From the NCBI GenBank assembly GCA_037131105.1, contig JBAXRQ010000001.1:458263-522262 (forward strand): a stretch of 64,000 bases of DNA. Reading direction: 5' to 3'. The position numbers and the translations under genes were made by a program. Below the pieces are notes generated by a model. The model ran no database searches, was not told the origin of the DNA, and was given only the letters and a program-made list of their open reading frames with translations. Source of the DNA: a bacterium (GTDB lineage: Bacteria; Patescibacteriota; UBA1384; CAILIB01). Shown one piece after another: positions 1-64,000 of this stretch; within the stretch, counting starts at the first letter, position 1, and the number at the start of each line of letters is the position of its first letter.

Positions 1-550
1 GTCTTTCCCTGGCGTACAGTCCAGGATCGATAGCATGATAGAGCGGACTGTCTTTCCTGGTGATGGCACGGCTGCGAGACCAATGCCGCATGATCTGGTG
101 ACGGCTGTCAGGGTCATCAAAGGCCTTGCCAAATCCCGCTGGAGTCAACAGGAGGGATTCTGCCTTCTCTGTCTGAAACCTTCTCATTATGCAGTTGATG
201 AGGAGGTTCAGGGTTCGACGCGGGTTTGAGGACTGTCGCTGAGGAAGTCGCTTCGCTATTTCGGCCAGCAGCTCGTCTGCTTTTTGATAGCTTATTAACG
301 TGGTGACGACTTGCCGTATGTGCCCTCTATTCAAAAGAAAAAGGCATATTCCGGTTGCGTCGCGAAACGAAATATCCTGCGCATTGAGCGCTCCTCGTGG
401 TCTTTCACATACGAACCAGGCACGTCTCTTTAGTTTTTCATCCACGGCCCACTCCTTCTCTGCCTCATGGCATTTCTGTTGGCAAGCACCATTGCTTGCA
501 GATTGGACGGTACAGAAAGTGCCATGATCTGTCAATCGCTGTGCGCCCTT
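1..550 (-). CDS. Partial CDS of unknown function; its C-terminus lies beyond the window start. Minus-strand reading frame open for about 183 codons from position 550 down to 1.
   Basis: I checked the plus-strand triplets at positions 2,5,8,... up to 550 by hand and found no tta/cta/tca, so the minus frame has no stop. The stop that opens the frame is TGA, read as complement 553-551. Candidate starts are TTG at 535, GTG at 445 or ATG at 187. The ORF track omits it because there is no stop within the window. It conflicts with the short plus-strand ORFs at 35-229 and 300-527. Confidence 0.35.
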
Positions 551-603
551 TCATGTTGGCTGCTGGCACTATATAATAAGCTCAAGCTAACCAAAGGAGG
601 GGG
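549..603 (+). promoter_or_regulatory. Putative promoter and RBS of the transketolase operon. Proposed -35 is TTTCAT at 549-554, a 17-nt spacer, -10 TATAAT at 572-577, and RBS AAAGGAGG at 594-601 ahead of a GTG start at 606.
   Basis: Motifs read directly from the sequence. The spacing fits a sigma70-type promoter, and the strong Shine-Dalgarno sits 5 nt before the GTG. Confidence 0.4.
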
Positions 604-605
604 AC

Positions 606-1478
606 GTGACTACCAAGCAACTGGAGCTTCGGGCTCTGGCTATCCGTGAGGATATTATTACGATGCTTCAGGAGGCAGGATCCGGCCATACTGCCGGACC
701 TTTGGGGATGGCAGACGTCTATGCTGCTTTGTATTTCCATGTACTCCACCACGATCCTAAAAACACTGAGCTGCCTGACCGCGACCGCTTGGTCCTTTCC
801 TGCGGTCACACCTGTCCTGTACGGTATGCGGCAATGGCCGAGGCCGGCTACTTCCCCCGTAAGGAACTGTTGACCCTGCGCAAACTGGGAACCCGCTTAC
901 AAGGTCATCCCCACAACCTCACCCTTCCTGGTACTGAGACCTCCTCTGGTCCCCTTGGACAGGGACTTTCTCAGGCTGTCGGCATGGCCCTGGCCGCCCG
1001 TATGGACAAGGAAAAATGGAGAACCTACGCCATAGTTAGCGACGGTGAGCATCAGGAAGGCCAGATCTGGGAGGCCGTCATGTTCGCCGGAAATCGTGGG
1101 CTAGGAAACCTTACCGCCATTCTTGATCGCAACTATATCCAGATCGACGGTCCTACTGAGACGGTGATGCCGCTGGAGCCTTTGGCGGATAAGTACCGTG
1201 CTTTCAACTGGCATGTCATTGAGGTAGACGGACATAACATTCCTCAGATCATCGAGGCCTGCGACCAGGCCAAGGCGGTGGCAGACCGGCCTACCATGAT
1301 TATTGCCCATACCATCCCCGGCAAAGGTGTGGACTATATGGAGTACGACTTCCATTGGCATGGCGCCCCTCCCGGAATCTCTGACATCGCCGGGTCACCA
1401 CCTAAGGAGCAGCAGGCCAAGATCGCCCTGGCAGAGCTTCGTACCCTCAAGCGCACCATAATGAGCGAACATGAGTAA
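606..1478 (+). CDS. tkt: Transketolase, N-terminal (TPP-binding) subunit; split tkt.
   Basis: 290 aa. Contains GSGHTAGPLGMADV, the GHT..P motif and GDGE..EGQIWEA, typical of the transketolase N-terminal section. GTG start. Overlaps the next ORF by 8 nt. Confidence 0.9.
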   Translation: MTTKQLELRALAIREDIITMLQEAGSGHTAGPLGMADVYAALYFHVLHHDPKNTELPDRDRLVLSCGHTCPVRYAAMAEAGYFPRKELLTLRKLGTRLQGHPHNLTLPGTETSSGPLGQGLSQAVGMALAARMDKEKWRTYAIVSDGEHQEGQIWEAVMFAGNRGLGNLTAILDRNYIQIDGPTETVMPLEPLADKYRAFNWHVIEVDGHNIPQIIEACDQAKAVADRPTMIIAHTIPGKGVDYMEYDFHWHGAPPGISDIAGSPPKEQQAKIALAELRTLKRTIMSEHE

Positions 1479-2448
1479 TACCGTAGTCCCTTGGACCAAG
1501 AAATTGGATGAGCCGGAGATGCTGCCTACCCGCAACGGGTTTGGTGAAGGGCTAGTTGAGGCTGGTAAAGATCGTAACGTGGTTGCGCTCTGTGCTGATC
1601 TGACTGAGTCTATTCGTATCGAGGCTTTTGCAAAAGCATACCCAGAGCAGTTTGTAGAGATAGGGGTGGCCGAGCAGAATATGATGGGTATAGCCGCTGG
1701 CTTGGCACTTTCCGGGAAAATTCCCTTTGTCGCCAGTTATGCTGTCTTTAACCCCGGCCGCAACTGGGATCAGCTGCGCGTCTCAGTCGCTTATTCCCAG
1801 GCTAACGTAAAGGTCATTGGCGCCCATGCCGGCCTTTCGGTCGGTCCTGACGGGGCTACCCACCAGGCTTTGGAGGATATTGCTATTACCCGGGTGCTGC
1901 CCGGCCTTGTAGTCATAGCTCCCACCGACATCCACGAGGCCCGCAAGGTGGTCAAGGCCGTGGTTGACTACAAAGGGCCGGTTTATATTCGTTTCGGGCG
2001 TGACAAGGTACCTACGATCACTACCGCGGATACTCCCTTTGTCATCGGCAAGGCTAATCTCTTCAGAGCTGGCAAGGACATTACTATCTGTGCTAACGGC
2101 GCCATTGTCTACGAAGCCTTGAAAGCTGCCGAAATGCTGGCCAAAAAGAAGATCTCTGCCGAAGTGTTGGCAGTGCCTACCATAAAGCCTCTAGATGAAA
2201 CGGCCATTCTTAGCTCGGTTAAAAAAACTGGAGGCATGGTCACGGCCGAGGAAGCCCAGATAAACGGGGGGTTGGGCAGTGCCATCGCTGAGCTACTAGG
2301 AGAGAAGCATCCTGTGCCCATGGAACGTATAGGAGTGAAGGATACTTTTGGTGAGTCAGGTACAGCCGGCGAACTGATGGACAGGTATGGCCTGCGCTCC
2401 ACCGATATCTATGAAGCAGCGCTCAGGGTCGTAGCTCGTAAGTCTTAA
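1471..2448 (+). CDS. tkt: Transketolase, C-terminal (pyrimidine-binding plus C-terminal domain) subunit.
   Basis: 325 aa. Contains VEIGVAEQNMMGIAAGLA and FGESG, typical of the transketolase C-terminal section. Translationally coupled to the N-terminal subunit. Confidence 0.9.
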   Translation: MSNTVVPWTKKLDEPEMLPTRNGFGEGLVEAGKDRNVVALCADLTESIRIEAFAKAYPEQFVEIGVAEQNMMGIAAGLALSGKIPFVASYAVFNPGRNWDQLRVSVAYSQANVKVIGAHAGLSVGPDGATHQALEDIAITRVLPGLVVIAPTDIHEARKVVKAVVDYKGPVYIRFGRDKVPTITTADTPFVIGKANLFRAGKDITICANGAIVYEALKAAEMLAKKKISAEVLAVPTIKPLDETAILSSVKKTGGMVTAEEAQINGGLGSAIAELLGEKHPVPMERIGVKDTFGESGTAGELMDRYGLRSTDIYEAALRVVARKS

Positions 2449-2450
2449 GT

Positions 2451-3221
2451 ATGCTGCTTCCCGTTACCACCCTTCTGGCTAGGTCTCGTCGCGCCAAGCG
2501 CCTAGCACCCTATATCCAGGTCTCGACTCTTGAAGTCCTGGAAGGGGCTCTCCTTGCAGCGCGTCAGGAAAAACGGGATGTCATCATTGAGCTGAACCTG
2601 GAAAAAGCCACTCTTGACCATGTGGTCTTTGTGGCCACGGCTACTTCGCTCTGTGCCAGTCATCCGTCGGCGGTTGGATTGGTCCTGGCGGTACGGGCGC
2701 ATGCATCGGAGATTGAGATGGTACTGCGTCTAGGGGTACCGTCTATTCGCCCGGTATTTCCCAAAGACACGTCGCTGCCAGAACGGACCGAGTTCATCGC
2801 TTGGTTTACCAGTCAGGCCAGCCAGTACGGCATAGAGGTCGGCGCCAGCTTCTCAAGGGTGATGGGTGGAGATGAAGTACGTCACCTCTGCGACTCATCT
2901 AGTGCCTCATTTGTCGTTATGCCGGTTCGAGAAGAACAGAGAAGTCGCCGTACCTTGGTGCCGGCTGCCCTCAAGGACCTCGGGAGAGGGGCTACCGTGC
3001 CTGTGGTGGCCGATGAGGAGATGCTTACCAGTCTCCACCTGACGTCGCTACGCAAGGCAGGAATCTGCGGTCTTTTTCTGGGTGAGACCCTTGAGAAGTC
3101 CTATACTGCAGGGGTACGGGCTGGACTACGTGACCGTATGGTCACTGACCCTTCCAGCTATCAGAGAAAGGGAATGCTTGCCGTCAAGAACACCGTTATC
3201 CATTACCTACAAGCCGCTTAA
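2451..3221 (+). CDS. Class II (FbaA/GatY-like) aldolase-fold protein with degenerate metal-binding residues; possible pseudo-enzyme.
   Basis: 256 aa. From memory it aligns along its length with class II fructose/tagatose-bisphosphate aldolases, for example KAGICGLFLGETL against KLGICKINVATEL. The HLDHG, GxAHG and LHGxSG histidine positions read VLAVRAH, VMPVREEQ and VVADEEM. Confidence 0.45.
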   Translation: MLLPVTTLLARSRRAKRLAPYIQVSTLEVLEGALLAARQEKRDVIIELNLEKATLDHVVFVATATSLCASHPSAVGLVLAVRAHASEIEMVLRLGVPSIRPVFPKDTSLPERTEFIAWFTSQASQYGIEVGASFSRVMGGDEVRHLCDSSSASFVVMPVREEQRSRRTLVPAALKDLGRGATVPVVADEEMLTSLHLTSLRKAGICGLFLGETLEKSYTAGVRAGLRDRMVTDPSSYQRKGMLAVKNTVIHYLQAA

Positions 3222-3230
3222 CCGCACAGT

Positions 3231-4244
3231 ATGTTTGACATGATATCTATCGGCGACACCATGCAGGACGTTTTCCTGGAGATGGACCCCGCCAATGCGC
3301 ACCTGCACACCTTCCGCAAGGAGTCTGAGGAACTTTGTTTTACCTTTGCCGATAAGATCCCGGTTAAGGCCAAGCATGACCTTATCGGGGGTAACTCGGC
3401 CAATGCTGCCGTGGCTTTCGCCCGGCTTGGCTTCAAGACCGGCTTTTATACCCATGTGGGTGATGACGAGCAGGGAAAGCGACTTATTGCCGACCTGAAG
3501 GGCAATGATGTGCATGACGACTATATCGTCGTAGATGAGGGTAAGGAGTCGAATTACAACACGGTGATAAACCTTGAGGCCGAGCGCACTATCCTTATCT
3601 ACCATGTCCACCGTCACTTCGTACTACCAAAGCTTGAAGCTGCCAAGTGGATCTACCTTTCTTCGATGGGGGAGGGATTTGAGAAGATTTTCCCTGATCT
3701 TATTAAGTATGTCGACGAGCACAAGGTGAACCTTTGCTACCAGCCGGGGACCTTCCAGCTCAAATACGGCGCTGAGAAGACCAAGGCACTTCTTGAGAAG
3801 ACTAAGATCTTCTTCGTCAACAAGGAGGAGGCCGAGCTCTATACTGGTATTCCTAAGACCGATAACTTCCGTAAGCTACTTGACGGTATTTTGAAAATGG
3901 GTCCGGAGATCGTGGTGATCACTGACGGACGCATGGGCGCTTACGTCTCTGACGGCCGGGAATATCTCTGGCTGGGTATCATTGAAAAGGCTCCACGCGT
4001 TGAGGCTACGGGGTGTGGTGACAGCTTCTCATCTGCTTTTGCCGCGGCTATGGCTTCTGGGGAGACTCTGGCCGAAGCTCTACGTTGGGGCCAGTGCGAG
4101 GCAAGCTCGGTGATCGGGAAGATTGGTCCTCAGCCGGGTCTCCTGTTCAATAAGCAGATCAAGCACCTCCTGGATGAATATCCCCAGCTCCAGGCAGTCT
4201 CCCTGGACGAGAACGGCCGCCCGATCAATGGGCATAACGTCTAG
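3231..4244 (+). CDS. PfkB-family carbohydrate or nucleoside kinase (ribokinase-like).
   Basis: 337 aa. C-terminal ATGCGDSFSSAFAAAMASG...LRWGQCEASSVIGKIG matches the PfkB anion-hole/GD motif. N-terminal substrate-lid region is present. Confidence 0.7.
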   Translation: MFDMISIGDTMQDVFLEMDPANAHLHTFRKESEELCFTFADKIPVKAKHDLIGGNSANAAVAFARLGFKTGFYTHVGDDEQGKRLIADLKGNDVHDDYIVVDEGKESNYNTVINLEAERTILIYHVHRHFVLPKLEAAKWIYLSSMGEGFEKIFPDLIKYVDEHKVNLCYQPGTFQLKYGAEKTKALLEKTKIFFVNKEEAELYTGIPKTDNFRKLLDGILKMGPEIVVITDGRMGAYVSDGREYLWLGIIEKAPRVEATGCGDSFSSAFAAAMASGETLAEALRWGQCEASSVIGKIGPQPGLLFNKQIKHLLDEYPQLQAVSLDENGRPINGHNV

Positions 4245-4249
4245 AGTCT

Positions 4250-5218
4250 ATGGCGCGGCCACGTATAGTAGTCACCAGGGCGATACCTGAGAGCGGCATC
4301 AAGCTGCTTGAACAAGACTTTGATGTGCAGGTGTATAGGGGGGAGGGAGTGATGGATAAGGCTCAGCTGTGTGAGTTTGTGAAAGGAGCTGAGGTTATCG
4401 TTAGTCTACTTACCGATCCTATCGATGGCGAGGTACTGGACGCGGCAGGTCCTCAGCTAAAGGCGGTAGCTCAGTATACGGTAGGGTATGACAATATTGA
4501 CCTGGAAGCAGCTAAGGCGCGATCTGTGATAGTGACTCATACTGCCGGCACCTTATCGGCCACAGCGGTGGCTGAACTGGCACTGGGCGGATTGCTGGCA
4601 GTTGCACGTCATACCGTGCAGGCAGATGCGTATATGCGGTCTGGTGCTTATAAGTATTGGGACCCGAGTATTTTTCTTGGTCAGCAGCTGACGGGAAAGA
4701 CGGTAGGTATCATTGGTACTGGTCAGATAGGCTCTTTGTTCGCCACCATGTGCCACCATGTCTTCAGGGCGAAGATACTGTATACCGATATGGTCTCGAA
4801 TCTCTCACTAGAAAAATCCTTGGGAGCGATGAAGGTGTCCAAAGAAGAGTTACTTGCTCGTGCTGATGTAGTATCGCTTCATGTGCCACTGCTTGCTAGC
4901 ACTCGTCATCTTATTGGTGAAGGGGAGCTGCAGCAGATGAAGAAAACAGCCATTTTGATCAATACATCCAGAGGACCAGTAGTAGATGAGGGCGCCCTAG
5001 TGCGCGCATTGCAGAACCGCGAGATATTCGGTGCCTGCTTAGACGTGTACGAATCCGAGCCTGACCCTGCCGAAGGACTTGCGGCTTTGGACAATGTGGT
5101 GCTAACTCCTCATATTGCCTCTGCCACTGAGACTACTCGTACGGCCATGGCAGAGTGTGTAGTTCGTAATATCAAGGCGGTTCTTGCTGGTGAAACCCCT
5201 CCCGACCTTGTCAGGTAA
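4250..5218 (+). CDS. D-isomer-specific 2-hydroxyacid dehydrogenase (glyoxylate/hydroxypyruvate reductase or glycerate dehydrogenase-like).
   Basis: 322 aa. Has the GIIGTGQIGSLFA Rossmann motif, LHVPL...TRHLIGEGEL, and a catalytic R-E-H arrangement (INTSRG...; TPHIAS). Confidence 0.8.
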   Translation: MARPRIVVTRAIPESGIKLLEQDFDVQVYRGEGVMDKAQLCEFVKGAEVIVSLLTDPIDGEVLDAAGPQLKAVAQYTVGYDNIDLEAAKARSVIVTHTAGTLSATAVAELALGGLLAVARHTVQADAYMRSGAYKYWDPSIFLGQQLTGKTVGIIGTGQIGSLFATMCHHVFRAKILYTDMVSNLSLEKSLGAMKVSKEELLARADVVSLHVPLLASTRHLIGEGELQQMKKTAILINTSRGPVVDEGALVRALQNREIFGACLDVYESEPDPAEGLAALDNVVLTPHIASATETTRTAMAECVVRNIKAVLAGETPPDLVR

Positions 5219-5259
5219 TGACTCAAATTAGTAGTTACGGTAGCTTTAAATAGTATGTT

Positions 5260-5316
5260 CCAATCTGTTGTCAATCCGCCAATCTGTTGACAGGTGGGGC
5301 ATAGATTGGCAATAAT
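5260..5316 (+). promoter_or_regulatory. Promoter with repeated operator-like motifs upstream of the small ORF at 5369. Two direct repeats of CCAATCTGTTG(T/A)CA at 5260-5273 and 5279-5292, an inverted partial copy AGATTGG at 5303-5309, -35 TTGACA at 5287-5292, and an A/T-rich -10 at 5310-5316.
   Basis: Repeats and the TTGACA box read directly. The second repeat contains the -35 hexamer. RBS AGGAG at 5359-5363 lies before the ATG at 5369. Confidence 0.45.
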
Positions 5317-5368
5317 CAAGCCACTAAACCAGTAACCGTCCGCCATCTGGCGGAAGAACAGGAGCATA

Positions 5369-5572
5369 ATGGCATTCGCCTACAAGAACTCCAAGGATCA
5401 GGAATACTTCCTGCACTCCAAGGAAGTTACCCTGAAGGGTGGTCGCAAGCAGGTAATTTATTACTTCGCTCGCGCCATCAACGCTGAGTTCGCTCTTGAC
5501 GCTGTTCCCGCTGACCGTATGGTCTCCGAGAACCCTCGCACCGGTTTGCCTCTTCTGAAGAAGAAGGCCTAG
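5369..5572 (+). CDS. Small, basic, conserved-looking protein of unknown function (67 aa), likely highly expressed.
   Basis: AGGAG RBS 5 nt upstream. Own promoter with repeats. Followed by two consecutive hairpins, the second with a U-tract. No family recognised from memory. Confidence 0.55.
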   Translation: MAFAYKNSKDQEYFLHSKEVTLKGGRKQVIYYFARAINAEFALDAVPADRMVSENPRTGLPLLKKKA

Positions 5573-5575
5573 TAC

Positions 5576-5619
5576 TTCTCTCTGCGAGAGAAAAAGAGAG
5601 TCTTCGGACTCTCTTTTTC
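5576..5619 (+). terminator. Tandem stem-loops forming a rho-independent terminator.
   Basis: First hairpin TTCTCTCtgcGAGAGAA at 5576-5592. Second hairpin AGAGAGTCttcgGACTCTCT at 5595-5614, followed by TTTTT. Confidence 0.7.
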
Positions 5620-5677
5620 GTGGTATCACCCTGGTAGTGGGTTTTGGGATGCCTGCGCACTCTGCTACACTGGTGAC

Positions 5678-7141
5678 ATGAAACGCTCAGAGCTCTTCTT
5701 TTCGGTGTTGCTGATCCCGGTAGACTATCTGGCCCTATTGGTGGCCTTTCTTCTTTCCTATGTACTGCGGGACAGCTTCTCGCCAGTTTCTCCTACAAAT
5801 CTTGCCGGAGTGGCTGACCGACTTCAGTACAATCCTGATACGGCCCTGGTCATCTCTCAGTCTCAATATCTGCACTACCTGTATTTTATTATTCCAGGGA
5901 TGCTGGTGGCATTTGCCTTGGTCGGTCTTTACGGTATCAGAGTCAATTACTCCTGGTTTACCCGGGCCTTGCGCATATTGATAGGGGTTTCCGTAGGGGA
6001 GTGCTTTATTCTGTTGTTGTTTCTGTTGAGGAAGGACTTCTTTCTGCCTCGCTCAACGGTGCTGTATAGCTGGGCGCTGGGAACACTATTTGTCATAGCT
6101 GCTAGGCTGATAGTACTTGGAGCACAACGCTTTCTCTATAGGTTCAATATAGGCGCGGTACGCGTGGCCGTAGTGGGTGACGATAAGGCTGCCAAGCGGG
6201 TAGGGGAGCAGTTGGGGAAGGGAAAGGCCGCCTCCTATCGGTTGGTACGTCAGTTTGCCAGCCTGCCTGTCGCCCAACTTGCCCGACACGTCACCCGAGA
6301 GGAGATGGATCAGCTGGTAGTCGCAAGCGGCAGCTACTCAAACGATGATCTGATCGAGCTTCGCAGCATTTGTCTTGAAGCCCATGTTGCCTTTAGCTTT
6401 GTGCCTTCATTGCTTTCGGCATTGCAGAGCAGTAGTTTTACTGTGCAAAATATTGCCGACGTCCCCATGATTGAGGTAAGTCCCACGCCTCTTGAGGGAT
6501 GGGGGAGAGTACTCAAGCGTCTTTCCGACCTCATCGGTGGTACGCTGCTGCTGATTTTATTCTCACCGCTCATGCTGCTTGTGGCTATTTCCATTAAGCT
6601 ACTTTCACCGGGTCCCCTGATATACCGTCACAGGCGCCTCGGTCGTAACGGTACGGAGATTAAGGTCTGGAAGTTCCGTAGTATGTATTGGAAATACTGC
6701 ACGGGGGTAGGTACCGACGGCGACCGGAGTTTTGAAGAGCTGCTGGCTACTGACCCCAAGCTGGCTATTGAGTGGGAGCAGAGCCATAAGCTGAAGAACG
6801 ATCCTCGTATAAGCATCCCTGGAAGATTCCTGCGACGTACCAGCCTTGATGAGCTCCCCCAGCTGTTCAATGTCCTGTCGGGCTCGCTCAGCTTGGTCGG
6901 TCCCCGGCCAATCGTGGAAGAGGAGATCCGTAAGTACGGCAAGTACGCAGGCCTGCTGTTCTCGGTCCGACCGGGTATGACCGGTCTTTGGCAGATTAGC
7001 GGACGTAATGACACTACCTATATCGAGCGAGTCGGGCTGGATGTTACATATATTGAGCATTGGAACCTGCTTCGCGATATAGGGATTATGCTTCGCACTA
7101 TTTTGGTGCTGGTGGGACCGCGCAAGGACGGGGCTTATTAA
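5678..7141 (+). CDS. Undecaprenyl-phosphate sugar phosphotransferase (WbaP/WcaJ-type bacterial sugar transferase) with N-terminal TM segments.
   Basis: 487 aa. C-terminal domain has PGMTGLWQISGRND and LSLVGPRP, hallmark motifs of the bacterial sugar-transferase family. Hydrophobic N-terminus. Confidence 0.85.
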   Translation: MKRSELFFSVLLIPVDYLALLVAFLLSYVLRDSFSPVSPTNLAGVADRLQYNPDTALVISQSQYLHYLYFIIPGMLVAFALVGLYGIRVNYSWFTRALRILIGVSVGECFILLLFLLRKDFFLPRSTVLYSWALGTLFVIAARLIVLGAQRFLYRFNIGAVRVAVVGDDKAAKRVGEQLGKGKAASYRLVRQFASLPVAQLARHVTREEMDQLVVASGSYSNDDLIELRSICLEAHVAFSFVPSLLSALQSSSFTVQNIADVPMIEVSPTPLEGWGRVLKRLSDLIGGTLLLILFSPLMLLVAISIKLLSPGPLIYRHRRLGRNGTEIKVWKFRSMYWKYCTGVGTDGDRSFEELLATDPKLAIEWEQSHKLKNDPRISIPGRFLRRTSLDELPQLFNVLSGSLSLVGPRPIVEEEIRKYGKYAGLLFSVRPGMTGLWQISGRNDTTYIERVGLDVTYIEHWNLLRDIGIMLRTILVLVGPRKDGAY

Positions 7142-7159
7142 TTCTTTACACCACACCCT

Positions 7160-8230
7160 ATGAAAACTATTGCTTTGGTACAGGACTGGTTGACGGGATT
7201 TGCCGGGGGTGAGCAGGTGCTGCTTGCCCTTCATGAGATGTATCCGGACGCGCCGATCTACACCAGTCTCTATGCCCCTGAGAAGGTGCCCCAGTTTGCC
7301 AATGCTACGGTGATTCCGTCCTATCTTCAGAAGGTCCCAGGACTACTCACCAGGCATCAGACGGCCATTCCTCTTATGCCGCTTGCCTTTGAGTCTTTTG
7401 ACCTTAAGGGCTTTGACGTGGTGATTTCAGTCGGCGGCGGACTATCTAAGGGGGTGATCACCCAGCCTGACCAGACCCATATCAGCTACTGCCATACCCC
7501 TATGCGGTACCTCTGGCACATCGGAGGTGACTCCCGCGCCTCAGGCAGCTGGTTGAAGTCGCAGGCCGCCCACAAGCTGAGGATTTGGGACGTTGTCTCG
7601 GCCAGCCGGGTTGACCGATTCCTGGCTAACTCCCAGACCGTAGCTGATCGCATTGCCAAGATCTATCGGCAGGACGCCACCGTGGTATATCCGCCGGTCA
7701 ATACGTCGCGCTTTCATGTGGCCACAGACAAGCCAGGGGATTATTTCCTGAGTGTGGGCCGGTTGATCAGTTACAAGAGGGTGGACCTGGCGGTTGAGGC
7801 ATGTATCAAGACCAAACAGCCTCTTAAGATCGCCGGTACCGGACCTGAATCCGATAGCCTGAAAGCCATGGCTAAGAACGCCCCGTGGATAGAGTTCCTC
7901 GGACGTGTACCCGATGCCGAACTTGAAGGCCTCTATCAAGGAGCCCGGGCCTTCATTTTTCCGGCTGAAGAAGACTTCGGCATAGTGCCGGTAGAGGCCA
8001 TGAGCGTCGGCCGGCCGGTGATCGCCTTCGGCAAGGGAGGGGCCACTGAAAGTGTGGTGGAAGGAGTCTCGGGTACGTTCTTTGACAAGCAGGAGGGCGA
8101 CAGCCTTGGCGAGAAGTTGACTGCGTTCAAGGATGCTGACTGGGATCCCGCTGCCATCCGCCAACAGGCAGAGCGTTTTGACGTAGAACTATTTAAGAAA
8201 ACCATGAAGGAAATCGTGGATGCTGCCTAA
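7160..8230 (+). CDS. Glycosyltransferase, family 4 (GT-B, group 1).
   Basis: 356 aa. EDFGIVPVEAMSVGRPVIA matches the E-x7-E GT4 motif region. Confidence 0.8.
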   Translation: MKTIALVQDWLTGFAGGEQVLLALHEMYPDAPIYTSLYAPEKVPQFANATVIPSYLQKVPGLLTRHQTAIPLMPLAFESFDLKGFDVVISVGGGLSKGVITQPDQTHISYCHTPMRYLWHIGGDSRASGSWLKSQAAHKLRIWDVVSASRVDRFLANSQTVADRIAKIYRQDATVVYPPVNTSRFHVATDKPGDYFLSVGRLISYKRVDLAVEACIKTKQPLKIAGTGPESDSLKAMAKNAPWIEFLGRVPDAELEGLYQGARAFIFPAEEDFGIVPVEAMSVGRPVIAFGKGGATESVVEGVSGTFFDKQEGDSLGEKLTAFKDADWDPAAIRQQAERFDVELFKKTMKEIVDAA

Positions 8231-8307
8231 GACTTGTATTCGGTATCTGTTCGGTATATACTGATGTGGTGAAGGGCGTATTTCCCTTCCAGTAGCTCCT
8301 GTGCTAG

Positions 8308-10443
<2,136 letters not shown>

Positions 10444-10458
10444 CCTCTACTTCATATT

Positions 10459-13053
10459 ATGGCAACACCTGAAAACGACAACATGGAACCAGAGGACCAG
10501 ATCAACCCTGAGGAGGTAGAGCAAAGCGATGCCACAACGCCTGACGACATTGTGCCTACCAACCTGACCATCACCTCTACCGAGGCGTTGCACGTTGAAG
10601 GGGTCGGTCTGGTGCAGGGACGTGACATTATCGAAGAGATGCAGAAATCATACATGGACTATGCCATGTCGGTTATTGTCGCCCGCGCCCTTCCCGACGC
10701 CCGTGACGGTATGAAGCCTATTCATCGTCGCATCCTGTTTGCCATGAACGAGATGGGTCTGCGCCACAACGTGAAGTACCAGAAGTCCGCCCAAACGGTT
10801 GGACAGGTAATGGGTTTCTACCACCCGCACGGTGACGCTGCCATTTATATGTCCCTGGTTCGTATGGCGCAGCCGTTCTCGATGAGTCACACCATGATCG
10901 ATGGCCAAGGTAACTTCGGTTCCATCGACGGTGACTCCGCGGCTGCCATGCGCTACACCGAGTCCCGCATGTCCAAGATCTCCAGCGAGATGCTGGTGGA
11001 TATCGACAAGGACACGGTTCCTTTCGTGGATACCTACGACGGTTCCCGCAAGGAGCCCACCGTCTTGCCTACCCGAGTGCCAAACCTGTTACTCAACGGC
11101 GGTATCGGTATTGCCGTCGGTATGGCCACCAATATCCCTCCGCACAACCTCAGTGAGCTATGTGACGGTGTGGTGGCCCTGATCGACAGGCCTGAGTCTA
11201 CGGTTACCGATCTTATGGAGCATGTGAAGGGTCCTGACTTCCCTACCAAGGCGGAGATCTATGCCGGCACAGGCCTGCATGACGCCTACACCACCGGCCG
11301 CGGTAAGTTCACCATTCGTTCGGTTGCCGACATCGAGGAGCGTAAGGGCGGTTTCCGCATTATCGTTACTGAGTTGCCATATATGGTGAACAAGGCCGAG
11401 ATGATCAAGCACATGGCTGACCTGGTCAAGGACAAGAAGATCGACGGCATCACCGATATCCGCGACGAATCCAACCGCGAGGGTATCCGGGTGGTCATCG
11501 AGCTTCGCGCCAACTCCTATCCAAAGAAGGTGCTGAATAGGCTCTACGAGCTGACCTCCCTGCAGATCTCCTACCACGTGAATATGCTGGCTCTGGTCAA
11601 TGAGATCGAGCCTCGCGTCATCAGTTTGAAGGAAGCACTGGAAGAATTCATCAAGCACCGCCAGATAGTGGTCCGCCGCCGCACCGAGTATGACCTGGCC
11701 CGGGCCCAGGAGCGCGCTCACATCCTGCAAGGTCTGCTTATCGCCCTCGACAACATCGACGAGGTGGTGCGCATCATCCGAGCAGCCAAGAATCGTGAGG
11801 ATGCCCGTACCGATCTGATGGCCAAGTTTAAGCTATCAGAGCTGCAGAGCAATGCCATCCTGGACATGCGCCTCTCCTCCCTGGTTGGTCTGGAACGTCA
11901 GCGCCTACAGGATGAGTACGACGAGAAGATGAAGTTCATTGCCTATTGCGAAGACCTGTTGGCCCACGAAGAGAAGATCCTGGCTCTCATCCGCGAGGAG
12001 ACCCTGGCCATCAAGGACCAGTTTGGCATCCCTCGTAGAACCCGGATCATTGCTGCTGACATCAAGGGCTTCACTGCCGAGGACCTTATTCCTAACGAAG
12101 AGGTACTGATCTCGATTACCAAGACCAACTACGTCAAGCGGGTCCAGCGTGACACCTATCGCAGCCAGGGGCGTGGGGGTAAGGGCGTCGTGGGCATGAA
12201 CACCAAGGATGAGGACGAGGTGGCCTACTTGCTTTCGGCCATGACCCATGACTCTATCTACTTCTTTACTGACCAAGGAAAGCTGTATAAGACCGCGGTC
12301 TATGAGATCCCAGCGGCTACCCGTCAGTCCAAGGGCCAATCGATAGTCAACATCATCCAGATCGGCCAGGATGAGAAGGTGACTGCCGTGCTCACCCTGC
12401 CTCGCGCCCTGGAAAACGGCGAAGGCTACTTTATCATGGGTACCATCGATGGCACCATCAAGAAGACCGAGATCAAGGCCTATGCCAATGTCAGGAAGAA
12501 CGGCATTATCGCTATCAACCTTGCCAAGGGTAATACCCTGAGTTGGGTACGTCCTTCTACTGGCCAAGACAATGTCATTATGGTCACCTCAAAGGCTCAG
12601 GCCATTATCTTCAAAGAGGCCGACGTGCGACCTACCGGCCGTAGTGCCGCCGGAGTACGAGGTGTGAAGCTTCGTCCTGATGACATGGTTGTCTCTATGG
12701 ACGTGTTGAATGAGCAGCAGCTCAAGAAGGCGGACCTGCTAGTAGTGTTTGAGAACGGCTTCGGTAAGCGTAGCGCCCTTGAGCATTTCGACATCCAGAA
12801 TCGAGGAGGAATGGGTATTAAGGCAGCTGCGGTAACGCCACGGGTAGGCAACGTCGTCTATGCTGCTGTGGTAGAGGATGAGGGGCATGAGCTGATGATG
12901 ATCTCCTCGAAGGGCACTATTCTTAAAACCTCTCTGAAGTCGGTAAAGCGACTAGGAAGAGTGACCCAGGGAGTGACACTTATGCGCCTGGGAAGCGGAG
13001 ACAAAGTAGCCTCAGCCACCCTGCTGGCCGAGAAGGAAGAAGGTGGAGAGTAA
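10459..13053 (+). CDS. gyrA: DNA gyrase subunit A.
   Basis: 864 aa. Contains the [13 protein letters not shown]...RDGMKP QRDR-region motifs, the catalytic Tyr region (AAAMRYTE), and C-terminal beta-pinwheel repeats. Confidence 0.95.
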
Positions 13054-13657
13054 GTCTCAAGGATCTGCCGAGTTACTCGATACCGTAGCTTTCTTAGTGT
13101 CTGTGGTCACCAGTCCCTATCTGGTATGTGCGGCATTCACAATCTGGATACTCAGCTGTTATGCAACAAGCTTTCTTCAGTTTGTGGGGCTGGCTGGATC
13201 GTTTCTATCCCTCGCAGTCGCATTTCCTTTGGGGTTTGTACTCCTAGGCATATGGCAGGGAAAGTATACTGACATTCATGTCGCCATACGGTCCCAGCGG
13301 GAAGAGGTGTTCACGGTTGCCACCTGTAGTGTGGGGGTACTGTCGCTATTGTATTATCTGGAAGGGGTCAGTCTTCCCATAGTCGCTCTCGCCGTTAGCC
13401 TGTTCGTTAACGGAATGGTGTTTTGGATTATTTCCATGCGGTGGAAGATAAGTGTTCATACAGCAGCTCTTACCCAGGGGGCCATTGCTGGGGCGCTGCT
13501 GGTTACTCCCTGGGCCCTGCTATGGCTGCTTGCAATACCGGCAGTGGCGTGGGCGCGCCTGCGCCGCAACAGGCATACGCTCATCCAGGTCATCGCTGGC
13601 GTAGTGGCGGTAGGTGTCCTGACTCCCGCAGTGTTCTGGGGTCTTGGTGCGCTTTAG
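13043..13657 (+). CDS. Integral membrane protein, possibly PAP2-superfamily (phosphatidic-acid or undecaprenyl-PP phosphatase-like).
   Basis: 204 aa with about 6 hydrophobic segments. SVHTAAL and RLRRNRHTLIQ resemble degenerate PAP2 motifs 2 and 3. Overlaps the gyrA stop by 11 nt. Confidence 0.35.
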   Translation: MESKSQGSAELLDTVAFLVSVVTSPYLVCAAFTIWILSCYATSFLQFVGLAGSFLSLAVAFPLGFVLLGIWQGKYTDIHVAIRSQREEVFTVATCSVGVLSLLYYLEGVSLPIVALAVSLFVNGMVFWIISMRWKISVHTAALTQGAIAGALLVTPWALLWLLAIPAVAWARLRRNRHTLIQVIAGVVAVGVLTPAVFWGLGAL

Positions 13658-13803
13658 TCTGGCAAGGTTCCCAGTTCAGTCCTGATGTGGTATAAGTGAA
13701 GAAGTCATCTCAGAACTCCATTCCCAACTGCAGCTGTCGCTGTTCAGCCGTAAGGGGGTTCTGTACTGACTTCTCAGCTGCACATCCTTAGTCCGATCTT
13801 CCC

Positions 13804-15585
13804 ATGCCCGAACAGACCCCTATCACTCTCCCTGCGGTACTTACTGTCAGCCAGCTGGCGGAATTTCTGGGTCAGCCCGTTACTGCGGTAATCGGAAAGC
13901 TGATGGGTTTTGGCGTACTCGCGACTATCAATGAGGACATTGACTTCGATACGGCGGCCATCGTGGCCGACGACTTTGGGGTAGAGGTGGTTCGCCAGGT
14001 CACGGCCGGCCCGGTATCAAGTGTTGTGATAGCTGAGGGCGTAGATCTTGAAAATCGGCCTCCGGTAGTCACTATCATGGGCCACGTTGACCACGGAAAG
14101 ACCACCTTGCTGGATACTATCCGCAAGACCAGTGTGGCCGCTGGCGAAGCAGGAGGCATTACTCAGCATATCAGCTCATATCAGATTGAGATCTCACCCA
14201 AGCAGGGCGGGGAAAAGCGCCTAATCACCTTTTTGGATACTCCTGGTCACTCGGCTTTTGAAGCTATGCGTCGCCACGGAGCTCAGATCACCGACCTGGT
14301 AGTATTGGTTGTCGCAGCTGACGATGGTGTGAAGCCGCAGACAGTTGAAGCTATAAACCACGCTAAGGCCATGAAGGTGCCGCTTATGGTGGCTATCAAC
14401 AAGATCGACAAGCCTGACGCCGACATAGAGCGCGTGAAGGGCGAGCTTGCTGAACACGACCTGGTGCCAGAAGAGTGGGGAGGCAAGACGGTGGTAGTTC
14501 CTATCTCGGCTGCCAAGGATACCGGCATCGACGATCTTCTTGAAGTAGTACTTCTGTCTACTGACCTGCGCGACCTCAAGGCAAACTTCAAGGCCCCTGC
14601 GGTAGGTGTAGTCATTGAGTCTCACCTGCAGCCCGGTATCGGTCCCGTAGCCACCTTGCTTATCCAAAACGGTACTCTGAGAACGGGTGACTACGTGGCT
14701 CTGGGCGAAGTGACTGGCAAGGTGCGTACTCTGACCGACCACCGCGGCAAACGTCTCCAGGCTGCCGGCCCTTCCACTCCCGTAGAGATCAGTGGACTTT
14801 CCGCCGTTCCAAACTTTGGTGAGCAACTAGCGGTATTTTCTACTGAAAAGGACTCCAAAGAATCCGCCCGCCAGTTTAGCCGGGGAATTACCGCCAAACG
14901 GGCCATCTCAGCTCTTTCTGCTTCTGCTGCCCAAGGTACCCAGAAGGAAGGTCAGAAGAATATCCTCAACCTTATCGTCAAGGCAGATACCAACGGCTCG
15001 CTGGAAGCGATCCGTGACACTCTGCGCACCATGAAGAATGACGACGTCGAGGTGCGCGTGGTGTCTGACGGCGTCGGCGATATCTCTGAGGGAGACGTTA
15101 CTACGGCTGTAGCCTCACGAGCGATTATCGTCGGTTTCCAGGTCCGTCTTCCCGCTGTGATTAAGCTTCTGGCTGATCGTGAGCATATTCCGGTCACCCT
15201 CTACTCAGTAGTCTATGAGCTCTTCGATAGTATCCGGGAAGTACTTACCGGCCTTATGCCGATGATCACCATTGAGAAGACGCTAGGCACCCTTAAGGTA
15301 TTGGCTCGCTTCCGGGACAATCGTAAGAACGTAGTCCTAGGAGGTAGTGTTGAGAGTGGAAGTCTTTCACCTAAGCAGCTGGCACGGGTCGTGCGTGGCA
15401 AGGAGGTAGTGTCAGAGGGTAAGGTGGAGACCGTTCGTCGCGGTAAGGACGAGGTCCGTTCGGTCCAGGCAGGTTCCCAGTGCGGTATCGAACTCACACT
15501 AGCAAAGAGCGAGCTTGAGGTCGCCGTCAACGATGAGGTGGTTACCTTTATCCGGGAAGAAGAACGAAAGTCCCTCGGATTGTAG
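13804..15585 (+). CDS. infB: Translation initiation factor IF-2 (short form).
   Basis: 593 aa. G-domain motifs [17 protein letters not shown] and NKID, followed by the C-terminal beta-barrel domains. Confidence 0.95.
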
Positions 15586-15656
15586 TTTTAAAAGTACTTG
15601 TGGGTTGCTCTTTTTCGAGTATTCACTTATAGTAAGGAAGTCCAATTATCCGTAAG

Positions 15657-16670
15657 GTGCTGCGCCAGGGCAAACTGTGGCACACCCCAGGGGGATTTAT
15701 TCCAATCTTAAGTACTGAGCCTCCCAGTCGCACACGACTGATCCAGGCCTCTATTAAGCGGAACTTCCGGTACGCGAAACGAAACACACCTCGAACTCTC
15801 TACCGAGCAGGTATTTCATTACTAGCTCTGGTGGCTGTCTTCAGATACACGCCTGACCTGCAGGCCTTCTCAAGCAGCCGGGAAGAGTCGCTCAGCCAAC
15901 GTCAGAGGGAGCAGACCCTTCAAGTGGTGGGTTCCATGATCTCACTGATTACGCTTGAGCCTGTTCGCCAACCCAGCTTGGCCGCAGTCAGTCCGATTGT
16001 CGTTCCTGTGCCGGCACAGCCTACTACTTATACGGTGGCAGCAGGGGAGTCACTTTCGGCCATTGCTGATAGTGTGGGTTTGAAAAACGGTAGCTTACTG
16101 CTGGCCAATCCCCAGATCAATGACGCACAGATTATCCATGTGGGTGACGTACTTACTGTTCCGGCAGCGGATGCCTCAGCTGACGACCTGGCGCGGTTAG
16201 CGAGTGCACAGCGGAAGAAACAGCAAAGCGTCGCCTTGGCTGCCGAGGCCGCTACAGCGAAAGTAGCAGCTGTCTCCACTCCGCCGAAAAGCACTGGTTC
16301 TCATTCGGGCTCCTATGCACTGCCTATCCACTATAAGGAACTGTCCCAGGGCTTTAGCAGCTGGCACCCAGGAGTAGATCTAGCAGCGGATGTCGGTACT
16401 ATGGTTGTTGCTTCGCATGCAGGCTGCATTATCCAGGAGTCTGACGGTTGGAACGGTGGCTATGGTAGAATGATTATGCTCGACCACGGTGACGGCACTT
16501 CATCTTTGTATGCTCACTTGAGTGCCTTTGTGGCAGTCAGCGGGCAGTGCGTAACGGCGGGCCAGGTTATCGCCCACTCAGGCAATACTGGACGCTCGAC
16601 CGGACCCCACCTCCATTTTGAAATCAGAAAGAACGGTATTCAACTAGATCCCACACCTTATGTTCATTGA
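15657..16670 (+). CDS. LysM-domain M23 metallopeptidase (peptidoglycan endopeptidase), membrane-anchored.
   Basis: 337 aa. LysM motif YTVAAGESLSAIADSVG...GDVLTVP. M23 motifs HPGVDLAA and GNTGRSTGPHLHFEI. The true start may be an internal Met. Confidence 0.8.
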   Translation: MLRQGKLWHTPGGFIPILSTEPPSRTRLIQASIKRNFRYAKRNTPRTLYRAGISLLALVAVFRYTPDLQAFSSSREESLSQRQREQTLQVVGSMISLITLEPVRQPSLAAVSPIVVPVPAQPTTYTVAAGESLSAIADSVGLKNGSLLLANPQINDAQIIHVGDVLTVPAADASADDLARLASAQRKKQQSVALAAEAATAKVAAVSTPPKSTGSHSGSYALPIHYKELSQGFSSWHPGVDLAADVGTMVVASHAGCIIQESDGWNGGYGRMIMLDHGDGTSSLYAHLSAFVAVSGQCVTAGQVIAHSGNTGRSTGPHLHFEIRKNGIQLDPTPYVH

Positions 16671-17673
16671 TGAGAAGGAATTAGAGATCCAGGCAGGCAG
16701 AGGCGGCGACGGTGTCGCCCTTTTTAGACGTGAGATCTATGTCCCCAAGGGAGGCCCTGACGGAGGCGATGGTGGACGGGGCGGAGACGTCATCATTGAG
16801 GGGCGCGCCAATATGCACGCTCTTTCTCATCTATCTGCAATTGATAGGCTGAAGGCTGAGAACGGTGAGAAGGGAGGTCACAAGACCTCCACAGGCCGCT
16901 CGGGTGAGGACAGTATGATTTTGGTTCCGCTCGGAACCGTAGTAGAGCAGTGGATCCCAGAGACAGAGACCTGGAAGCAGATTGGTGAGCTAGTAGAAGA
17001 AGGTCAGTCCATGGTTGTGGCTACCGGTGGAAACGGCGGCTGGGGTAACTGGCATTTCAAATCGTCTGTCCAGCAGGCTCCCGATCGCTGGAACCCAGGT
17101 CTTGAAGGCGATAAGATGCGCCTCCGCTTGGTACTGAAGCTTATTGCTGACATCGGACTAGTTGGACTGCCGAATGCCGGTAAGTCTACCTTCTTGGCCA
17201 GTGTCTCGGCGGCCCAGCCGAAGGTTGCCAACTATCCCTTTACTACCCTCGAGCCCCAGCTGGGGGTTGCCGAGGTAGGAACTGGTGAAGACAGGACTCA
17301 GCTGGTCATTGCCGACCTGCCTGGGCTCATTGAAGGCGCTAGCCAGGGCAAGGGCCTCGGTGCCGTGTTCCTTAAACATGTTGAGCGCACCCATCGCATA
17401 CTTCACCTGATAGACTCTTCAGCTACTACTGAAGAGATACTTCATAATTACCGGGTCATACGTACCGAGCTTGAAACCTGGTCACCGGTGCTGCTGGCTA
17501 AGCAGGAGACCATCGTGCTGACCAAGATCGAACTAATTGATCCCGAGGAGCTCGCCGAGAAGATTACATCACTGAAAACGTCCATTGGCAAGCCTGTTCA
17601 TGCCATTTCAGCTGCCGCTCACAAGGGCGTTAAGGAATTGTTGACAGAGTGCGCCAAAGACGTTATAGTGTAA
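16660..17673 (+). CDS. obg: GTPase Obg/CgtA.
   Basis: 337 aa. Obg-fold N-terminus (GGDGG repeats) followed by a G domain (GLPNAGKST, DLPGLIEGAS). Confidence 0.9.
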   Translation: MFIDEKELEIQAGRGGDGVALFRREIYVPKGGPDGGDGGRGGDVIIEGRANMHALSHLSAIDRLKAENGEKGGHKTSTGRSGEDSMILVPLGTVVEQWIPETETWKQIGELVEEGQSMVVATGGNGGWGNWHFKSSVQQAPDRWNPGLEGDKMRLRLVLKLIADIGLVGLPNAGKSTFLASVSAAQPKVANYPFTTLEPQLGVAEVGTGEDRTQLVIADLPGLIEGASQGKGLGAVFLKHVERTHRILHLIDSSATTEEILHNYRVIRTELETWSPVLLAKQETIVLTKIELIDPEELAEKITSLKTSIGKPVHAISAAAHKGVKELLTECAKDVIV

Positions 17674-17769
17674 ACACATATTCTGTTAGTTCTCTGTGTC
17701 GCCTAGCGCTACCAGGTCCAGTAGGTTGTAGAGAACACAACTATCTACTATCCGTAATGCTGGTTAGCT

Positions 17770-20700
17770 ATGGCAATCCACGCGACTCGTCGTGTCTTCG
17801 GTCGTAAGACCACTCAGATTCCTCTGCCGAACCTTATTGAGGTGCAGCTTGATTCCTATACCTGGTTCCTCTCTGAGGGTATCCGGGAGCTTTTGGATGA
17901 ACTGAATCCTATTGAGGACTTTACCTCAAAGAACCTGACTCTGGAGTTTAAGGAGTTTTCCTTCGAGGACCCTAAGCTTACCGCTGAGGAGTCCCGTGAG
18001 AAGAAGCTTACTTACAAGGCCCTCCTGAAGGTCCGCGCCATCCTGACCAACAAGGTCACCGGCGAGATCAAGGAGAACGACGTCTACATGGGTGAGTTCC
18101 CTATGATGACCAAGAACGGTACCTTTATCATCAATGGTATCGAGCGCGTCGTGGTCTCCCAGATCGTCCGTTCCTACGGTGTACTGTTCACCGGTGAGCC
18201 GGCTCCTGACCGGACTCTGTTCGGTGCCAAGCTGATTCCTGCCCGCGGTGCCTGGCTTGAGTTCGAGACCTCCAGCCGCGATGTAATCTCGGTGAAGATC
18301 GACCGAAAGCGTCGCATCCCGGTTACCACCCTGCTGCGAAGCCTGGGATATGGTACCACTGAGGAGATCATGCAGCTGTTTGCCGATGTCGACACCAATC
18401 CAGACCACAGGTACATCGAGACCACCCTTGAGAAGGATCCTGCCGAGAACAAGGTTGAGGGTTTTGTAGAGGTATACAAGCGTATTCGTCCCGGAGATCT
18501 AGCTACTCCTGAGAACGCCCAGGCTTTCATTGAGGCGATCTTCTACTCCCCGAAGCGCTATGACCTAGGCAAGGTAGGCCGTTACAAGCTGAACAAGCGC
18601 CTTGGCCTTGATATTCCCAATAATGTCGACAACCGTGTACTGCGTCCAGCTGACATCATTGAGATCGTCAAGGAGATCATCATCCTGAATAACACCAAGA
18701 ACTCCCAGCCTGACGACATCGACGACCTCCAGAACCGCCGCGTCCGTGCCGTCGGTGAGTTGGTCCAGAGTCGTGTCCGCGTCGGTATGCTGCGCCTTGA
18801 GCGCATCATCCGCGACCGTATGAGTGTTACCGACCTGGAGACGGTTACCCCTTCCCAGCTGGTCAATGCCCGCCCGGTAGCCGCTGCTCTGCAGGAGTTC
18901 TTCCTGTCCTCGCAGCTGTCCCAGTTCATGAACCAGACCAACCCTATCGCTGAGCTTGAGCACAAGCGCTGCCTTACTGCTACTGGTCAGGGTGGATTGT
19001 CCCGCGAGCGTGCTGGCTTCGAGGTTCGCGACGTGCATCCTTCCCACTACGGCCGCATGTGTCCTATTGAGACCCCTGAAGGTCCTAACATTGGTCTGGT
19101 GCAGTATCTGGCTTCCTACGCCAAGATCAACGAGTACGGCTTCATTGAGACCCCGTACCGTACCGTTGTCCAGAAGGAAGGTCAGTTGCCACAGGTTACT
19201 GGGGAGATCACCTATATGGATGCCTCAGAAGAGGAAAAACATATCATCGCTCCGGCTTCTGCCATTGTTGATGAGAAGGGCTTCCTGACTGAGACCCGCA
19301 CCGCCGTCCGTAAGTTCGGTCACCCCGACATCGAGTTGGTAGGGAAGATCGACTACATGGACGTATCCCCCCAGCAGACCTTCTCCATCACTACGAACCT
19401 TATTCCTGGACTTGAGCAGGACGATGCTGCTCGTTCTTCGATGGGATCGAACATGCAACGCCAGGCTGTACCTACCATCCGTCCTGACTCTCCTGTAGTT
19501 GGTACCGGTATGGAAGGCGACGCTGCCCGTGACTCGGGCCAGGTCATTTTCTCAGCCGTTGACGGTGAGGTGACTTCGGTTGCCGCCGACCGTGTTCTGG
19601 TAAAGGACGTTAAGAACTCCCTGCACGAGTATCGTCTGGAGAAATTTATCCGTTCAAACCAGGGCACCCTTATCAGCCAGACCCCGAGCGTAAGCGTCGG
19701 TGAGAAGGTGAAGAAGGGTGAGATTATTGCTGACTCTTCAGCTACTGACCAGGGTGAACTAGCCCTGGGGCAGAACGTGTTCGTAGCGTTCATGTCGTGG
19801 GAAGGGTACAACTTCGAGGACGCTATCATCATCTCTGATCGTCTGGTCAAGGCTGACCGCTACACCTCGATTCATATTGAGAAGTATACTATCGAAGTTC
19901 GTGACACTAAGCTTGGTCCAGAGCAGCTGACCCGCGACATTCCGAATGTCGGTGAGGAAGCTCTCCGAAACCTAGACGAGACCGGTATCATCCGTATCGG
20001 TGCTGAGATCGAGTCAGGTGACATCATGGTCGGTAAGATCTCTCCCAAGGGCGAGACCGAGCTGACCGCTGAGGAGCGCCTGCTGCGTGCCGTCTTCGGT
20101 GAGAAGTCCAAGGAAGTGCGTGACTCGTCCCTGCGTTTGCCTCACGGTGAGCGTGGTAAGGTCATCGGCATCAAGATTTTCTCCAAGGACAATGGCGATG
20201 AGCTCTCCACTGGTGTCTATCAGTCGGTTGAGATCACTGTAGCCCAGCTCCGCAAGATCTCGGTAGGTGACAAGCTGGCTGGACGTCACGGAAACAAGGG
20301 AGTTATCTCCATCATCGTTCCTGTGGAAGACATGCCGTACATGCCTGACGGTACCCCTATCGATATGATCCTGAACCCACTTGGTGTGGTAGGACGTATG
20401 AACCTGGGACAGATCATGGAGACTACCCTCGGGTGGGCTGCCAGTGTCCAGGGCTACAAGGCAGCCGTACCTATCTTCGGCGGACTGACCGAGGAGATGA
20501 TCCGGGCTGAACTTAAGAAGGCGGGTCTTCCTGAGGACGGTAAGTCCATCCTCTACGACGGCAAGACCGGACAGGCCTATGACAACCCGATCACCGTCGG
20601 TGTGAACTACATGCTGAAGCTCTCCCACCTGGTGGACGACAAGATGCATGCCCGTTCCGTCGGTCCATACTCGATGATCACCCAGCAGCCGCTTGGTGGT

Positions 20701-21174
20701 AAAGCCCAGATGGGTGGACAGCGTTTCGGTGAGATGGAAGTATGGGCACTTGAGGCCTACGGCGCCGCCCACACCCTCCAGGAGATGCTTACCATCAAGT
20801 CTGACGATACCGTCGGCCGTTCAAAGGCCTACGAGTCGATCATCCGTGGCGGCGTCATCCAGAAGCCATCCATCCCCGAGTCTTTCAACGTTCTTGTCCG
20901 TGAGCTGCAAGGCCTCGGTCTGGAAGTGAAGCTGCTGACCGAAGAGGGAGAGGTGGAGCCGGTAGACAAGCCGAAGGTTCCCGTTGTTCCTACTATTCAT
21001 ATTCCTACCGACGATGAGATCCTTGATGACGACGAGCTGGAGAGCGACGGCGCCTCCGACGAGTTCGCAGAGGAAAAGGAAGATGAGGAATTGACCGAGT
21101 TCGGGGTTCCCGAGCCGGACATCGAGCCTGACGCCGAGGGGAAAGAAGGTGCGCCCGAGCCGGAAAACGCCTAA
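17770..21174 (+). CDS. rpoB: DNA-directed RNA polymerase subunit beta.
   Basis: 1134 aa, collinear with RpoB motifs. Has a roughly 55-aa acidic C-terminal tail. Confidence 0.97.
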
Positions 21175-21178
21175 CCTA

Positions 21179-24100
21179 ATGCCAGCCATGAATCTATTAG
21201 ATACTACCGAACAGACAAACGACTTCCAGGCTGTACAGCTGCGGGTCGCCAGTCCTGAGGTTATCCTCAGCTGGTCCCATGGTGAGGTGCTGAAGCCGGA
21301 GACCATCAACTACCGTACTCAGAAGCCTGAGCGCGACGGACTATTTTGCGAGAAGATCTTCGGTCCCAGCAAGGACTACGAGTGCTACTGCGGAAAGTAC
21401 AAGAAGATCCGCTACAAGGGGATTATCTGCGACAAGTGTGGTGTCGAAGTCACCAAGTCTAGTGTCCGCCGCGTCCGCATGGGTCACATCGACCTGGCGG
21501 TTCCGGTTGCCCACATCTGGTATGTCCAGGGTGTGCCTTCCATCCTTGGAATGCTGCTCGACATGTCGGTGTCAGACCTTGAGAAGATCGTCTACTTTGC
21601 CGCTTATGTGGTGCTGGAAGTGGATGAGAGCATCCGTTCCACCGCTCTTGAGCAGCTCGAGGGTGAATACCAGGACGGTCGCAAGCAGCTCCTAGGTGGC
21701 AAGACCGCTACTGAGGTGTCTGGCGACGATCTGCTCCGCCTGCAGCAGCTTGAGGGCAATTACAAGGAGGCCAAGACTGAGCTGGAGCGTATTTCCGCCT
21801 GCCAGGTTATCTCTGAACTTACCTATCATGAGCTTTCTATTCGCTACGGCTCCCTGATTAAGGTGAGCATCGGTGCTGAGGCCATCAAGGACCTACTAAA
21901 GAACGTCAAGATCGAAGAGGGTATCGAGCGTTTGAATGCTGAATCTCACACTGCAAGCGTCCTGAACCGCCGCAAGGTGATCCGTCGCCTGAAGCTGTTT
22001 ACTGACCTGCAGAAGGCCAAGACGGACCCTGAGTCCCTGGTATTTACCCGTCTTCCCGTGATCCCACCGGACCTGCGACCTATGGTGCAGCTTGATGGTG
22101 GTCGCTTTGCCGCCTCAGACCTGAACGACCTGTACCGTCGCGTCCTGAACCGGAACAACCGTCTGAAGAAGCTTCTGAACAGCGGCGCACCTGAGGTGAT
22201 CACCCGCAACGAGAAGCGAATGCTTCAGGAAGCGGTTGACGCCCTTATCGACAACAACGCCCGCCGTGGCAAGGCTGCCGCACCTGCAGGCGCTAAGCGC
22301 AAGCTGAAGAGTCTTTCCGACATGCTGCGTGGTAAGCAGGGCCGTTTCCGTCAGAACCTACTCGGTAAGCGCGTCGACTATTCCGGTCGTTCAGTTATCG
22401 TAGTAGGTCCTAATCTTAAACTTGACCAGTGTGGTCTGCCTAAGATGATGGCCCTTGAGCTGTTCAAGCCGTTCGTGATCGGCAAGCTGATCAGCGGTGG
22501 CTACGTGCACAACGTAAAGAATGCCAGCCGACTGATTGAACAGGGAGAGACCTTTGTCTGGGACATCCTGGAAGAGATCACTCGTGACCACTACGTGCTC
22601 CTAAACCGTGCTCCTACCCTGCACCGCCTTGGTATCCAGGCCTTCAAGCCGGTACTGATCGAGGGTAAGTCCATCCAGATCCATCCTCTCGTCTGTACTG
22701 CCTACAACGCTGACTTCGACGGTGACCAGATGGCTGTGCATGTGCCTCTTTCCAAGCAGGCACAGGCTGAGGCTGCCAACATTATGAGTGCTTCAAAGAA
22801 CCTGCTGAAGCCGGCTTCCGGTGAAGTAGTGGTATCGCCTACCAAGGACATGATCCTGGGCTGCTACTATATGACGGTCGTATTGGACGGTCTAAAGGGC
22901 GAGGGCAAGGTATTCTCTGGCCCGAACGAGACCATTATGGCCTACGAGGACGGCGTGCTGAACCTACGTTCTAAGGTCAAGGTCCAGATAGAGGGTGAAA
23001 TCCTGGAGACTTCGGTCGGACAGGTGCTCTTCAACCAGATTGTTCCAGAGGAGCTCGGTTACCAGACCGCTACCCAGGACAAGAAGACCATGGCCAAGCT
23101 TATCGCCCGCAGCTTCCGTGAACTCGGTACCGAGCGTACCGCCCAGTTCGTGGATGATCTGAAGAATATTGGCTTCAAGTACGCTGAGTTCTCAGGTGTA
23201 ACCTTCTCTCTTTCAGACATCGTAGTTCCTAAGGAGAAGGAAGCCGTCATCAAGAAGGCTGAGGTTGAGCTTGAAGAGGTGGACAAGCAGTATCGCCGCG
23301 GTCTTATTACCCGCGACGAGCGCTACATCAAGACGGTTGAGACCTGGTTGGCAGCAAGTCGTGGCCTAGAGAAGGATGTGATGGCTGGCTTCACTGACAC
23401 CAACCCGATCATGACCATCTTCAAGTCGGGTGCCCGCGGCGCCGTCACCAACATCAACCAGATCGCTGGTATGAAGGGACTGGTAGCCAACCCGTCCGGT
23501 GAGATTATCGAAATTCCGATCAAGAACAACTTCAAAGAAGGACTGTCAGTGTTCGAATACTTCGTTTCTACCCACGGCTCACGAAAGGGACGTGCCGACA
23601 CCGCTCTGCGTACTTCTGACGCCGGCTACCTGACTCGTCGTTTGGTAGACGTTGCCCAGGACGTGGTTATTGCCCTGGAAGACTGCGGTAGTAAGGATGG
23701 TATCTTCATTCACAAGACCGACCAGTTGGAGATTGGTGAGCGCTATGAAGACGCCTTGGTAGGCCGCTTCACCTGGGGTGCCCAGGCCGGCGTACCGAGC
23801 GACACCTTGCTGACTGAGGAATTGGCCCAGAAGATCGTGGCTGCCGGACTTGAGAAGGTAGGGGTCCGTACTCCGCTTCACTGCCACGCAAGTTGGGGTA
23901 TCTGCCAGCACTGCTACGGTTACAACCTGGCTACCGGCCTATTGGTTGAGAAGGGTGAGGCCGTAGGTATCATTGCTGCCCAGGCTATCGGTGAGCCTGG
24001 AACCCAGCTGACCATGAAGACCTTCCACATGGGTGGTGTGGCTCAGCACGGTGGAGACATCACCAGCGGTCTGCCTCGAGTAGAAGAGTTGTTTGAAGCT

Positions 24101-24931
24101 CGTTCACCGAAGAGTCCTGCCATAATGGCGGAGCAGGCCGGTATCGTGCATATCAGCGAATCCGGTGAAGAGGTGACCATTACTATTCGTTCTGAGCAGC
24201 CGCAGAAGCGGGTACTGACCATCCCAGAGGGATACGTCATCGCTATTCAAAACGGAGACAAGGTCCAGGAGAAGGATATTATCGCCAGTTCGCCGGAAGG
24301 CCACACGGTTCGCACCACTATCAGTGGTAAGGCTCAGGTGAAGGCAGGTGCGGTGACTATTACCGCCGCTGACAACAACGAAATCAGCTACACGGTTCCT
24401 TCCATCACGCCTATCCAGGTCAAGCACGGCCAGGCAGTCGAGATGGGTCTGCCGCTTACCGAGGGTCACCTCGATCTGCAGCAGCTCTTGCAGCTGACTG
24501 GACGCCAGGGTGTCGAGCGCTATATTATCGCCGAGGTCCAGAAGATCTATTCTTCCCAGGGACAGACGATTAACTACAAGCACATCGAGATCATCGTACG
24601 TCAGATGCTTTCCAAGCTGCAGGTTTCTGACGCAGCTGGTAGCGAGTACATCACCGGTCAGACCATTGACCAGCAGGATTTCTTTGCCGCAAAGCAGGAG
24701 GGGCATATCGTTCAGGCAGATCAGCTGCTACTCGGTATCACCCGCGTATCGCTGAAGACCAAGAGCTTCCTTTCAGCCGCCTCCTTCCAGGAGACAACCT
24801 CGGTTCTTATCGATGCAGCCGTCCAGGCCAAGCGCGACGAGCTCCGTGGCTTGAAAGAAAACGTTATTATTGGTAAGCTGATCCCAGCTGGAACCGGATT
24901 CAACTCTGAAGAAGAACTTTCATTGAATTAG
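21179..24931 (+). CDS. rpoC: DNA-directed RNA polymerase subunit beta-prime.
   Basis: NADFDGDQM catalytic motif and the Zn-binding CxxC...CxxC region near the N-terminus. The ORF track begins at an upstream GTG at 21149 that overlaps rpoB; the ATG at 21179 or 21188 (MPAMNLLD) is more likely the start. Confidence 0.95.
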   Translation: MPAMNLLDTTEQTNDFQAVQLRVASPEVILSWSHGEVLKPETINYRTQKPERDGLFCEKIFGPSKDYECYCGKYKKIRYKGIICDKCGVEVTKSSVRRVRMGHIDLAVPVAHIWYVQGVPSILGMLLDMSVSDLEKIVYFAAYVVLEVDESIRSTALEQLEGEYQDGRKQLLGGKTATEVSGDDLLRLQQLEGNYKEAKTELERISACQVISELTYHELSIRYGSLIKVSIGAEAIKDLLKNVKIEEGIERLNAESHTASVLNRRKVIRRLKLFTDLQKAKTDPESLVFTRLPVIPPDLRPMVQLDGGRFAASDLNDLYRRVLNRNNRLKKLLNSGAPEVITRNEKRMLQEAVDALIDNNARRGKAAAPAGAKRKLKSLSDMLRGKQGRFRQNLLGKRVDYSGRSVIVVGPNLKLDQCGLPKMMALELFKPFVIGKLISGGYVHNVKNASRLIEQGETFVWDILEEITRDHYVLLNRAPTLHRLGIQAFKPVLIEGKSIQIHPLVCTAYNADFDGDQMAVHVPLSKQAQAEAANIMSASKNLLKPASGEVVVSPTKDMILGCYYMTVVLDGLKGEGKVFSGPNETIMAYEDGVLNLRSKVKVQIEGEILETSVGQVLFNQIVPEELGYQTATQDKKTMAKLIARSFRELGTERTAQFVDDLKNIGFKYAEFSGVTFSLSDIVVPKEKEAVIKKAEVELEEVDKQYRRGLITRDERYIKTVETWLAASRGLEKDVMAGFTDTNPIMTIFKSGARGAVTNINQIAGMKGLVANPSGEIIEIPIKNNFKEGLSVFEYFVSTHGSRKGRADTALRTSDAGYLTRRLVDVAQDVVIALEDCGSKDGIFIHKTDQLEIGERYEDALVGRFTWGAQAGVPSDTLLTEELAQKIVAAGLEKVGVRTPLHCHASWGICQHCYGYNLATGLLVEKGEAVGIIAAQAIGEPGTQLTMKTFHMGGVAQHGGDITSGLPRVEELFEARSPKSPAIMAEQAGIVHISESGEEVTITIRSEQPQKRVLTIPEGYVIAIQNGDKVQEKDIIASSPEGHTVRTTISGKAQVKAGAVTITAADNNEISYTVPSITPIQVKHGQAVEMGLPLTEGHLDLQQLLQLTGRQGVERYIIAEVQKIYSSQGQTINYKHIEIIVRQMLSKLQVSDAAGSEYITGQTIDQQDFFAAKQEGHIVQADQLLLGITRVSLKTKSFLSAASFQETTSVLIDAAVQAKRDELRGLKENVIIGKLIPAGTGFNSEEELSLN

Positions 24932-24943
24932 CCTATAAAGACA

Positions 24944-24978
24944 GGTGCCTCTCCCGCCAGGTAGGTGGGGGAGGCACC
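24944..24978 (+). promoter_or_regulatory. Stem-loop between rpoC and rpsL whose 3' arm contains the rpsL Shine-Dalgarno (GGGGGAGG).
   Basis: GGTGCCTCTCCC at 24944-24955 pairs with GGGGGAGGCACC at 24967-24978 with one mismatch or bulge and an 11-nt loop. The in-frame ATG of S12 (MPTINQL) lies at 24986. Confidence 0.5.
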
Positions 24979-24985
24979 GAATGCT

Positions 24986-25393
24986 ATGCCTACGATAAAC
25001 CAACTAGTCCGCAAGGCCCGGGTCACCCCTAAGAAGAAGGTGAACGCTCCCGTGCTGAAGTCCACTTACAACACCTTTAGCCGAAGGCATGTTCCTTTGA
25101 ACTGCCCACAGAAGCGCGGTGTCTGCATCAAGGTGACCACTACCACCCCGAAGAAGCCTAACTCCGCCCAGCGTAAGATTGCCCGTGTGCGTCTTACTAA
25201 TGGTATGGAAGTCACCGCCTACATTCCAGGTGAGGGCCACAACCTGCAGGAGCACTCCGTTGTCCTCGTACGAGGCGGCCGCGTACCCGACCTGCCAGGT
25301 GTCCGTTATCACATCATCCGCGGTAAGCTTGACGCCCAGGGCGTAAAGGACCGCAAGAAGAGCCGTTCCCTCTACGGAACCAAAAAGGCATAG
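24986..25393 (+). CDS. rpsL: 30S ribosomal protein S12.
   Basis: [10 protein letters not shown]...PKKPNSA(Q)RK signature. Start chosen at the internal ATG that follows the SD; the track ORF begins 21 nt upstream at 24965. Confidence 0.95.
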
Positions 25394-25474
25394 TTAGCAT
25401 TTACCAACCAATTACACGAAAGGACCTGGACCGCAGTACCTCTCTCAGGGAACGCACGGCCAGGAACCACTATT

Positions 25475-25948
25475 ATGAGAGGAATTGCCCGACCACAGCG
25501 TCGCCCTGTTGAGCCAGATAAGAAGTACGGATCACTGACCGTCACCAAGTTGGTGAACTACGTGATGCTTGATGGAAAGAAGTCCATCGCCGAGAAGATC
25601 GTCTACGGTGCCTTAGAAGCAGCGGCTGAGAAGCTCTCGGCTGATCCTTTGGACGTGCTTGAGCAGGCCCTGCGCAACGTATCACCTGTTATTGAAGTCC
25701 GTGGCCGTCGTATCGGCGGTGCTAACCTGCAGGTACCTATCGAGGTCGCTAAGCCACGTCGTCTGATGCTGGCTCTGCGTTGGATCCTTACCGCCGCTCG
25801 CGGCGCCAAGGGCAAGCCAATGGCCCAGCGTTTGGCGCAGGAACTGGTTGACGCCTACAACAACGAAGGCGCCGCTATTCGCAAGAAGGACGAGACCCAC
25901 CGTATGGCCGAGGCCAACCGTGCCTTCGCCCATTTCGCCCGCTACTAG
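25475..25948 (+). CDS. rpsG: 30S ribosomal protein S7.
   Basis: 157 aa S7 signature. Confidence 0.95.
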
Positions 25949-26065
25949 ATCTTATCAGAATAATTTTTTGCCTTGCTTTTCGACGCTGAGAGGACGGTGC
26001 GGCTGCAGCGCAGCCTGTAAATCTTCCCACGTTCCGCAGCAAGGAGAAAATGTAAGGAAAAAATT

Positions 26066-28165
26066 ATGCCTCGAGAATACCCCTTAGAAAAAGTACGCAA
26101 CATCGGCATCATTGCCCACATCGACGCCGGTAAGACCACGACTACCGAGCGAGTCTTGTACTATACCGGAAAGGTGCACAAGATCGGCGAGGTGCACGAA
26201 GGTGAAGCCACCATGGACTGGATGGAGCAGGAGCAGGAACGTGGTATTACCATCACCGCTGCCGCCACCACCGCGTTCTGGGCCCCTTCATACCGTCCTA
26301 AGGACATGTATCGCCTGAACATCATTGATACACCAGGCCACGTAGACTTCACCGTCGAAGTGCAGCGCTCGCTGCGCGTTCTGGACGGAGGTGTAGTTGT
26401 TTTTGACGGTGTAGCAGGCGTAGAGCCCCAGTCAGAGACGGTTTGGCGTCAGGCTGATGAGTATAAGGTTCCCCGAATCTGTTTCATCAACAAGCTGGAC
26501 CGTATGGGTGCCGACTTCATGAAGGCCTACCAGTCCATCCTTGACCGCCTGACCCCTAACGCAATCCCAGTTCAGCTGCCTATCGGTACTGAGTCTGATT
26601 TCAAGGGTATCATCGACCTTCTGACCGGCATCACCTACATCTACAAGGATGACATGGGTAAGGAAGTAGACGAGATCGAGGTACCCGCCGAGTACAAGGA
26701 ACAGTATGAGGATTCGCGTACCAAGCTTATCGAGAAGATCGCTGAGCAGGATGACGCCCTGATGGAGAAGTTCTTCGCCGGCGAGGAGCTTACCTTAGAA
26801 GAGCTGCGCTTCGGTATCCGCAAGGGCGCTTTGACCGGCTCCCTGGTTCCTGTACTTTGCGGATCTGCTCTGAAGAACAAGGGGGTGCAGTTCATGCTTG
26901 ATGCCGTCATCGAATACCTTCCTTCACCTATCGACATCCCACCGGTAACCGGCACTGATCCAAAGACCGAGGAGCCTATTATTCGTGAGACCAACGACGA
27001 GGCGCCTTTCTCAGCCTTGGCTTTCAAGATCGCTTCGGATCCGTTCGTGGGTAAGCTTTGTTTCTTCCGGGTCTACTCTGGAAACCTGAAATCCGGCTCG
27101 TACGTATATAACTCGAGCAAGGGCCAGCAGGAGCGTATCGGACGTATCGTTCGTCTGCACGCCAACCACCGCGAAGACGTAGATCAGGTGTTTGCCGGTG
27201 AGATCGCTGCTGCTATCGGTTTGAAGAGCACTACTACCGGTGACACTCTCTGTGACCAGGCCAAGCCGATCAAGCTGGAGACCATCAACTTTGCTGACCC
27301 TGTGATCCAGCAGTCTATCGAGCCTAAGACCAAGGCCGACCAGGAGAAGATGGGCGTCGCTCTTTCCCGCCTGGCTGAAGAAGATCCTACCTTCCGTATG
27401 AGCACCAACCAGGAGACCGGCCAGACTCTGATCGCCGGTATGGGTGAGCTTCACCTTGAGATCATCGTTGACCGTATGAAGCGGGAGTTCAAGGTTGAGG
27501 CAAACGTAGGCCAGCCTCAGGTTGCCTATAAGGAGGCAATCCGCAACGCCGTTAAGGACGTAGAGGGTAAGTTTGTACGCCAGACCGGTGGCCGCGGTCA
27601 GTTCGGTCACGTCGTTATCAATATGGAGCCAGGAGAGCGGGGGACCGGCTATGAGTTCGTCAACAGCGTTGTCGGCGGTATTATTCCCAAGGAATACATC
27701 AAGTCCATCGACGAAGGCATCAAGGAAGCCCTTGATCGCGGCGTACTGGCCGGCTATCCGGTACTAGATGTCAAAGTTACACTCTTTGATGGTAGTTATC
27801 ACGATGTTGACTCCTCAGAAATGGCCTTCAAGATTGCCGGCAGCATGGCCGCCCAGGAGGGTGTGAAGCGAGCCAACCCTGTCATCATGGAACCTATCAT
27901 GAAGGTTGAGATCGTCACTCCTGAAGAGTACTTTGGTGACGTCATGGGCGATATTAACGGTCGCCGCGGACAGATCCAGGGTACCTCAGAGCGCGGCATG
28001 GCCAAGGTCATCGACGCCGACGTTCCGCTTTCCAACATGTTCGGCTACGCAACCACCCTGCGCTCAACCAGCCAGGGCCGTGCCTCCTATACTATGGAGT
28101 TCTCCCACTATGCCGAAGTCCCAAGCAATATTCAGCAGCAGATCATTGAGGGAAAGATAAAATAG
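26066..28165 (+). CDS. fusA: Elongation factor G.
   Basis: 699 aa. [12 protein letters not shown] and DTPGHVDF G-domain motifs, plus domains II-V. Confidence 0.97.
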
Positions 28166-28186
28166 GCTTTCTGAGCTAAAAAAGAG

Positions 28187-28216
28187 CAGGCTCCTCTCGG
28201 GGAGTCTGTTTTTTAA
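28187..28216 (+). terminator. Rho-independent terminator after fusA.
   Basis: CAGGCTCC at 28187-28194 pairs with GGAGTCTG at 28201-28208 (8 bp, includes two G-U pairs), followed by TTTTTTAAT. Confidence 0.6.
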
Positions 28217-28275
28217 TAAGAAGTTAACATTAGTTGGTTATACTGTGAGGCGAACCGTATCCGCTAAGACATCTT

Positions 28276-28968
28276 ATGGAGGTAGTACCCTATACTATTC
28301 GAGAACACTCGGGATATATCATTCATGACACTCCTCCAGAGCGGGGACTGCCGATTCGTAGACTTCAGAGTGAAGGTGGAGAGGTGCTCTCTACCAATGA
28401 GCTACTGCAGATAGCCCTGGGCAACGTCGATGGGATGGAGGAGGGGGTGAGGGAGTACGGCTCCCAGTTCCTTACTACTCTCCATAGTGTGAATGATATA
28501 GTTGAGTCACTCCATACTGACCATCTCCAGGCAACACGTTTATTAGCGATTCTGGCCCTTGGGAAGAGGTTGTACGCTGCTGAGCAAGGTTCGATGGCAC
28601 ATATCAGAGGTATCGAAGATATTTACCACCATTATCGGTCAATGTCTCAGTTGGCTAAGGAGCAGCTGCGGGTAGCCCTGATAAATAGTCGCTACCAGCT
28701 TGTCCATGAGGATACCCTGGCCATAGGTAGTGTCGAATATATGCACATAAGCCCTAGGGACGTGTTCCAGGCGGCTGTTGAGAGGAGGGTTACGGCTATT
28801 GTCTTGGTCCATAATCACCCTAGTGGGGACGCCACCCCTAGTCAGAGCGACAAGGAGTTTACCCAGGAGATTATGGCTGCTGGCAAGCTGCTCGGAATAG
28901 CGCTGCTTGACCATGTAATCATTGGAAGAGAGGGGTACGGCAGCTGTTTGGGGTCCGAAGAACACTAG
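28276..28968 (+). CDS. radC: RadC-family JAB/MPN-domain protein (UPF0758).
   Basis: 230 aa. Contains the JAMM-like motif HNHPSGDATPSQSD...LLDHVII. The N-terminal region is HhH-like. Confidence 0.8.
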   Translation: MEVVPYTIREHSGYIIHDTPPERGLPIRRLQSEGGEVLSTNELLQIALGNVDGMEEGVREYGSQFLTTLHSVNDIVESLHTDHLQATRLLAILALGKRLYAAEQGSMAHIRGIEDIYHHYRSMSQLAKEQLRVALINSRYQLVHEDTLAIGSVEYMHISPRDVFQAAVERRVTAIVLVHNHPSGDATPSQSDKEFTQEIMAAGKLLGIALLDHVIIGREGYGSCLGSEEH

Positions 28969-28993
28969 CTATAGGCCCTAATCTGTACAACAG

Positions 28994-29022
28994 TTGACAA
29001 GGGTAGTCTCTTTCAGTATAGT
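28994..29022 (+). promoter_or_regulatory. Near-consensus sigma70-type promoter upstream of tuf. TTGACA at 28994-28999, a 17-nt spacer, TATAGT at 29017-29022.
   Basis: Hexamers and spacing read directly. RBS AAAGGAG at 29115-29121 lies before the tuf ATG. Confidence 0.6.
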
Positions 29023-29128
29023 CAGGCATGTACGGTAAATTCTTTTTCTAGCCTTCCGGCAGAAAGGGTTTGCATGTTTTTTTGGTAGCATATCTAAAAG
29101 ATCAAGTTTAACCTGAAAGGAGCTCAGT

Positions 29129-30307
<1,179 letters not shown>

Positions 30308-30322
30308 GTCTTGGTACACGTA

Positions 30323-30352
30323 GCTCCGCCCGTCGGGCGGAGTTCGTGTGTT
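30323..30352 (+). terminator. Hairpin plus U-rich tract between tuf and rpsJ, a terminator or attenuator.
   Basis: CTCCGCCCGtcGGGCGGAG followed by TTCGTGTGTT. Confidence 0.5.
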
Positions 30353-30375
30353 AAGAAGAAGGCATAACAAGCATC

Positions 30376-30693
30376 ATGGCAGAAGCTCCCAAGCAGAGAA
30401 TTCGGATTCGCCTTAAGGCCTATGACTATCGAATCATCGATAAGTCAGCTGCTCATATTATTGAGACGGCAGAGCGTACCGGTGCAAAGGTCGTGGGTCC
30501 CATTCCACTTCCTACCGATCGTAAGGTTACTACCTTGCTCCGTAGTCCCCATGTCGACAAGGATTCCCGAGAGCAGTTTGAGATGCGCATTCACAAGCGT
30601 CTTATCGACGTAGTGGAGCCTACTTCTTCGACCATCGACTCCCTTATGAGCCTGGACCTTCCAGCTGGAGTCGACATTGAGATCAAAATGTAA
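30376..30693 (+). CDS. rpsJ: 30S ribosomal protein S10.
   Basis: 105 aa. IRIRLKAYD...SPHVDK signature. Confidence 0.95.
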
Positions 30694-30745
30694 CATTCCC
30701 TAATCCGGTAGAACCTCTGGCCTAGCCCATGTTCGGAAGTATCGT

Positions 30746-31348
30746 ATGACAGCACTACTCGGTATCAAAATCGGCATGACCCAGGTCTTTGACCAGAATG
30801 GTCGTGCAATCCCCGTCACTGCCATTCAGGCTGGTCCTTGTCATGTTACCCAGGTGAAGACCGTTGAAAAGGACGGCTATCAGGCTGTTCAGATCGGCTA
30901 TTCATCTACTCGCAAGGCAAACAAGCCTGAGACTGGTCACACCAAGTCTCTCGACCACACCCCTCGGTACCTCCGCGAGTTTCGCACTGAGGAAGGTGAG
31001 TTTGAAGTCGGACAGACCCTTGACTGCAGCCTGCTTGAGCCAGGAATGCTCCTGCGTCTTACGGGTACTTCAAAGGGTAAGGGATTTGCCGGCGTAATCA
31101 AGCGTCACCACTTCAGCCGCGGTCCTGAGACCCACGGTTCCGATCATCACCGCGCTCCTGGTTCCATCGGTTCAATGTTCCCTCAGCACGTGCTGAAGGG
31201 CCAGAAGATGCCGGGACGCATGGGTAATGACCAGGTTACTGTGCGTAAAGTGAAGCTGGTGGATATTGATCCGACCCAGAACCTTATATTTGTGAAGGGA
31301 CCAGTACCTGGTGTACCGGGAGCCCTGGTCGAGATATCCTCAATGTAA
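30746..31348 (+). CDS. rplC: 50S ribosomal protein L3.
   Basis: 200 aa L3 signature (GKGFAGVIKRH). Confidence 0.95.
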   Translation: MTALLGIKIGMTQVFDQNGRAIPVTAIQAGPCHVTQVKTVEKDGYQAVQIGYSSTRKANKPETGHTKSLDHTPRYLREFRTEEGEFEVGQTLDCSLLEPGMLLRLTGTSKGKGFAGVIKRHHFSRGPETHGSDHHRAPGSIGSMFPQHVLKGQKMPGRMGNDQVTVRKVKLVDIDPTQNLIFVKGPVPGVPGALVEISSM

Positions 31349-31351
31349 CCC

Positions 31352-31990
31352 ATGGCCACATTCAACCTCTACAATATTGCTGGTGAGAAGATCGGAACCG
31401 TCGAGCAGCCGGCGCTGTTTGAGACCCCGGTTGACCAGAAACTGATTCACCGTTACCTGACCTGGGTACGTACCATGCTTCGGCATACCTTGTCGGATAC
31501 CAAGACCCGCGGCGAAGTTCGCGGCGGCGGCAAGAAGCCGTGGCGTCAGAAGGGTACTGGCCGTGCCCGTGTCGGATCCAGCCGTTCGCCAATCTGGCGT
31601 AAGGGTGGTACGGTCTTCGGACCTCTGAAGGCCCGAAACTGGGCTACCAGGCTTCCTCGTACTGAGCGCCGCAAGGCATTGTTCTCGGCTCTGGCCGCAA
31701 AAGCCAAGGCTGACAACATCATCGTGCTGGATGCTTGGATCATGGAAGCTCCAAAGACCCAGGAAGCTGCCGCTGTTCTTGCTAAGCTTCCTATCGAGGC
31801 TGGTAAGAAGATCCTCCACATCAGTCCCGAAGTTAACGCCAACCTATTCCGCTCTACCCGCAACCTTCCTGGTGTCACCTCGAAGACCGTAGCGGCTGCT
31901 AACATCATTGATATCCTCAACCACGACGTGATTGTCCTTACCAAGGATGGTCTGGAGCGTCTTGAGACTCACTTCAGTCCTACACTATGA
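31352..31990 (+). CDS. rplD: 50S ribosomal protein L4.
   Basis: 212 aa. KPWRQKGTGRAR motif. Confidence 0.95.
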   Translation: MATFNLYNIAGEKIGTVEQPALFETPVDQKLIHRYLTWVRTMLRHTLSDTKTRGEVRGGGKKPWRQKGTGRARVGSSRSPIWRKGGTVFGPLKARNWATRLPRTERRKALFSALAAKAKADNIIVLDAWIMEAPKTQEAAAVLAKLPIEAGKKILHISPEVNANLFRSTRNLPGVTSKTVAAANIIDILNHDVIVLTKDGLERLETHFSPTL

Positions 31991-32304
31991 AAGCCCCGAT
32001 CACCCCTCATATCACCGAAAAGAGCTTCCGTATCGCCGATGGCTCTGGTAAGAACGCCTCCGCTTATACCTTCAAGGTAGCTCTCTCCCTTACCAAGGGT
32101 CAGGTTAAAAAGATCGTCGAGCGCGAGTATAAGGTTACTGTCATCGATATCAATATTGTCCGTATTCCCGGGAAGGCACGTCGCTTCAAGGGTATCATGG
32201 GCCGTACCTCAGCTATCAAAAAGGCCTTGGTCACCTTGAAAAAGGGCGACCGTATCCCAGGATTTGAGGCTGAGGACACCAAGTCCGTATCAGATAAGGA
32301 GTAA
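31987..32304 (+). CDS. rplW: 50S ribosomal protein L23.
   Basis: 105 aa L23-like, in operon position. Confidence 0.9.
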
Positions 32305-32306
32305 GT

Positions 32307-33140
32307 ATGGCCCTCCAACACTATAAGCCAACCAGCGACGGCCGACGGGGAATGACCTCCCAGGACTTTGCTATGGTCACTGAAAGTAAGCCAGAGAAGT
32401 CCCTCCTGCGTCCACTGAAGAACAAGGCCGGCCGCAACAGCGGAGGACGCATTACTGTCCGCCATCAGGGAGGCGGAGCCGCCCGTTCCTATCGTTTGAT
32501 TGACTTCAAGCGTGAGAAGGAAGGTGTACTTGCTACCGTTACCTCGATCCAGTACGATCCCAACCGATCCTCTCGTATCGCCCTACTAACCTATGCCGAC
32601 GGCGAGAAGCGCTATATCCTTTCTCCCTTGGAGCTAAAGGTTGGCGATACTATCCAGAATGGTTCTGATGCGCCTATCCGTCCAGGAAACTCTCTGAAAC
32701 TCGCCGACATTCCTCTGGGTCTTACTATTCACAACATCGAGCTTACCCCAGGCCGGGGCGGCCAGCTAGGACGTTCGGCCGGAATTGCGGTCACCCTCTT
32801 GGCTAAAGAAGGAAAATATGCTACCCTAAAGCTTGCAAGCGGAGAGACCCGCAAGGTACTCGTCGAATGCAGGGCTACCGTCGGTCAGCTCGGCAACGTG
32901 CTCCACTCCACAGTGGTCATAGGTAAGGCCGGCCGTCAGCGCCACCTAGGCATTCGTCCTACGGTCCGTGGTAAAGCTATGAACCCGAATGCCCACCCAC
33001 ACGGTGGTGGTGAGGGTAATAACTCCATCGGACTGAAGAAGGGTCCTAAGACCCAGTGGGGAGCTGCTGCTTTGGGCGTAAAGACCCGACGCAAGAAGAA
33101 CCCTACTAAGGTATTTATCGTCAGCAAACGCAAGAAATAA
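32307..33140 (+). CDS. rplB: 50S ribosomal protein L2.
   Basis: 277 aa. GGGEGN and MNP(N)AHPHGGGEG motifs. Confidence 0.97.
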
Positions 33141-33142
33141 CC

Positions 33143-33409
33143 ATGTCACGATCCCTCAAAAAAGGTCCGTACATCGACGAGAGGCTCCTGAAGAAGGTGC
33201 AGGCTTTGAAGACCGGCGACAAAACCGTCATCAACACCTGGAACCGCGCCTGCTCTATCACTCCTGAGATGGTTGGCAAGACCATCGGGGTTCACAACGG
33301 CAAGGTCCACGTACCGGTATTTGTGGTAGAGGACATGGTCGGGCACAAGCTCGGTGAGTTCTCACTGACCCGCAAGTTCCTCAAGCATGGCGGCAAGAAG
33401 GTTAAATAA
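33143..33409 (+). CDS. rpsS: 30S ribosomal protein S19.
   Basis: 88 aa. SRSLKKGPY...GHKLGEF. Confidence 0.95.
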
Positions 33410-33834
33410 TGAGCGCCATGGAAATTACTCACAAAACCAAGAACCTTCGTATCGCTCCTCGCAAGCTTCGTCTTGTGGTAGATAAGATCCGCCACCAGAA
33501 TGCTGAGCAGGCTGTCGGTATCCTTGGCTTGGTTCCAAACCGCGGCGGCGAGCTTATCCAGAAGTCCCTGAAGTCAGCTATCCAGGTGGCTAAGGATAAG
33601 AACCTTGATGCTTCCACTCTGGTTATCCAGCGTGCTTACGCCGATGAGGGTATGACCCTGAAGCGTTTGATCGGCCATTCCCGCGGCCGCATGTCCCGTA
33701 TCTCAAAGAAATACAGCCATCTTTCCATCGTGCTTTCCGGTACCGAGCAGGTACGGGCCCGCCGCAAGCCTGCTAAGGCAGCCGAGCCTGAGGTTACGAC
33801 TGAGACGGCCGAACAAGTGAGTCTAACAGCCTAG
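33409..33834 (+). CDS. rplV: 50S ribosomal protein L22.
   Basis: 141 aa, L22 fold signature, with a C-terminal extension. Confidence 0.9.
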   Translation: MSAMEITHKTKNLRIAPRKLRLVVDKIRHQNAEQAVGILGLVPNRGGELIQKSLKSAIQVAKDKNLDASTLVIQRAYADEGMTLKRLIGHSRGRMSRISKKYSHLSIVLSGTEQVRARRKPAKAAEPEVTTETAEQVSLTA

Positions 33835-33837
33835 TTT

Positions 33838-34530
33838 ATGGGACAGAAAGTCAACCCAATCGGAATCCGGATCGGCTTCAACAAAGGCTGGAACGCCCAC
33901 TGGTTCAGCCAGCGTAATTATGCTGCCAATCTTCAGGAGGACTCCATTATTCGTGAGCTTATCCAGAAGCGTCATCCTAAGTCTGGTATTTCCCAGATTG
34001 AGATCTTCCGCAGTCGTGGTGAGGTCGTGGTAAGCGTGCATACCGCGAAGCCCGGTATTATCATCGGACGCAGCGGTTCTGGCGTACAGGACCTTAAGCT
34101 TAAGCTTGAGAAGGCAGCCTTCAGCCGTATGCTTCACAAGGAGCGTCCTACCCTTCGCCTCAACATCGTTGAACTGAAGTCGCCTGAGCTGAACGCTCAG
34201 GTAGTGGCTGACAACATTGCTGGACAGCTGGAACGCCGCATCTCGGTGAAGCGTGCCATAAAGCAGTCCATCGAGAGGACTATGGAGAAGAAGGCCAAGG
34301 GCATCAAGATCCGGGTAGCTGGTCGACTAGGGGGTTCTGAAATCGCCCGTTCTGAGAATATCTCACAGGGTTCCATCCCTCTGCAGACCATCCGCAGCGA
34401 TATCAGCTACGCCCAGGCCGAAGCCCACACCACCTACGGAATCATCGGAATCAAGGTTTGGATCTATCTGGGGCAGTCGGATGTATTTCCTGTCGCTACC
34501 TCAGCCCGGACCAGTAACCCTAACCGCTAG
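33838..34530 (+). CDS. rpsC: 30S ribosomal protein S3.
   Basis: 230 aa. GQKVNPIG(I)R KH-domain start. Confidence 0.95.
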
Positions 34531-34532
34531 CC

Positions 34533-34952
34533 ATGCTGAGTCCTAAGAAAATGAAATATAGGAAGCCACACCGCGGCCGCATGCCCGGTCAGGCTACCCG
34601 TGGCACAGAAGTGTCCTTCGGTGAGTATGGCCTGCAGGCTCAGAGTAACGGGTGGGTGACCGCCCGCGAGATTGAGGCAGCCCGCCGTGCCATGACCCGT
34701 CACATCAAGCGTGGTGGACAGGTATGGATCCGTATCTTCCCTCAGAAGCCGGTTACCAGCCACGGCAGTGAAAACTCCATGGGTTCCGGTAAGGGTGCCG
34801 TCGACCACTTTGTGTCGGTAGTCCGCAGCGGACGTGTCATCTTCGAGATGGCAGGAGTTTCCGAGGAGCTTGCCAAGGAAGCCATGCGGCTCGCCGCCCA
34901 CAAGCTGTCGATTAAGACTAAATTCGTCACTAAGGAACGGGGTCTCGTATGA
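34533..34952 (+). CDS. rplP: 50S ribosomal protein L16.
   Basis: 139 aa. [11 protein letters not shown] start. Confidence 0.95.
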
Positions 34953-35203
34953 GCGATCACAAGCAAATCATCAAGGGTACCGTGGTACGCCTCAGCAGCG
35001 CCCAGACTATCAAGGTCGCCAGCAAGGTTACCAAGGTTCATCCTCTCTACCGCAAGCGTTACAGCCAGGTCCGTCACTATGTGGCTCATGACCCAGCTGG
35101 GACCGCTCAGGTCGGCGATCTTGTCGTCATCGAGAGCTGCCGTCCAATCAGCAAGCGCAAGCACTGGATCCTCCAGGGTGCCCAGATTGACGCCAAGGCA
35201 TAA
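34949..35203 (+). CDS. rpsQ: 30S ribosomal protein S17.
   Basis: 84 aa. KGTVV...KVTKVHPLY signature. Overlaps rplP by 4 nt, so no rpmC (L29) lies between them. Confidence 0.93.
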
Positions 35204-35245
35204 ATCAGTTACACTAGCAGAAGCGCTTAGAAACGCCCCAGCCAT

Positions 35246-35614
35246 ATGATCCAACCACAGACTATACTTACCGTCGCCGATAATTCCGGAGCTAAGGAGC
35301 TCCTGGTTATTACTGTGCTCGGCGGAGCCGGCCGCGACAGCGCCAGCCTTGGGGATGTGGTGTCGGCTTCGGTTCGCCGGGCTACGCCAGACGGCGCCGT
35401 AAAGAAGAAAGAGGTAGTGAAGGCAGTCATCGCCCGTACTAAGAAGGCGGTTCGTCGAGCCGACGGTTCATCAATCAGGTTTGATGATAACGCCGCCATC
35501 ATTATCGGTGCCGACAAGAACCCTCGCGGCTCCCGTGTCTTCGGACCGGTCGCCCGTGAATTGCACGAGCGAGGCTACTCCAAGATCATCTCACTGGCCC
35601 CTGAGGTCCTTTAA
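35246..35614 (+). CDS. rplN: 50S ribosomal protein L14.
   Basis: 122 aa. [13 protein letters not shown] signature. Confidence 0.95.
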
Positions 35615-35616
35615 TT

Positions 35617-35940
35617 ATGACTATGACTATCAAAAAGGGTGACCAGATCCAGGTTATAGCCGGCCGCGACAAAGGCAAGCGTGGCGTTGTGGAGAAGGTG
35701 ATTGCCGAAACCTCCCGCGTGGTGGTTGGCGGTGTAAACATTCGTAAGCACCACCTGAAGCGTAGTAGTTCACGTCCCCAGGGCGGCATCATCGAGATGC
35801 CAGGTGCTTTCAGCCGTGCCAACGTCATGGTGGTATGTCCTCACTGCAGCAAGCTGACCCGTATTGCCCATACCATTTCCGAACAGTCCAAATTCCGCTC
35901 CTGCATTCATTGCAAGGGTAGTCTCGATAACGCCAAGTAA
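35617..35940 (+). CDS. rplX: 50S ribosomal protein L24 with a Cys4 (CxxC...CxxC) C-terminal region.
   Basis: 107 aa. KOW motif KKGDQIQVIAGRDKGKRG. The C-terminal CPHC...CIHC pair suggests a zinc ribbon. Confidence 0.9.
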   Translation: MTMTIKKGDQIQVIAGRDKGKRGVVEKVIAETSRVVVGGVNIRKHHLKRSSSRPQGGIIEMPGAFSRANVMVVCPHCSKLTRIAHTISEQSKFRSCIHCKGSLDNAK

Positions 35941-36536
35941 TGCACCCATTTCTTACCATCTACAACCAGAAGGCAGTACCAAAGCTCAAAGAGGGCCGTA
36001 CCTATGTCTCCTCTTACCTTATTCCACGAGTGACCAAGGTATCTGTCAACATGGGCGTGGGTGACACCGTTGGAAACGGGAAGGCACTTGAAGAGGTGAG
36101 CGAGTTGATGACCCAGATCACTGGTCAGAAGCCTGCTGTCACCAAGGCCCGCAAGGCTATTGCCGGCTTCAAGATCCGTGAAGCCATGCCAGTCGGTCTG
36201 AAAGTTACCCTCCGTGGAGCCCGTATGAACGACTTCCTTATTAAGCTTTCTCAGGTAGTACTTCCTCGTACCCGCGACTTCCGCGGTTTGGTTCCTACCA
36301 GCGTTACCTCTGACGGCAACCTCAACATCGGTATCCGCGACACCCTGATCTTTCCTGAGGTATCCCAGGGCACCCTTTCCCACGGTCTGCAGGTGACCTT
36401 GGTTTCAAACGCACGCACCCAGGAAGAGGCGAGGATTCTCTATGAGTCCCTCGGATTCGTATTCCAGAGTGCTGAGGAAGCTGCTACCCAGGCGCGCCGG
36501 GGCCGCCGTACCAATACCAACTATAAGCGAAGCTAA
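35940..36536 (+). CDS. rplE: 50S ribosomal protein L5.
   Basis: 198 aa L5 signature. Confidence 0.93.
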
Positions 36537-36538
36537 GT

Positions 36539-36724
36539 ATGGCGCGCAAAGCCCTTATCGTCAAAGCCAACCGGACGCCAAAGTTCAGTACCCGCATTCA
36601 GCGTCGGTGCTGGAAGTGCGGACGCATTCATAGCGTTTATCGTCAGTTCGGCATGTGTCGTCTCTGCCTGCGCGAGGCCATTCACCGCGGAGAAATCCCC
36701 GGTATCAAAAAGGCTTCCTGGTAA
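36539..36724 (+). CDS. rpsN: 30S ribosomal protein S14 type Z (zinc-binding, 61 aa).
   Basis: CWKCGR...CRLC Cys4 motif, short form. Confidence 0.93.
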
Positions 36725-36744
36725 TCTAGAAAAGAACCAATCCC

Positions 36745-37110
36745 ATGGATACTATCGCCAACCTACTCACATCGATTCGTAACGCCGAGATGGCCCGTCT
36801 GCAGACGGTACTGACCCCTACCTCAAAGTTGAGGAAGGCAGTTGCTACTATTCTTCAGAAAGAGGGCTATATCGCTGGCCTTGAAGAGGTGGACGGCAAG
36901 CTGAAGATTACCCTAGGTGCCAAGGGCAAGCGCCACACCTACAAACGGGTAAGTAAGCTGGGCCGCCGCGTCTATGTAGGCGTTGGCAAGATCCCCCTTA
37001 TCCTTGGAGGCAAGGGCATGGTCATTATCTCCACTTCAGAAGGCGTACTGTCCGGCCGTGAGGCCCGCAAGCGCAAGCTCGGTGGCGAGCTGATCTGCGA
37101 AGTCTACTAA
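36745..37110 (+). CDS. rpsH: 30S ribosomal protein S8.
   Basis: 121 aa. DTIANLLTSIRNA start. Confidence 0.93.
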   Translation: MDTIANLLTSIRNAEMARLQTVLTPTSKLRKAVATILQKEGYIAGLEEVDGKLKITLGAKGKRHTYKRVSKLGRRVYVGVGKIPLILGGKGMVIISTSEGVLSGREARKRKLGGELICEVY

Positions 37111-37119
37111 TTCACAGCT

Positions 37120-37653
37120 ATGTCCCGCATTGGAAAGCAACCTATCACCATTCCTTCCGGCATCACCGTCGAGCTTAAGCCCGGCCTGATTGTCGTGAAC
37201 GGCACCAAGGGCACTCTTGAGGTACCGTACTTCGATGGACTTGAGATCACCCTCACTGAAGGCGTCCTTGAGGTCGCATGCGTCGATATGGCTGAGCGTC
37301 CTAAGCAGGGCCTGCAGCGTACTTTGATCCAGAATGCCGTTACCGGCGTAAGTACCGGATGGGACAAGAGCCTTGAGCTGAACGGGGTTGGTATGCGTGC
37401 CGCTATGGCAGGTGCCGGACTCAATCTCAGCCTTGGATTCTCGCACCCTGTGGCCGTTGAGGCTCCTGCCGGTGTTCAGTTCCAGGTTGTGAAGAACGTC
37501 ATCACTGTCTCAGGTACTGATAAGCAGCTGGTAGGTGAGACCGCCGCAAACATTCGCAAGCTGCGCAAGCCTGAGCCTTACAAGGGCAAGGGTATCCGCT
37601 ACGTAGGAGAAGTCGTCCGCCGCAAGGCCGGTAAGACCGGTAAGGCCAAGTAA
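37120..37653 (+). CDS. rplF: 50S ribosomal protein L6.
   Basis: 177 aa. SRIGKQPI start. Confidence 0.95.
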   Translation: MSRIGKQPITIPSGITVELKPGLIVVNGTKGTLEVPYFDGLEITLTEGVLEVACVDMAERPKQGLQRTLIQNAVTGVSTGWDKSLELNGVGMRAAMAGAGLNLSLGFSHPVAVEAPAGVQFQVVKNVITVSGTDKQLVGETAANIRKLRKPEPYKGKGIRYVGEVVRRKAGKTGKAK

Positions 37654-37661
37654 TATCTACC

Positions 37662-38024
37662 ATGTCTACCACCACCCAACAGCATCAGACTCTTCTTCGC
37701 CGCAAGCGCCGCACCCGCGCCGCTCTTTCAGGCTCCATGGAGCTGCCACGCCTAAGCGTCAGCCGCAGTCTTCGTCACATCTCTGCTCAGATTATTGATG
37801 ACAAGAAGGGTGTTACTCTCGTAAGCGCCCATGACATCCAGCTAGATGCCAAGCTTGCCAAGGCCCACAAGACCGAAAAGGCCGCAGCAGTAGGTGCCAA
37901 GCTGGCTGAGCTAGCTACCGGCGCCAAGATCAAGGCCGTGCGCTTTGACCGCGGCGCTTACAAATACCACGGACGGGTAGCGGCATTGGCCGACGCCGCT
38001 CGCAAAGGCGGACTCAAGTTCTAA
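37662..38024 (+). CDS. rplR: 50S ribosomal protein L18.
   Basis: 120 aa L18 signature. Confidence 0.9.
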   Translation: MSTTTQQHQTLLRRKRRTRAALSGSMELPRLSVSRSLRHISAQIIDDKKGVTLVSAHDIQLDAKLAKAHKTEKAAAVGAKLAELATGAKIKAVRFDRGAYKYHGRVAALADAARKGGLKF

Positions 38025-38039
38025 CCGATAAGTCACACT

Positions 38040-38513
38040 ATGGCCCGTTACAATTCCGACAATTCAGCACCCAAGGAAAAACCCGAATTCGAGGAGTCGG
38101 TAGTTCAGGTTGACCGTGTGACCCGCGTTGTGAAAGGCGGCCGCCGCATGCGATTCCGCGCTCTTGTCGTGGTAGGTGATCGCAAAGGACGCGTAGGTGC
38201 CGGTGTCGCAAAGGACAATGAGGTCCAGGGCGCCGTCCAAAAGGCAGTCCTTGCCGCCAAGAAGGCTATGATCAAGGTGCCCCTTACCGAGAACGGCTCT
38301 ATTCCTTACGAGATCACCCAGCACTACGGTGCTTGCCATGTTCTCCTTAAGCCAGCTGCCGAGGGTACTTCTATCATTGCAGGAGGCGGAGTTCGCTCAG
38401 TCGTTACCCTGGCCGGTATTGAGAACATCCTTTCCAAGAGTCTAGGATCCAATAACAAGGTGAACGTAGTCATGGCCACTATTAAGGCCCTGAAGCAGTT
38501 CTCCCAGGAGTAA
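38040..38513 (+). CDS. rpsE: 30S ribosomal protein S5.
   Basis: 157 aa S5 dsRBD and C-terminal domain. Confidence 0.95.
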
Positions 38514-38514
38514 T

Positions 38515-38946
38515 ATGCGTATTCACACCATCACATCTACCAACCCGATCAAGAGCGGACGCCGCGTAGGCCGCGGTATTTCGGCTGGCCAGGGCAAGAC
38601 TGCCGGCCGTGGTACCAAGGGCCAGAAGGCTCGTACCGGAGCTAACAGCAACATCCCTCGTACTTTCGACGGTGGCGCCACCAACTTCGTACAGCGCCTA
38701 CCTAAGCTGAAAGGCTTTACGAGCGCTCGCCTGCGTCCGGTAACCATTAATCTTGCTACCTTGGCTCGTTCCTTTGAGGACAAGGCTGTCATCAGTCTTA
38801 CTTCTCTAGTTGAAAAGGGTATTATTGATGAGCACGCCCTGAAGTCAGGCGTTAAGATTGTCGGCACCAGCGGAAAGATTGAGAAGAGCTTCAAGTACGA
38901 TCTGGAAGATACTCGTCTGCGCATTGCCAAGAGCCTCCAGGCCTAG
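38515..38946 (+). CDS. rplO: 50S ribosomal protein L15.
   Basis: 143 aa. GRGxxxGxGKTxGRG motif. Starts 2 nt after rpsE, so there is no rpmD (L30). Confidence 0.93.
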
Positions 38947-38995
38947 TACCATGGCGAGGAGGGGTGAAGGTTTATAAAGCTAGTTATTCACGCCC

Positions 38996-40288
38996 ATGCC
39001 TCCCTTTTTACGGCCCATCCAGCGTTTCTTCTCGATTCCGGACCTACGACGTCGGTTCTTCATTGTTGTGTCCCTAGTGACGGCAGCCCGTTTGATTGCC
39101 TCTATTCCTATTCCTGGCGCAGACGCTGCTAATATTCGTAGCTTTCTAGATACCAATTCAGCATTTTCTCTGCTGAACGTCTTTACTGGTGGAGGACTGA
39201 TCAACTTCTCCATCGCCTTGATGGGAGTGGGTCCATATATTACCTCCTCTATTATCTTCCAGCTGCTGACCCTGGTGATTCCTTCTTTGGAGTCCTTGAG
39301 CAAGGAGGGTGAGTTCGGCCGTAAGAAGATCAACCAGTACACCCGTATGGCTACCGTCCCTCTGGCCCTTATTCAGGGCTTCGGTACGCTGACCTATCTA
39401 CGTAATGCCCAGATCATCAGTGAGTGGACCCCCTGGCATTTGGCCTTCATGCTTATCATGGCCATGGGCGGAACCTTCCTCTTGGTGTGGATCGGTGAGC
39501 TTATCTCGGAGCAGGGAATTGGAAACGGTATCTCCATTATGATTACCACTGGTATCGTCTCCACCTTCCCGACCCAGATCGAGCGTTCCTTCCAGTTGTA
39601 TTCAGCAGGTATTAGCAGCCAGCAGCTTCTGCAGTTGGTGGGCTTCGTCCTGCTGGCCTCACTTGCCTTGGCCTTTATCATTTTCATGAATGATGGTCAG
39701 CGAAACATTCCGATCAGCTATGCCAAGCGGGTACGGGGTAATCGGGTCTACGGGGGAGTGGACACGCATCTTCCTATCAAGGTAAATGCCTCAGGAGTAA
39801 CCCCGATCATCTTTGCAGTTAGCATGGTACTGTTCCCTTCGATTATTGCCCAGTTCCTCAAGCAGGCCCATTCTTCGCAGGTCCAGCACATTGGAAACGT
39901 GGTTTACGACTTCTTTGCCAACCAGTGGAACTACGCAGCCATCTACTTCTTCCTGGTCATTGCCTTCACCTTCTTCTATACCTTTATTATCTTCCAGCCT
40001 AAGCAGATGGCCGAGAACCTGCAGCGTCAGGGAGGCTTTATCCCTGGTATTCGTCCGGGTCCTGACACCGAGCTATATATTTACAACGTCCTGCAGCGCC
40101 TGACCATTATCGGAGCCCTGTTCCTGGCCCTTATCGCCGTACTTCCCTTCGTCGCTCAGCAGGTGACCAAAGTCCAGACTATCAGTCTCGGCGGCACCAG
40201 TCTGCTCATCGTAGTGGCCGTAGTCTTGGAAATCATGCGCCAGGTCAAGGCTCAGCTGCTTACCCGCACCTACGATACCTATATCTAG
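38996..40288 (+). CDS. secY: Protein translocase subunit SecY.
   Basis: 430 aa, 10 TM helices, SecY motifs. Confidence 0.95.
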   Translation: MPPFLRPIQRFFSIPDLRRRFFIVVSLVTAARLIASIPIPGADAANIRSFLDTNSAFSLLNVFTGGGLINFSIALMGVGPYITSSIIFQLLTLVIPSLESLSKEGEFGRKKINQYTRMATVPLALIQGFGTLTYLRNAQIISEWTPWHLAFMLIMAMGGTFLLVWIGELISEQGIGNGISIMITTGIVSTFPTQIERSFQLYSAGISSQQLLQLVGFVLLASLALAFIIFMNDGQRNIPISYAKRVRGNRVYGGVDTHLPIKVNASGVTPIIFAVSMVLFPSIIAQFLKQAHSSQVQHIGNVVYDFFANQWNYAAIYFFLVIAFTFFYTFIIFQPKQMAENLQRQGGFIPGIRPGPDTELYIYNVLQRLTIIGALFLALIAVLPFVAQQVTKVQTISLGGTSLLIVVAVVLEIMRQVKAQLLTRTYDTYI

Positions 40289-40309
40289 TAGCGCTAGTTA
40301 ATACTCTCA

Positions 40310-40966
40310 ATGTTGCCGAACCTGCACATTCTCGGTATCCAGGGTAGCGGCAAAGGAACTCAGTCCTCCCTTCTGGTTGAGAAATACGGTCTTTCCTATA
40401 TCTCATCAGGAAATCTGTTTAGAGAACGTTCCCAGCAGAATGACGAGTTAGGTCAAATTATCGCCCAGGAGCTTAAGGCTGGCAGACTCTTACCTGATCT
40501 TTTGCTTTTTAGGGTATTAGAGCAGTATCTGGATAAGGGCGCCGTTCATAAGGGGCTTTTGGCAGACGGGGTCATCAGAACGCTTGCACAGTATGAAGGA
40601 CTGGAAGCTACATGGAAGGGTCATTCTCTTGAAGAGCCTTTTCTTATCCATCTTGTTCTCAGTGAGAAAGTGGCCGTTGAGCGCATTCACCAACGTGAGA
40701 AGGATGTAAAAGACCTTTCCAAGGCTGAATACCACAAGACATATAGTGGAAAGCTTGCCCACAGGACTGATGACAACCCCAAGGCTATCCAAGAGCGATT
40801 CGCTCTGTTTCATGAAATGACCACCCCAGTGATCAAACGTTTTGAGGCCTCGGATCGTTGCGTCCATATCTCAGCGGACCGAAGCGTGGAAGAGATCCAT
40901 GCTGACATCTGCCATGAGGTAGAAAAAGCCTATCCTTCCTTATCTCCCATCGATGTCCACCGTTAA
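40310..40966 (+). CDS. adk: Adenylate kinase (short LID, no zinc).
   Basis: 218 aa. P-loop GIQGSGKGTQ, LADGVIRT, R(T)DDNP. Confidence 0.85.
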   Translation: MLPNLHILGIQGSGKGTQSSLLVEKYGLSYISSGNLFRERSQQNDELGQIIAQELKAGRLLPDLLLFRVLEQYLDKGAVHKGLLADGVIRTLAQYEGLEATWKGHSLEEPFLIHLVLSEKVAVERIHQREKDVKDLSKAEYHKTYSGKLAHRTDDNPKAIQERFALFHEMTTPVIKRFEASDRCVHISADRSVEEIHADICHEVEKAYPSLSPIDVHR

Positions 40967-41702
40967 ATCCTCCCAGGACCTGGCCCTGATACGAGTTGCT
41001 GGCCAAAAGCTTGGCCGTATTCTGAGTGTAGCCTCAATGAAGGCAGTAATCGGCATGACCACTTCTGATTTAGACGACATAATCAGTGACCTTATCACGA
41101 CAGAGGACTGTACCGCGTCCTTTCTGGGGTATGACGGTTTTCCACGTAGCTCGTGCCTTTCGATCAACCAACAGGTAGTACATGGCATACCGGGTACACG
41201 AATGCTGGCAGACGGCGATGTGTTGGGTATTGATGTTGGACTCTGGTACAAGGGGATCTGCGTCGACGGGGCTGTCACCATTATCATAGGGCAGGGGAGT
41301 GAGGAGGCTGAGCGCCTGTTAGAGTGCACTAAGCAGGCGTTGTTTGCCGGCATCCGGGCCATTAAGCCGTTTCGTCGGGTAGGTTCGATTAGTCAGGCTA
41401 TACAACAGGTTGCCGAAGAGAACGGCCTGGGCATCGTACGGGCACTTACTGGTCACGGAGTGGGCCATCATGTGCACGAGCCCCCGGAGGTGCCAAATCT
41501 TGGGCGTATAGGCGATGGAGCCTTGCTGAAGCCAGGTATGGTATTGGCAATCGAGCCCATGTTTACCCTGGGAAGTGGAGACGTTCTTACCGAGGTTGAT
41601 GGGTGGGGAATAGTTACGGCAGACGGTAGTCTGGCTGCCCAGTTTGAACACACTGTCATCATCACTGCGCGGGGTGCGGAGATTGTTACACTTCCCGTAT
41701 AG
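40953..41702 (+). CDS. map: Methionine aminopeptidase type I.
   Basis: 249 aa with a pita-bread metal-ligand pattern. Confidence 0.9.
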   Translation: MSTVKSSQDLALIRVAGQKLGRILSVASMKAVIGMTTSDLDDIISDLITTEDCTASFLGYDGFPRSSCLSINQQVVHGIPGTRMLADGDVLGIDVGLWYKGICVDGAVTIIIGQGSEEAERLLECTKQALFAGIRAIKPFRRVGSISQAIQQVAEENGLGIVRALTGHGVGHHVHEPPEVPNLGRIGDGALLKPGMVLAIEPMFTLGSGDVLTEVDGWGIVTADGSLAAQFEHTVIITARGAEIVTLPV

Positions 41703-41740
41703 TCTCCCCCTTGCACTTATCTGGTGGTTCTGGTATGGTT

Positions 41741-41765
41741 GATAGGAACTTCCTTCGGAAGCTTT
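41741..41765 (+). terminator. Hairpin plus T-tract after map.
   Basis: CTTCCttcGGAAG followed by CTTTTG. Confidence 0.4.
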
Positions 41766-41850
41766 TGTAATGCTTCTCGGAGTGTGGCTCGTCTATCAGA
41801 CGCGTCGTGAGGTATCAGCTTATCAGTTACCATCAGGGCCCAGCGCATTC

Positions 41851-42144
41851 ATGGCAAAAGACGTTTTGACTCTACAAGGAGAGGTTACCGAGGCTTTGCC
41901 AAATGCAATGTTCAGGGTTGAGTTGGAGAACGGACTTACTATCCTTGCCCATCTCTCTGGTAAAATGCGGGTCCATTACATTAAGGTCCTGCAAGGTGAC
42001 TGGGTGACTGTAGAGCTGACCCCTTACGACCTCTCAAAGGGTCGGATTATCACCCGGCTCAAGCCGGAGGATGCGCGTCTGCTCAGTCGGACCAAGATGC
42101 AAAAAAGTAACACCCCCTCGAATGAAGGTACGAGCATCAGTTAA
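41851..42144 (+). CDS. infA: Translation initiation factor IF-1 with a roughly 25-aa C-terminal extension.
   Basis: [12 protein letters not shown]...MFRVELENG...GKMR...YDLSKGRI S1-fold signature. Start chosen at the internal ATG at 41851; the track ORF at 41770 has a non-homologous N-terminal extension. The ORF's last 23 nt overlap rpmJ in a different frame. Confidence 0.85.
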
Positions 42145-42238
42145 GAAAATGTGTAGCAAGTGCCGGGTGTTTCGTCGTCACGGTGTTCTTCGTATCGACT
42201 GCGACAGCAACCCCAAGCACAAACAGCGTCAAGGTTAA
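42122..42238 (+). CDS. rpmJ: 50S ribosomal protein L36 (zinc-binding form). Not in the ORF track because it is under 60 aa.
   Basis: My translation is [38 protein letters not shown], 38 aa with a C-x2-C...C...H motif and a TAA stop at 42236-42238. Confidence 0.9.
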
Positions 42239-42247
42239 CCCTATCCT

Positions 42248-42634
42248 ATGCCACGAATTGCCGGTGTAACCATTCCGTCTGAGAAGCGAATTGAGGTCAG
42301 CCTGACCTATGTCTTTGGCGTCGGCCTTCACCGCAGCCAGCAGATCCTTAAAGAGGCTGGTGTCAGTCCCGATATCCGGGCTGGCAAGCTTTCCGAGGGT
42401 GAGCTAGACAAGATTCGCGCCGTTTTGACAACGGTTGGCAAGGTTGAAGGTGATCTACGTCGTGAGATTACCTCGAACATCAAGCGTCTGCGTGACATCG
42501 GCTCGTACGCCGGATCACGACATGCCAAGGGCCTTCCGGTACGTGGTCAGGGTACTAAGACCAATGCCCGCACCCGCAAGGGAAAGAAGATGACGGTAGG
42601 CAGCGGCCGCAAGGGTGCCGCCCAGAAGACCTAA
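42248..42634 (+). CDS. rpsM: 30S ribosomal protein S13.
   Basis: 128 aa. PRIAGV(T)IP start. Confidence 0.95.
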
Positions 42635-42658
42635 ACTACAGCGAAACACCCCAACCTT

Positions 42659-43060
42659 ATGGCTACTACCAAAGCAAAACAGAGCAAAGGCAAAAAGAAG
42701 TCGGTTCGCAAGAACGTCGGACTTGGTATTGTGTATATCCGCTCTACGTTTAACAATACCCAGGTTTCCATGACCGACAGCGTCGGTAACGTACTGGCCT
42801 GGCAGACCTCGGGCGCTAACGGTTTCAAGGGCGCACGCAAATCCACCCCCTACGCCGCCACTCAGGTCACCACTACCCTTCTTGAGAAGATCAAGCCCAT
42901 GGGTATTACCCACGTTGAGGTTCGCGTTGCTGGCGTAGGTAGCGGCCGAGACGCTGCCCTGCGTGCCCTTACTACCAGCGGCATGACCATTCACACTATC
43001 CGAGACCTTACCCCTTTGCCTCACAACGGCTGCCGGCCTCCCAAGGCTCGCCGCGTATAA
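42659..43060 (+). CDS. rpsK: 30S ribosomal protein S11.
   Basis: 133 aa S11 signature. Confidence 0.95.
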   Translation: MATTKAKQSKGKKKSVRKNVGLGIVYIRSTFNNTQVSMTDSVGNVLAWQTSGANGFKGARKSTPYAATQVTTTLLEKIKPMGITHVEVRVAGVGSGRDAALRALTTSGMTIHTIRDLTPLPHNGCRPPKARRV

Positions 43061-43073
43061 CCTATAGTACCCT

Positions 43074-43670
43074 ATGGCTCGATACATTGGACCCAAAATG
43101 AAAATCTCCCGGCGCTTCGGCGTCAAGCTTGGTTTGCGCACCAATGAGGAGGTTGTAACAAAGCGCCCTTACAAGCCAGGTGTACACGGTCCTCGCGGTC
43201 GCCGCGGCCGGGTAAGTGAGTATAGTCTCCAGCTTCAGGAGAAGCAGAAGGCGAAGTATATCTACGGAATCCTAGAAAAGCAGTTCCGTAACTACTATCT
43301 GAAGGCTTCTAAGTCTCAGAACGTCGGTCTTTCCCTGCTGCAGCTGCTCGAGACCCGTTTGGACAGCGTAGTATATAAGTCTGGTTACGCCCTGACCCAG
43401 AACCAGGCTCGGCAGTTCGTCGGTCACGGCCACGTTCAGGTAGACGGCAAGAAGGTGTCCATTCCTTCCTTCCAGGTTATGCCTGGAATGAAGATCTCCG
43501 TTGATTCCCAGTACCGCAAGATGGTAGACGAGCAGCGCGGATTCACTCCTGAGCTACCTGTCTGGCTTCGCCAGGAGGACAAGGGTACCGAGGTACTTGC
43601 CCTGCCTATCCGTGAGCAGATCCCCAGCCTTGTCGACGAGCAGCTCGTCGTCGAGTTTTACTCTCGCTAA
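43074..43670 (+). CDS. rpsD: 30S ribosomal protein S4.
   Basis: 198 aa. MARYIGPK start. Confidence 0.95.
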   Translation: MARYIGPKMKISRRFGVKLGLRTNEEVVTKRPYKPGVHGPRGRRGRVSEYSLQLQEKQKAKYIYGILEKQFRNYYLKASKSQNVGLSLLQLLETRLDSVVYKSGYALTQNQARQFVGHGHVQVDGKKVSIPSFQVMPGMKISVDSQYRKMVDEQRGFTPELPVWLRQEDKGTEVLALPIREQIPSLVDEQLVVEFYSR

Positions 43671-43702
43671 ATCTTATTCATCACTCTAACGAGCACTACG
43701 GT

Positions 43703-44650
43703 ATGGAATATATAAACCTACCCTCCATGACGGTTATCCAGGAGACTGAAGCTTTCGGAAGCTTCAGTATCGAGCCGCTCTTCCCCGGCTACGGTTCCAC
43801 CCTGGGCAACGCCATGCGTCGCGTACTCCTTTCCTCTTTGGAAGGTGCAGCCGTGGACTTTGTGGAGATCGAGGGCGTCCAGCATGAGTTCTCAACCATC
43901 CCCGGCGTCAAAGAGGATGTCATCCAGCTACTATTGAACCTGAAAACATTGCGTTTTAAGCTCAATGAAGAGCGGGCTGAGCTTACCCTTGAAGCCAAGG
44001 GTCCTGGTGCCATTACTGCCGCTAGCTTCGGTTCTACGGCCGACTGCTCGGTAGTAAACACCGACCTGCATATCGCTACCTTAGACAAGGGCGCTACCCT
44101 TTCTATGCGTATCGGCGTCAAGCGCGGCCGCGGCTACGAGCCTGTTGAGAAGAAGGAAGACCGTAGCAAGACCGTCGGCGTTATCACTACCGACAGTATC
44201 TACTCGCCTGTACTGGCAGTCTCCTATAAAGTTGAAAACACCCGCGTCGGTCAGATGACCAACTATGACAAGCTGGTGTTGGATATCACTACTGACGGCA
44301 GTATCGCTCCCGTTGATGCCCTGAAGAAGGCAGCTGTAATCCTTACCGAACAGTACGCCGCTATCGCTCAGCTTCCCGTATCTCCTCTTGAGGCTGACGA
44401 GAGCACTTTTGAGAGCCACGAAGAGATTATTGTTACCGACGACGCCATCGAAATCCTGCACACCCTTGATCCTAAGACTAAGGTAGAGGACGCCGGTCTT
44501 TCCGGCCGTACTGCTCACGCCTTACAGGCTGCAGGTTACAAGACTCTTTCCGGTCTGAAGCGCCTTTCCGATATCAAGCTTCAGAGTATCAAGGGTCTGG
44601 GCGCCAAGGGCGTCGATGAGGTCCGAGCCGTCCTATCCCGCGTTGAGTAA
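43703..44650 (+). CDS. rpoA: DNA-directed RNA polymerase subunit alpha.
   Basis: 315 aa with NTD and CTD. Confidence 0.95.
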   Translation: MEYINLPSMTVIQETEAFGSFSIEPLFPGYGSTLGNAMRRVLLSSLEGAAVDFVEIEGVQHEFSTIPGVKEDVIQLLLNLKTLRFKLNEERAELTLEAKGPGAITAASFGSTADCSVVNTDLHIATLDKGATLSMRIGVKRGRGYEPVEKKEDRSKTVGVITTDSIYSPVLAVSYKVENTRVGQMTNYDKLVLDITTDGSIAPVDALKKAAVILTEQYAAIAQLPVSPLEADESTFESHEEIIVTDDAIEILHTLDPKTKVEDAGLSGRTAHALQAAGYKTLSGLKRLSDIKLQSIKGLGAKGVDEVRAVLSRVE

Positions 44651-44667
44651 GAGAATACTATACTACT

Positions 44668-45105
44668 ATGACTACCCGCAAACTTGGCCGTAAGAAGGAG
44701 CATCGCGAGCGCACCCTGCGCAACCTTGCCACCAGCCTCGTATTATATGAGAAGGTTCAGACTACCGAGGCTAAGGCCAAGGCTGTCATTCCCGTCGTTG
44801 AACGGCTGGTTACCCGTGTCCGTCAGGGAGACCTGGCCGGTATCCGTTACGCCAAGTCGGTCCTGTTCGATACCAATGCCGTTACTAAGCTGTCCGAGGA
44901 CCTCGCCCAGCGGCAGGGTTCCCGTACTAGCGGCTTCGTCCGTATCACCAAGCTGGCACCCCGTCCCGGTGACGGCGCCCCTATGGCTCAGCTTGAGCTT
45001 CTGCTTACCTCCGTTGAGGAAGTGATCGAGAAGACCACCCAGACCAAGGTGCGTGTCCGCAAGGTGGCAAAGAGCACTACCAGCGAACCTGAGAAACAGT
45101 CATGA
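44668..45105 (+). CDS. rplQ: 50S ribosomal protein L17.
   Basis: 145 aa L17 signature. Confidence 0.9.
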   Translation: MTTRKLGRKKEHRERTLRNLATSLVLYEKVQTTEAKAKAVIPVVERLVTRVRQGDLAGIRYAKSVLFDTNAVTKLSEDLAQRQGSRTSGFVRITKLAPRPGDGAPMAQLELLLTSVEEVIEKTTQTKVRVRKVAKSTTSEPEKQS

Positions 45106-45524
45106 AGACCTCCGCCATCCGAAAACATGAGCCTACCTGGCATATCCTTGACGCCAACGAAAAGGTAGTCGGACGTCTGGCCACCAAGGCCGCCGACCTT
45201 CTACGTGGCAAGGGTAAGATTTCCTTTGTCCAGAATATGGACTGCGGTGATCACGTAGTGATCATCAATGCTAAGTCCCTGGTACTTACCGGCAATAAAG
45301 CTCAGGATAAGGCCTATCATCACTACTCCGGCTTTCACGGCGGCCTAAAGACCGTTCTGGCCAAGCAGCTGATAGAGGAAGCGCCTGAGAAGATCATCGA
45401 GTCTGCCGTAAAGGGCATGCTCCCTAAGAACAAGCTTCAGAACGAATGGATGAAGCGCCTGCATGTATACGCCGGCAGCGAGCATCCTCACCAAGCCAAC
45501 GTCGCAGCCTTACCCGTCGAATAG
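45102..45524 (+). CDS. rplM: 50S ribosomal protein L13.
   Basis: 140 aa L13 signature. Confidence 0.93.
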   Translation: MKTSAIRKHEPTWHILDANEKVVGRLATKAADLLRGKGKISFVQNMDCGDHVVIINAKSLVLTGNKAQDKAYHHYSGFHGGLKTVLAKQLIEEAPEKIIESAVKGMLPKNKLQNEWMKRLHVYAGSEHPHQANVAALPVE

Positions 45525-45530
45525 TCACCT

Positions 45531-45920
45531 ATGCCAGAAGCAACCAAAAATAGTTACGTAGCTGCCGTGGGCCGTCGCAAGTCGGCTGTGGCCCAGGTGC
45601 GCCTCATCTCCAAAGGCAGCGGAAAGATCGTTATTAACGAGAAGCCGTTCACCGGCGAGGAGCCTGCCTATGTCGCCCCCCTTAAGCTTGTAGGTAAGTT
45701 TGGCGATCTTGACCTCAGCGTCCACGTAGCCGGAGGCGGAATTCACGGCCAGGCCGATGCCATCCAGCACGGTATTGCCCGTGCCCTACTCAAGATTGAT
45801 GAGGAATTTCGTACCACTTTGAAGAAGGCTGGATTCCTTACCCGCGATCCTCGTGAGAAGGAGCGTAAGAAGCCAGGACTGAAGAGCGCCCGTCGGGCTC
45901 CTCAGTGGTCGAAGCGCTAG
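45531..45920 (+). CDS. rpsI: 30S ribosomal protein S9.
   Basis: 129 aa. GRRKSAVA start, C-terminal ...RRAPQWSKR. Confidence 0.95.
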
Positions 45921-45928
45921 CTTCTTCC

Positions 45929-46252
45929 ATGGATCGAAGTACCCGGGCCGCACGTCTTGCGGATCAAATCAGGGATTATCTGGCCAGCTGGTCGCAGCAG
46001 GACCACCCAGGATACATCTTTTCACTTACTCAGGTCACCCTTACCCCTGATCGCAGTCGTGCGACGGTATGGGTTCAGGTCAGCCAGCCGGATCAGCGTG
46101 ATACCGTGCTGGCTTTTCTGCGAAAGGATGCCTCGAACTACCATCGCAAACTCCTGAAGGCCCTGGCTAAGCAGAACGCCCCCCTGCTTACTTATAAGCT
46201 GGACGACAGCCAGGCTCTCAATAAGCTGTTTGACCAGCTCCTCCAGTCGTAG
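45929..46252 (+). CDS. rbfA: Ribosome-binding factor A-like (KH fold).
   Basis: Pattern R..IR..L..........SLT.V.L..D...A.V.V resembles RbfA. Start taken at the ATG at 45929; the track ORF begins at a GTG at 45905 that overlaps rpsI. Confidence 0.55.
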   Translation: MDRSTRAARLADQIRDYLASWSQQDHPGYIFSLTQVTLTPDRSRATVWVQVSQPDQRDTVLAFLRKDASNYHRKLLKALAKQNAPLLTYKLDDSQALNKLFDQLLQS

Positions 46253-46303
46253 CCGTTGAAGTGAGAATTTGCTATGGTGGGACAGAGGCAGTAACAAGTA
46301 CCA

Positions 46304-46696
46304 ATGCGCGAACGACGGATCCTTTTTGTCCTTATTGCCCTGGGCATACTCAGTTCTGCTGAGCTGTTCGTCATTCTGACCACTATTGCTCCCTCGGGAG
46401 CTGATAAGCAGGTGCTCTGGCTGCTGTTCGTCTGTCTGTTCACATCTGTTTCCATTGGGCTTTCTCTAGTATGGCATCCGGTAAAGCAGACGATTCACCG
46501 GAGCGAGCGTGTCTCCCGTCTCTCGTCGCTTCGCCAAACCGCCCTGATATCCTTAGTACTGACGCTGGTACTGCTTTTCCGCAGCCTTTCCATTTTCAGC
46601 CTATGGGACATTATTCCTCTCGCCATTTCTGCAATCCTCATAGAATTCTTTTTCCAAGCCGATAAGACCTCGCTTACCCCGCATGAATCCGAATGA
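46304..46696 (+). CDS. Small integral membrane protein, unknown function.
   Basis: 130 aa with 4 hydrophobic segments. Confidence 0.5.
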   Translation: MRERRILFVLIALGILSSAELFVILTTIAPSGADKQVLWLLFVCLFTSVSIGLSLVWHPVKQTIHRSERVSRLSSLRQTALISLVLTLVLLFRSLSIFSLWDIIPLAISAILIEFFFQADKTSLTPHESE

Positions 46697-47690
46697 CTAC
46701 CTTTCCACAATTCAAGCTGAAGTATCACGGCGCCTAGCGGCGGGAGAGAGTCCTGACCAGCTGCGTCAGGAGATACTGGGCCGTAAGGGTGAGCTTACTC
46801 TTATTTTAAGAAGTCTTTCGACGTTGCCTCTCGATGAGCGCGCTTCACTTGGCCAGAAGGCCAACCTAGTCAGAGATTCCCTTGAGGTGTTGCTTACCGC
46901 GGCAACAGGATCACAAGCCGTATCGACGGGCGATCTGCCCGATATCACAGTACCTGAGTACCCTGTAGAGCACGGTACTATTCACCCTATCTCCGCCATG
47001 GTGGATGAGTTGGTAGCTATCTTTGAGGACCTTTCATTCGAGGTAGTCGAAGGTAATGAAATTGTCAGTGACCGGGAGAACTTTGAGAATCTCAACATGG
47101 ACAAGGACCATCCGGCCCGAGACGGCCATGACACCTTTTATATCGACCCAACTACGTTGCTACGCACCCAGACCTCTGCCATTCAGGTCAATGAGATGAA
47201 GAAGCGTATGAAGACCGGCCAAATGCCGATCAGAATTATTGCTCCTGGCAAGACCTATCGTCGCGACTCCGACGCTACCCACTCACCCATGTTCCACCAG
47301 CTGGAAGGTCTACTAGTCGATACGCAGACTACGTTCTCTGATCTGAAGGGCATACTGGCTTATGTTGCCCAGCGACTGTTTGGTGATGACGTGGAGACCC
47401 GCTTCCGCACCCATTTCTTCCCGTATACCGAGCCGAGTGCTGAGGTAGACATTCGTTGGAAGAACGGTAACGGGGAGGGAAAGCATATGCAGTGGATCGA
47501 ATGGTTCGGCTGCGGCATGGTGCACCCCAAGGTCCTTGAACGGGCCGGGATCAACCCCAAGGTCTACCAGGGCTGGGCCTTTGGTATCGGCATAGAGCGT
47601 CCTATTATGGTTCGCCACCAGGTACCGGATATGCGCATTTTGTTTGAGAACTCACGGCACTTCCTTGATCAGTTTGGCCAGAACCTATGA
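46683..47690 (+). CDS. pheS: Phenylalanine--tRNA ligase alpha subunit.
   Basis: 335 aa, class II aaRS motifs. Confidence 0.95.
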   Translation: MNPNDYLSTIQAEVSRRLAAGESPDQLRQEILGRKGELTLILRSLSTLPLDERASLGQKANLVRDSLEVLLTAATGSQAVSTGDLPDITVPEYPVEHGTIHPISAMVDELVAIFEDLSFEVVEGNEIVSDRENFENLNMDKDHPARDGHDTFYIDPTTLLRTQTSAIQVNEMKKRMKTGQMPIRIIAPGKTYRRDSDATHSPMFHQLEGLLVDTQTTFSDLKGILAYVAQRLFGDDVETRFRTHFFPYTEPSAEVDIRWKNGNGEGKHMQWIEWFGCGMVHPKVLERAGINPKVYQGWAFGIGIERPIMVRHQVPDMRILFENSRHFLDQFGQNL

Positions 47691-50065
47691 ACATATCCTA
47701 CCGTTGGCTGAAAGAATTCGTACGAACCACCACTACACCAGAAAAGCTGGCTGATGCCCTACGAGTGGCCAGCTGCGAGGTGGAGTCCATTGAATCATGG
47801 TCTGAGAAGCTGAAGGGCCTGGTAGTGGGCAAGGTGCTGACCGTCTCCCCGCATCCAAACGCCGACCGACTTCGCGTGGCCACTGTATTAGTGGGCAAGG
47901 ACACTAAGACCATAGTCTGCGGTGCTCCAAATCTTGCTGAAGGACAGACCGTTGTGGTGGCCTTGCCAGGTGTGACCATCCACCCGGTGAAAGGTGATCC
48001 GTTTACGCTTTCTGAAAGTTCGATCAGAGGCATGAAGTCTGAGGGGATGCTGTGTGCCGCCGAGGAGATAGGGCTGGCCCTGCCTTCCGAAGGCATTCTC
48101 GTACTCGATGAGAGCCTTGTGGCTGGCACTGATTTTGCAAAGGCCGCCGGTCTTGACGACATAGTGCTTGATCTGGAGATTACCCCGAACCGACCTGATT
48201 TGCTTTCCCATATCGGTATTGCCCGCGAGGTTGCGGCGCTTGAAAAGAAAAGTCTAGCCGAGCCGGCCTTAGCCTCGTTCGAGCGCATACTTGACGCCGC
48301 ACCTGCCAAGGTAACTATCGATGATCCGTCACTCTGCTTAAGGTATTCGGCGGTAGTTCTGGAGGGAATTCGTGATGTACCTTCGCCTTTATGGATGCAG
48401 GCACGACTACTTCTCTCGGGTGTGCGTCCTATCAGTGCAGTGGTGGATGTGACCAATTATGTCATGCTTGAGCTTGGCCAGCCTATGCATGCCTTCGATC
48501 TGGACAGACTGGGTGATACGATCTCGGTAAGAAGCTCCCATCGCAATGAGCGTCTGACTACCTTGGACGGTATTGATCGTCAGCTGGAGTCTGGGGACAT
48601 AATGATAACCGGGCAGAAGGGCAAGGCCGTCGCCCTGGCAGGCATTATGGGGGGAGCTACCACTGAGATTAGTAATGGCACAACCCGGGTACTTCTTGAG
48701 TCAGCCTGCTTTGCCGGCGCCCATATTCGACGTACCTCTCGTCGTCTGGGGCTGCGTTCCGAGGCTAGTGGTCGATTTGAAAAAGGCCTCGATCCCGAGC
48801 AAACCGTAGTGGCTCTGAAGCGGGCGGTCTATTTGCTTCAGCAGGTAGCCGACGTGAAGGTAATCGGCGGCCTTATTGATGTCTATCCTGCTAATCAAGA
48901 TGAGCGACCCCGTATTCACCTGACGTTTGCTCGCGTGCAGCAGTTGCTTGGCATCCATATCTCTGCCGCAGAGACAAAGTCCATACTACAGCACCTTGGC
49001 TTCCAGACGCCCTCGCTCACCAAGTCTTCTTTTGACGCCATTCCTCCCAGCTGGAGGCGCGATGTCTCCATACCTGAAGACGTCGTGGAGGAGCTTATCC
49101 GTATCTGGGGTTTCGACCGTCTGCCGGCTGCCCTTCCAAGTGGAGTCATCAAAGCACCGGTACCCAACGCCTATTTCAATGACAAGCGCCGGGCCCGCCG
49201 GGCCTTGGCTGGAGCCGGTCTACATGAGACCGTCCACCTAAGCTTTACCTCACTGCAGACTCTTGAGAAAATGGGCGAACCAGCCTCCTCCTGTGTGAAG
49301 TTAGACTATCCCTTATCGGTTGAGACTGAATACCTGGTCCCCAGTCACTTGCCGCATTTCTTGGAGAATTATGCCGGCACCAATATCAAGGAAACTACCT
49401 ATGGCCTCTTCGAGATAGGACGCGTCTTCCGTGCCCCGCACAGTGAGCAGGAGAGGCTCTCATTGATTCTTCGTGGCAACGACGCTGAGGAGCTGTATAG
49501 AGTAGCCAAGACCGCGCTTCGCCGGCTGCTTGCCGCCCTTGAACGACTTGATGACACCTATGAGCTCGTATCCACCGAAGACGGTCCTTCACAGTTGGTA
49601 GCTGGGAGCGTACTTCAGATCTCAGTAAAAGGAGTCGCAATAGGGTATCTCGGCTTGGTTAAGCCCGAGATCATCTCGGTCTTCAAGATCCGCAGCGGCC
49701 GCACACTTCTCTTTGCTAGTCTGGACCTGGAAAAGCTACTGGCGACTGCCCCTGTACACCTATCGTACCGTCCTGTCTCAGCGTTTCCCGGTATTGAGCG
49801 TGACCTGACTGTTATTGCCCAGCGCTCCATGCCGGCATCTGACCTCTTACGCTTGATCGAGTCAGCTCAGCCTTCAGGAATTGAGAGAAGGCATGAGATA
49901 GTGGGTATCTTTGCTGGAAAACCGCTTGCTGACAACGAGAAGTCCTTTACGGTCCACTTTGAATACTCCTGTCCTGATCGTACCCTAGTAGATGACGAAG
50001 TGAACCAAGACCAGAACATGCTTACTGCTCTTTTGACCGAGAAGCTGAAGGTCAAGGTAGGATAA
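47687..50065 (+). CDS. pheT: Phenylalanine--tRNA ligase beta subunit.
   Basis: 792 aa with tRNA-binding, B3/4 and B5 domains. Confidence 0.95.
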   Translation: MNISYRWLKEFVRTTTTPEKLADALRVASCEVESIESWSEKLKGLVVGKVLTVSPHPNADRLRVATVLVGKDTKTIVCGAPNLAEGQTVVVALPGVTIHPVKGDPFTLSESSIRGMKSEGMLCAAEEIGLALPSEGILVLDESLVAGTDFAKAAGLDDIVLDLEITPNRPDLLSHIGIAREVAALEKKSLAEPALASFERILDAAPAKVTIDDPSLCLRYSAVVLEGIRDVPSPLWMQARLLLSGVRPISAVVDVTNYVMLELGQPMHAFDLDRLGDTISVRSSHRNERLTTLDGIDRQLESGDIMITGQKGKAVALAGIMGGATTEISNGTTRVLLESACFAGAHIRRTSRRLGLRSEASGRFEKGLDPEQTVVALKRAVYLLQQVADVKVIGGLIDVYPANQDERPRIHLTFARVQQLLGIHISAAETKSILQHLGFQTPSLTKSSFDAIPPSWRRDVSIPEDVVEELIRIWGFDRLPAALPSGVIKAPVPNAYFNDKRRARRALAGAGLHETVHLSFTSLQTLEKMGEPASSCVKLDYPLSVETEYLVPSHLPHFLENYAGTNIKETTYGLFEIGRVFRAPHSEQERLSLILRGNDAEELYRVAKTALRRLLAALERLDDTYELVSTEDGPSQLVAGSVLQISVKGVAIGYLGLVKPEIISVFKIRSGRTLLFASLDLEKLLATAPVHLSYRPVSAFPGIERDLTVIAQRSMPASDLLRLIESAQPSGIERRHEIVGIFAGKPLADNEKSFTVHFEYSCPDRTLVDDEVNQDQNMLTALLTEKLKVKVG

Positions 50066-50787
50066 TGGAACGCCTTAACAAAGCCATTGCCGCCAGTGGC
50101 CTCGCTTCCAGGCGTCAAGCCGACGCAATTATCTCAGCAGGTAGGGTCGAGGTTAATGGTGAGATCACTACCGATCTCTCTACTAAAGTTGACCTAGCCA
50201 AGGACAAGGTCCATGTGGATGGTAGGCCGTTGAAGAGTGCCGCTCTGGTGACCTATATCCTTCACAAACCTAAGGGAGTGGTGTGTAGCACGGCTGCCCA
50301 AGGAAAGGGGCGACTCGTAACCGATATGGTACCAAAACAACCACCGGTCAATCCTATTGGCAGGTTGGATAAGGAGACCTCGGGGCTTATTCTGCTTACT
50401 AATGACGGCGCTTTGGCGCACCGTCTCAGCCATCCCTCGTTTGAGCATGCCAAGGAATACCACGTGGTCGCCCGCTGGCAGGCGACCCAGGGTGCCAAGC
50501 CGCTGGACTGGGTGAAAAAAGAGCTGGCAAAAGGGGTGAAGCTAGGTGACGGCTTGGCTAAAACCGACAGTCTCTCAGTGGGATTGCTTCCTGATGGAAG
50601 GCTGGACCTCCGCCTTACTATTCATGAGGGCAGACACCACCAGGTAAGAAGGATGTGTGCCACCCTGGGTCTGGATGTGGTAACATTGGTACGTACCAAA
50701 TATTCCGGCCTCAGCCTGGCAGGTCTTAATCCTGGCCAGTTTAGAGCCCTCACGATAAGTGAAGTCAGACGCCTTCATGCCGCGTAA
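50065..50787 (+). CDS. rRNA pseudouridine synthase (RsuA/RluB family) with S4 domain.
   Basis: 240 aa. S4 start RLNKAIAASGLASRRQAD, catalytic GRLDKETSGLILLTND. Confidence 0.85.
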   Translation: MERLNKAIAASGLASRRQADAIISAGRVEVNGEITTDLSTKVDLAKDKVHVDGRPLKSAALVTYILHKPKGVVCSTAAQGKGRLVTDMVPKQPPVNPIGRLDKETSGLILLTNDGALAHRLSHPSFEHAKEYHVVARWQATQGAKPLDWVKKELAKGVKLGDGLAKTDSLSVGLLPDGRLDLRLTIHEGRHHQVRRMCATLGLDVVTLVRTKYSGLSLAGLNPGQFRALTISEVRRLHAA

Positions 50788-51778
50788 ACGCCTGCTAGCC
50801 ATCCTGGTATCGCTCTACCTGGTTTTTGGTGTGGGTATTGTCGGTATGGCGGCGAAAGTGTGGGCATCCTCATCCCCGACTCTTCACATCTCCGTTCTAG
50901 GGGCATCTTCTGACTCCACGGTCCTTGCTGATGTCTCAGCGGCGCCGATACTTGCCAGCTATCCTACTCTTGATGCAACTTTGCTTCCGAGGATCCTTTC
51001 CAAGGAATATTCGCTGTATGACGTCGACAGTGGCAGGACTCTGGTGAGCAGCCAGATGCTGGACCCGGTTCCCATCGCCAGTACTACCAAGATGATGACC
51101 ATTCACCTTGCCACACGGTATCTGATCCCTTCCGACACGCAGACCGTATCACTGGCCGCCGCCAAGCAGCCGCCGGAGAGTTCTCTTATGGGCATACATA
51201 ACGGCGAGCGAATTACGGTAGAACAGCTTATGTACGGCGCTATGATGGTGTCAGGAAATGATGCCGCCTACGCCTTGGCAGAGCAGAGCGGGGGAGTGCT
51301 GCTGAACAACCAGTCGGCTAGTAGTAGTGAAAAGATCGCCAGATTCGTGGTTGAGATGAATGATGAAGCCAAAGCTCTTGGCATGAGCTCAACCAAATAC
51401 GTCGAACCAGTGGGCATCAATGATGAGGTACGCTCAAATGCTGTTGACCTAGCCAAGCTGGCTAGTATCTGGGTGCGTGACCCTGAGGTTGTAAAGATCA
51501 TAGGTACCCCGACCATCTCATTCAATAGCGACAGCGGGTACCACTATGACATGAAGGACTCTAACCGACTGGTGGCAGATTATCAGTACCAGGGAATAAT
51601 AGGGGGTAAGACCGGCTATACCGATGCAGCCGGGCATTGTTTGGTAAATGTGGCAACAAGAAACGGCCACACGCTGGTAGCCGTCATTCTGCATACTAAT
51701 TCTCAGACTAACGAGGCATCTGCCCTAGAGAGTCGAAAGCTCTTAGATGCTGGGTTCAGCCTTACGCACTGGAATTAG
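50759..51778 (+). CDS. D-alanyl-D-alanine carboxypeptidase (peptidase S11, PBP5/6-like), membrane-anchored.
   Basis: 339 aa with SxxK, SGND and KTG motifs. Confidence 0.85.
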   Translation: MKSDAFMPRKRLLAILVSLYLVFGVGIVGMAAKVWASSSPTLHISVLGASSDSTVLADVSAAPILASYPTLDATLLPRILSKEYSLYDVDSGRTLVSSQMLDPVPIASTTKMMTIHLATRYLIPSDTQTVSLAAAKQPPESSLMGIHNGERITVEQLMYGAMMVSGNDAAYALAEQSGGVLLNNQSASSSEKIARFVVEMNDEAKALGMSSTKYVEPVGINDEVRSNAVDLAKLASIWVRDPEVVKIIGTPTISFNSDSGYHYDMKDSNRLVADYQYQGIIGGKTGYTDAAGHCLVNVATRNGHTLVAVILHTNSQTNEASALESRKLLDAGFSLTHWN

Positions 51779-52467
51779 TCGGTGACTGCTCGCAAAGCAT
51801 TAGCCGCTGCCGCAATCTGAGCAGACTGCTTGCTACTTCCGGTACCTTGTCCCAGCTCCTTTTCGCCGGCATAGACTCCCACCACGAACTGCTTGGCGTG
51901 GTCGGGACCTTCTTCAGATACAATCGTGTAATGTGGGGTGATCGAAAACTGCTCCTGGGTATACTCCTGAAGGCGGCTTTTTGGGTCAATAAATAGCTTC
52001 TGCTCGAGTACGTCGGCCAGACGGCTGATCACGCAACTAGAGATAAAGGTCTGGCAGACGTCGTACCCCTGGTCAAGGTACATGGCGCCTAGCAATGCTT
52101 CAAACGCATTGGCCAGGATAAGGCCCTTGCTCTTGCCGCCACTCTTTTCCTCTCCGTAGGAAAGCATCATGAGCTCGGGGAAATCCAGCTCGAGGGCTAC
52201 CTTTGCAAGTGTCTCTCCCTTTACCAGGGCGCTGCGCCAGTTAGTGAGCTCGCCCTCAGGGTTGGGGTAGTTCTTGTAGAGATGCTCGGTGACTACCAGC
52301 TCAAGAACCGCATCGCCAAGGAATTCAAGGCGTTCGTTATGTCCGAGGGCAAAGCCGCGGTGTTCGTTAAGATAAGAGCGGTGTACGAATACCTGCTGTA
52401 GAAGATCTTTGTCAGTAAAGGTAACCTTGATGCGCTCCTCTAGAGCTGGTAGCAGTTCAGCGCTCAT
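51775..52467 (-). CDS. rnc: Ribonuclease III.
   Basis: 230 aa. ERLEFLGDAVLELVV signature plus a dsRBD. Confidence 0.93.
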   Translation of the reverse strand: MSAELLPALEERIKVTFTDKDLLQQVFVHRSYLNEHRGFALGHNERLEFLGDAVLELVVTEHLYKNYPNPEGELTNWRSALVKGETLAKVALELDFPELMMLSYGEEKSGGKSKGLILANAFEALLGAMYLDQGYDVCQTFISSCVISRLADVLEQKLFIDPKSRLQEYTQEQFSITPHYTIVSEEGPDHAKQFVVGVYAGEKELGQGTGSSKQSAQIAAAANALRAVTD

Positions 52468-52897
52468 CTCGTGGCTTTAGAGTATTCTCATGTTTGCGGT
52501 AAACGAAGCCCAGAACTCCATTAACGAACTTAGAGGAGCTATCGCTGCCGAAGGTCTTGCCTAGCTCGATGGCTTCGTTGATGGATACTCGTGGCGGCAC
52601 GTCTTCTTCAGGATCGTAGAGCATCTCGTACATGGCGACGCGCAGGGTATTCTTGTCCACCCGGGCCACCTGTTCGAGCGGCCACTCTGGGGCGGCCTCT
52701 ACGATAAGAGCGTTGATCTCATCGATGTGTTCAATGACTCCGCTTACCACCTTGTGAACGTAGTCGGCGTCGACGTCCTTGCCGAACTCGTTAATATTTC
52801 TTTCTACTATTTCGTCCAGATTCTCACCACCCCTAAACTCCCACTCGTAGAGCGACTGCATGCAGATCGTCCGGGAGAGGTGGCGGTTTTGGGCCAC
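52457..52897 (-). CDS. nusB: Transcription antitermination factor NusB.
   Basis: 146 aa NusB signature. Confidence 0.9.
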   Translation of the reverse strand: MAQNRHLSRTICMQSLYEWEFRGGENLDEIVERNINEFGKDVDADYVHKVVSGVIEHIDEINALIVEAAPEWPLEQVARVDKNTLRVAMYEMLYDPEEDVPPRVSINEAIELGKTFGSDSSSKFVNGVLGFVYRKHENTLKPRDER

Positions 52898-52907
52898 GTG
52901 GAAAGTG

Positions 52908-53087
52908 TTAGGCCTTCTGGGCTAGTACCTGGCGACCCTTGTACTGGCCGCAGTTCGCGCAGGTTTGGTGCTTGATGACCAATGCCTGGCAGGTAGGGCA
53001 CTTCTGGGTAGCCGGGAGAGTGATTCCGAGGTTGCGGCGGCGGTTGGCGGAACGAACCGGGCTCATCCGCTTCTTTGGCTGTGCCAT
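52908..53087 (-). CDS. rpmF: 50S ribosomal protein L32 (Cys4 zinc-ribbon form). Not in the ORF track because it is under 60 aa.
   Basis: My translation is MAQPKKRMSPVRSANRRRNLGITLPATQKCPTCQALVIKHQTCANCGQYKGRQVLAQKA, 59 aa, with a TAA stop read as complement 52910-52908. Confidence 0.85.
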   Translation of the reverse strand: MAQPKKRMSPVRSANRRRNLGITLPATQKCPTCQALVIKHQTCANCGQYKGRQVLAQKA

Positions 53088-53193
53088 ATCTGGCTGGAGT
53101 TACAATATATCTTGGTTGACTATACCAGATTGGGGCGAAACAGGCAACTGCCGAGGTGGCTTATTACTCTTTCACCTGCTACTATGCTGAATA

Positions 53194-54024
53194 ATGAATA
53201 GAATACGTCTCACTCTTGCCGTTCTTTTCTCTGTAGCCGTTATCGCGGTGGCTTTCTGGGTGATCTCACTGCGGCCTTCTACGCCTCCTAAAGAGGCTAT
53301 GGCCGTAGCCACTGCCTTGACCAGGCTGACGACTCCCACTCCTACTCAAGTACCATCACCGACCTCTTTAGCCATAGTAGAGCTCAAATCGACTCCAATA
53401 CCTAAAGCGACGCCGGTTCCGACTCCTACCTCTCAGCCTACTCCGCTCCCGACTCCGACGCCTCTACCGTCAAGTAAGCTTCTAGTCGTAGCCTTCACCT
53501 CCCAGGCTCCCTTTGCGAAATGGGACGCCCTGCACGAGGATGCCTGCGAGGAGACTAGCCTGATCATGGTACATCACTACCTGTCAGGTAGGCCTTTAGG
53601 TGATAAGACGGCGGTAGACAAGGAGATCACCGACATGGTGGCCTGGGAAGAAGCGCACGGCTACGGCCCGAGCATTACGGCTTCACAGCTCTCAGAGATC
53701 TCCAAGCAGTATCTGGGAGTTTCAACAGGCAGGGTGAAGACTATGAGTTCTATCACTGATATTAAAAGGGAGATCGCAGCTGGCCGCCCGGTTATCATCG
53801 GCATGGCCGGAAAAGTCTTGCCTAACCCGAACTTCAGCAACGGAGGCCCCAACTACCATATGCTGGTGGCAATCGGATATGACGAGACAAGCATTATTAC
53901 CAATGATCCCGGTACCCGCCAGGGTTCACATTTCGCCTACACTTATCAGGCGTTCTTTGACTCAGCCCATGACTGGGTGACAGGGGACATACTCCAGGGA
54001 TCTAAGAACTACTTGGTGTTCTAG
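53194..54024 (+). CDS. Membrane-anchored protein with a Pro/Thr-rich linker and a C39-like (papain-fold) peptidase domain.
   Basis: 276 aa. N-terminal TM, TPxP repeats, then ...ACEETS... and ...HMLVAIGYDE... resembling the Cys/His dyad of YvpB/BtrH-like peptidases. Confidence 0.45.
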   Translation: MNRIRLTLAVLFSVAVIAVAFWVISLRPSTPPKEAMAVATALTRLTTPTPTQVPSPTSLAIVELKSTPIPKATPVPTPTSQPTPLPTPTPLPSSKLLVVAFTSQAPFAKWDALHEDACEETSLIMVHHYLSGRPLGDKTAVDKEITDMVAWEEAHGYGPSITASQLSEISKQYLGVSTGRVKTMSSITDIKREIAAGRPVIIGMAGKVLPNPNFSNGGPNYHMLVAIGYDETSIITNDPGTRQGSHFAYTYQAFFDSAHDWVTGDILQGSKNYLVF

Positions 54025-56439
54025 TTATTGTACGACCAATGATACTAATCGACCTGGGACGATGATCTGCTTGGCGACTTCCTTGCCGGCCAGGTGTTCC
54101 TGGACCTTGGCATCTGCCATGACCAGCTTCATGAGCTCCTCGTCCGAAGTGTCAGCAGGTACGGTCAGTCGAGAGCGCAGCTTTCCATTGATCTGGACAG
54201 GGTAGACTACCTCATCTTCCACGAGGAAATTTTCATCATATGAAGGCCACTCCGCCAGGCTGCAGAGGCCCTTCTCACCCTGCTGAGAGTAAAGCTCCTC
54301 GGTGATATGCGGGGCGAAGGGATTTAGGAGAATAAGTAGGCGGATATACCCGTCCTTGGAGATGGTTTCCAGCTCGGATAAGCTGTTAAGAGCCTCCATC
54401 ATACTGGCTACCGCTGTATTGAACCTGAAACCTTCAATGTCCCCGGTCACCTTCTTGGTCAACTTATGTAGAATGCGGTTCTCGGCGTCGGAAGGAGTCT
54501 CACTGTTGACCTTGGCAGAGAGTCCCCAGATCCGTTCCAGAAACCTACGTACTCCGACAATACCCTTGGTACTCCAGGGCTTCTCAGTGCCGAATGGCCC
54601 CATGAACATCTCATAGGCCCGTAGGGTATCGGCGCCGTACTCGGCTACTACGACGTCGGGATTGATGACGTTGCCCTTGGACTTGGACATCTTGTTGTGG
54701 TCGGGACCCAATATCATGCCCTGGTTCTTCAATGTGGCGAAGGGCTCGCTGAAGGAAAGCAGGCCGGCGTCGAAGAGCACTTTGGTGAAGAAGCGGGCGT
54801 AGAGCAGGTGCATCACGGCATGCTCAGCGCCGCCTACGTACATGTCTACCGGAAGCCATTCCTGTACCAACTCCGAATCAAAGGCCTTGTCAGAGAGACC
54901 GGGCGTTGGAAAACGCAGGAAGTACCAGCTTGAGCAGACGAATCCGTCCAGAGTATCGGTCTCGCGCTGCCATTCCTGACCAGTTTCAGGATCGGTGTAA
55001 CGCTTCCAATCGATGGCCAAGGTAAGAGGTGACTGGCCGGTAGGCAGGAACTGGGCGTCATCAGGAAGTTCAACGGGAAGCTGGTTTTCAGGTATCAGAT
55101 GCTCGCCGCCGTCCTTGTCATAGGCGATGGGAATGGGAGCGCCCCAAAAGCGTTGGCGGGAGACCAGCCAGTCACGCAGACGGAAGGTAACCTTCTTTCG
55201 GGCCAATCCCTTTTCGGCCAGCCACTCTATGATCCGGGGACGTGCTTCCTCCGAAGTAAGGCCGTCAAACTGCTGTGAGTCAAATAGTATGCCCTGGCCG
55301 CTAAAGCAGCATTCCAAGGAGCGGATAGCCTCAGCATCTTTTCCGTCGGAGGGAAGCAAAGTGGCCTTCAGGGGGATGCCCATTCGCTTTGCCAGGGTGA
55401 AGTCACGTTCGTCATGGGCGTCGGCAAAGACAGCGCCGCTGCCATAGTGGCCGAGCACGAAGTCGGCAATCCAGACCGGAATGGCCTCTCCGGTCGCCGG
55501 GTTGGTGGCGTAGGATCCGGTAAACACGCCGGTGATGTCCTTGGCCAGGTCAGTGCGCTCGAGATCGTTCTTGAGAGTTACCGCTTCCAAGTAGGAAGCG
55601 ACGTCATTTTTCTGCCCAGAGGTGGTAAGACTCTCCACCAAGGGATGTTCGGGAGCGATGATAAGGAAGGTCCCACCGAAGAGCGTGTCTATGCGGGTAG
55701 TGAAGACGGTGATGGCCTCAGTATGGCCTACCAAGGGGAAGTCTACTTCAGCGCCTTCCGAGCGACCTATCCAGTTGCGCTGCATGGCCTTGATCTGCTC
55801 AGGCCAGTCCAGCGTGTCCAGATCGTCGATAAGCCTGTCGGCATAGTCGGTGATCTTGAAATACCACTGTTTCAGCTCTCGCTGCACCACCGTAGTGCCA
55901 CAGCGATCGCATTTGCCTCCCACGACTTGCTCATTGGCCAGCACAGTCTGGTCCTTGGGGCACCAGTTGACTAGTCCATTTTTACGGTAAGCCAAGCCAC
56001 GTTCGTACAGCAGCTCGAACAGCCACTGGGTCCAACGGTAATAGGCAGGATCAGATGAGTTCAGCTCCTTGTTCCAGTCATAGCTGATGCCTGTCTGGCT
56101 GAACTGGCGTTTGAACTCTAAGATGTTCTTGGCAGTAGAAAGAGCCGGATGGACACCGCTCTTTATAGCGAAGTTCTCAGCTGGCAGGCCGAACGCGTCC
56201 CAACCCATAGGATGCAGCACCTTCTTGCCCTGCATACGGGCGGCCCGGGCCACCACGTCGGTAGCGGTATAGGGAAGCATGTGGCCCACGTGAAGGCCGG
56301 CACCTGAAGGATAGGGGAAGAAGTCGAGTATGTAGAGCTTCTTGTCGCCCTTCTTAAGGAGGGGCGTCTCAAAGGCGTTCTCGTCATTCCAACGCTTCTG
56401 CCACTTCGGCTCTATCTCCAAATGGTTGTATGCTGCCAC
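54025..56439 (-). CDS. leuS: Leucine--tRNA ligase.
   Basis: 804 aa. HMGH, KMSKS and the CP1 editing domain. Confidence 0.97.
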   Translation of the reverse strand: MAAYNHLEIEPKWQKRWNDENAFETPLLKKGDKKLYILDFFPYPSGAGLHVGHMLPYTATDVVARAARMQGKKVLHPMGWDAFGLPAENFAIKSGVHPALSTAKNILEFKRQFSQTGISYDWNKELNSSDPAYYRWTQWLFELLYERGLAYRKNGLVNWCPKDQTVLANEQVVGGKCDRCGTTVVQRELKQWYFKITDYADRLIDDLDTLDWPEQIKAMQRNWIGRSEGAEVDFPLVGHTEAITVFTTRIDTLFGGTFLIIAPEHPLVESLTTSGQKNDVASYLEAVTLKNDLERTDLAKDITGVFTGSYATNPATGEAIPVWIADFVLGHYGSGAVFADAHDERDFTLAKRMGIPLKATLLPSDGKDAEAIRSLECCFSGQGILFDSQQFDGLTSEEARPRIIEWLAEKGLARKKVTFRLRDWLVSRQRFWGAPIPIAYDKDGGEHLIPENQLPVELPDDAQFLPTGQSPLTLAIDWKRYTDPETGQEWQRETDTLDGFVCSSWYFLRFPTPGLSDKAFDSELVQEWLPVDMYVGGAEHAVMHLLYARFFTKVLFDAGLLSFSEPFATLKNQGMILGPDHNKMSKSKGNVINPDVVVAEYGADTLRAYEMFMGPFGTEKPWSTKGIVGVRRFLERIWGLSAKVNSETPSDAENRILHKLTKKVTGDIEGFRFNTAVASMMEALNSLSELETISKDGYIRLLILLNPFAPHITEELYSQQGEKGLCSLAEWPSYDENFLVEDEVVYPVQINGKLRSRLTVPADTSDEELMKLVMADAKVQEHLAGKEVAKQIIVPGRLVSLVVQ

Positions 56440-56557
56440 ATCAATTCGTTAGGGTTTGCTGCCAGTATAGCAGAAAATTACTCTGTCGGGAGTAGGGAGA
56501 TTGACAGTGGGCCGCTGACTTTTGCATACTGTCTCTGTTCACTAGCTAATCCTCATT

Positions 56558-56956
56558 ATGCGCCAGCCCGCCCTTCGCAAGCTCGACCTCCAGATCCTCT
56601 CTTTGCTCAGCGAGAAGCCCGGACATGGCTACGCACTGCTTCACCGGCATCACCTGACGGATTCCGAAGTCACTTCTTCCCAGATGTACTATGTCCTCCG
56701 CAAGCTGGAAGGACTAGGACTCACCCAGGTAAAGTGTGAGGCCTCCTACAAGGCGCCCGATAAGTCGGTGCATCTGCTTTCCGCCAAAGGTCGAAGGTTC
56801 CTTGAAAGGGACGTTGTCATGCGGATCAAGACGCTTCGTCAGAAGTCGGTCCAGCTCTTTGAGTTATATAAGGAAAACCAGGAGCAGCTGGCAGCAAGTG
56901 ACCGCCTTATGCGTCATCATGCATCCGGTATCCTATCCCGTAGATTGTCTCGATAA
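56558..56956 (+). CDS. PadR-family transcriptional regulator.
   Basis: 132 aa. Winged-helix signature L.ILSLL...GHGYAL......YYVLRKLEGLGL. Confidence 0.7.
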   Translation: MRQPALRKLDLQILSLLSEKPGHGYALLHRHHLTDSEVTSSQMYYVLRKLEGLGLTQVKCEASYKAPDKSVHLLSAKGRRFLERDVVMRIKTLRQKSVQLFELYKENQEQLAASDRLMRHHASGILSRRLSR

Positions 56957-57575
56957 GCTTGCCTCCCGCCGGAGGCAGCTTTCGGCGCAGGCGGTTCATA
57001 TGTACGTCGACCGGGTTGCCCAGGGGGTAGTCTTCGTATCCGCGGATCTCCTCCCAGATCTGCATGCGCGAAAGCACGATGCCACGTCGTCGTATGAGCA
57101 GCCAGAGCAGGTCGAACTCAGACCGGGTCAGTCGTAAGCTCTTCTCTAGGCAGACCGCACTCCGTCTCATGGCGTCGATACGGAAGCTTCTGGTGGTGTG
57201 TGAAGAATCAGGATCCGGCCCAGAACGGTATTCCCGCTGGATGATGCGGTTGGCTAGCTCGGTGAACGAGCACGGCTCTATGAGGCATTCGTCCAACCCA
57301 AGCTCCAAAAGGCGGGCTCGTTGCAGTCCTGACTGGGCCTGAGTAAGTGCCACCATATAGCCGGTGCCTCCCTTTGACTTCCATTCGCGGTAGAAGTGGG
57401 CAGCATCCTCAGGCGAATGCCCGCGCAGCAGTATGGCGGCGTACCTATCGGTCATGGCCAGGTAGAGCGTGCGTTCGGCGGTGTAGGCGAGCTCCGATCG
57501 CAGCCCGCACTGGGAGATGATGCGTTCCAGCGGCTTGCCGGCCTCTGGAGTGGGGGAGTAGATTAGCGTCTTCAT
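56907..57575 (-). CDS. OmpR/PhoB-family winged-helix regulator with a degenerate (pseudo-) receiver domain.
   Basis: 222 aa. C-terminal trans_reg_C motifs LTRSEFDLLWLL, VDVHMNRLRRKL and GIGYR. In the N-terminal receiver-like region the phospho-acceptor position reads AILL rather than D-(L/V)-(I/V)-L-(L/M)-D, and the acidic pocket is missing. The 3' end overlaps the PadR gene convergently by 50 nt. Confidence 0.7.
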   Translation of the reverse strand: MKTLIYSPTPEAGKPLERIISQCGLRSELAYTAERTLYLAMTDRYAAILLRGHSPEDAAHFYREWKSKGGTGYMVALTQAQSGLQRARLLELGLDECLIEPCSFTELANRIIQREYRSGPDPDSSHTTRSFRIDAMRRSAVCLEKSLRLTRSEFDLLWLLIRRRGIVLSRMQIWEEIRGYEDYPLGNPVDVHMNRLRRKLPPAGGKLIETIYGIGYRMHDDA

Positions 57576-57707
57576 GGCGACAGGTTACGAGATATTGGCT
57601 TAACAATAGTGAAGGAATATTAACTCTCAATTAACTTTTGCTTCCTAGGGTTCGGAGGTGGTCATAATGATTTACCAGAAAAGCATTTTGTGATAGGATT
57701 CGGCCAC

Positions 57708-57723
57708 TAGCCTCCTTTAGGGG
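57708..57723 (+). promoter_or_regulatory. Inverted repeat CCTCCtttagGGGAGG in the divergent promoter region upstream of the PlsY-fusion gene. Nearby is the A/T-rich element TATTAACTCTCAATTAAC at 57619-57636.
   Basis: Read directly. Candidate operator for the adjacent PadR or OmpR-like regulators. Confidence 0.3.
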
Positions 57724-57749
57724 AGGTTGAACCTTGCACAATTCGGAAC

Positions 57750-59432
57750 GTGTTCGATGTGCGAAAAAGTGAGAAGATCGTGAATATAGTTGGATTGTAT
57801 GCCGTACTGGCAGGAGTAGTGCTGGGGTCAATTCCTTTCGGAATCATCTTTACTAAGATGCGGGGAGGGACCGACCTGCACAAGAAGGGCTCGGGTAACA
57901 TCGGGGCCACTAACGCCTTTAGATCAGATCCACTGGCCGGGGTACTTACCCTACTTGGGGACTGTCTGAAAGGCTTTGTGCCCTGCTATGTCCTGCATCG
58001 CCAAGGTCTTGATCAGTACGCCTACCTGGCAGCAGCTGGGATAGTCTTCGGAGCCAACTGGTCAATATTTCTGCTCTGCAAGAAAGGTGGGAAAGGCATC
58101 GCCGCCCTTATGGGGGTCGGCCTCGCTCTTCAGCCACTTCTTGCACTGGTAAGCTTCGGGGTGTTTTTATTCCTGGTGCGTATCAGTAAGTATGTTTCAG
58201 TCGGCTCCATCGGTGCTATGGTTGTGGTGACCTGCTGGGGCATATTCCTTCTAGGGGGACACCATAACCCGCAGGGATGGCTCTTACTAGTCGCAGGACC
58301 CCTGGCCATCTGGAAGCATCGTGAGAACATCGACAGACTAACCCACGGTTGTGAGAAGAAGTTTTCCCTTAAGAAGCAGCCGGCGCCGGCTGGACATTGC
58401 CACAGGGTGGCCGGATTCATTATCCATGCCACCACTGATGATCCGGATAAGCTAAAGGAGAAGGCACTGGAGCTGGTCAACGGGAAGCGAAAGGCAGAAT
58501 GGTTAGTCAGGCGCATGCCCGGCTGGCTGATACGATCCTTGTTACCCTTCATTCCGCCCCGGGTAACTGGAAACACCCAGTCGTGGGTAACCATTGCAGA
58601 CGGCAGCAGCATTGAGATGATCTTCGTGTCAGTATATATGACTCCGAAGCAGATGATGCGTTGGCAGGGGCTGGCGGTAAGGAAGATAGTCAAGGCTGCC
58701 TTCATGCTTGAACGCAGGGGTGCCAGCCATATCGGACTGGGAGCCTATACCTCCATTGTTGGTAAGAGGTGGGATATGGGCGCCGGCGACGCGGTGCTGG
58801 TGCGGTTCAGAGAGTTCGGTGGTACGGCGATGATCACCACGGGCAATGCCCTGACGGTCTTTACCGGCATCCATGCCCTAAAGGTTCTTGCTGCTCAGCA
58901 AAGAAAGGACCTTAAGGACTGCAGGGTGGCGTTCGTGGGTCACCGTGGCAACATTGGCACAGTGGGAACCAGGATACTGTGCACCATGGTGCCTGAGGAG
59001 AATCTCATCCTGATAGGAAGAGAGGATTCACAGGAGAGACTGCTCGAAGCCGATTTCATCATCGTCGCCACCAGCAGTGAAGTGCCTCTCGACGAACGCT
59101 ACGTAAAGAAGGGAGCCTGCATCGTCGACCTTTCACGTCCTCGGCAGACCGAGAAGATGGAAGGGTGCACGGTGGTGGAGGGTGGCGTCATTACGGGTGC
59201 AGAAGGTACCTATATCGCCATTCCCCATAACCTGGATACAAATGAAATGCATGCCTGTACGGCTGAGACAGCGCTTGAGTGTGTGATGGGAAGCAAGGAA
59301 AGCCACGTGGGACCGATCGACCCGAACTACGCCATGAGGATAGGTCGGGCCATGGGCACACAGGGTTTGAGTATCAGTCGTCTTCGAGGCGCCGATGACG
59401 GGGCCTACCAAGGAGGTGAGAACAGTGGATAG
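57750..59432 (+). CDS. plsY: Fusion protein: glycerol-3-phosphate acyltransferase PlsY (about residues 1-205) joined to a C-terminal domain of about 350 aa resembling the cyanobacterial acyl-ACP reductase (AAR) family.
   Basis: PlsY motifs GSGNIGATN, DCLKG, KGGKGIAA and HRENIDRL. Compared from memory with S. elongatus AAR, the C-terminal domain matches along its length: GFIIHATT vs GLIGHLTS; LGAYTSIV vs LGGFTSII; ITTGNALT vs FTTGNTHT; Rossmann VAFVGHRGNIGT vs VAVVGATGDIGS; EADFIIVATS vs EADFIVWVAS; EMHACTAETALECVMG vs QMFACFAEAMLLEFEG. GTG start. The true start may be the GTG at 57780. Confidence 0.7.
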   Translation: MFDVRKSEKIVNIVGLYAVLAGVVLGSIPFGIIFTKMRGGTDLHKKGSGNIGATNAFRSDPLAGVLTLLGDCLKGFVPCYVLHRQGLDQYAYLAAAGIVFGANWSIFLLCKKGGKGIAALMGVGLALQPLLALVSFGVFLFLVRISKYVSVGSIGAMVVVTCWGIFLLGGHHNPQGWLLLVAGPLAIWKHRENIDRLTHGCEKKFSLKKQPAPAGHCHRVAGFIIHATTDDPDKLKEKALELVNGKRKAEWLVRRMPGWLIRSLLPFIPPRVTGNTQSWVTIADGSSIEMIFVSVYMTPKQMMRWQGLAVRKIVKAAFMLERRGASHIGLGAYTSIVGKRWDMGAGDAVLVRFREFGGTAMITTGNALTVFTGIHALKVLAAQQRKDLKDCRVAFVGHRGNIGTVGTRILCTMVPEENLILIGREDSQERLLEADFIIVATSSEVPLDERYVKKGACIVDLSRPRQTEKMEGCTVVEGGVITGAEGTYIAIPHNLDTNEMHACTAETALECVMGSKESHVGPIDPNYAMRIGRAMGTQGLSISRLRGADDGAYQGGENSG

Positions 59433-60450
59433 ACGTGATAGAAGGGTCCTAGTCATAGGAAAGAACTTTGGGGGAGCTATCGCTACTCTTCTCGTGAAGA
59501 ATGGCGTCGATGTCACCCTGCCCTATAGACCAGGGGGAAAGCTTCGTCCTGTCGACGATGTGCTGGCGCGAAACCTGCATACGCCGACCCTTGAAGACTT
59601 TTTTGCTACTGAGCACCGTCGGTTTGACTTCTGTGTCATTGCAACGCCGATGGCAGATCTAGTCGGTGTCGCAGAGAAGCTCAAGAAGACGAATGTGGAA
59701 ATAGGGACGTTTGTCCTGGTCCAAAAGGCTATGGACGAGGCGATGCGCGGTCCTTATGCCGTGGCGAGCGAGGTACTACCTGGTGCTGAGATCATACTCT
59801 GTACGGGCGCCGCCTTTGCTGGTGACCTGGCAAACGGCTGCTATACCCGCATGCTACTGACGCATAGGGAGGGCCACTGCAAGCCTGCAGAGGATTTTGC
59901 ACGCCTATTTGCCGGAGGCCATATCCAATGGCACTACTATGACAACTTCGAGGTGGTGACCGTTTGCAATACAGTGAGGACGGTAACATCTTATCTGCTT
60001 GGGGCGGTCACCCAGTACTTAAGAGAAGTTGGTCTGGCCAATGAGACTACCTTGGCAAACGTCGTAGCCTCAATACAGGGCGAGGGCGTCGAGATAGTTC
60101 ATGCCTTGCTTCCTAAGCTTGATCCGACCTTCTTTCGTTCAAAGATCGGTTGGATTATGCTTGCAGACATGGGTTTGTGTCAGAGCTCTACTAGCCGGAA
60201 CCGTGCAGCGGGTGAAGATGACGTGATGAGACACTTCCATGGGAGTCGTGCCGGTAGGGACCTGGGTGTCGTGGAGGCCCTCGCAAATACGGGCGTGGTA
60301 GCTCAAGGCCTGGAAAGGCGTCCCGGTGACTGGATGGAACAGTTTCCCTATACAGCATCCGGCTATTTGTTCCGGATAGGTACTTATAGCATCGAGGATG
60401 CTGCCAGGAAGATCTTCAAAAGGATTCAAGGTGATGACTATGGGTCATGA
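59395..60450 (+). CDS. Highly divergent NAD(P)H-dependent glycerol-3-phosphate dehydrogenase (GpsA) homologue.
   Basis: Compared from memory with E. coli GpsA, similarity runs along the length: VLVIGKNFGGAIATLLVKNG vs VIGAGSYGTALAITLARNG; DPTFF...ADMGLCQSSTSRNR vs [26 protein letters not shown]. The GxGxxG motif is altered to GKNFGG, and the GGAVKNV catalytic Lys region reads CNTVRTV. The probable start is the GTG at 59425, preceded by AAGGAGG, which overlaps the upstream gene by 8 nt. Confidence 0.55.
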   Translation: MTGPTKEVRTVDRRDRRVLVIGKNFGGAIATLLVKNGVDVTLPYRPGGKLRPVDDVLARNLHTPTLEDFFATEHRRFDFCVIATPMADLVGVAEKLKKTNVEIGTFVLVQKAMDEAMRGPYAVASEVLPGAEIILCTGAAFAGDLANGCYTRMLLTHREGHCKPAEDFARLFAGGHIQWHYYDNFEVVTVCNTVRTVTSYLLGAVTQYLREVGLANETTLANVVASIQGEGVEIVHALLPKLDPTFFRSKIGWIMLADMGLCQSSTSRNRAAGEDDVMRHFHGSRAGRDLGVVEALANTGVVAQGLERRPGDWMEQFPYTASGYLFRIGTYSIEDAARKIFKRIQGDDYGS

Positions 60451-60582
60451 AGATGTGAAAGAGAAAAGGGAGGTGATTACGCCCCCGGGTATATTCCCGG
60501 GGGCACACTTGTTTTACAGGGGTATACTCGCGTTGCTTGAAACCAGTTATACTATTATCGAACGCACCACTAATTCCTCCCT

Positions 60583-61374
60583 ATGAGCGATACCGATCAC
60601 CTTCATAAGCAGCTTGCCGAAAAGGATGCCGAGATAGCCGAACTTAAGGCTGAGGCCCAGGAGAACAAACGCCTGCGCGAACTGGACGAAATGAAGAGCA
60701 CCTTTGTCTCCACCGCCTCCCACCAGCTTCGTACCCCGCTTTCAGTCATCAAGTGGGTGCTGTCAGTACTGGAGTCAGATACCGAGATCAAGAAGAACCC
60801 CAGCAGCAGTCAGATGGTCAGTCAGGCCTCCCAAGGCGTGGATCGCATCGTGGACGTGGTAAACGACCTTCTGAATCTGACAAGAATCAAGGACGGCCGT
60901 CTTCCCTTCAATGCTGAGCCCACCGAACCCAGCGTGCTACTGGAACAGTCGGCCAAGGAGCGCGAGGCCCTGGCAGCCAGTCGGGAGATTGCTTACTCCT
61001 TCAAGATCGAGCCGAACATGCCCAAGTGCCAGCTTGACCCCATCCTGGTGAAAGAGGCCATGCGCAACCTGCTTAATAATGCCTTTGACTATAGTGGCGA
61101 AAAGGGGAAGGTCTCAGTCACCGCCGCGGTAAAGGATGACGACCTTACTATCGTTGTTACAAACACCGGGCCCGGCATCCTCAAGGAGGAGCATGAGAAG
61201 ATCTTTGAGCCGTTCTTCAGATCACCCAAGGCCCTGCAGCTGCATCCCGACGGCAGTGGACTAGGCTTATACCTTACCAAGGCTATCGTCACTGAGCACG
61301 GTGGCACTGTCAGCTTTACCAGCGAGCCGGATAAGGAGACTGTCTTTACGGTGAGTTTCCCCATGAAGAAATAG
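60583..61374 (+). CDS. Cytoplasmic histidine kinase with no sensor or TM domain.
   Basis: 263 aa. A short N-terminal coiled coil, the H-box STASHQLRTPL, and HATPase_c N, G1 and G2 boxes (NLLNNAFDYS, GSGLGLYL). Confidence 0.8.
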   Translation: MSDTDHLHKQLAEKDAEIAELKAEAQENKRLRELDEMKSTFVSTASHQLRTPLSVIKWVLSVLESDTEIKKNPSSSQMVSQASQGVDRIVDVVNDLLNLTRIKDGRLPFNAEPTEPSVLLEQSAKEREALAASREIAYSFKIEPNMPKCQLDPILVKEAMRNLLNNAFDYSGEKGKVSVTAAVKDDDLTIVVTNTGPGILKEEHEKIFEPFFRSPKALQLHPDGSGLGLYLTKAIVTEHGGTVSFTSEPDKETVFTVSFPMKK

Positions 61375-61387
61375 GTCCTGGGAAACG

Positions 61388-61421
61388 AAAAAGGCTCCCA
61401 CGCTTTCGCGGGAGCCTTTTT
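61388..61421. terminator. Bidirectional rho-independent terminator between convergent genes.
   Basis: AAAAAGGCTCCCACGCtttcGCGGGAGCCTTTTT, a stem flanked by an A-tract and a T-tract. Confidence 0.75.
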
Positions 61422-61434
61422 ACTGTTCACCGGC

Positions 61435-61977
61435 TTAGTACCAGTGTTTGTTCTGCCAGAACTTCCAAGCGTGTGCGGGGGTACCGTACCGATCGGAAAT
61501 ATAGTCCATCATCCAGGTAAGCTGACCCGTGACAGACTTGTCAGGGATCTTCGAACAAGGAAGGGCCTGGCCCAGTCCGCAGGCACCGGAAGACCGGTTG
61601 ACAGCGTTCGGGTTCCAGCCTGACTCATGCTGCACGATGGCAGAGAAAGCCTTAAACTGGCCTTGGCCGAACTTAGCGGCCACCATCTTCTCAGCGAACT
61701 GCGAGATGGTCTGGGGGGTGGAGTGGGCCTTCGGAGTGTTATCCACTACCACTGTGTTCAGGGTAATGGGATCTACCGAAAGCGGTTCCACCTGGTTGGT
61801 TACAAGTTGTAGGTCCGTCGATATAATCGACTGGCTAATCCGCTGAACAACCGGGGAGGTAGTCGATGCGGCTGCCTGGACGGTGGTCTTCGGTACTGCG
61901 GCAAGTATAATTGCCAACAGAACCGGAGTGGTTTTGTTCATGAGGCGGATAGTACCATATATGGACCAAAATGTCAA
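61435..61977 (-). CDS. Secreted lysozyme-like or transglycosylase-like domain protein.
   Basis: 180 aa. Signal peptide, then HESGWNPNAVNRSSGACGLGQ, similar to the ESGGNPNAVN.SSGA.GL.Q motif of lysozyme-like/Apf-type cell-wall hydrolases. Confidence 0.45.
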   Translation of the reverse strand: MTFWSIYGTIRLMNKTTPVLLAIILAAVPKTTVQAAASTTSPVVQRISQSIISTDLQLVTNQVEPLSVDPITLNTVVVDNTPKAHSTPQTISQFAEKMVAAKFGQGQFKAFSAIVQHESGWNPNAVNRSSGACGLGQALPCSKIPDKSVTGQLTWMMDYISDRYGTPAHAWKFWQNKHWY

Positions 61978-62081
61978 CCATTCAAGGCCTCAGGAGCTAA
62001 TAAATGTACTTCTCCTACTTCTCCTACTTGTCCTTGCTGGCTGTGCTGTGTATAGTTACTGAAAACACGTAACAGAGTCAT

Positions 62082-62489
62082 ATGCACAAGCAGTCCATAG
62101 TTCCGCTTCTGTACGGGTACATTGTCTGCCTGGTTTCGATTATTACTTTTTTGGTCGGCATCTCGATGGCAGGTAGAGCAATCCTTAGCTATCAGAATCC
62201 TCTGAGATCCTACTCCTGCTGCTCATCAGGCGATGTGACTTCCTTTGACACCTATAAGTCGACCTATCCGGTCCAGTATTCATCTACCGGTGTCGCCAAG
62301 ACAGCGCCCTCTGACGCTGATCTGCAGCGTCAGTATGAGCAGGCGCGCCAGGACCGTATCGACAATGGTAAATTCCAGGCATCCCAGGACGGGTTGAACG
62401 GGGCACTACTTATCCTGGCCGCTGTGCTTCTCTTCGGATTTCACTGGCGCTGGCTGGCCAAGCAGCAGAAGCTGCAGGTCACTGTCTAG
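62082..62489 (+). CDS. Small membrane protein (2 TM), unknown function.
   Basis: 135 aa with hydrophobic N- and C-termini. Confidence 0.4.
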   Translation: MHKQSIVPLLYGYIVCLVSIITFLVGISMAGRAILSYQNPLRSYSCCSSGDVTSFDTYKSTYPVQYSSTGVAKTAPSDADLQRQYEQARQDRIDNGKFQASQDGLNGALLILAAVLLFGFHWRWLAKQQKLQVTV

Positions 62490-62642
62490 ATTCCTGGCCC
62501 ACATAGGTATAAGCCCACTCAAACCTGGTAGACGCATGGCAATCTAGTGAGGATAAAACAGGTTATTGCAAAAAGTAACCCGGGTTAAAGATGAGTTGAC
62601 GGCTGCACCATCAGGGAGTACTCTTACGCCAGACTTGAAAGG

Positions 62643-63293
62643 GTGATTGCTTTGCAAACATATAGAGTACATATTTGGGCTACAGCCTGCGGACTAGTGA
62701 ATTCAGCCTCAGTAGCAGATCGGGAACAACTCTTGGAAGAAGTAAGCTCAAAACTGCGGCAGCGGATTTTCCGTAAAGTAGCGTACTTTAACGTTGCCAG
62801 TTACTTCATGCCCCCCGAACAAAGTCACTGGCAGGAAGCACTTAACTTTCTGGGTATACGCGGTTGGCCACTGGAAATAGTTACCGTATGTACCCCCGCT
62901 GAAACGGTGCACACGCTCCTCAAGTCGGCAGATGTTATCTATATTGAAGGCGGCAACCCCTCCTTCTTAATGTGGTGGTTGGAGAGGAACAACTTGACCG
63001 AGGCACTGCGCGAAAAAATTCTCAGTGGCACCCCCACTATTGGCGCTTCTGCCGGAGCCATGGTTCTGGGGCAAAGTGTAGCCATTAGCAAACTTGGCAA
63101 GCCCTGGGCTCAACCACTTCCAGTACGCAACAATATGAGTGGACTGGGAATTCTACCTGAAAGCATTTGGCCTCACTACGGACGTAAGTGGTGGCATCCG
63201 GCGCTTCGACCCCTGGCTAGGACAATGTCAAGATCACCAGTCTTACGCCTCCGTGATGGAGAGTTCCATTATTACAACTCCGTCACCCTCTAG
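62643..63293 (+). CDS. Peptidase S51 family (peptidase E or cyanophycinase-like).
   Basis: 216 aa. Contains IYIEGGN and the catalytic GASAGAMVLG (GxSAG) motif. Confidence 0.55.
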   Translation: MIALQTYRVHIWATACGLVNSASVADREQLLEEVSSKLRQRIFRKVAYFNVASYFMPPEQSHWQEALNFLGIRGWPLEIVTVCTPAETVHTLLKSADVIYIEGGNPSFLMWWLERNNLTEALREKILSGTPTIGASAGAMVLGQSVAISKLGKPWAQPLPVRNNMSGLGILPESIWPHYGRKWWHPALRPLARTMSRSPVLRLRDGEFHYYNSVTL

Positions 63294-63302
63294 TCACAAT
63301 TT

Positions 63303-63337
63303 AAAAAGCAGCCATCCGTAAGGGTGTGCTGCTTTTT
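63303..63337. terminator. Bidirectional terminator hairpin between convergent genes.
   Basis: AAAAAGCAGC at 63303-63312, a 15-nt loop, then GCTGCTTTTT at 63328-63337, a perfect 10-bp stem. Confidence 0.7.
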
Positions 63338-63351
63338 GATTATCCTCCTTT

Positions 63352-63612
63352 TCATGGTCTACGCCTCGAATCCCGATTGGGGTTAATGGCTCCACAGTTG
63401 CGACAACCCCAGTTGAGATTGTCGTCCCAAAGATTACTACTTCCACACTTACCACATCTTCCGGTATGCGCCCCTCTCGGCTGAGATGATGCCGAAGAAT
63501 TCGGCTTCGTCGTAGGTTTTCGGCCATTGATCTGGCCACAGGAGTAGCATCCACCCTGGGCGTTATCATCCCAGGTATTGGTACTCCGACAAAGGCAGCA
63601 GGGAATCCCCAT
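63352..63612 (-). CDS. Tandem double zinc-ribbon mini-protein (two repeats of C-x2-C-x12-C-x2-C with a conserved WDDN).
   Basis: 86 aa. CCLCRSTNTWDDNAQGGCYSCGQIN and CGKCGSSNLWDDNLNWGCRNCGAIN. Confidence 0.5.
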   Translation of the reverse strand: MGIPCCLCRSTNTWDDNAQGGCYSCGQINGRKPTTKPNSSASSQPRGAHTGRCGKCGSSNLWDDNLNWGCRNCGAINPNRDSRRRP

Positions 63613-63620
63613 TTCTCACC

Positions 63621-63998
63621 TCACTTTTTCCAAATTTCCCAAAAGCGCTTCCCTTTGTCAGCACTAACAGCTTTCCCTTTAACAACAATGGGCACGGAAG
63701 TAACCGGTACCCACTTCCCATTCACCAGCTGGGTAAAGCGAACTTTGGCTTTAGGATTGCCACAGTCCAGAAAGATTTCCACCTTCTGTCCAGTTTTCTT
63801 TTGGCAGGTGGCGATCAACCTCACAACACCGGGAGCTTTGATACTTAATCCCGAGAGAACCACTGCCTGTACTTTTGTGGTCACAAATCCGTTAACCATC
63901 TGGTCAAACCATTGCTGGCTTTGGACATCCGAACCAAGGATACTCCGTTGAACAGCTTCATTACCCTTGGTAAGATCTTCCCCAGGCAAAGTCGCCAT
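63621..63998 (-). CDS. Hypothetical protein. Start codon lies 3 nt from the window edge, so the true N-terminus may be beyond the window.
   Basis: 125 aa ORF upstream of the zinc-ribbon gene and on the same strand; probably an operon. Confidence 0.35.
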   Translation of the reverse strand: MATLPGEDLTKGNEAVQRSILGSDVQSQQWFDQMVNGFVTTKVQAVVLSGLSIKAPGVVRLIATCQKKTGQKVEIFLDCGNPKAKVRFTQLVNGKWVPVTSVPIVVKGKAVSADKGKRFWEIWKK

Positions 63999-64000
63999 TT

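Follow-up and report, generated by a model that had tools for sequence, protein, structure and literature searches.

The window (the whole 64-kb stretch of DNA analysed here) contains a local transcription unit on the plus strand whose first gene, tktN (606..1478), encodes the N-terminal, TPP-binding subunit of transketolase (PF00456, E = 1.9e-60; 78% identical in relatives). The next gene, tktC (1471..2448, plus strand), encodes the C-terminal transketolase subunit with the pyrimidine-binding and C-terminal domains (PF02779, PF02780) and is 73-76% identical in relatives. The gene under study lies at 2451-3221 on the same strand and encodes a 256-aa degenerate homologue of class II aldolases with a TIM-barrel fold. 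NCBI labels the product 'hypothetical protein WCO52_02555', and no other name exists for it in any database; it is referred to here as WCO52_02555. A PfkB-family sugar(-phosphate) kinase follows (3231..4244, plus strand; PF00294, E = 2.9e-37), and then a D-2-hydroxyacid dehydrogenase resembling glyoxylate/hydroxypyruvate reductases (4250..5218, plus strand; PF02826, PF00389). The dehydrogenase scores 334 bits against NCBIfam PRK13243, under the cut-off of 455, and is the variable last gene of the unit, being absent in one related locus (L003) and replaced by Ldh/Mdh in another (L014).

The ATG of WCO52_02555 is located 2 nt past the tktC stop codon, and PfkB starts 9 nt past the stop codon of WCO52_02555. 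Terminator-like sites were not found inside the unit, and one is present upstream of tktN at 267-281. The kinase is 67-89% identical in most relatives and has intact GG, NxxE, and GxGD motifs, with invariant columns that include G53, G54, N55, N197, E200, G261, G263, and D264. Its nearest solved structures are an IolC-like kinase, ribokinase, YdjH, and sulfofructose kinase.

Homology and predicted fold

The single sequence of WCO52_02555 matches Pfam PF01116 at its N-terminus only (E = 5e-4) and below the gathering score (20.1 against 25.5 bits), and it matches NCBIfam PRK09195 at its C-terminus (E = 5.5e-4). BLASTP against E. coli GatY and phmmer against PDB gave no match for the single sequence, and an AF2 model built from it reached a pLDDT of 42. 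A word-indexed homologue search returned only the protein itself and, when run with the family profile, mainly canonical aldolases. These single-sequence approaches were informative only once a family alignment was used.

An exhaustive phmmer search identified 57 collinear relatives (clusters) of ~250 aa each, and the homology becomes clear when the profile and alignment of this family are used instead of the single sequence. The family profile matches the fructose-bisphosphate aldolase (FBA) of T. aquaticus in PDB at E = 2.2e-26, in addition to many FBA, KbaY, AgaY, and YdjI chains, and PF01116 matches 49 of the 57 family members at E ≤ 0.1 (best E = 2.2e-14). An hhalign comparison with GatY gave a probability of 98.5%, with residues 3-253 of WCO52_02555 aligned to residues 4-275 of GatY. 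The AF2 model based on the family alignment has a pLDDT of 96.1 and a pTM of 0.92, and its top 50 Foldseek matches are class II aldolases only (TM 0.78-0.90), with TM values of 0.85-0.90 against FBA, AgaY, YdjI, and SqiA. WCO52_02555 is genuinely homologous to class II fructose/tagatose-bisphosphate aldolases, although highly diverged; that it is an aldolase homologue had been recognized in a reading made from the sequence alone. The example that this reading gave, KAGICGLFLGETL against KLGICKINVATEL, is aligned in exactly this way by hhalign, and no unrelated TIM-barrel family, membership of which would have refuted the reading, appears among the top 50 structural matches. WCO52_02555 shares the (beta/alpha)8 barrel of the class II aldolases (PF01116; FbaA, GatY/KbaY/AgaY, YdjI, and SqiA; PDB 1RV8, 1GVF, 6OFU, and 8Q57) and is collinear with them over its full length.

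Loss of the catalytic residues and lid

Aldolase sites are numbered here as in GatY/SqiA, and the alignments were made by hhalign and MAFFT. Three segments that the sequence-only reading had picked out correctly replace the zinc-binding motifs. The first is VLAV (residues 78-81; 2682..2693, plus strand), where V78-L79-A80-V81 aligns to H80-L81-D82-H83, so that V81 stands at the position of the zinc ligand His83 next to that of the catalytic Asp82. The second is PVREEQRSR (residues 158-166; 2922..2948, plus strand) in place of the G-T-x-H-G loop, which is 3 residues shorter here and has Q163 at the His180 position. The third is PVVADEEM (residues 184-191; 3000..3023, plus strand) in place of P-L-V-L-H-G-x-S-G, with D188 at the His208 position, Gly209 deleted, and Ser211 and Gly212 replaced. 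The loss of all three zinc histidines is therefore confirmed, and the comparison of orthologues that had been proposed as a check found the substitutions to be common to all 57 family representatives. In the exact columns, histidine occurs in 0/57 members for His83, 3/57 for His180 (gap in 14/57), and 1/57 for His208. Histidines at shifted positions were also considered; some members carry stretches rich in His after beta3, which are not conserved, and 0/57 members have histidines no more than 4 columns away from each of the three zinc positions in the alignment.

The loss extends beyond the three histidines to the catalytic and phosphate-binding residues and the lid, which supports the earlier suggestion of a pseudo-enzyme. 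Asp82 is kept in 7/57 members, Glu134 in 13/57, and Glu132, Lys228, and Asn230 in none, the Lys228 column being Gly in 48/57. Among the phosphate-binding residues, 54/57 members have a gap at Gly209, and Ser211 and Thr233 are each kept in 3/57. Asn24 and Asp104, further canonical invariants, are variable in the family, and the Arg of the DPR motif is kept in 4/57. In the E. coli and Giardia enzymes, this Arg reaches the active site of the partner subunit. A shortened beta5-alpha loop (residues 133-143; 2847..2879, plus strand), whose length in the family is 2-16 residues (median 10) compared to 21-30 in canonical enzymes, replaces the mobile loop that acts as a lid in class II aldolases (PMC10665668), and WCO52_02555 is ~30 residues shorter than these enzymes because this lid loop is deleted. 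Unlike the class II aldolases, WCO52_02555 thus lacks the zinc histidines, Asp82, Glu132, Lys228, Asn230, Gly209, Ser211, Thr233, and the trans-acting DPR Arg.

The C-terminal (catalytic) face of the barrel varies at all of its positions in the family, and no Lys, His, Asp, Glu, or Cys outside the alpha8 block described below is conserved at ≥70%. The operon-linked aldolases of sister lineages, on the other hand, retain Asn24, Asp82, His83, Asp104, Glu134, His180, His208, and Ser211 in 38 of 38 cases, counted at the positions that each fragment reaches. Since the metal site, the general acid/base, the phosphate-binding residues, and the catalytic lid are all lost, WCO52_02555 can presumably no longer act as a metal-dependent aldolase, judging from its sequence.

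Selection and the alpha8/alpha8a block

Across genomes in which the neighbouring genes share 57-82% identity, WCO52_02555 shares 26-40%; L003 and L008, for example, have 89% identity in PfkB and 40% in WCO52_02555. In the unsaturated pair L010/L011, its dN is 1.5- to >10-fold above that of every catalytic neighbour. The same pair shows 39.8 synonymous and 7.2 non-synonymous differences in WCO52_02555, and the gene is under purifying selection with a dN/dS of 0.05-0.06, a value from this one informative pair, the other pairs being saturated or identical.

The loss of all catalytic residues, a place among the fastest-evolving genes at the locus, and the bare database name 'hypothetical protein' might also suit a functionless relic in slow decay that is merely still transcribed in its operon. 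We regard a relic as very improbable, given the dN/dS (40 synonymous against 7 non-synonymous differences), an ORF that is intact, collinear, and ~250 aa long in 57/57 clusters while PfkB falls to 41% identity over the same span, a family alignment signal that suffices for the confident AF2 model (pLDDT 96), and a strongly conserved C-terminal block. WCO52_02555 is not a decaying gene; purifying selection maintains its barrel fold and its alpha8/alpha8a block.

Within the family, conservation is highest in residues 214-245 (LEKSYTAGVRAGLRDRMVTDPSSYQRKGMLAV; 3090..3185, plus strand), a block that aligns with helices alpha8/alpha8a. Conservation reaches 100% for G221, 98% for Y/F218, 96% for A220 and R223, 95% for L226 and A244, and 91% for Y/F237. 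In class II aldolases, alpha8/alpha8a is the dimerization motif, with Phe239, Val243, Tyr254, Leu256, and Leu260 on these helices forming the core of the SqiA dimer, and reciprocal contacts between subunits are needed by these enzymes (PMC10665668). GatY F239 aligns with Y218 of WCO52_02555 and GatY L243 with V222, and the block A-[FY]-T-A-x-[LVI]-R...P..Y is common to WCO52_02555 and the class II aldolases. However, the conservation could reflect fold stability alone rather than a retained interface, because most block residues are shared with canonical CPR aldolases (A217, F/Y218, A220, L222, R223, L226, and P234 are common there). The conserved residues that are clearly specific to the WCO52_02555 family are E216, G221, T224, R227, R229, S230, and Y237, and the conserved polar residues would lie off the catalytic face, along the latter half of helix alpha8 and in the loop after it, according to the predicted secondary structure.

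Five Arg positions (R11, R14, R223, R227, and R229) are conserved at 84-96% in the family, and the protein is basic, with a pI of 9.2 (family median 8.5) compared to 5.0-6.5 for soluble neighbours in the same genome. An Arg-rich surface of this kind might bind anionic ligands other than proteins, for example nucleic acids, sugar bisphosphates, or phospholipids, perhaps as a sensor or regulator. A family-specific Arg patch was in part rejected: basic residues at 11, 14, and 223 are ancestral and already common in canonical CPR aldolases, leaving only R227 and R229 as specific to the family. The argument from a shift in charge between a basic WCO52_02555 and acidic aldolases was likewise downgraded, as the operon-linked canonical CPR aldolases have pI values of 4.9-10.2, some of them being basic themselves. 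Moreover, known nucleic-acid-binding motifs were not found in WCO52_02555, and conservation has been lost in what was once the sugar-phosphate pocket. A role in binding such a ligand is therefore doubtful in our view.

The aldolase slot and possible roles

The operon order in the WCO52_02555 clade is rpiB-rpe-gap-tktN-tktC-WCO52_02555-pfkB, with or without the 2-hydroxyacid dehydrogenase at the end, and one relative has G6PD and 6PGD upstream of the operon. In each of the 13 non-redundant loci that were counted, WCO52_02555 directly precedes PfkB, and it follows tktC wherever the contig reaches. A pentose or nucleoside-sugar salvage operon had been proposed from the sequence alone; the gene set is that of the non-oxidative pentose-phosphate/glycolytic route, and nothing in it is specific to nucleoside salvage. 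A canonical FBA lies within a few kb of PfkB in 39 related loci and directly adjoins it in 23 of these. The order tktC-FBA-PfkB or FBA-PfkB, which places FBA in the same slot as WCO52_02555, was found in three loci (L051, L069, and L049), and WCO52_02555 never occurs together with a canonical FBA in the loci examined. Canonical class II aldolases and WCO52_02555 thus have the same genomic partners, namely a PfkB-type kinase and transketolase. A widespread CPR operon, rpiB-rpe-tkt-pfkB-fba, also emerged from the comparison, with no transaldolase detected in its vicinity; it may be the source of the phosphofructokinase-like step that CPR bacteria are usually reported to lack.

The family is apparently related to Candidatus Berkelbacteria, an assignment based on one short contig labelled as uncultured Ca. 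Berkelbacteria, which was the single match to a family sub-alignment in GTDB species genomes, on the PfkB tree, and on P0099. Berkelbacteria with a canonical operon aldolase (P0099 and L095) form a separate lineage. A canonical aldolase was found neither in the 64-kb window, nor in the 7.5 kb upstream of it, nor in the flanking sequence retrieved for the 13 loci with WCO52_02555 (up to 6-10 kb), and a search with operon-linked canonical aldolases gave no WCO52 locus tag among the best 120 of 7991 matches. Except at L023, no ORF for a transaldolase or another aldolase was detected in the loci of the WCO52_02555 clade or in related loci totalling 830 kb, using single E. coli queries for transaldolase and class I aldolase that could miss divergent forms.

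If the clade has no other aldolase or transaldolase, the intact PfkB and transketolase would lead to a dead end, which would favour residual or new catalysis by WCO52_02555. The protein could still be an enzyme with a rebuilt, metal-independent site, performing the missing aldolase/transaldolase-type step or some other sugar-phosphate reaction. Its strictly conserved position between transketolase and the intact kinase, the high-confidence predicted barrel, the purifying selection, the near absence of substitute ORFs from the loci searched, and the family's own conserved polar residues (E216, T219, T224, R227, R229, S230, and Y237) are consistent with such an enzyme. Nevertheless, we consider it improbable: the barrel face that should hold the site is variable throughout, with no Lys, His, Asp, Glu, or Cys kept at the above threshold beyond the alpha8 block, the phosphate-binding elements are gone (Gly209 deleted; Ser211, Thr233, and Lys228 replaced), the conserved polar residues are predicted off the catalytic face, and the gene outpaces every catalytic neighbour in its evolution. 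In the most specific form of the idea, to which we give very little credence, the clade lacks any other aldolase or transaldolase and WCO52_02555, perhaps only together with PfkB, cleaves fructose or sedoheptulose bisphosphate without a metal or a Schiff-base lysine. The site would then consist of the same seven family-specific residues, and the class II scaffold would have given rise to a third mechanistic type of aldolase.

We lean moderately towards the view that WCO52_02555 is a catalytically dead descendant of the operon aldolase that was kept as a non-catalytic binding, structural, or regulatory subunit. Its ancestor would have been the class II fructose/sedoheptulose-bisphosphate aldolase of the conserved CPR operon rpiB-rpe-tktN-tktC-pfkB-fba, and one lineage related to Candidatus Berkelbacteria would have lost the metal site, the acid/base, the phosphate-binding residues, and the lid. 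The present protein may work via protein-protein contacts; the scaffold or regulatory role put forward in the sequence-only reading would agree with the purifying selection and with the conserved block that aligns with the dimerization helices. The likeliest partner may be the PfkB kinase, because it is translated directly after WCO52_02555 and canonical aldolases adjoin PfkB in the 23 loci mentioned above, followed by a catalytic aldolase from another part of the genome.

The latter partner leads to a related explanation, in which WCO52_02555 forms a dead/live heterodimer via alpha8/alpha8a with a live class II aldolase encoded elsewhere and tunes how stable or how specific the active subunit is, as GatZ/KbaZ may do for GatY/KbaY. 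The GatZ/KbaZ/AgaZ proteins of E. coli are needed, or presumed to be needed, for the catalytic machinery of tagatose-bisphosphate aldolase. They resemble WCO52_02555 in concept, each being a non-catalytic protein whose gene lies beside those of a ketose-bisphosphate pathway; the RefSeq name of E. coli GatZ is 'putative tagatose-1,6-bisphosphate aldolase 2 chaperone'. Kinship with GatZ was rejected, as the family profile gave an hhalign probability of 0.1% against E. coli GatZ; in addition, GatZ has 420 aa and is encoded next to the live GatY, whereas WCO52_02555 has no live aldolase beside it. A heterodimer would explain why the best-conserved part of the protein corresponds to the dimerization helices, given the reliance of class II aldolases on reciprocal subunit contacts (PMC10665668), and a live partner is suggested by the FBA KEGG orthologue in 10/12 MAGs of a groundwater set, in a column that we read as Berkelbacteria (PMC12577380 Table S6). 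However, this figure may not hold for the WCO52_02555 clade, because the Berkelbacteria with a canonical aldolase form a separate lineage. WCO52_02555 also fills the slot of the canonical aldolase rather than being an extra gene beside one, canonical aldolases are absent from all its loci as fetched and from the window with its upstream region, and the DPR Arg that would reach into a partner is lost as well. We thus judge the heterodimer unlikely, although it deserves consideration.

Under the favoured reading of a dead descendant retained as a subunit, WCO52_02555 would be a natural bacterial case in which the gene of the enzyme itself, without leaving its operon slot, appears to have come to encode a non-catalytic protein, with live and dead forms in close lineages. 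By its homology to an enzyme family, its loss of essential residues, and the purifying selection seen in one pair, the protein may be classed as a pseudoenzyme. The clade and its sister lineages may be useful for studying non-catalytic roles of the class II aldolase scaffold.

The operon also raises the question of how, in these reduced genomes, triose phosphates are reached from transketolase and the PfkB kinase. Cellulolytic clostridia use a sedoheptulose-1,7-bisphosphate route with PFK and FBP aldolase instead of transaldolase (PMC7029132). The gene set of this route matches the operon, which encodes transketolase, Rpe, RpiB, a sugar-phosphate kinase, and, in the sister lineages, a class II aldolase, although the kinase in the CPR operon is of the PfkB type. 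In the WCO52_02555 clade the aldolase member appears catalytically dead, and the route could not run on the operon of this clade alone. Metabolic reconstructions of CPR/Patescibacteria score genes by HMM matches, and they would count this clade as lacking the operon aldolase or, if lenient, take WCO52_02555 as a working one, because the protein is under the Pfam threshold and deposited as 'hypothetical'.

The enterobacterial pairs YdjH/YdjI and YihV/SqiA likewise combine a PfkB-family kinase with a class II aldolase and are among the nearest solved structures of PfkB and WCO52_02555. Unlike WCO52_02555, YdjI and SqiA are active metalloenzymes that act on other substrates and are not linked to transketolase.

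A degenerate member of the class II aldolase superfamily

X, a protein of 256 aa encoded at 2451-3221 (+), belongs to a tightly packed unit that runs from the split transketolase genes tktN (606-1478, +) and tktC (1471-2448, +) through X to genes for a PfkB kinase (3231-4244, +) and a D-2-hydroxyacid dehydrogenase (4250-5218, +). Only 2 nt separate the tktC stop from the X start and 9 nt the X stop from the PfkB start, and there is no terminator-like site inside the unit. NCBI lists X, encoded on a 949-kb contig, as 'MAG: hypothetical protein WCO52_02555 [bacterium]', and every database name seen for its family is 'hypothetical protein'.

From the single sequence, evidence of homology to class II aldolases is marginal. 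X matches Pfam PF01116 over residues 6-79 only (E=5e-4, 20.1 bits; cut-off 25.5 bits) and an NCBIfam tagatose-bisphosphate aldolase model over residues 195-252 (E=5.5e-4), with no match to E. coli GatY by BLASTP or in the PDB by phmmer. The question is settled by A1, an alignment of the 57 family members found by an exhaustive phmmer search over 1.84 billion representatives, all of about 250 aa and alignable end to end. The best match of the A1 profile is the T. aquaticus class II fructose-bisphosphate aldolase (FBA; E=2.2e-26), followed by KbaY/SqiA, B. methanolicus FBA, H. pylori FBA, YdjI, and AgaY, and hhalign pairs X residues 3-253 with GatY 4-275 at 98.5% probability. AlphaFold2 predicts a (beta/alpha)8 barrel with A1 (pLDDT 96.1, pTM 0.92; pLDDT 42 without an alignment), for which the top 50 Foldseek matches in the PDB are all class II aldolases (TM 0.78-0.90). 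As judged from the family alignment and the predicted structure, X is a member of the class II aldolase superfamily by descent and fold.

The 57 members were aligned with 17 canonical aldolases and GatY (GatY/SqiA numbering). This bore out the sequence-only reading that X has lost the three zinc-ligand histidines: His83, His180, and His208 correspond to V81, Q163, and D188, and histidine is kept in 0/57, 3/57, and 1/57 members, respectively. The segments singled out in that reading (VLAVRAH, VMPVREEQ, and VVADEEM) are exactly those that hhalign places against the ligand motifs of GatY. Histidines at shifted positions were also checked for, and in none of the 57 does every ligand position have a histidine four or fewer alignment columns away. 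By residue comparison, the catalytic loss goes far beyond these histidines, extending to Asp82 (A80 in X; kept in 7/57), Glu132 (G131; 0/57), Glu134 (S133; 13/57), Asn24 (Q23; 4/57), Asp104 (V102; 4/57), Lys228 (G207; 0/57, with Gly in 48/57), Asn230 (F209; 0/57), Thr233 (E212; 3/57), Ser211 (E190; 3/57), and Gly209 (deleted in X; a gap in 54/57). The DPR-motif arginine survives in 4/57, and the loop after beta5, one of two flexible lids of class II aldolases (PMC10665668), has a median of 10 residues in the family versus 21-30 in canonical enzymes. By its predicted active site, X lacks every functional hallmark of the class II aldolase family; it also scores below the Pfam threshold, and the alignment indicates that it would not work as a metal-dependent class II aldolase.

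Histidine-rich stretches (e.g., YHHTNHH or YHHTHTH) occur in a minority of the family (P0051, P0052, P0003, P0032, P0040, and P0043) after strand beta3, three to eight residues past the former His83 position. They are not conserved across the family and are not accompanied by histidines at the other two ligand positions.

Positional replacement of the operon aldolase

X lies directly upstream of PfkB in every placeable family member (L002, L003, L006, L008-L016, and L072). tktC precedes X wherever the contig extends that far, and contigs reaching further have the order rpiB-rpe-gap-tktN, with G6PD and 6PGD additionally upstream in one relative. A metagenome scan with the PfkB alignment yielded 80 further loci. 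Lineages with a PfkB 37-46% identical carry the operon rpiB-rpe-tktN-tktC-pfkB-FBA, with or without gap or 2-hydroxyacid dehydrogenase, and the aldolases of these loci score 200-350 bits on a canonical HMM. Where the fragment covers the position, 38/38 operon-linked aldolases keep Asn24, Asp82, His83, Asp104, Glu134, His180, His208, and Ser211. In L051, L069, and L049 the order is tktC-FBA-PfkB or FBA-PfkB, which is the slot of X. Among non-redundant PfkB loci, 39 have a canonical FBA nearby (23 directly adjacent), 13 have X directly upstream, 18 have no aldolase with both flanks at least 1 kb, and 21 show no aldolase but have flanks of insufficient length for a verdict; no locus contains both X and a canonical FBA. 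This distribution shows that X replaces the canonical aldolase positionally. Directly 3' of PfkB, L023 carries a fragment of a class I FbaB/DhnA-like aldolase (3829-4362, +; E=1.4e-17 against E. coli FbaB), which looks like a non-orthologous replacement in the slot otherwise occupied by a class II aldolase.

A rough neighbour-joining tree built from PfkB groups the X-bearing loci together, with L014 as an outlier, and places L051 and L033/35/36 closest to them. P0099, 'tagatose-bisphosphate aldolase [Candidatus Berkelbacteria bacterium CG03...]', shares 77% identity with the L033-type aldolase and has a gene context made up of PfkB, 2-hydroxyacid dehydrogenase, an unknown ORF, FBA, and GAPDH. 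Within the GTDB species genomes, X turned up at a single locus, which bears the label uncultured Ca. Berkelbacteria. We conclude that X arose from the aldolase of this very operon in a lineage related to Berkelbacteria, likely with a single origin. A Ca. Berkelbacteria CG03-like contig has an ORF of 208-218 aa (L095 9360-10016, +; L096 9371-9997, +) between its 2-hydroxyacid dehydrogenase and canonical aldolase genes, and this ORF matches neither Pfam nor the X-family HMM.

The last gene of the unit is exchangeable, since L014, the most divergent X-bearing locus, has an Ldh/Mdh-family dehydrogenase after PfkB (8375-9301, +) instead of the D-2-hydroxyacid dehydrogenase, and in L003 this position is empty. 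In the window genome only, gap and tktN are separated by four ORFs of 160-234 aa that match nothing in Pfam (L002 5306-7995), the last continuing into window 1-445 on the minus strand; gap is directly followed by tktN in L003, L006, L009, and L014. Every X-clade locus that extends far enough has, after the operon, a basic ORF of 67 aa without a Pfam match (in the window at 5369-5572, +; MAFAYKNSKDQEYFLHSKEVTLKGGRKQ...). With 60-82% identity among these loci, it is more strongly conserved than X. Just 5' of it, at 5287-5316, is a promoter-like site close to consensus (TTGACA, 18 nt, AATAAT).

Selection and possible function

Across the window genome, L003, and L006, identity is 57-82% for the proteins encoded next to X and 32-34% for X; between L003 and L008, PfkB is 89% and X 40% identical. 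Such divergence might suggest a functionless relic. In the one unsaturated pair for dN/dS (L010/L011), X has 39.8 synonymous and 7.2 non-synonymous differences (dN/dS 0.05-0.06), which makes a relic less likely and, at the codon level, shows that X is maintained by selection. Its dN (0.013) is the same as for XseA and higher than for any of the catalytic neighbours, from 1.5-fold (RpiB) to more than 10-fold (TktC); X is therefore constrained, although far less than the surrounding live enzymes. P0076, a 263-aa variant from another assembly in the 90% cluster of the window protein, is identical to X up to residue 243 and then fully divergent, a frameshift pattern that is probably an assembly error.

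Near-invariant positions of the family are R14, P184, A220, G221 (100%), R223, L226, and A244. The strongest block, residues 214-245 (L-x-E-A-[YF]-T-A-G-[LVI]-R-T-G-L-R-N-R-S...P..Y...AV), forms helix alpha8, the next loop, and the start of the C-terminal helix in the AlphaFold2 model. In SqiA, numbered as GatY, the dimerization domain consists of alpha8 and alpha8a with a core of Phe239, Val243, Tyr254, Leu256, and Leu260 (PMC10665668). Y218 of X aligns with GatY F239 (Y/F in 98% of the family) and V222 with L243 (L/V/I in 96%). Much of the block is ancestral, shared with canonical aldolases of candidate-phyla-radiation (CPR) bacteria (A217, F/Y218, A220, L222, R223, L226, and P234); the conserved residues that are clearly family-specific are E216, G221, T224, R227, R229, S230, and Y237. 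Outside the block the family has no conserved Lys, His, Asp, Glu, or Cys. A rebuilt active site and a ligand- or nucleic-acid-binding role are less likely readings of X.

X would act through binding rather than catalysis, keeping the dimerization helices of its parent family. Its most likely partner is the PfkB kinase, because the two are always co-located, the PfkB gene starts 9 nt after X in the window, the kinase motifs GG, NxxE, and GxGD are intact, and PfkB is paired with a live aldolase in sister lineages; a reliance of PfkB on the adjacent aldolase could have persisted beyond the loss of aldolase activity. X recalls GatZ/KbaZ in this putative function, without sequence relationship by hhalign. 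The main rival is a heterodimer with a catalytic aldolase encoded elsewhere, which the retained helices would also allow; no other aldolase or transaldolase was found in the window, its 7.5-kb upstream flank, or any of the X loci. Whether X-clade genomes have one is the key to choosing between these models. In one set of groundwater MAGs, 10/12 in the column read as Berkelbacteria have the FBA KEGG orthologue (PMC12577380), and these may represent the lineage that kept the canonical operon aldolase.

The operon logic calls for an aldolase: the operon resembles the clostridial sedoheptulose-bisphosphate (SBP) route (PMC7029132) in its transketolase, Rpe, RpiB, and sugar-phosphate kinase, with no transaldolase detected nearby. 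Single E. coli queries likewise found no transaldolase-like ORF in 830 kb of related loci. The arrangement rpiB-rpe-tktN-tktC-pfkB-fba, with or without gap, is common to related, apparently CPR, contigs (L019-L094; e.g., L019, L028, L040, L047, L070, and L085). Surveys report phosphofructokinase as largely missing in CPR (PMC7304191), and the operon PfkB may be this phosphofructokinase/sedoheptulose-7-P kinase, feeding an SBP-type pentose phosphate pathway. A full-text literature search found no paper that pairs class II FBA with the term 'pseudoenzyme', and we rate the X family as an undescribed, lineage-specific family of dead aldolases.

Elsewhere in the window, the PlsY (G3P acyltransferase) domain of a 560-aa protein (57750-59432, +) is confined to the first 200 residues, and the long C-terminal remainder is unassigned. 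The 3' end of its gene overlaps the beginning of an ORF of 351 aa (59395-60450, +) with a weak, sub-threshold GpsA-like match only.

Follow-up and report, generated by a model that had tools for sequence, protein, structure and literature searches.

A small-protein gene of Patescibacteria laid out for high expression, with a possibly nucleic-acid-binding product

In the 64-kb window (the whole stretch of DNA analyzed here), the open reading frame listed as CDS in Table 1 is a genuine monocistronic gene, and it is stand-alone, as the initial annotation proposed, since it has a strong predicted promoter, a ribosome-binding site, and a terminator-like hairpin to itself; all of the sequence features described there are present at the locus. 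We are highly confident that the gene is real and that its expression design is as proposed. Judged from its sequence, the locus is designed for very high and probably largely constitutive expression. Expression would be driven by a housekeeping promoter close to the consensus, in which the -35 block is extended and the -10 region conserved, together with an AATCTG-type element that lies upstream at a distance of two helical turns. In the short leader, a conserved stem-loop directly precedes an A-rich tract and a strong AGGAG, and optimal codons throughout plus a strong hairpin terminator would complete the design. The product is proposed to be an abundant, sequence-non-specific nucleic-acid binder with an architectural or chaperone role on DNA or RNA, and defence proteins and phages might have taken up the same domain as a module for binding or sensing nucleic acid. 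The chances are about even that this explanation as a whole, namely a highly expressed monocistronic gene with an abundant nucleic-acid-binding product, is correct.

Table 1. Features of the small-protein locus, with positions in the 64-kb window.
Feature	Position	Strand	Remark
Distal direct repeat CCAATCTGTTGTCA	5260..5273	+	About -63 to -50 relative to the predicted transcription start
Proximal direct repeat CCAATCTGTTGACA	5279..5292	+	Includes -35 TTGACA (5287-5292)
Extended -35 block CTGTTGACAGG	5284..5294	+	At most 1 mismatch in 11/11 clade genomes scanned
Inverted half-copy AGATTGGC	5303..5310	+	Immediately abuts -10; GATTGG-like block kept in relatives
-10 AATAAT (5311-5316) and conserved CAAGCC	5311..5322	+	AATAATCAAGCC kept across the clade
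5'-UTR stem-loop TCCGCC, loop ATCT, GGCGGA	5339..5354	+	Within the RNAfold minimum-energy structure
Shine-Dalgarno AGGAG	5360..5364	+	4 nt 5' of ATG; preceded by conserved AAGAAC
CDS, 67-aa basic, all-beta protein (predicted)	5369..5572	+	ORF; protein identical to MEI6477847.1
Minor hairpin TTCTCTC-TGC-GAGAGAA	5576..5592	+	Not kept in relatives
Intrinsic-terminator-like hairpin, 13-bp perfect stem, UUCG loop	5590..5619	+	Arms 5590-5602/5607-5619

The promoter is of the sigma-70 type (TTGACA, 18-nt spacer, and AATAAT, 11/12 matches), with a predicted transcription start near 5323, and both hexamers are kept in 12 relatives. Only three promoters with 11/12 matches were found in the 64 kb, which lead to the small-protein gene, rpoB (17641), and tuf (28994), respectively. 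As initially described, the -35 hexamer lies inside the second of two direct repeats (14 nt each, with a start-to-start distance of 19 bp), and a third, inverted half-copy lies by the -10, forming the inverted pair GCCAATCT (5278-5285) and AGATTGGC. By eye, the core of the distal repeat (AATCT, AACCT, GATCT, or ACTCT) could be read in 9 of 12 clade relatives, about 19-20 bp 5' of the proximal copy. The direct copies vary in concert among genomes (CCAATCTG, TGATCTG, and CTACTCTG), and the inverted copy shows no co-variation with them.

The repeats are partly conserved and, far from ubiquitous, specific to the small-protein gene. Neither the repeat pattern (at most two mismatches) nor any other convincing copy of the 14-nt repeat, its 11-nt core, or the extended -35 block was found elsewhere in the 64-kb window. 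Likewise, no further motif copies occurred in 181 kb of DNA from 11 related genomes, where the extended -35 block was found at the small-protein gene only, besides one intragenic chance match. The whole-window shuffle is a weak control for the repeat (expected number, 0.48), and stronger arguments for its specificity come from the adjacency of the two copies and the recurrence of the arrangement in relatives. The search for a regulon with the repeat motif thus came out empty, since no other motif copy was found; the repeats are partly conserved, and their role in regulation is putative.

These repeats might also be read by the protein itself, as a sequence-specific autoregulator with three CCAATCT half-sites in its own promoter, two of them direct and one inverted. 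In favour of this, the half-sites occupy classic repressor positions, as they overlap the -35 and abut the -10; moreover, the related DNA has the motif at this gene only, and the concerted variation of the direct copies would agree. However, the protein is nearly invariant and the 5' parts of the repeats vary, which a fixed DNA-reading surface would not give, and the inverted copy does not follow the direct ones in this variation. Neither a known DNA-binding transcription-factor family nor a solved fold was matched by the protein, and its top codon adaptation index (CAI), together with conservation across candidate phyla whose promoters are dissimilar, fits an abundant general protein better; autoregulation is therefore considered very unlikely.

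Between the promoter and the start codon, a short leader carries the strong AGGAG of the initial annotation, and AAGAACAGGAG at the Shine-Dalgarno region is kept in relatives. A hairpin ending 10-16 nt 5' of the start codon is present in 12/12 clade members versus 14/166 control genes (8.4%), and its stems differ among clade members with compensating changes. Distant loci, mostly from Paceibacterota, have a similar layout of hairpin, A-rich tract, and GGAG, with the hairpin ending 12-18 nt before the start. No known cis-regulatory RNA was recognized by Rfam in the leader or in the whole window, and the lone match in 5200-5700 was on the minus strand (E 5.1, 13.9 bits). With its short GC stem-loop close to the 5' end and a strong ribosome-binding site after it, the leader resembles those of ompA and Bacillus subtilis aprE and the STAB-SD type, and, like these 5'-terminal stabilising stem-loops of highly expressed bacterial mRNAs, it keeps structure rather than sequence. 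Unlike those, the hairpin in the window is not at +1 but begins about 16 nt downstream of the predicted start. By this analogy, the leader stem-loop most likely stabilises the mRNA or boosts translation, and the cassette of promoter, leader hairpin, and ribosome-binding site is a possible strong expression part for Saccharibacteria genetics.

Downstream of the gene, both hairpins of the proposed double terminator exist. As they share 3 nt, they cannot both form fully, and only one of them is conserved. In the terminator-like hairpin an A-tract arm pairs with a U-tract arm, and RNAfold on the 75-nt terminator region gave z = -2.85, with the minor hairpin retaining just 4 bp. An equivalent single terminator of A-tract, GC stem, and T-tract (T run, 5-8) was present at 13/13 clade loci examined. 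A consensus terminator scan made no call at the window locus, because the T run (U5) sits within the 3' arm.

The proposed high expression is backed by two sequence measures, the 11/12 promoter and the CAI, which at 0.856 ranks first of 73 genes, with tuf at 0.825; the weights were taken from ribosomal-protein, tuf, and fusA genes, and the small-protein gene was excluded. According to a previous study, 75-93% of expression in the metatranscriptomes of ultra-small bacteria falls outside any functional category, and most of their highly expressed genes have no predicted function (PMC9938205). The small-protein gene is a concrete and tractable example of such genes. A soluble protein of 67 residues is easy to express, to assay for binding of DNA, RNA, or ribosomes, and to solve by NMR or crystallography.

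The protein carries 12 K/R versus 7 D/E residues (net charge about +5), and NCBI labels it "hypothetical protein". Its family comprises 1,207 representatives at E<=1e-3 (at least 1,207 clusters at 50% identity) and 453 at E<=1e-10, spread over Saccharibacteria, Peregrinibacteria, Paceibacterota, Microgenomates, Kazan, Berkelbacteria, and some Chloroflexota. An antisense ORF of 101 aa (5324-5629) was rejected as a mechanical artefact, because the plus-strand frame is the conserved one, with more than 1,000 homologues. Close relatives were gathered by exact-protein look-ups, and a scan of metagenome contigs yielded few. The small protein is 75-88% identical between genomes, compared with 73-81% for GyrB, GyrA, and IF-2 and 40-76% for metabolic neighbours, and across candidate phyla it is still 55-78% identical. 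The family appears to be vertically inherited and very strongly constrained in Patescibacteria and some Chloroflexota, and clade-specific sequence signatures fit vertical descent.

Conservation equal to or above that of GyrB and IF-2, in a small and basic protein with the top CAI of a window that includes the str, S10, spc, and alpha ribosomal-protein clusters (about 30 ribosomal-protein genes) and EF-Tu, would also suit a ribosomal protein specific to the lineage, or a factor associated with the ribosome in, for example, hibernation or assembly, which would be expressed as strongly as ribosomal proteins and for which rRNA contact would be the constraint. In its favour, CPR ribosomes are known to be missing some universal proteins and biogenesis factors (PMC12641178). 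This explanation is nevertheless unlikely. The ribosomal-protein clusters lie about 20 kb away, with sugar-metabolism and cell-envelope genes adjoining the small-protein gene instead, and no ribosomal Pfam family was matched; ribosomal proteins were also rejected as a family assignment, as no ribosomal-protein profile matches. The family is present in Chloroflexota too, and tandem copies, H1-like tails, fusions to Shedu, KAP, and TIR proteins, and phage copies would be unusual for a ribosomal protein, while RNA binding would suit both explanations. Against the proposed non-specific nucleic-acid binder, conservation at the level of GyrB exceeds that of typical non-specific nucleoid proteins and would suit binding to a partner like RNA polymerase or the ribosome.

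The initial annotation could not place the protein in a known family, and this holds: the window protein had no match in Pfam (E<=10), NCBIfam, PHROGs, or PADLOC, Pfam assigned no family to 129 diverse members, and PDB sequence profiles from two family alignments gave chance matches only (E>=0.13). Nothing was found in a plasmid collection, and the literature on Saccharibacteria proteomics, CPR ribosome cryo-EM, and Shedu sensor domains yielded no described homologue. The AlphaFold model (pLDDT 93.8) has five strands and no helix, with a long beta hairpin whose tip is an invariant K-G-G-R, and many conserved aromatic residues; Tyr, Phe, and His are conserved on the strands. The Foldseek comparison recommended earlier gave no significant match of this model to solved structures and placed it in no family.

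Several candidate families were tried and rejected. For the WW domain (PF00397), 5 of 129 members matched at E>=0.16 and the signature Trp positions are not conserved; the match to the PRPF40A WW domain (PDB 2l5f; whole-sequence E 0.13) consists of stretches of 20-24 residues of the GxxYYLH hairpin, with per-stretch E of 38 and 52. Named copies of the family are all "hypothetical", except for one JGI label, YHS domain, on P0111. The YHS domain (PF04945) had no Pfam match at E<=1 in 129 other members, among which P0111 was not scanned, and the name probably derives from a chance string, Y-L-H-S. HU/IHF (PF00216) gave no Pfam match either, and these proteins have an alpha-helical body with beta arms, while the model is without helix.

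Among known systems, the gene is comparable to those of CspA-type cold-shock proteins (CSD, PF00313), which also form five beta strands from about 67-70 residues without a cofactor, are among the most highly expressed and codon-adapted genes, and are monocistronic with a structured 5' UTR. Unlike the CSD, neither the window protein nor the 129 members gave a CSD match or carry RNP1/RNP2 motifs, and Foldseek found no OB-fold match, so the model is not recognized as the five-stranded OB-fold barrel. CPR transcriptomes include cspA/B/C (PMC9938205), which leaves a replacement of cold-shock proteins by this family in CPR unsupported.

The archaeal 7-kDa chromatin proteins Sso7d/Sac7d and Cren7 are basic, all-beta DNA binders of about 60-65 aa, which are very abundant and lineage-restricted. 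The window protein is likewise small, basic, and, in the model, all-beta, and a search for Sso7d, Cren7, or SH3-like relatives gave no profile or SH3-like barrel match. Veg of B. subtilis (PF06257) is a poorly understood product of a small stand-alone gene with a very strong housekeeping promoter, an arrangement similar to that of the gene described here, and we presume a local resemblance (LTLKANGGRRK versus VTLKGGRKQ). Unlike Veg, the window protein has no Pfam match and no solved-structure match.

Members of the family also occur as domains of larger proteins; 18 of the best 150 representatives are long. The domain is N-terminal on a Shedu SduA nuclease (P0212), and further fusions include a KAP NTPase (QatA/KAP), DUF4365 with TIR, and tandem copies with TRM13-type CCCH zinc fingers. 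In PADLOC, the fusion partners alone match (QatA/KAP, TIR, and SduA), and a HEPN-like RNRLAH motif in the partners P0202 and P0210 was not confirmed by Pfam. Ala/Lys/Pro-rich C-terminal tails, which we take to be histone-H1-like, are found in P0162, P0124, and P0238. According to a previous study, the N-terminal domains of Shedu nucleases, including the CSD, are mostly nucleic-acid sensors or regulators (10.1101/2023.08.10.552793). The domain resembles sPC4/Whirly/Pur-alpha-like Shedu sensors in being beta-rich and N-terminal on the nuclease, and Foldseek gave non-significant hits to Borrelia Pur-alpha (probability 0.18-0.30, 31-33 columns). Unlike them, it has no beta-beta-beta-beta-alpha unit, because the model is without a helix after the sheet. 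Moreover, one homologue is from a phage (40% identity, E 1e-8); its gene follows, on the same strand and after about 1.9 kb, a cluster of nucleotidyltransferase, DNA ligase, and polynucleotide kinase, and a second phage protein has the same fold (TM-score 0.74).

Among the nucleoid, stress, and ribosome functions first suggested, no decisive distinction emerged; these fusions favour nucleic-acid binding, and nothing direct was found for a ribosomal or stress role. The small protein may bind nucleic acid, for which we put the chance slightly below even. Hints of such binding are the charge, the conserved Tyr/Phe/His, the fusions, the tails, and the phage neighbours; as counterpoints, the fusions are few, and terminal domains of defence proteins may sense proteins or small molecules instead. 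A bolder reading is offered tentatively and with clear reservation, namely that the family is an unrecognised core protein of Patescibacteria, a very abundant chromatin-like protein or RNA chaperone whose fold is absent from solved structures and whose domain doubles as a nucleic-acid sensor in some Shedu, KAP, and TIR defence proteins. If the chromatin-like or RNA-chaperone reading is true, part of the unannotated, highly expressed transcript pool would be explained. Should the family prove to represent a new, abundant fold that binds nucleic acid, CPR cell biology would gain a basic component, and an unannotated module in defence proteins would be accounted for.

The phage homologue and fold match, together with the fusions to Shedu, KAP/QatA-like, and TIR effectors, could also indicate that the protein is not part of the cellular core but accessory, whether mobile, phage-derived, or associated with defence, for instance as a sensor decoy or anti-defence factor. 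This is hardly credible against the stable synteny in the clade, the clade-specific signatures fitting vertical descent, the best-adapted codon usage in the window, the presence of the family in many CPR lineages, and a stand-alone protein without PADLOC or PHROG match.

The synteny check in related genomes gave stable neighbours inside the window's clade (pentose-phosphate, glycolysis, and glycosyltransferase genes), which differ between phyla. An AhpC/TSA peroxiredoxin lies upstream in Kazan and some Saccharibacteria, other recurrent neighbours are a divergent C_GCAxxG_C_C redox protein and a downstream FeS_assembly_P (DUF59) gene, and in Paceibacterota and Microgenomates a DsbA-like gene and an RskA_C-like anti-sigma-type membrane protein lie upstream. 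Such recurrent redox-type neighbours, the divergent lexA in one Saccharibacteria group, and the additional conserved promoter elements outside the two hexamers might point to a stress- or redox-linked small protein, with the promoter repeats as operators of a stress regulator. This is improbable, however, for a protein that lacks cysteine as well as any recognisable metal- or redox-active motif, and for a gene that always has its own promoter and terminator, whose synteny varies by phylum with metabolic neighbours in the window clade, whose consensus housekeeping promoter and top CAI speak for constitutive abundance, and whose motif has no other copy and no visible regulon. Control by LexA is hinted at solely by that divergent lexA, and the window promoter is without such a neighbour. 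As a counterpoint to nucleic-acid binding, the neighbours in other phyla are of redox type and not nucleic-acid genes. The promoters of family genes in other candidate phyla look quite different from the one in the window.

The small basic protein, proposed in the initial annotation to be encoded by a stand-alone gene, carries 12 K/R and 7 D/E residues and corresponds exactly to NCBI MEI6477847.1 ("hypothetical protein WCO52_02570 [bacterium]"), which lies on a 949-kb contig. The open reading frame, the AGGAG sequence, the direct and inverted repeats, the -35 and -10 elements and the hairpins of that proposal were all located in the sequence. Nevertheless, "two consecutive hairpins" was only partly right: two hairpins do follow the stop codon, but they share 3 nt, and RNAfold favours the large one, which is retained while the small one is reduced to 4 bp (z = -2.85). 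A 101-aa antisense ORF at 5324-5629 was an artefact of ORF listing. On the minus strand (5268-5273), the distal repeat reads TTGACA, with a weak TATTTA 16 nt beyond; an upstream minus-strand gene is absent, and a divergent or antisense promoter at this site is possible but unsupported.

Features of the small gene, its neighbours and related loci (positions in the window unless a related locus is named)
Feature	Position	Strand	Remark
Distal direct repeat CCAATCTGTTGTCA	5260-5273	+	
Proximal direct repeat CCAATCTGTTGACA	5279-5292	+	19 bp from distal copy
-35 TTGACA	5287-5292	+	promoter scan
Inverted repeat copy AGATTGGC	5303-5310	+	adjoins -10
-10 AATAAT	5311-5316	+	18-nt spacer from -35; 11/12 matches in promoter scan
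Leader stem-loop TCCGCC-ATCT-GGCGGA	5339-5354		ends 14 nt 5' of start codon
Ribosome-binding site AGGAG	5360-5364	+	4 nt 5' of ATG
Small-gene ORF	5369-5572	+	67 residues
7-bp hairpin	5576-5592	+	3' of stop codon
Perfect 13-bp stem, UUCG loop	5590-5602/5607-5619	+	3' of stop codon
256-aa ORF	2451-3221	+	sugar cluster
gyrB	8341-10443		700 aa, without intein
fusA	26066-28165		
RadC-like JAB-domain gene	28276-28968	+	PF04002, E 7e-34
tuf	29129-30307		own 11/12 promoter at 28994
Acidic ORF, L169	1833-1985		
Acidic ORF, L171	2991-3173		
Acidic ORF, L172	2918-3079		
Acidic ORF, L173	3902-4042		
Acidic ORF, L174	2920-3072		

A lack of homologues had been named as grounds for doubt; instead, more than 1,000 cluster representatives match. 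A profile search of 1.84 billion representatives gave 1,207 matches at E<=1e-3 and 453 at E<=1e-10, and a word-indexed search returned 187 relatives of 65-75 aa, none of them named, the best 120 of the 187 being 57-96% identical. Copies are present in species-representative genomes of Saccharibacteria, Peregrinibacteria/Peribacteria, Kazan, Microgenomates, Chisholmbacteria, Paceibacterota and Chloroflexota/Dehalococcoidia (54-78% identity), as well as in Berkelbacteria (UniRef A0A0G0LF84). Residues Y13, L15, H16, V20, G24, G25, I30, F33, P47, E54, T58, G59, L60 and L63 are invariant in a 43-sequence alignment. Between genome pairs, the small protein is 75-88% identical, compared with 73-81% for GyrB, GyrA and IF-2 and 40-76% for the metabolic neighbours. 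It is a protein with gyrase-level conservation, present in many candidate phyla and having neither a family name nor a solved structural relative. A mainly vertical descent is indicated by clade-specific signatures (for example, TLKNGR...ETKRT(N/G)MPVLK for Paceibacterota and TLRNGR...GENQRTGLPFLSKA for Chloroflexota); together with stable synteny and adapted codon usage, these signatures contradict the reading of a mobile or defence accessory protein. In L043, a locus from a metagenome-assembled genome labelled Verrucomicrobiota, a 19-nt unit (tagcgggcaacctgcttcg) is present as four tandem copies 5' of the homologue at ~2840-2925, beside a run of N.

The claim of high expression was borne out by three independent sequence-based lines, which suggest that expression of the small gene is maximal. 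First, only three promoters with 11/12 matches were found in 64 kb, and the other two precede rpoB (17641) and tuf (28994). Second, with codon weights taken from the ribosomal-protein, tuf and fusA genes of the window, the small gene being excluded, its CAI of 0.856 is the highest of all 73 ORFs (tuf, 0.825). Third, the whole expression cassette is kept in 12 same-clade relatives: the extended -35 (CTGTTGACAGG), the block GATTGG(C/T)AATAATCAAGCC and, in the ribosome-binding region, AAGAACAGGAG are conserved, as is a GC-rich terminator that has a T run. In ultra-small bacteria, most highly expressed genes are without predicted function (PMC9938205). The small gene bears directly on these unassigned genes, and we regard the finding as real and the gene as more interesting than a routine hypothetical one.

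The conserved cassette also includes a covarying leader hairpin, which the initial annotation had not mentioned. A hairpin occupies the equivalent position in 12/12 clade members, and its stems vary yet stay complementary (CCGCC/GGCGG, CCAC/GTGG, CACC/GGTG, CCACG/CGTGG, CTAC/GTAG and TCAC/GTGA), while such a leader hairpin was found in 14/166 control genes of the same genomes. Distant loci, mostly of Paceibacterota, have a similar order, i.e., a hairpin ending 12-18 nt 5' of the start, an A-rich tract and GGAG, and the stem of one such leader, TTCCGCC-aca-GGCGGAA in L080, is nearly identical to that of the window. No Rfam family matched the leader. By analogy with 5' stem-loops that stabilise abundant bacterial mRNAs, the hairpin may do the same for this mRNA or enhance translation.

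Phylogenetic footprinting showed conservation of the distal repeat in its 5' core (AATCT, AACCT, GATCT or ACTCT); the corresponding bases beside the -35 follow ~19-20 bp downstream, and directly next to the -10 is an inverted block resembling GATTGG. In three genomes, at least 7 bases are identical between the direct copies, which nevertheless differ from one genome to another (CCAATCTG in the window, TGATCTG in L004 and CTACTCTG in L009), a concerted change. Such geometry would suit a sequence-specific autoregulator of its own promoter, whereas a near-invariant protein facing variable repeats speaks against it. The repeats might have been ubiquitous; instead, they are gene-specific, because, across 181 kb of DNA taken from 11 related genomes, the extended -35 (<=1 mismatch) is confined to the small gene, one intragenic chance match excepted, and neither the 14-nt repeat nor the 11-nt core has a further convincing copy within the window. 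The suggested motif scan thus excluded ubiquitous copies but revealed no regulon in the window or the 181 kb of related DNA, and no regulator gene was found near the small gene.

As the initial annotation had found, the protein could not be placed in a known family: Pfam, NCBIfam, PHROGs and PADLOC gave no match, nor did PDB sequence profiles for the family. Pfam on 129 diverse members gave scattered chance matches only, the commonest being a WW domain (5 members, best E 0.16) from a GxxYYLH hairpin, which was rejected. AlphaFold2 with the family alignment gave a confident model (pLDDT 93.8, pTM 0.73) with strands at 4-6, 12-21, 27-34, 50-54 and 61-65 and no helix. Among solved structures and the BFVD models, its sole real structural match was a Siphoviridae protein of 78 aa from BFVD, itself uncharacterised (TM-score 0.74).

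Eighteen of the best 150 representatives are long proteins. The domain is N-terminal on a Shedu SduA nuclease (P0212) and C-terminal on a KAP/QatA-like NTPase (P0151) and a DUF4365+TIR protein (P0254); two copies accompany TRM13-type CCCH zinc fingers in P0143, tandem copies with K/R-rich linkers form P0145, P0148 and P0267, and one fusion carries TPRs (P0193). Ala/Lys/Pro-rich C-terminal tails, which we take to be histone-H1-like, occur in the long protein P0162 and the shorter P0124 and P0238. A 40%-identical homologue in phage genome MW202692.1 lies on the same strand ~1.9 kb downstream of clustered genes for a nucleotidyltransferase, an ATP-dependent DNA ligase and a polynucleotide kinase. 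In Shedu, the N-terminal domains have been described as a varied set with sensor or regulatory roles, and many of them as nucleic-acid binders (10.1101/2023.08.10.552793). Given these fusions, tails, and Shedu and phage contexts, and since the protein is basic with strands rich in aromatic residues, nucleic-acid binding is the best-supported function, held tentatively at somewhat below even chances. The protein would then join the class of abundant small nucleic-acid-binding proteins through an unrelated fold, its binding being putative. The next candidate, a ribosomal or ribosome-associated protein specific to the lineage, would suit the CAI and conservation but not the gene location, domain fusions and phage copies, and we consider it unlikely. 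A role as cold-shock protein substitute is unsupported, because CPR transcriptomes include cspA/B/C (PMC9938205). Separately, the fusion proteins P0202 and P0210 contain RNRLAH(T/D)(F/Y) in an N-terminal helical domain without a Pfam match, presumably resembling the Rx4H motif of HEPN/DUF86 RNases.

In the clade, the small gene follows rpiB, rpe, gap, tktN, tktC, an aldolase-like gene, pfkB and a 2-hydroxyacid/lactate dehydrogenase gene (missing from some relatives) and precedes Bac_transf, a glycosyltransferase gene, gyrB, gyrA and infB. In Paceibacterota/Microgenomates, a DsbA-like gene and an RskA_C-like membrane protein lie 5' of the homologue and FeS_assembly_P, rpiB and rpe 3' of it; in Kazan a peroxiredoxin gene lies 5', and elsewhere the homologue is divergent from a C_GCAxxG_C_C gene or from lexA. 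These neighbours might suggest a redox or stress link, a minor rival to nucleic-acid binding; they are weak evidence, because the small gene keeps its own signals everywhere. In one Saccharibacteria group (L005-L008, L026-L030), the region between lexA and the homologue (L005 ~2805-2820) contains CGAACATAATACGAAC, a GAAC-N7-GAAC direct repeat that presumably resembles the direct-repeat LexA boxes of Alphaproteobacteria, and a tRNA gene follows the homologue's terminator.

Comparison of Paceibacterota locus L054 (22-4771) with window 1-5572 hints at an old gene order common to candidate phyla: in Paceibacterota as in the window's clade, the small gene is found close to a DsbA-like gene and to rpiB-rpe of the pentose-phosphate pathway, but on opposite sides of the cluster in the two. 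The 256-aa ORF of the tkt-pfkB cluster, with a sub-threshold class-II aldolase match (E 5e-4), is an unusually fast-evolving member of this conserved cluster, since it is 22-27% identical between relatives, against 50-76% for flanking genes. Between xseB and rpiB, a position upstream of the window start, relatives carry a very acidic, stand-alone ORF of 46-60 aa, weakly conserved, without a Pfam match and followed by a terminator-like hairpin. The gyrB product of L172 (12914-16291) has 1,125 aa and contains an intein (PF14890 Intein_splicing). No tRNA gene, Rfam family at gathering score or ribosomal-protein leader motif was detected in window 1-64000, although rpoB and rpoC, along with the ribosomal-protein clusters str, S10, spc and alpha, are located at ~17.8-45.9 kb. 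Finally, the RadC-like gene between fusA and tuf breaks the usual str-operon order.

Follow-up and report, generated by a model that had tools for sequence, protein, structure and literature searches.

An operon with two closed junctions

The window (the whole 64-kb stretch of DNA analysed here) contains a long ribosomal protein operon, which is set out in Table 1. In the clade to which the window lineage belongs, the run from S10 through L15 and on to SecY, Adk and Map is unbroken. The sequence was read directly at two junctions in this run. The rplP stop codon (TGA, 34950-34952) and the rpsQ start codon (ATG, 34949-34951) share a 4-nt ATGA overlap at the position that rpmC (uL29) occupies in other bacteria. 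The rpsE stop codon (TAA, 38511-38513) is followed by a single T at 38514 and then by the rplO ATG at 38515, and this spacer is the position of rpmD (uL30) in most bacteria outside the CPR. An earlier note on this DNA had described the overlap and the 1-nt gap and had concluded that neither gene has room at its canonical site; reading the junctions confirms both points.

Table 1. Genes and junction features of the operon (positions are those of the window; lengths are of the predicted proteins)
Feature	Position	Strand	Evidence and remarks
rpsJ, rplC, rplD, rplW, rplB, rpsS, rplV, rpsC	30376..34530	+	ORFs and Pfam annotation of the identical L081 genes; upstream part of the same operon
rplP (uL16), 139 aa	34533..34952	+	Pfam PF00252, E 6e-50, profile 1-132/132; TGA inside the ATGA overlap
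ATGA stop/start overlap, rplP-rpsQ	34949..34952	+	Sequence read
rpsQ (uS17), 84 aa	34949..35203	+	Pfam PF00366, E 6e-20, residues 10-75; normal length, without N-terminal fusion
rplN (uL14)	35246..35614	+	Pfam PF00238, E 1e-48
rplX (uL24), 107 aa	35617..35940	+	Pfam PF17136 and KOW; C-terminal CxxC...CxxC motif
rplE (uL5)	35940..36536	+	Pfam annotation, identical gene in L081
rpsN (uS14, short zinc type), 61 aa	36539..36724	+	Pfam PF00253, E 2e-22
rpsH (uS8)	36745..37110	+	Pfam annotation in L081
rplF (uL6)	37120..37653	+	Pfam annotation in L081
rplR (uL18)	37662..38024	+	Pfam PF00861, E 8e-37
rpsE (uS5), 157 aa	38040..38513	+	Both domains, Pfam PF00333 and PF03719
Single-nucleotide spacer, rpsE-rplO	38514..38514	+	Sequence read
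rplO (uL15), 143 aa, divergent	38515..38946	+	Pfam PF00828, weak (23 bits against a cutoff of 21.5)

The genes flanking both junctions (those for L16, S17, S5 and L15) are Pfam-confirmed and of normal length, and none is long enough to conceal a fused protein of 60-70 aa. The translation of rplO has the N-terminal motif GRG...GKT.GRG.KGQK. A 100% identical L16 protein was found on a 391-kb ENA contig (k141_199412, a megahit-style name). Public gene calls start L16 at Met7, giving a 133-aa form as against the 139 aa counted here.

Have other proteins of the operon been extended to compensate for the missing ones? The neighbouring operon proteins carry no clade-specific extension: gene-length tables revealed no compensatory extension of L22, L23, L24, S17 or L16 in the clade when compared with L29-bearing outgroups. 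Lengths within the clade are 100-107 aa for L23, 121-141 for L22, 105-115 for L24, 77-84 for S17 and 138-147 for L16, and rplX (uL24) has the same length in clade members and outgroups.

Searches of the window and of related loci

The earlier note had proposed a profile search for L29 and L30; carried out within the 64-kb window, it found neither. HMMs for both proteins were built from ORFs extracted at reference loci and run against a six-frame translation of the window. The L29 HMM, run without any filter, gave no match (best E 1.6), and neither did the L30 HMM (best E 0.17). As a positive control, the L29 HMM detected L29 in 15 of 15 independent loci that were not used for training (E 1e-25 to 1e-4). 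The window's ten small unassigned ORFs had no L29 or L30 match in Pfam, even at E<=10, and Rfam and tRNA scans of the 64 kb found nothing.

The references were 80 loci from species-representative genomes (L16 at most 66% identical among the matches listed), which also supplied the HMM training data. L16 and S17 are at least 219 nt apart in all 72 measurable reference loci, which belong to other bacteria, further CPR among them; in 68 loci the interval yielded an L29 ORF. Neither chance nor an ordinary bacterial operon would produce the arrangement in the window. In every L29-bearing locus examined, rpmC lies between rplP and rpsQ; these comprise the 68 reference loci, 15 metagenome loci, and L113, L114 and L115. 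The spacing between S5 and L15 is 252-516 nt in reference loci outside the CPR, with an L30 ORF recovered from 20, and 42-164 nt in eight of the nine CPR-labelled ones.

Three independent assemblies of the organism (ENA ERZ27300165, JGI 3300020157 and ENA ERZ27299960) have the same rplP/rpsQ junction. L16-S17 and S5-L15 are also directly joined in eight further lineages whose L16 is 71-81% identical (L084/85, L086/87, L089, L090, L091, L106/107, L108/109 and L112). The clade lineages come from JGI, ENA and Logan metagenome data sets that were assembled separately. Across the nine of them, gene calls put the L16-S17 gap at about -4 to +2 nt, and HSP ends put it at no more than 32 nt. A metagenome scan based on S17 yielded 17 loci, four of them members of the clade. 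Two CPR loci with a raw L16 identity of 69-71% (L110 and L113) keep a Pfam-positive L29. Taken over all of this material, which comprises the 64-kb window and stretches of related contigs up to 23 kb long, rpmC and rpmD are absent from their canonical sites, from the window as a whole and, in nine related lineages, from the corresponding sites; we infer that they are absent from the remaining genome as well.

Placement within the CPR and comparison with known losses

A neighbour-joining tree with Kimura correction was built from 18 concatenated ribosomal proteins (2468 columns), with missing data in some taxa and few named CPR references. The L29-less lineages form one clade in 100/100 bootstraps, and this clade is nested inside the CPR, likewise in 100/100, a result that was repeated with added taxa. 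The nearest neighbours, L001 and L003, are MAGs labelled Saccharibacteria, both of which have L29; bootstraps for a sister group of the clade are 53/100 for L003, 25/100 for L001 plus L003, and 10/100 for other Saccharibacteria. Among the matches listed, the nearest named database matches to L16 and RpoB are 'Patescibacteria group bacterium'. An identical RpoB is encoded on an NCBI contig of 949,156 bp, and the contigs that carry relatives measure 607 kb, 914 kb and 946 kb, lengths that would fit a small genome of about 1 Mb. The earlier note had pointed to a reduced, CPR-like or symbiotic lineage, citing a short IF-2, a split tkt and many overlapping genes. All three features are indeed present (IF-2 has 593 aa, two transketolase genes lie at 606-1478 and 1471-2448, and overlapping genes are numerous in the window), and the tree upholds the CPR assignment. 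The lineage may also be symbiotic in lifestyle.

Neither loss is without precedent. The literature agrees with the earlier note that loss of L30 is a CPR hallmark and that loss of L29 is less commonly reported; the latter is rarer, yet published. In Tsurumaki et al. 2022 (RNA 28:1041, PMC9297842), uL30 is given as absent from all CPR (citing Brown et al. 2015), uL29 loss is recorded for 'some Peregrinibacteria', and true uL29 loss in CPR is established by analyses of complete genomes. L29 is also among the proteins that bacteria can lose or have had deleted (Nikolaeva et al. 2021, bioRxiv 10.1101/2021.01.31.429008); according to the same source, it alone is missing from 'Ca. Uzinura diaspidicola' and 'Ca. 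Walczuchella monophlebidarum', and both L29 and L30 are missing from 'Ca. Fokinia solitaria'.

The L30 part of our finding is simply the known CPR hallmark: the lineage lies within the CPR and its rpsE adjoins rplO without rpmD, with no difference at this site and a spacer that is here at its minimum of 1 nt. The L29 part calls for closer comparison. Like the uL29-less Peregrinibacteria, the window clade is a CPR lineage that lacks uL29 on top of uL30. However, three Peregrinibacteria-like loci (L114, named 'Candidatus Peregrinibacteria bacterium' at NCBI; L033, found to be Peregrinibacteria-like by protein search; and L115) all carry L29, and their operon is broken differently from that of the clade. 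In L114 and L115 an extended S5 (212-266 aa) is the last gene of the cluster, and neither L15 nor SecY comes next; in L114, moreover, a non-ribosomal gene lies immediately upstream of L16. L033, which has no gene calls, gave matches for the nine genes from L16 to S5 only. These three loci are monophyletic in 100/100 bootstraps and form an exclusive group with the window clade in 0/100, in a tree that does not include the class Peribacteria. Because the clade never pairs exclusively with these loci, which have L29 and a differently broken operon, its loss of uL29 is probably an event separate from the Peregrinibacteria cases.

The endosymbionts without rpmC have lost the same gene or genes from the S10/spc cluster under reductive genome evolution, and they show that a bacterial ribosome can manage without uL29. 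Uzinura, Walczuchella and Fokinia live as symbionts inside the cells of insects or ciliates, belong to the Bacteroidota and Alphaproteobacteria, and have genomes of 0.26-0.84 Mb, whereas the window clade consists of environmental CPR bacteria in many species-level lineages, with contigs of up to ~0.95 Mb and 54% GC.

A probable ancestral deletion of rpmC and its alternatives

We consider it quite probable that rpmC was cleanly deleted in the ancestor of one CPR clade, leaving a ribosome with neither uL29 nor uL30. The window would then derive from a CPR (Patescibacteria) clade with genomes of about 1 Mb, in which the lack of rpmD (uL30) is a legacy of the CPR as a whole. In the common ancestor of the clade rpmC (uL29) would have been lost through a clean deletion that brought rplP directly up against rpsQ and kept the operon compact. 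Given the ATGA overlap, translation of rpsQ would now be coupled to that of rplP. With uL29 and uL30 missing from the assembled 50S subunit, only uL23, uL22 and uL24 would be left to form the exit-tunnel rim; such a ribosome is presumably functional.

Could the genes instead be somewhere else, or be there in disguise? Relocation of rpmC (and possibly of rpmD) to a part of the genome outside the window is unlikely. It is true that, measured against contigs of 391 kb and 949 kb, the window amounts to no more than some 7-16% of the genome, and that some operon rearrangement is known in CPR, as in the Peregrinibacteria-like loci, which are broken before L16 and after S5. But the constant position of rpmC in the L29-bearing loci examined speaks against a move, as do the genuine uL29 losses in CPR that PMC9297842 reports from complete genomes, and most of the other ribosomal protein clusters (S12-S7, S10-spc-alpha and L13-S9) lie in the window, none of them with rpmC. 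There is very little chance that uL29 is hidden at the site itself, whether fused to L16 or S17 or encoded by an ORF that is overlapping or has diverged beyond recognition. A 170-aa antisense ORF (34742-35254) and an 85-aa ORF in an alternative frame (34834-35091) do run across the junction, but shadow ORFs of this kind are expected at 54-56% GC, the antisense ORF has no Pfam match, and no frame of the window gave the L29 HMM a better E than the 1.6 quoted above. Moreover neither L16 (139 aa) nor S17 (84 aa) departs from the standard length, and each protein is spanned by its Pfam profile.

Two further readings concern the source of the DNA. It comes from a metagenome assembly, as the name k141_199412 attests, and one contig might have lost the genes through misassembly, misbinning or collapse. 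The frames, however, are intact and the ATGA overlap is precise, and since the junctions recur in three assemblies of the organism and, in homologous form, in eight related lineages assembled separately, they are not an assembly artefact; that reading is effectively refuted. Nor is it at all likely that the lineage is a reduced member of some phylum other than CPR, for instance Verrucomicrobiota, that lost L29 and L30 convergently. Fokinia, in which both are gone, sets a precedent, and the NCBI entries HSI20644.1, MEZ0286558.1 and HSI21321.1, from two relatives, are named 'Verrucomicrobiae bacterium'. These names conflict with the CPR placement and are most simply a labelling error: other clade members are named 'Patescibacteria group bacterium', while Patescibacteria, Berkelbacteria and Doudnabacteria come next among the named matches listed for RpoB and L16. 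A further NCBI name in the clade, plain 'bacterium', is uninformative. The tree, which contains no PVC reference, puts the clade in the CPR in 100/100 bootstraps, beside the Saccharibacteria-labelled MAGs.

An ancestral deletion of rpmC in this clade is thus the reading we prefer. With noticeably less assurance, we also lean towards a fuller statement: a species-rich CPR clade (at least nine lineages) lost uL29 independently both of the Peregrinibacteria and of the insect and ciliate endosymbionts, and builds its 50S subunit without uL29 and uL30 and without extending uL22, uL23 or uL24. On this basis a well-delimited clade would join the short list of bacteria living without uL29, and the ribosomal protein losses already described for CPR bacteria with tiny genomes would extend to a further lineage. 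Ribosome knowledge as such is unchanged, because uL29 and uL30 are surface proteins of the ribosome that have already been shown to be dispensable, and their loss in some CPR has been reported before. If the deletion is as we suppose, the clade would provide a natural minimal exit-tunnel rim, and with it a system in which to ask how the docking of trigger factor and SRP, and the folding of 23S domains I and III, cope without uL29. The rpmC loss, with rplP abutting rpsQ, would be a clean single-event synapomorphy, and metagenomes could be screened quickly for the clade by looking for the rplP-rpsQ junction. Tools that count on finding L29 or L30, be they completeness estimators or phylogenomic pipelines, would under-score such genomes.

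Two tight junctions in the ribosomal super-operon

The window carries an S10-spc-alpha ribosomal super-operon of the standard type. The earlier note had reported that it lacks rpmC (L29, uL29) between rplP and rpsQ and rpmD (L30, uL30) between rpsE and rplO, and reading the sequence confirms this: the rplP stop TGA and the rpsQ start ATG overlap as ATGA, and a single T separates the rpsE stop TAA from the ATG of rplO. L16, S17, L14, L24, L18, S5 and L15 were all positive in a Pfam identity check. Because the profiles span L16 (139 aa) and S17 (84 aa) end to end, neither protein hides a fused domain of 60-70 aa. No remnant of rpmC is left at the site.

How unusual are these junctions? In 72/72 reference loci with both genes found (among 80 from species-representative genomes, taken from the best L16 matches listed), L16 and S17 lie at least 219 nt apart, and an L29 ORF was extracted from the interval in 68 of them. 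The 72 take in Saccharibacteria, Uhrbacteria, Nomurabacteria, Paceibacterota and Gracilibacteria labels. As the earlier note held, L29 loss is the unusual half. The S5-to-L15 distance is 42-164 nt in 8/9 loci labelled Candidate Phyla Radiation (CPR) versus 252-516 nt in non-CPR loci, and uL30 is absent from all CPR, in which S5 adjoins L15 (PMC9297842); the missing L30 is therefore a known CPR hallmark, also as proposed. In the Saccharibacteria-labelled MAG L001 the gap is 228 nt, longer than in the other CPR loci, and is filled by a Lys/Ala-rich ORF with no resemblance to L30.

Features of the window and of compared loci
Feature	Locus	Position	Strand	Content
Transketolase, N-terminal gene	window	606-1478		
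Transketolase, C-terminal gene	window	1471-2448		8-nt overlap with preceding gene
IF-2	window	13804-15585		593 aa
obg	window	16660-17673		
rpoB	window	17770-21174		
5' of operon	window		+	rpoB, rpoC, rpsL, rpsG, fusA, RadC-like gene, tuf
RadC/JAB-like gene	window	28276-28968	+	
Operon, first stretch	window		+	rpsJ, rplC, rplD, rplW, rplB, rpsS, rplV, rpsC, rplP, rpsQ
rpsQ start	window	34949-34951	+	ATG
rplP stop	window	34950-34952	+	TGA
uL24	window	35617-35940	+	
S14	window	36539-36724	+	61 aa
Operon, second stretch	window		+	rplN, rplX, rplE, rpsN, rpsH, rplF, rplR, rpsE, rplO
rpsE stop	window	38511-38513	+	TAA
uL15 (rplO)	window	38515-38946	+	
Operon, third stretch	window		+	secY, adk, map, infA, rpmJ, rpsM, rpsK, rpsD, rpoA, rplQ, rplM, rpsI
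IF-1	window	41860-42144	+	
rpmJ (L36)	window	42122-42238	+	
PlsY-domain protein	window	57750-59432	+	560 aa
Antisense ORF called at S14	L081	7983-8135	-	
ORF in S5-L15 gap	L001	14129-14338		
GDPD gene	L113	1801-2475		
Cluster ending after S5	L114	3111-7419		
Cluster ending after S5	L115	1987-10671		
Cluster ending after S5	L033	10001-14578		
L16-S17-joined lineages	L084/L085, L086/L087, L089, L090, L091, L106/L107, L108/L109, L112			

Absence of uL29 from its usual site across a CPR clade

A 133-aa form of the window's L16 is encoded by the source contig, k141_199412 of ENA ERZ27300165 (391,167 bp), and by two more samples (JGI 3300020157, ENA ERZ27299960), with the same L16/S17 overlap in all three; a listed NCBI contig of 949,156 bp, which encodes MEI6477856.1, has a RpoB identical to that of the window. 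In eight more lineages, whose L16 is 71-81% identical to the window's, L16 abuts S17 and S5 abuts L15. The first pair is spaced by -4 to +2 nt in gene calls and by no more than 32 nt when HSP ends are taken, the second by -1 to +14 nt. Other CPR relatives of similar raw L16 identity (L110, 69%; L113, 71%) keep a Pfam-positive L29, and the absence is therefore a conserved, clade-wide character of this CPR lineage.

A concatenation of 18 r-proteins, trimmed to 2468 columns, was used for a neighbour-joining tree with Kimura distances and 100 bootstrap replicates. It recovered the L29-less lineages as monophyletic in 100/100 bootstraps, and likewise the CPR with these lineages included (100/100), which bears out the earlier suggestion of a CPR-like organism. 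The clade's nearest neighbours are two L29-bearing Saccharibacteria-labelled MAGs, L003 and L001, the exact sister varying among bootstraps.

The RadC/JAB-like gene between fusA and tuf is kept at that position in all clade loci reaching so far (L084, L086, L106, L108) and was not seen in L110 or L113; this gene order gives the clade a second synteny marker. In L113 the S10 operon is interrupted between rplC and rplD by a gene for glycerophosphodiester phosphodiesterase (GDPD).

Within the CPR, uL29 loss has been published for 'some Peregrinibacteria' (PMC9297842). Does the window clade belong with these? L033, whose L16 has its best named matches in 'Candidatus Peregrinibacteria bacterium', and two further Peregrinibacteria-like loci added beside it (L114, L115) all have L29; they group together in 100/100 bootstraps, and exclusively with the window clade in 0/100. 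Their ribosomal cluster ends after S5, whereas the window clade, which has no L29 between L16 and S17, has rplO and secY after rpsE. In L114 and L115 S5 is extended to 212-266 aa, with no rplO or secY downstream, and the L114 cluster starts at rplP, beside TraG/TrwB-like genes on the opposite strand. From this distance tree and indirect evidence, with loci sampled outside the class Peribacteria, the window clade and the Peregrinibacteria published as lacking uL29 are probably different groups. ('Ca. Peribacter riflensis' has complete genomes of 1.248 Mb with 58.5% GC; PMC4736985.) The absence of uL30 in CPR was already known; what is added here is a further CPR lineage in which uL29 is missing clade-wide from its usual site, probably a case of the known phenomenon of lineage-specific ribosomal-protein loss.

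Possible relocation of rpmC, and a proposed ribosome lacking both proteins

Could rpmC lie elsewhere in the genome? HMMs were trained on ORFs from the L16-S17 (70) and S5-L15 (23) intervals of the 80 reference loci, cleaned of obvious wrong-frame ORFs and supplemented with the E. coli L29/L30 sequences, and were run with filters off on every segment of 25 aa or more between stops in the six reading frames. The 64-kb window yielded neither L29 (best E = 1.6) nor L30 (best E = 0.17), and none of its ten small unassigned ORFs matched Pfam L29 or L30, even at E<=10. The L29 HMM passed a positive control, detecting L29 in 15/15 non-training loci (E 1e-25 to 1e-4); it detected none in the window-clade loci. 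The search covered the window and relatives' segments of up to 23 kb, and the rest of the contig amounts to 330-890 kb, where a moved gene could reside. We nevertheless consider relocation improbable, because the canonical site holds rpmC in every L29-bearing locus in this analysis.

In the most likely history, the clade would have inherited the CPR-wide lack of rpmD, to which one precise deletion of rpmC at its base would have been added. The ATGA overlap may couple translation of rpsQ to that of rplP, and the 50S subunit would be built without uL29 and uL30. No compensating extension was visible in the operon-encoded exit-tunnel neighbours of the clade, L23 (100-107 aa), L22 (121-141 aa) and L24 (105-115 aa); the lengths in L29-bearing outgroups are 113-149, 107-209 and 104-108 aa, respectively. 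Published losses support the view that a bacterial ribosome tolerates these absences: L29 and L30 lie on the ribosome surface and are often lost, rpmC being missing from Uzinura and Walczuchella, and both genes from Fokinia (10.1101/2021.01.31.429008).

Signs of a streamlined genome, and other features

The earlier note had also cited a short IF-2, a split transketolase and many overlapping adjacent genes as pointing to a reduced lineage. All were seen in the window and are consistent with a streamlined CPR genome, in which none is unusual. The earlier note's interpretation is supported. The usual cluster 5' of rpoB is rplK-rplA-rplJ-rplL; in the window rpoB follows obg instead, and its ORF as called shares 26 nt with that of rpoC. 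IF-1 matches Pfam over residues 6-66, then has a C-terminal tail of ~25 aa, its ORF overlapping the first 23 nt of rpmJ. In the PlsY-domain protein the G3P acyltransferase domain occupies residues 24-197 only, the other ~360 aa having no Pfam match.

Public gene calls overlook the short zinc-type S14 gene (PF00253, E 2e-22), both on this contig and in several relatives, and put in its place an antisense ORF of 50-65 aa with no Pfam match (as in L081, the ENA contig locus identical to the window). Automated inventories would therefore wrongly score uS14 as absent in the clade. The clade's uL15 is divergent: the window copy scores 23 bits to PF00828 and clade relatives have no Pfam match on record, while the outgroup L110 and L113 proteins match normally. 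Finally, uL24 has a C-terminal CxxC...CxxC motif (CPHC...CIHC) that may form a zinc ribbon; the motif is also present in Thermus uL24 and is probably ordinary.

Follow-up and report, generated by a model that had tools for sequence, protein, structure and literature searches.

Two convergent regulatory genes whose 3′ coding ends overlap on opposite strands are described here, the term window being used throughout for the whole 64-kb stretch of DNA that was analyzed. The features of the pair are the following:

56907-57575, minus strand: ARR, an atypical OmpR/PhoB-family regulator of 222 aa (six-frame ORF list, Pfam and AF2)
ARR residues 1-117, pseudo-receiver; ARR residues ~129-222, winged helix
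56558-56956, plus strand: PadR-family winged-helix regulator of 132 aa, convergent with ARR (Pfam)
56907-56956, both strands: antisense overlap of the ARR and PadR 3′ coding ends, 50 nt (ORF coordinates)

In public entries originating from a MAG, the two products are annotated as 'response regulator transcription factor' (MEI6477905.1, ARR) and 'PadR family transcriptional regulator' (MEI6477904.1), the longest contig harboring both being 949 kb in length.

The presence of an OmpR/PhoB winged-helix output domain on the minus strand, as put forward in the original prediction, was confirmed by Pfam, the C-terminal 74 residues of ARR matching Trans_reg_C (PF00486; residues 145-218) at 77.3 bits for a cut-off of 26.2 bits. 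The N-terminal half yielded no match to Response_reg (PF00072) at E≤0.1, and PF00072 was likewise absent from the Pfam calls of the six closest homologues of ARR. Since the Pfam receiver model misses this half of the protein, its assignment as a receiver depends on full-length profiles and on predicted structure. NCBIfam full-length OmpR-type models (CopR/CusR, HprR, QseB, PmrA) span residues ~15 to 218 of ARR, and a profile of canonical OmpR regulators aligns with the protein end-to-end (residues 1-222, 170 bits). The AF2 model of ARR (mean pLDDT 90.8) displays a (beta-alpha)5 plus wHTH fold, in which five helices alternate with strands at residues 2-6, 26-30, 47-51, 74-78 and 96-99. Foldseek searches with this model returned full-length OmpR-family regulators as best matches, with the aspartate-less redox sensor RitR coming first and the atypical regulators CosR, HP1043 and GlnR among the matches.

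Four of the five catalytic positions of the receiver are lost in ARR. S7 and P8 replace the acidic metal-binding pair (E9 and D10 of PhoB), R51, which sits at the end of beta3 in the AF2 model, aligns to the phospho-acceptor D53 of PhoB, and E100 replaces the catalytic Lys (PhoB K105); the conserved Thr alone is kept (T78), and the switch Tyr position is occupied by C97. The loss of the acidic pocket and of the phospho-acceptor Asp had been proposed on first inspection and was reproduced in three independent alignments, namely pairwise PDB alignments, a MAFFT alignment with E. coli PhoB and the canonical OmpR profile alignment; the changes at E100 and C97 had been overlooked. Comparison of the receiver region with profiles led to the same result, in that the 170-bit full-length alignment places a D opposite R51 and Response_reg finds no match. 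Restoration of the Asp by a corrected start or frame was ruled out, the full-length profile spanning residues 1-222 and still pairing R51 with the Asp.

The same degeneracy extends to the relatives of ARR. When 1.84 billion cluster representatives were searched with a profile, ~30 ARR family clusters stood above the generic OmpR plateau, and residues were counted over 32 cluster representatives. Asp was found in none of the 32 at the acceptor position, which is occupied by L, R, V, I, H and others, nor at the first or second position of the acidic pair, and the catalytic Lys was missing from all 32, with Glu in 20/32 and Gln in 5/32. Thr/Ser is kept at the conserved Thr position in 27/32 representatives, and Tyr is present at the switch position in 26/32. 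The suggestion that ARR is an atypical OmpR-type regulator unable to undergo phosphorylation at the canonical site was thus borne out and is a property of the whole family. Conservation is lowest in the former active-site loops (0.27-0.34) and reaches 0.43-0.73 from beta4 to the beta5-alpha5 loop and 0.60 in the wHTH domain, near-invariant positions being R86 (30/32), L90 (29/32), G93 (32/32) and P101 (32/32). R86, D95, E96, E106, R110 and R117 of ARR align to R91, D100, D101, E111, R115 and R122 of PhoB, charged residues which we take to be those forming the alpha4-beta5-alpha5 dimer salt bridges. The sequence pattern shows that both the alpha4-beta5-alpha5 face and the winged-helix domain have been maintained by selection. 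The loss of catalytic residues and the failure of Pfam to detect Response_reg might be regarded as marks of a decaying, non-functional gene, a reading rendered highly improbable by the intact full-length ORFs found in ~30 clusters at 50% identity, by the many near-invariant positions and by the confident predicted fold. With the loops least conserved and the dimer face and wHTH conserved, the pseudo-receiver appears instead to have been kept as a structural or dimerization module. The identity of ARR as an OmpR-family factor with a pseudo-receiver is close to certain, and the conserved alpha4-beta5-alpha5 positions lend indirect support to an activity that would be independent of phosphorylation.

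Aspartate-less receivers account for ~4% of receiver domains and for ~2% of OmpR-type architectures (PMC4395418), and several members of this class, ChxR, HP1043, CosR, GlnR and RitR, have been characterized and act without phosphorylation (PMC3960148, PMC8345958, PMC12632262). ARR shares the (beta-alpha)5 fold and OmpR winged helix of ChxR (Chlamydia), HP1043/HsrA (Helicobacter), CosR (Campylobacter), GlnR (actinobacteria) and RitR (Streptococcus), together with the missing acceptor Asp and the retained alpha4-beta5-alpha5 residues; the basic residue found at the Asp position, R51, belongs to a substitution class already noted (PMC4395418). In contrast, identity between ARR and the solved aspartate-less regulators is only 19-29%, the ARR family forms a clade of its own in which a Lys-to-Glu/Gln change is typical, the receiver of ARR has diverged beyond the reach of the Pfam receiver model, and a convergent PadR gene is co-inherited with it. 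C128 of RitR has no conserved Cys counterpart in the ARR family. Identifiable genomes with ARR family members are all Patescibacteria, including one Berkelbacteria MAG, and, as far as can be judged from the sequences, the family represents a separate, lineage-restricted clade encountered so far only in Patescibacteria-type metagenome assemblies. ARR and its relatives thus add a newly, and cleanly, defined clade to the already known aspartate-less (pseudo-receiver) OmpR class. As Patescibacteria genomes are tiny and encode few regulators, each conserved regulator is informative on the control of expression in these episymbionts.

The plus-strand ORF, originally assigned to the PadR family, matches Pfam PadR (PF03551) over residues 13-83 at 30.8 bits for a cut-off of 27, and its best solved-structure matches are the PadR-like proteins 2esh and 4esf. 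A homologue search of a 5.8-billion protein set returned only the PadR protein itself; partners in related loci were located by tblastn, and the seven complete ORFs obtained in this manner all score above the Pfam PadR cut-off (27.5-50.8 bits). The architecture resembles that of LmrR/TM0937, single-domain PadR proteins of ~110 aa, in that a single C-terminal helical segment comes after an N-terminal winged helix, and residues 12-103 can be aligned to 2esh. The window PadR protein differs from them in being a weak family match (30.8 bits), in carrying an extra tail of ~17 residues antisense to the ARR C-terminus, and in having no efflux or detoxification gene adjoining it.

The 50-nt antisense overlap noted at the outset stands on the ORF coordinates and, like the PadR assignment, is conserved in relatives. 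Overlaps were measured in 11 loci including the window (4-50 nt; locus L059 was left out), those of the 10 further distinct loci amounting to 41, 44, 47, 47, 4, 4, 8, 44, 44 and 47 nt. Mis-called ORF ends were ruled out, since the ARR C-terminus aligns with its homologues to the last residue, all ending in ...GIGYR/Q-x-x-x-A, and since the overlap recurs in relatives. A search for intrinsic terminators in the overlap revealed weak hairpins only: the one behind the PadR stop has z = -2.2, and none reaches significance behind the ARR stop. The arrangement could in principle be regulatory in itself, the two genes repressing each other as a toggle through transcriptional interference or antisense RNA, given that it is convergent in 12 distinct loci, that the overlap measures 41-50 nt in 8 of these 12, and that no room exists for intergenic terminators, each stop being followed by weak embedded hairpins only. 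Three loci, however, overlap by just 4-8 nt, the overlap-encoded PadR tail is conserved in neither sequence nor length, and other convergent pairs in the compact window abut or overlap as well (at 51775-51778 two genes share 4 nt, and at 54024/54025 the gap is 0 nt). We thus find a toggle unlikely and retain antisense interference across the overlap as a minority possibility. Because the PadR tail encoded there is not conserved, the long 3′ overlap is more readily read as, in the main, a by-product of genome compaction.

Gene context was compared across 13 further distinct ARR family loci, or 14 with the window. A convergent PadR ORF was found in 12 distinct loci (the window and 11 further), with leuS next after PadR wherever the contig was long enough; L003 is clearly devoid of a convergent PadR partner, and three other loci end too soon for a call. 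In L058 and L064, synteny with the window reaches NusB, RNase III and a peptidase S11 gene. The gene order across these relatives shows ARR to be inherited as a cassette with a convergent, 3′-overlapping PadR gene next to leuS. The upstream side is more variable. In 5 distinct loci (L006, L058, L060, L061 and L064/65), ARR is directly preceded by a canonical OmpR-type regulator whose receiver is intact; L004 displays an SLT-like gene at this position and L054 a histidine kinase gene, and unrelated genes are found elsewhere. These upstream regulators form an orthologous set (39-55% identity) but share only 24-31% identity with the ARRs, indicating that the pairing of canonical regulator and ARR is old; a recent tandem duplication as the origin of ARR was ruled out on this basis. 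No other response regulator was found in the 64-kb window. A kinase gene does occur there, the PlsY-fusion/GpsA-like genes lying between it and the ARR promoter region:

60583-61374, plus strand: sensor-less histidine kinase of 263 aa (HisKA and HATPase_c), of uncertain system membership

The phospho-acceptor His motif of this kinase, SHQLRTP, is intact. A reading of the protein as a degenerate kinase, prompted by its G1 box (NTGPG vs DxGxG), was ruled out, since Asn at this position in 36 of 120 kinase homologues makes it a family variant and not the sign of a dead kinase. In L054, the closest relative, a homologue of the window kinase (67% identity over the 45 aa available) is directly divergent from ARR, and the window kinase is possibly a remnant of an ancestral partner locus.

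These neighbors bear on the question of whether ARR still receives a signal, from the kinase or from the tandem canonical regulator, by way of phosphorylation at another residue, heterodimerization or kinase binding. In addition to the kinase gene divergent from ARR in L054 and lying 3 kb away in the window, to the canonical regulators directly upstream in 5 distinct loci and to the retention of the T78 position in 27/32 representatives, the locus resembles the CmrR/CmrS/CmrT locus (PMC12632262, PMC12548384). In CmrR-CmrS-CmrT of Clostridioides difficile, two OmpR-type regulators, one of which has a pseudo-receiver, are found together with a kinase, which compares with the same-strand adjacency of canonical regulator and ARR in 5 related loci and with the nearby kinase in two genomes (the window and L054). 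Unlike that system, the window genome has no canonical regulator within 64 kb, kinase adjacency is not conserved, the sequences provide no evidence of orthology with the ARR locus, and cmrRST contains nothing equivalent to the PadR partner. Non-orphan atypical regulators are rare among characterized cases (PMC12632262). Within the ARR family, the Asp has no conserved acidic substitute, D57 of the window protein lacking conservation, and the family has also lost the Lys and the metal-binding pair. Neither a kinase nor a canonical regulator was found near ARR in L004 and L062, and no ARR was found near the two other kinase homologues (P0096 and P0097). Non-canonical signal reception by ARR thus seems rather unlikely to us.

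The ARR gene is transcribed divergently from the PlsY-fusion/GpsA-like operon, with which it shares an intergenic region of 174 bp (57576-57749). Inverted repeats had been reported in this region of ~175 bp. They could not be substantiated, 57540-57790 yielding only a 17-nt palindrome with 71% complementarity, and were dropped in favor of a direct repeat, perfect and recurring every 11 bp, that overlaps a predicted ARR promoter:

57619-57636, minus strand: direct repeat AGTTAAT-TGAG-AGTTAAT, putative ARR operator (perfect, 7/7; 11-bp period)
57603-57630, minus strand: sigma-70-like ARR promoter TTGAGA-16-TATTGT (consensus match only)

With the -35-like TTGAGA at 57630-57625 and the -10-like TATTGT at 57608-57603, the AGTTAAT repeat overlaps the -35 hexamer of ARR and stops 10 bp short of the -10 hexamer; it lies 114-131 nt upstream of the PlsY-fusion start. 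Comparable repeats occur upstream of other ARR genes. Direct repeats matching at ≥6/7 positions with a spacing of exactly 11 were found in 6 of 9 upstream regions, three of them perfect, for an average of 1.34 and a maximum of 4 in 200 shuffles, other spacings from 7 to 24 giving 0-3. The derived motif KTTMAT-N5-KTTMAT, searched with ≤1 mismatch on the ARR strand in the 150 nt preceding each ARR start, is present in 8/14 loci (shuffles: average 0.28, maximum 3 in 500), an enrichment that is in part circular because the motif was first spotted by eye in 7 of the 14. It is present in only 3 of the 6 loci not used to derive it, perfectly in L062 and with one mismatch in L060 and L006. A perfect match occurs once in the 64-kb window, at 57619-57636; a site with one mismatch at 28212-28228, upstream of a RadC-like gene, was set aside as being at chance level. 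In the tandem loci where a canonical regulator precedes ARR, a single TTCATGA copy is seen at the expected -35 position, such that some half-sites may be promoter elements or sites for the neighboring canonical regulator. The recurrence of the motif upstream of the ARR gene suggests autoregulation.

The pho box consists of two 7-bp direct repeats separated by a 4-bp spacer and located 10 bp before the -10 hexamer. The ARR repeat has the same layout, with 7-bp units, a 4-bp spacer, overlap with the -35 and a distance of 10 bp to the -10 (itself a consensus match only); its candidate half-site, KTTMAT, differs from CTGTCA, and ARR, unlike PhoB, is not phosphorylatable. This likeness in layout slightly favors activation over repression by ARR. 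ChxR also binds direct repeats (PMC4395418, PMC3960148, PMC12632262), and tandem direct repeats at its own promoter are a further trait it has in common with ARR, where they form the putative operator.

On the other side of the pair, the PadR gene is separated from leuS by a 118-bp intergenic region in which two divergent promoters are predicted:

56501-56530, plus strand: sigma-70-like PadR promoter TTGACA-18-CATACT (consensus scan)
56464-56472, minus strand: extended -10 TGCTATACT of the divergent leuS promoter

A TTGAC -35 core (TTGACA, TTGACG or TTGACT) is present in 6 of 7 PadR-leuS intergenic regions, the exception being the short region of L041, and the leuS -10 is conserved in all seven as TATAGCA, or a one-mismatch variant of it, on the PadR strand. 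No conserved palindrome or PadR operator was found in these seven regions, in which promoter elements only are conserved. An Rfam scan of 56300-57900 returned nothing at E≤1, and this segment thus contains no T-box or other known RNA.

The original prediction had ascribed to this locus a dedicated transcriptional control of the lipid module, ARR and PadR both serving the adjacent PlsY-fusion/GpsA-like operon and PadR sensing a lipophilic compound. The divergent orientation of ARR and the lipid operon and the presence of the direct repeat inside their shared 174-bp intergenic region are consistent with such a role. PlsY-fusion or GpsA-like genes, however, adjoin the ARR/PadR pair in none of the 13 related loci and do so in this genome only, and the promoter of PadR faces leuS, not the lipid genes. 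Furthermore, the kinase gene that abuts ARR in the divergent orientation in L054 is separated from it by the lipid genes in the window, which places them inside a pre-existing arrangement in this lineage only and identifies them as a lineage-specific neighbor. Dedicated lipid control is thus not borne out and, in our estimation, improbable; the tempting link between the regulator pair and these unusual lipid genes is to be corrected as unsupported. From the comparison of loci, the operon formed by the PlsY-fusion, GpsA-like and kinase genes is a lineage-specific neighbor of the pair and apparently not a conserved target. An incidental effect on the lipid operon may nonetheless occur in this genome, the putative operator being situated in the shared intergenic region.

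Taken as a whole, the locus is probably best explained by a phosphorylation-independent OmpR-family factor that forms a dimer through its pseudo-receiver and regulates its own gene from the repeat in its promoter, accompanied by a co-inherited PadR protein. According to this proposal, ARR would dimerize constitutively through alpha4-beta5-alpha5, and the dimer would bind head-to-tail to KTTMAT-N5-KTTMAT, with its 11-bp spacing, over its own -35 region, the candidate operator from which it would autoregulate. The PadR protein would be a separate, co-inherited regulator with a promoter of its own, divergent from leuS, and the long 3′ overlap would have arisen chiefly through compaction of the genome. 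A more speculative proposal, in which we place little confidence, is that the cassette of pseudo-receiver and PadR, with the canonical regulator where present, constitutes a minimal Patescibacteria-specific circuit that is partner-switched and/or antisense-tuned and controls growth-linked genes such as leuS; the switch partner in such a circuit could be the tandem canonical regulator, the sensor-less kinase or the PadR protein. As both a candidate operator and a conserved partner gene are available, ARR lends itself to simple testing in vitro.

At five distinct loci of relatives, the gene directly upstream of the pseudo-receiver gene, and on the same strand, encodes a canonical OmpR-type response regulator whose receiver is intact:

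L058 2216-2914, same strand as the pseudo-receiver gene: canonical OmpR-type regulator
L061 129-830, same strand: canonical OmpR-type regulator
L064 4220-4918, same strand: canonical OmpR-type regulator
L060 1-672, same strand: canonical OmpR-type regulator
L006 1-174, same strand: canonical OmpR-type regulator

These upstream regulators are mutual orthologues sharing 39-55% identity. No canonical OmpR-type regulator was found within the 64 kb examined of the window genome.

The only locus seen without the convergent PadR partner was that of a Berkelbacterium (L003), where a 340-nt gap devoid of a PadR gene precedes leuS and the pseudo-receiver family member (6692-7423) carries a C-terminal extension of 21 residues. 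On a short metagenome contig (L039 1492-1729, minus strand), the partner is apparently split by a frameshift, which could reflect either an assembly error or a pseudogene.

Beyond the PadR gene, leuS is preceded by a promoter element retained at equivalent positions in six related loci (L054, L004, L006, L041, L042 and L043):

Window 56464-56472, minus strand: TGCTATACT-like extended -10 element, approximately 24 nt ahead of the leuS start codon

Because this element lies so close to the start codon, the leuS leader is predicted to be very short and to lack a T-box. At the other end of leuS, its gene and that of a convergent C39-like peptidase abut at 54024/54025, while a convergent pair formed by a 339-aa ORF and RNase III overlaps by 4 nt (51775-51778); gene 3′ ends are thus extremely compacted in the window genome.

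Matches to the direct-repeat motif (KTTMAT-N5-KTTMAT), the putative operator of the pseudo-receiver regulator, occur in the window at chance level. Besides the copy at 57619-57636, a single near-match was present, which precedes a gene for a RadC-like JAB-domain protein (28276-28968) by 48-64 nt:

Window 28212-28228, plus strand: direct-repeat motif with one mismatch

Two lipid genes, overlapping by 38 nt, diverge from the pseudo-receiver gene:

Window 57750-59432, plus strand: PlsY-fusion gene, 560 aa, with an N-terminal PlsY acyltransferase (133 bits)
Window 59395-60450, plus strand: GpsA-like gene, with a weak GpsA match (21 bits, below cut-off)

The C-terminal part of the fusion is an NAD(P)-binding domain resembling long-chain acyl-ACP reductase and the N-terminus of PigE. 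The pair was not found at any related locus examined. The PlsY-fusion start is preceded, at a distance of 22-40 nt, by a hairpin with a fold z-score of only -1.3:

Window 57710-57727, plus strand: 7-bp GC-rich hairpin, CCUCCUU-UAGG-GGAGGUU by folding, core CCTCC/GGAGG

Its GGAGG is Shine-Dalgarno-like, at too great a distance from the annotated GTG of the fusion.

Downstream of the pair lies a kinase gene:

Window 60583-61374, plus strand: histidine kinase, 263 aa, consisting only of a short coiled coil and the DHp and catalytic domains

The homologues nearest to it, at 44-50% identity, span 435-458 aa, and most of them have a GAF domain at the N-terminus. The G1 box reads NTGPG, its Asn being shared by 36 of 120 homologues.
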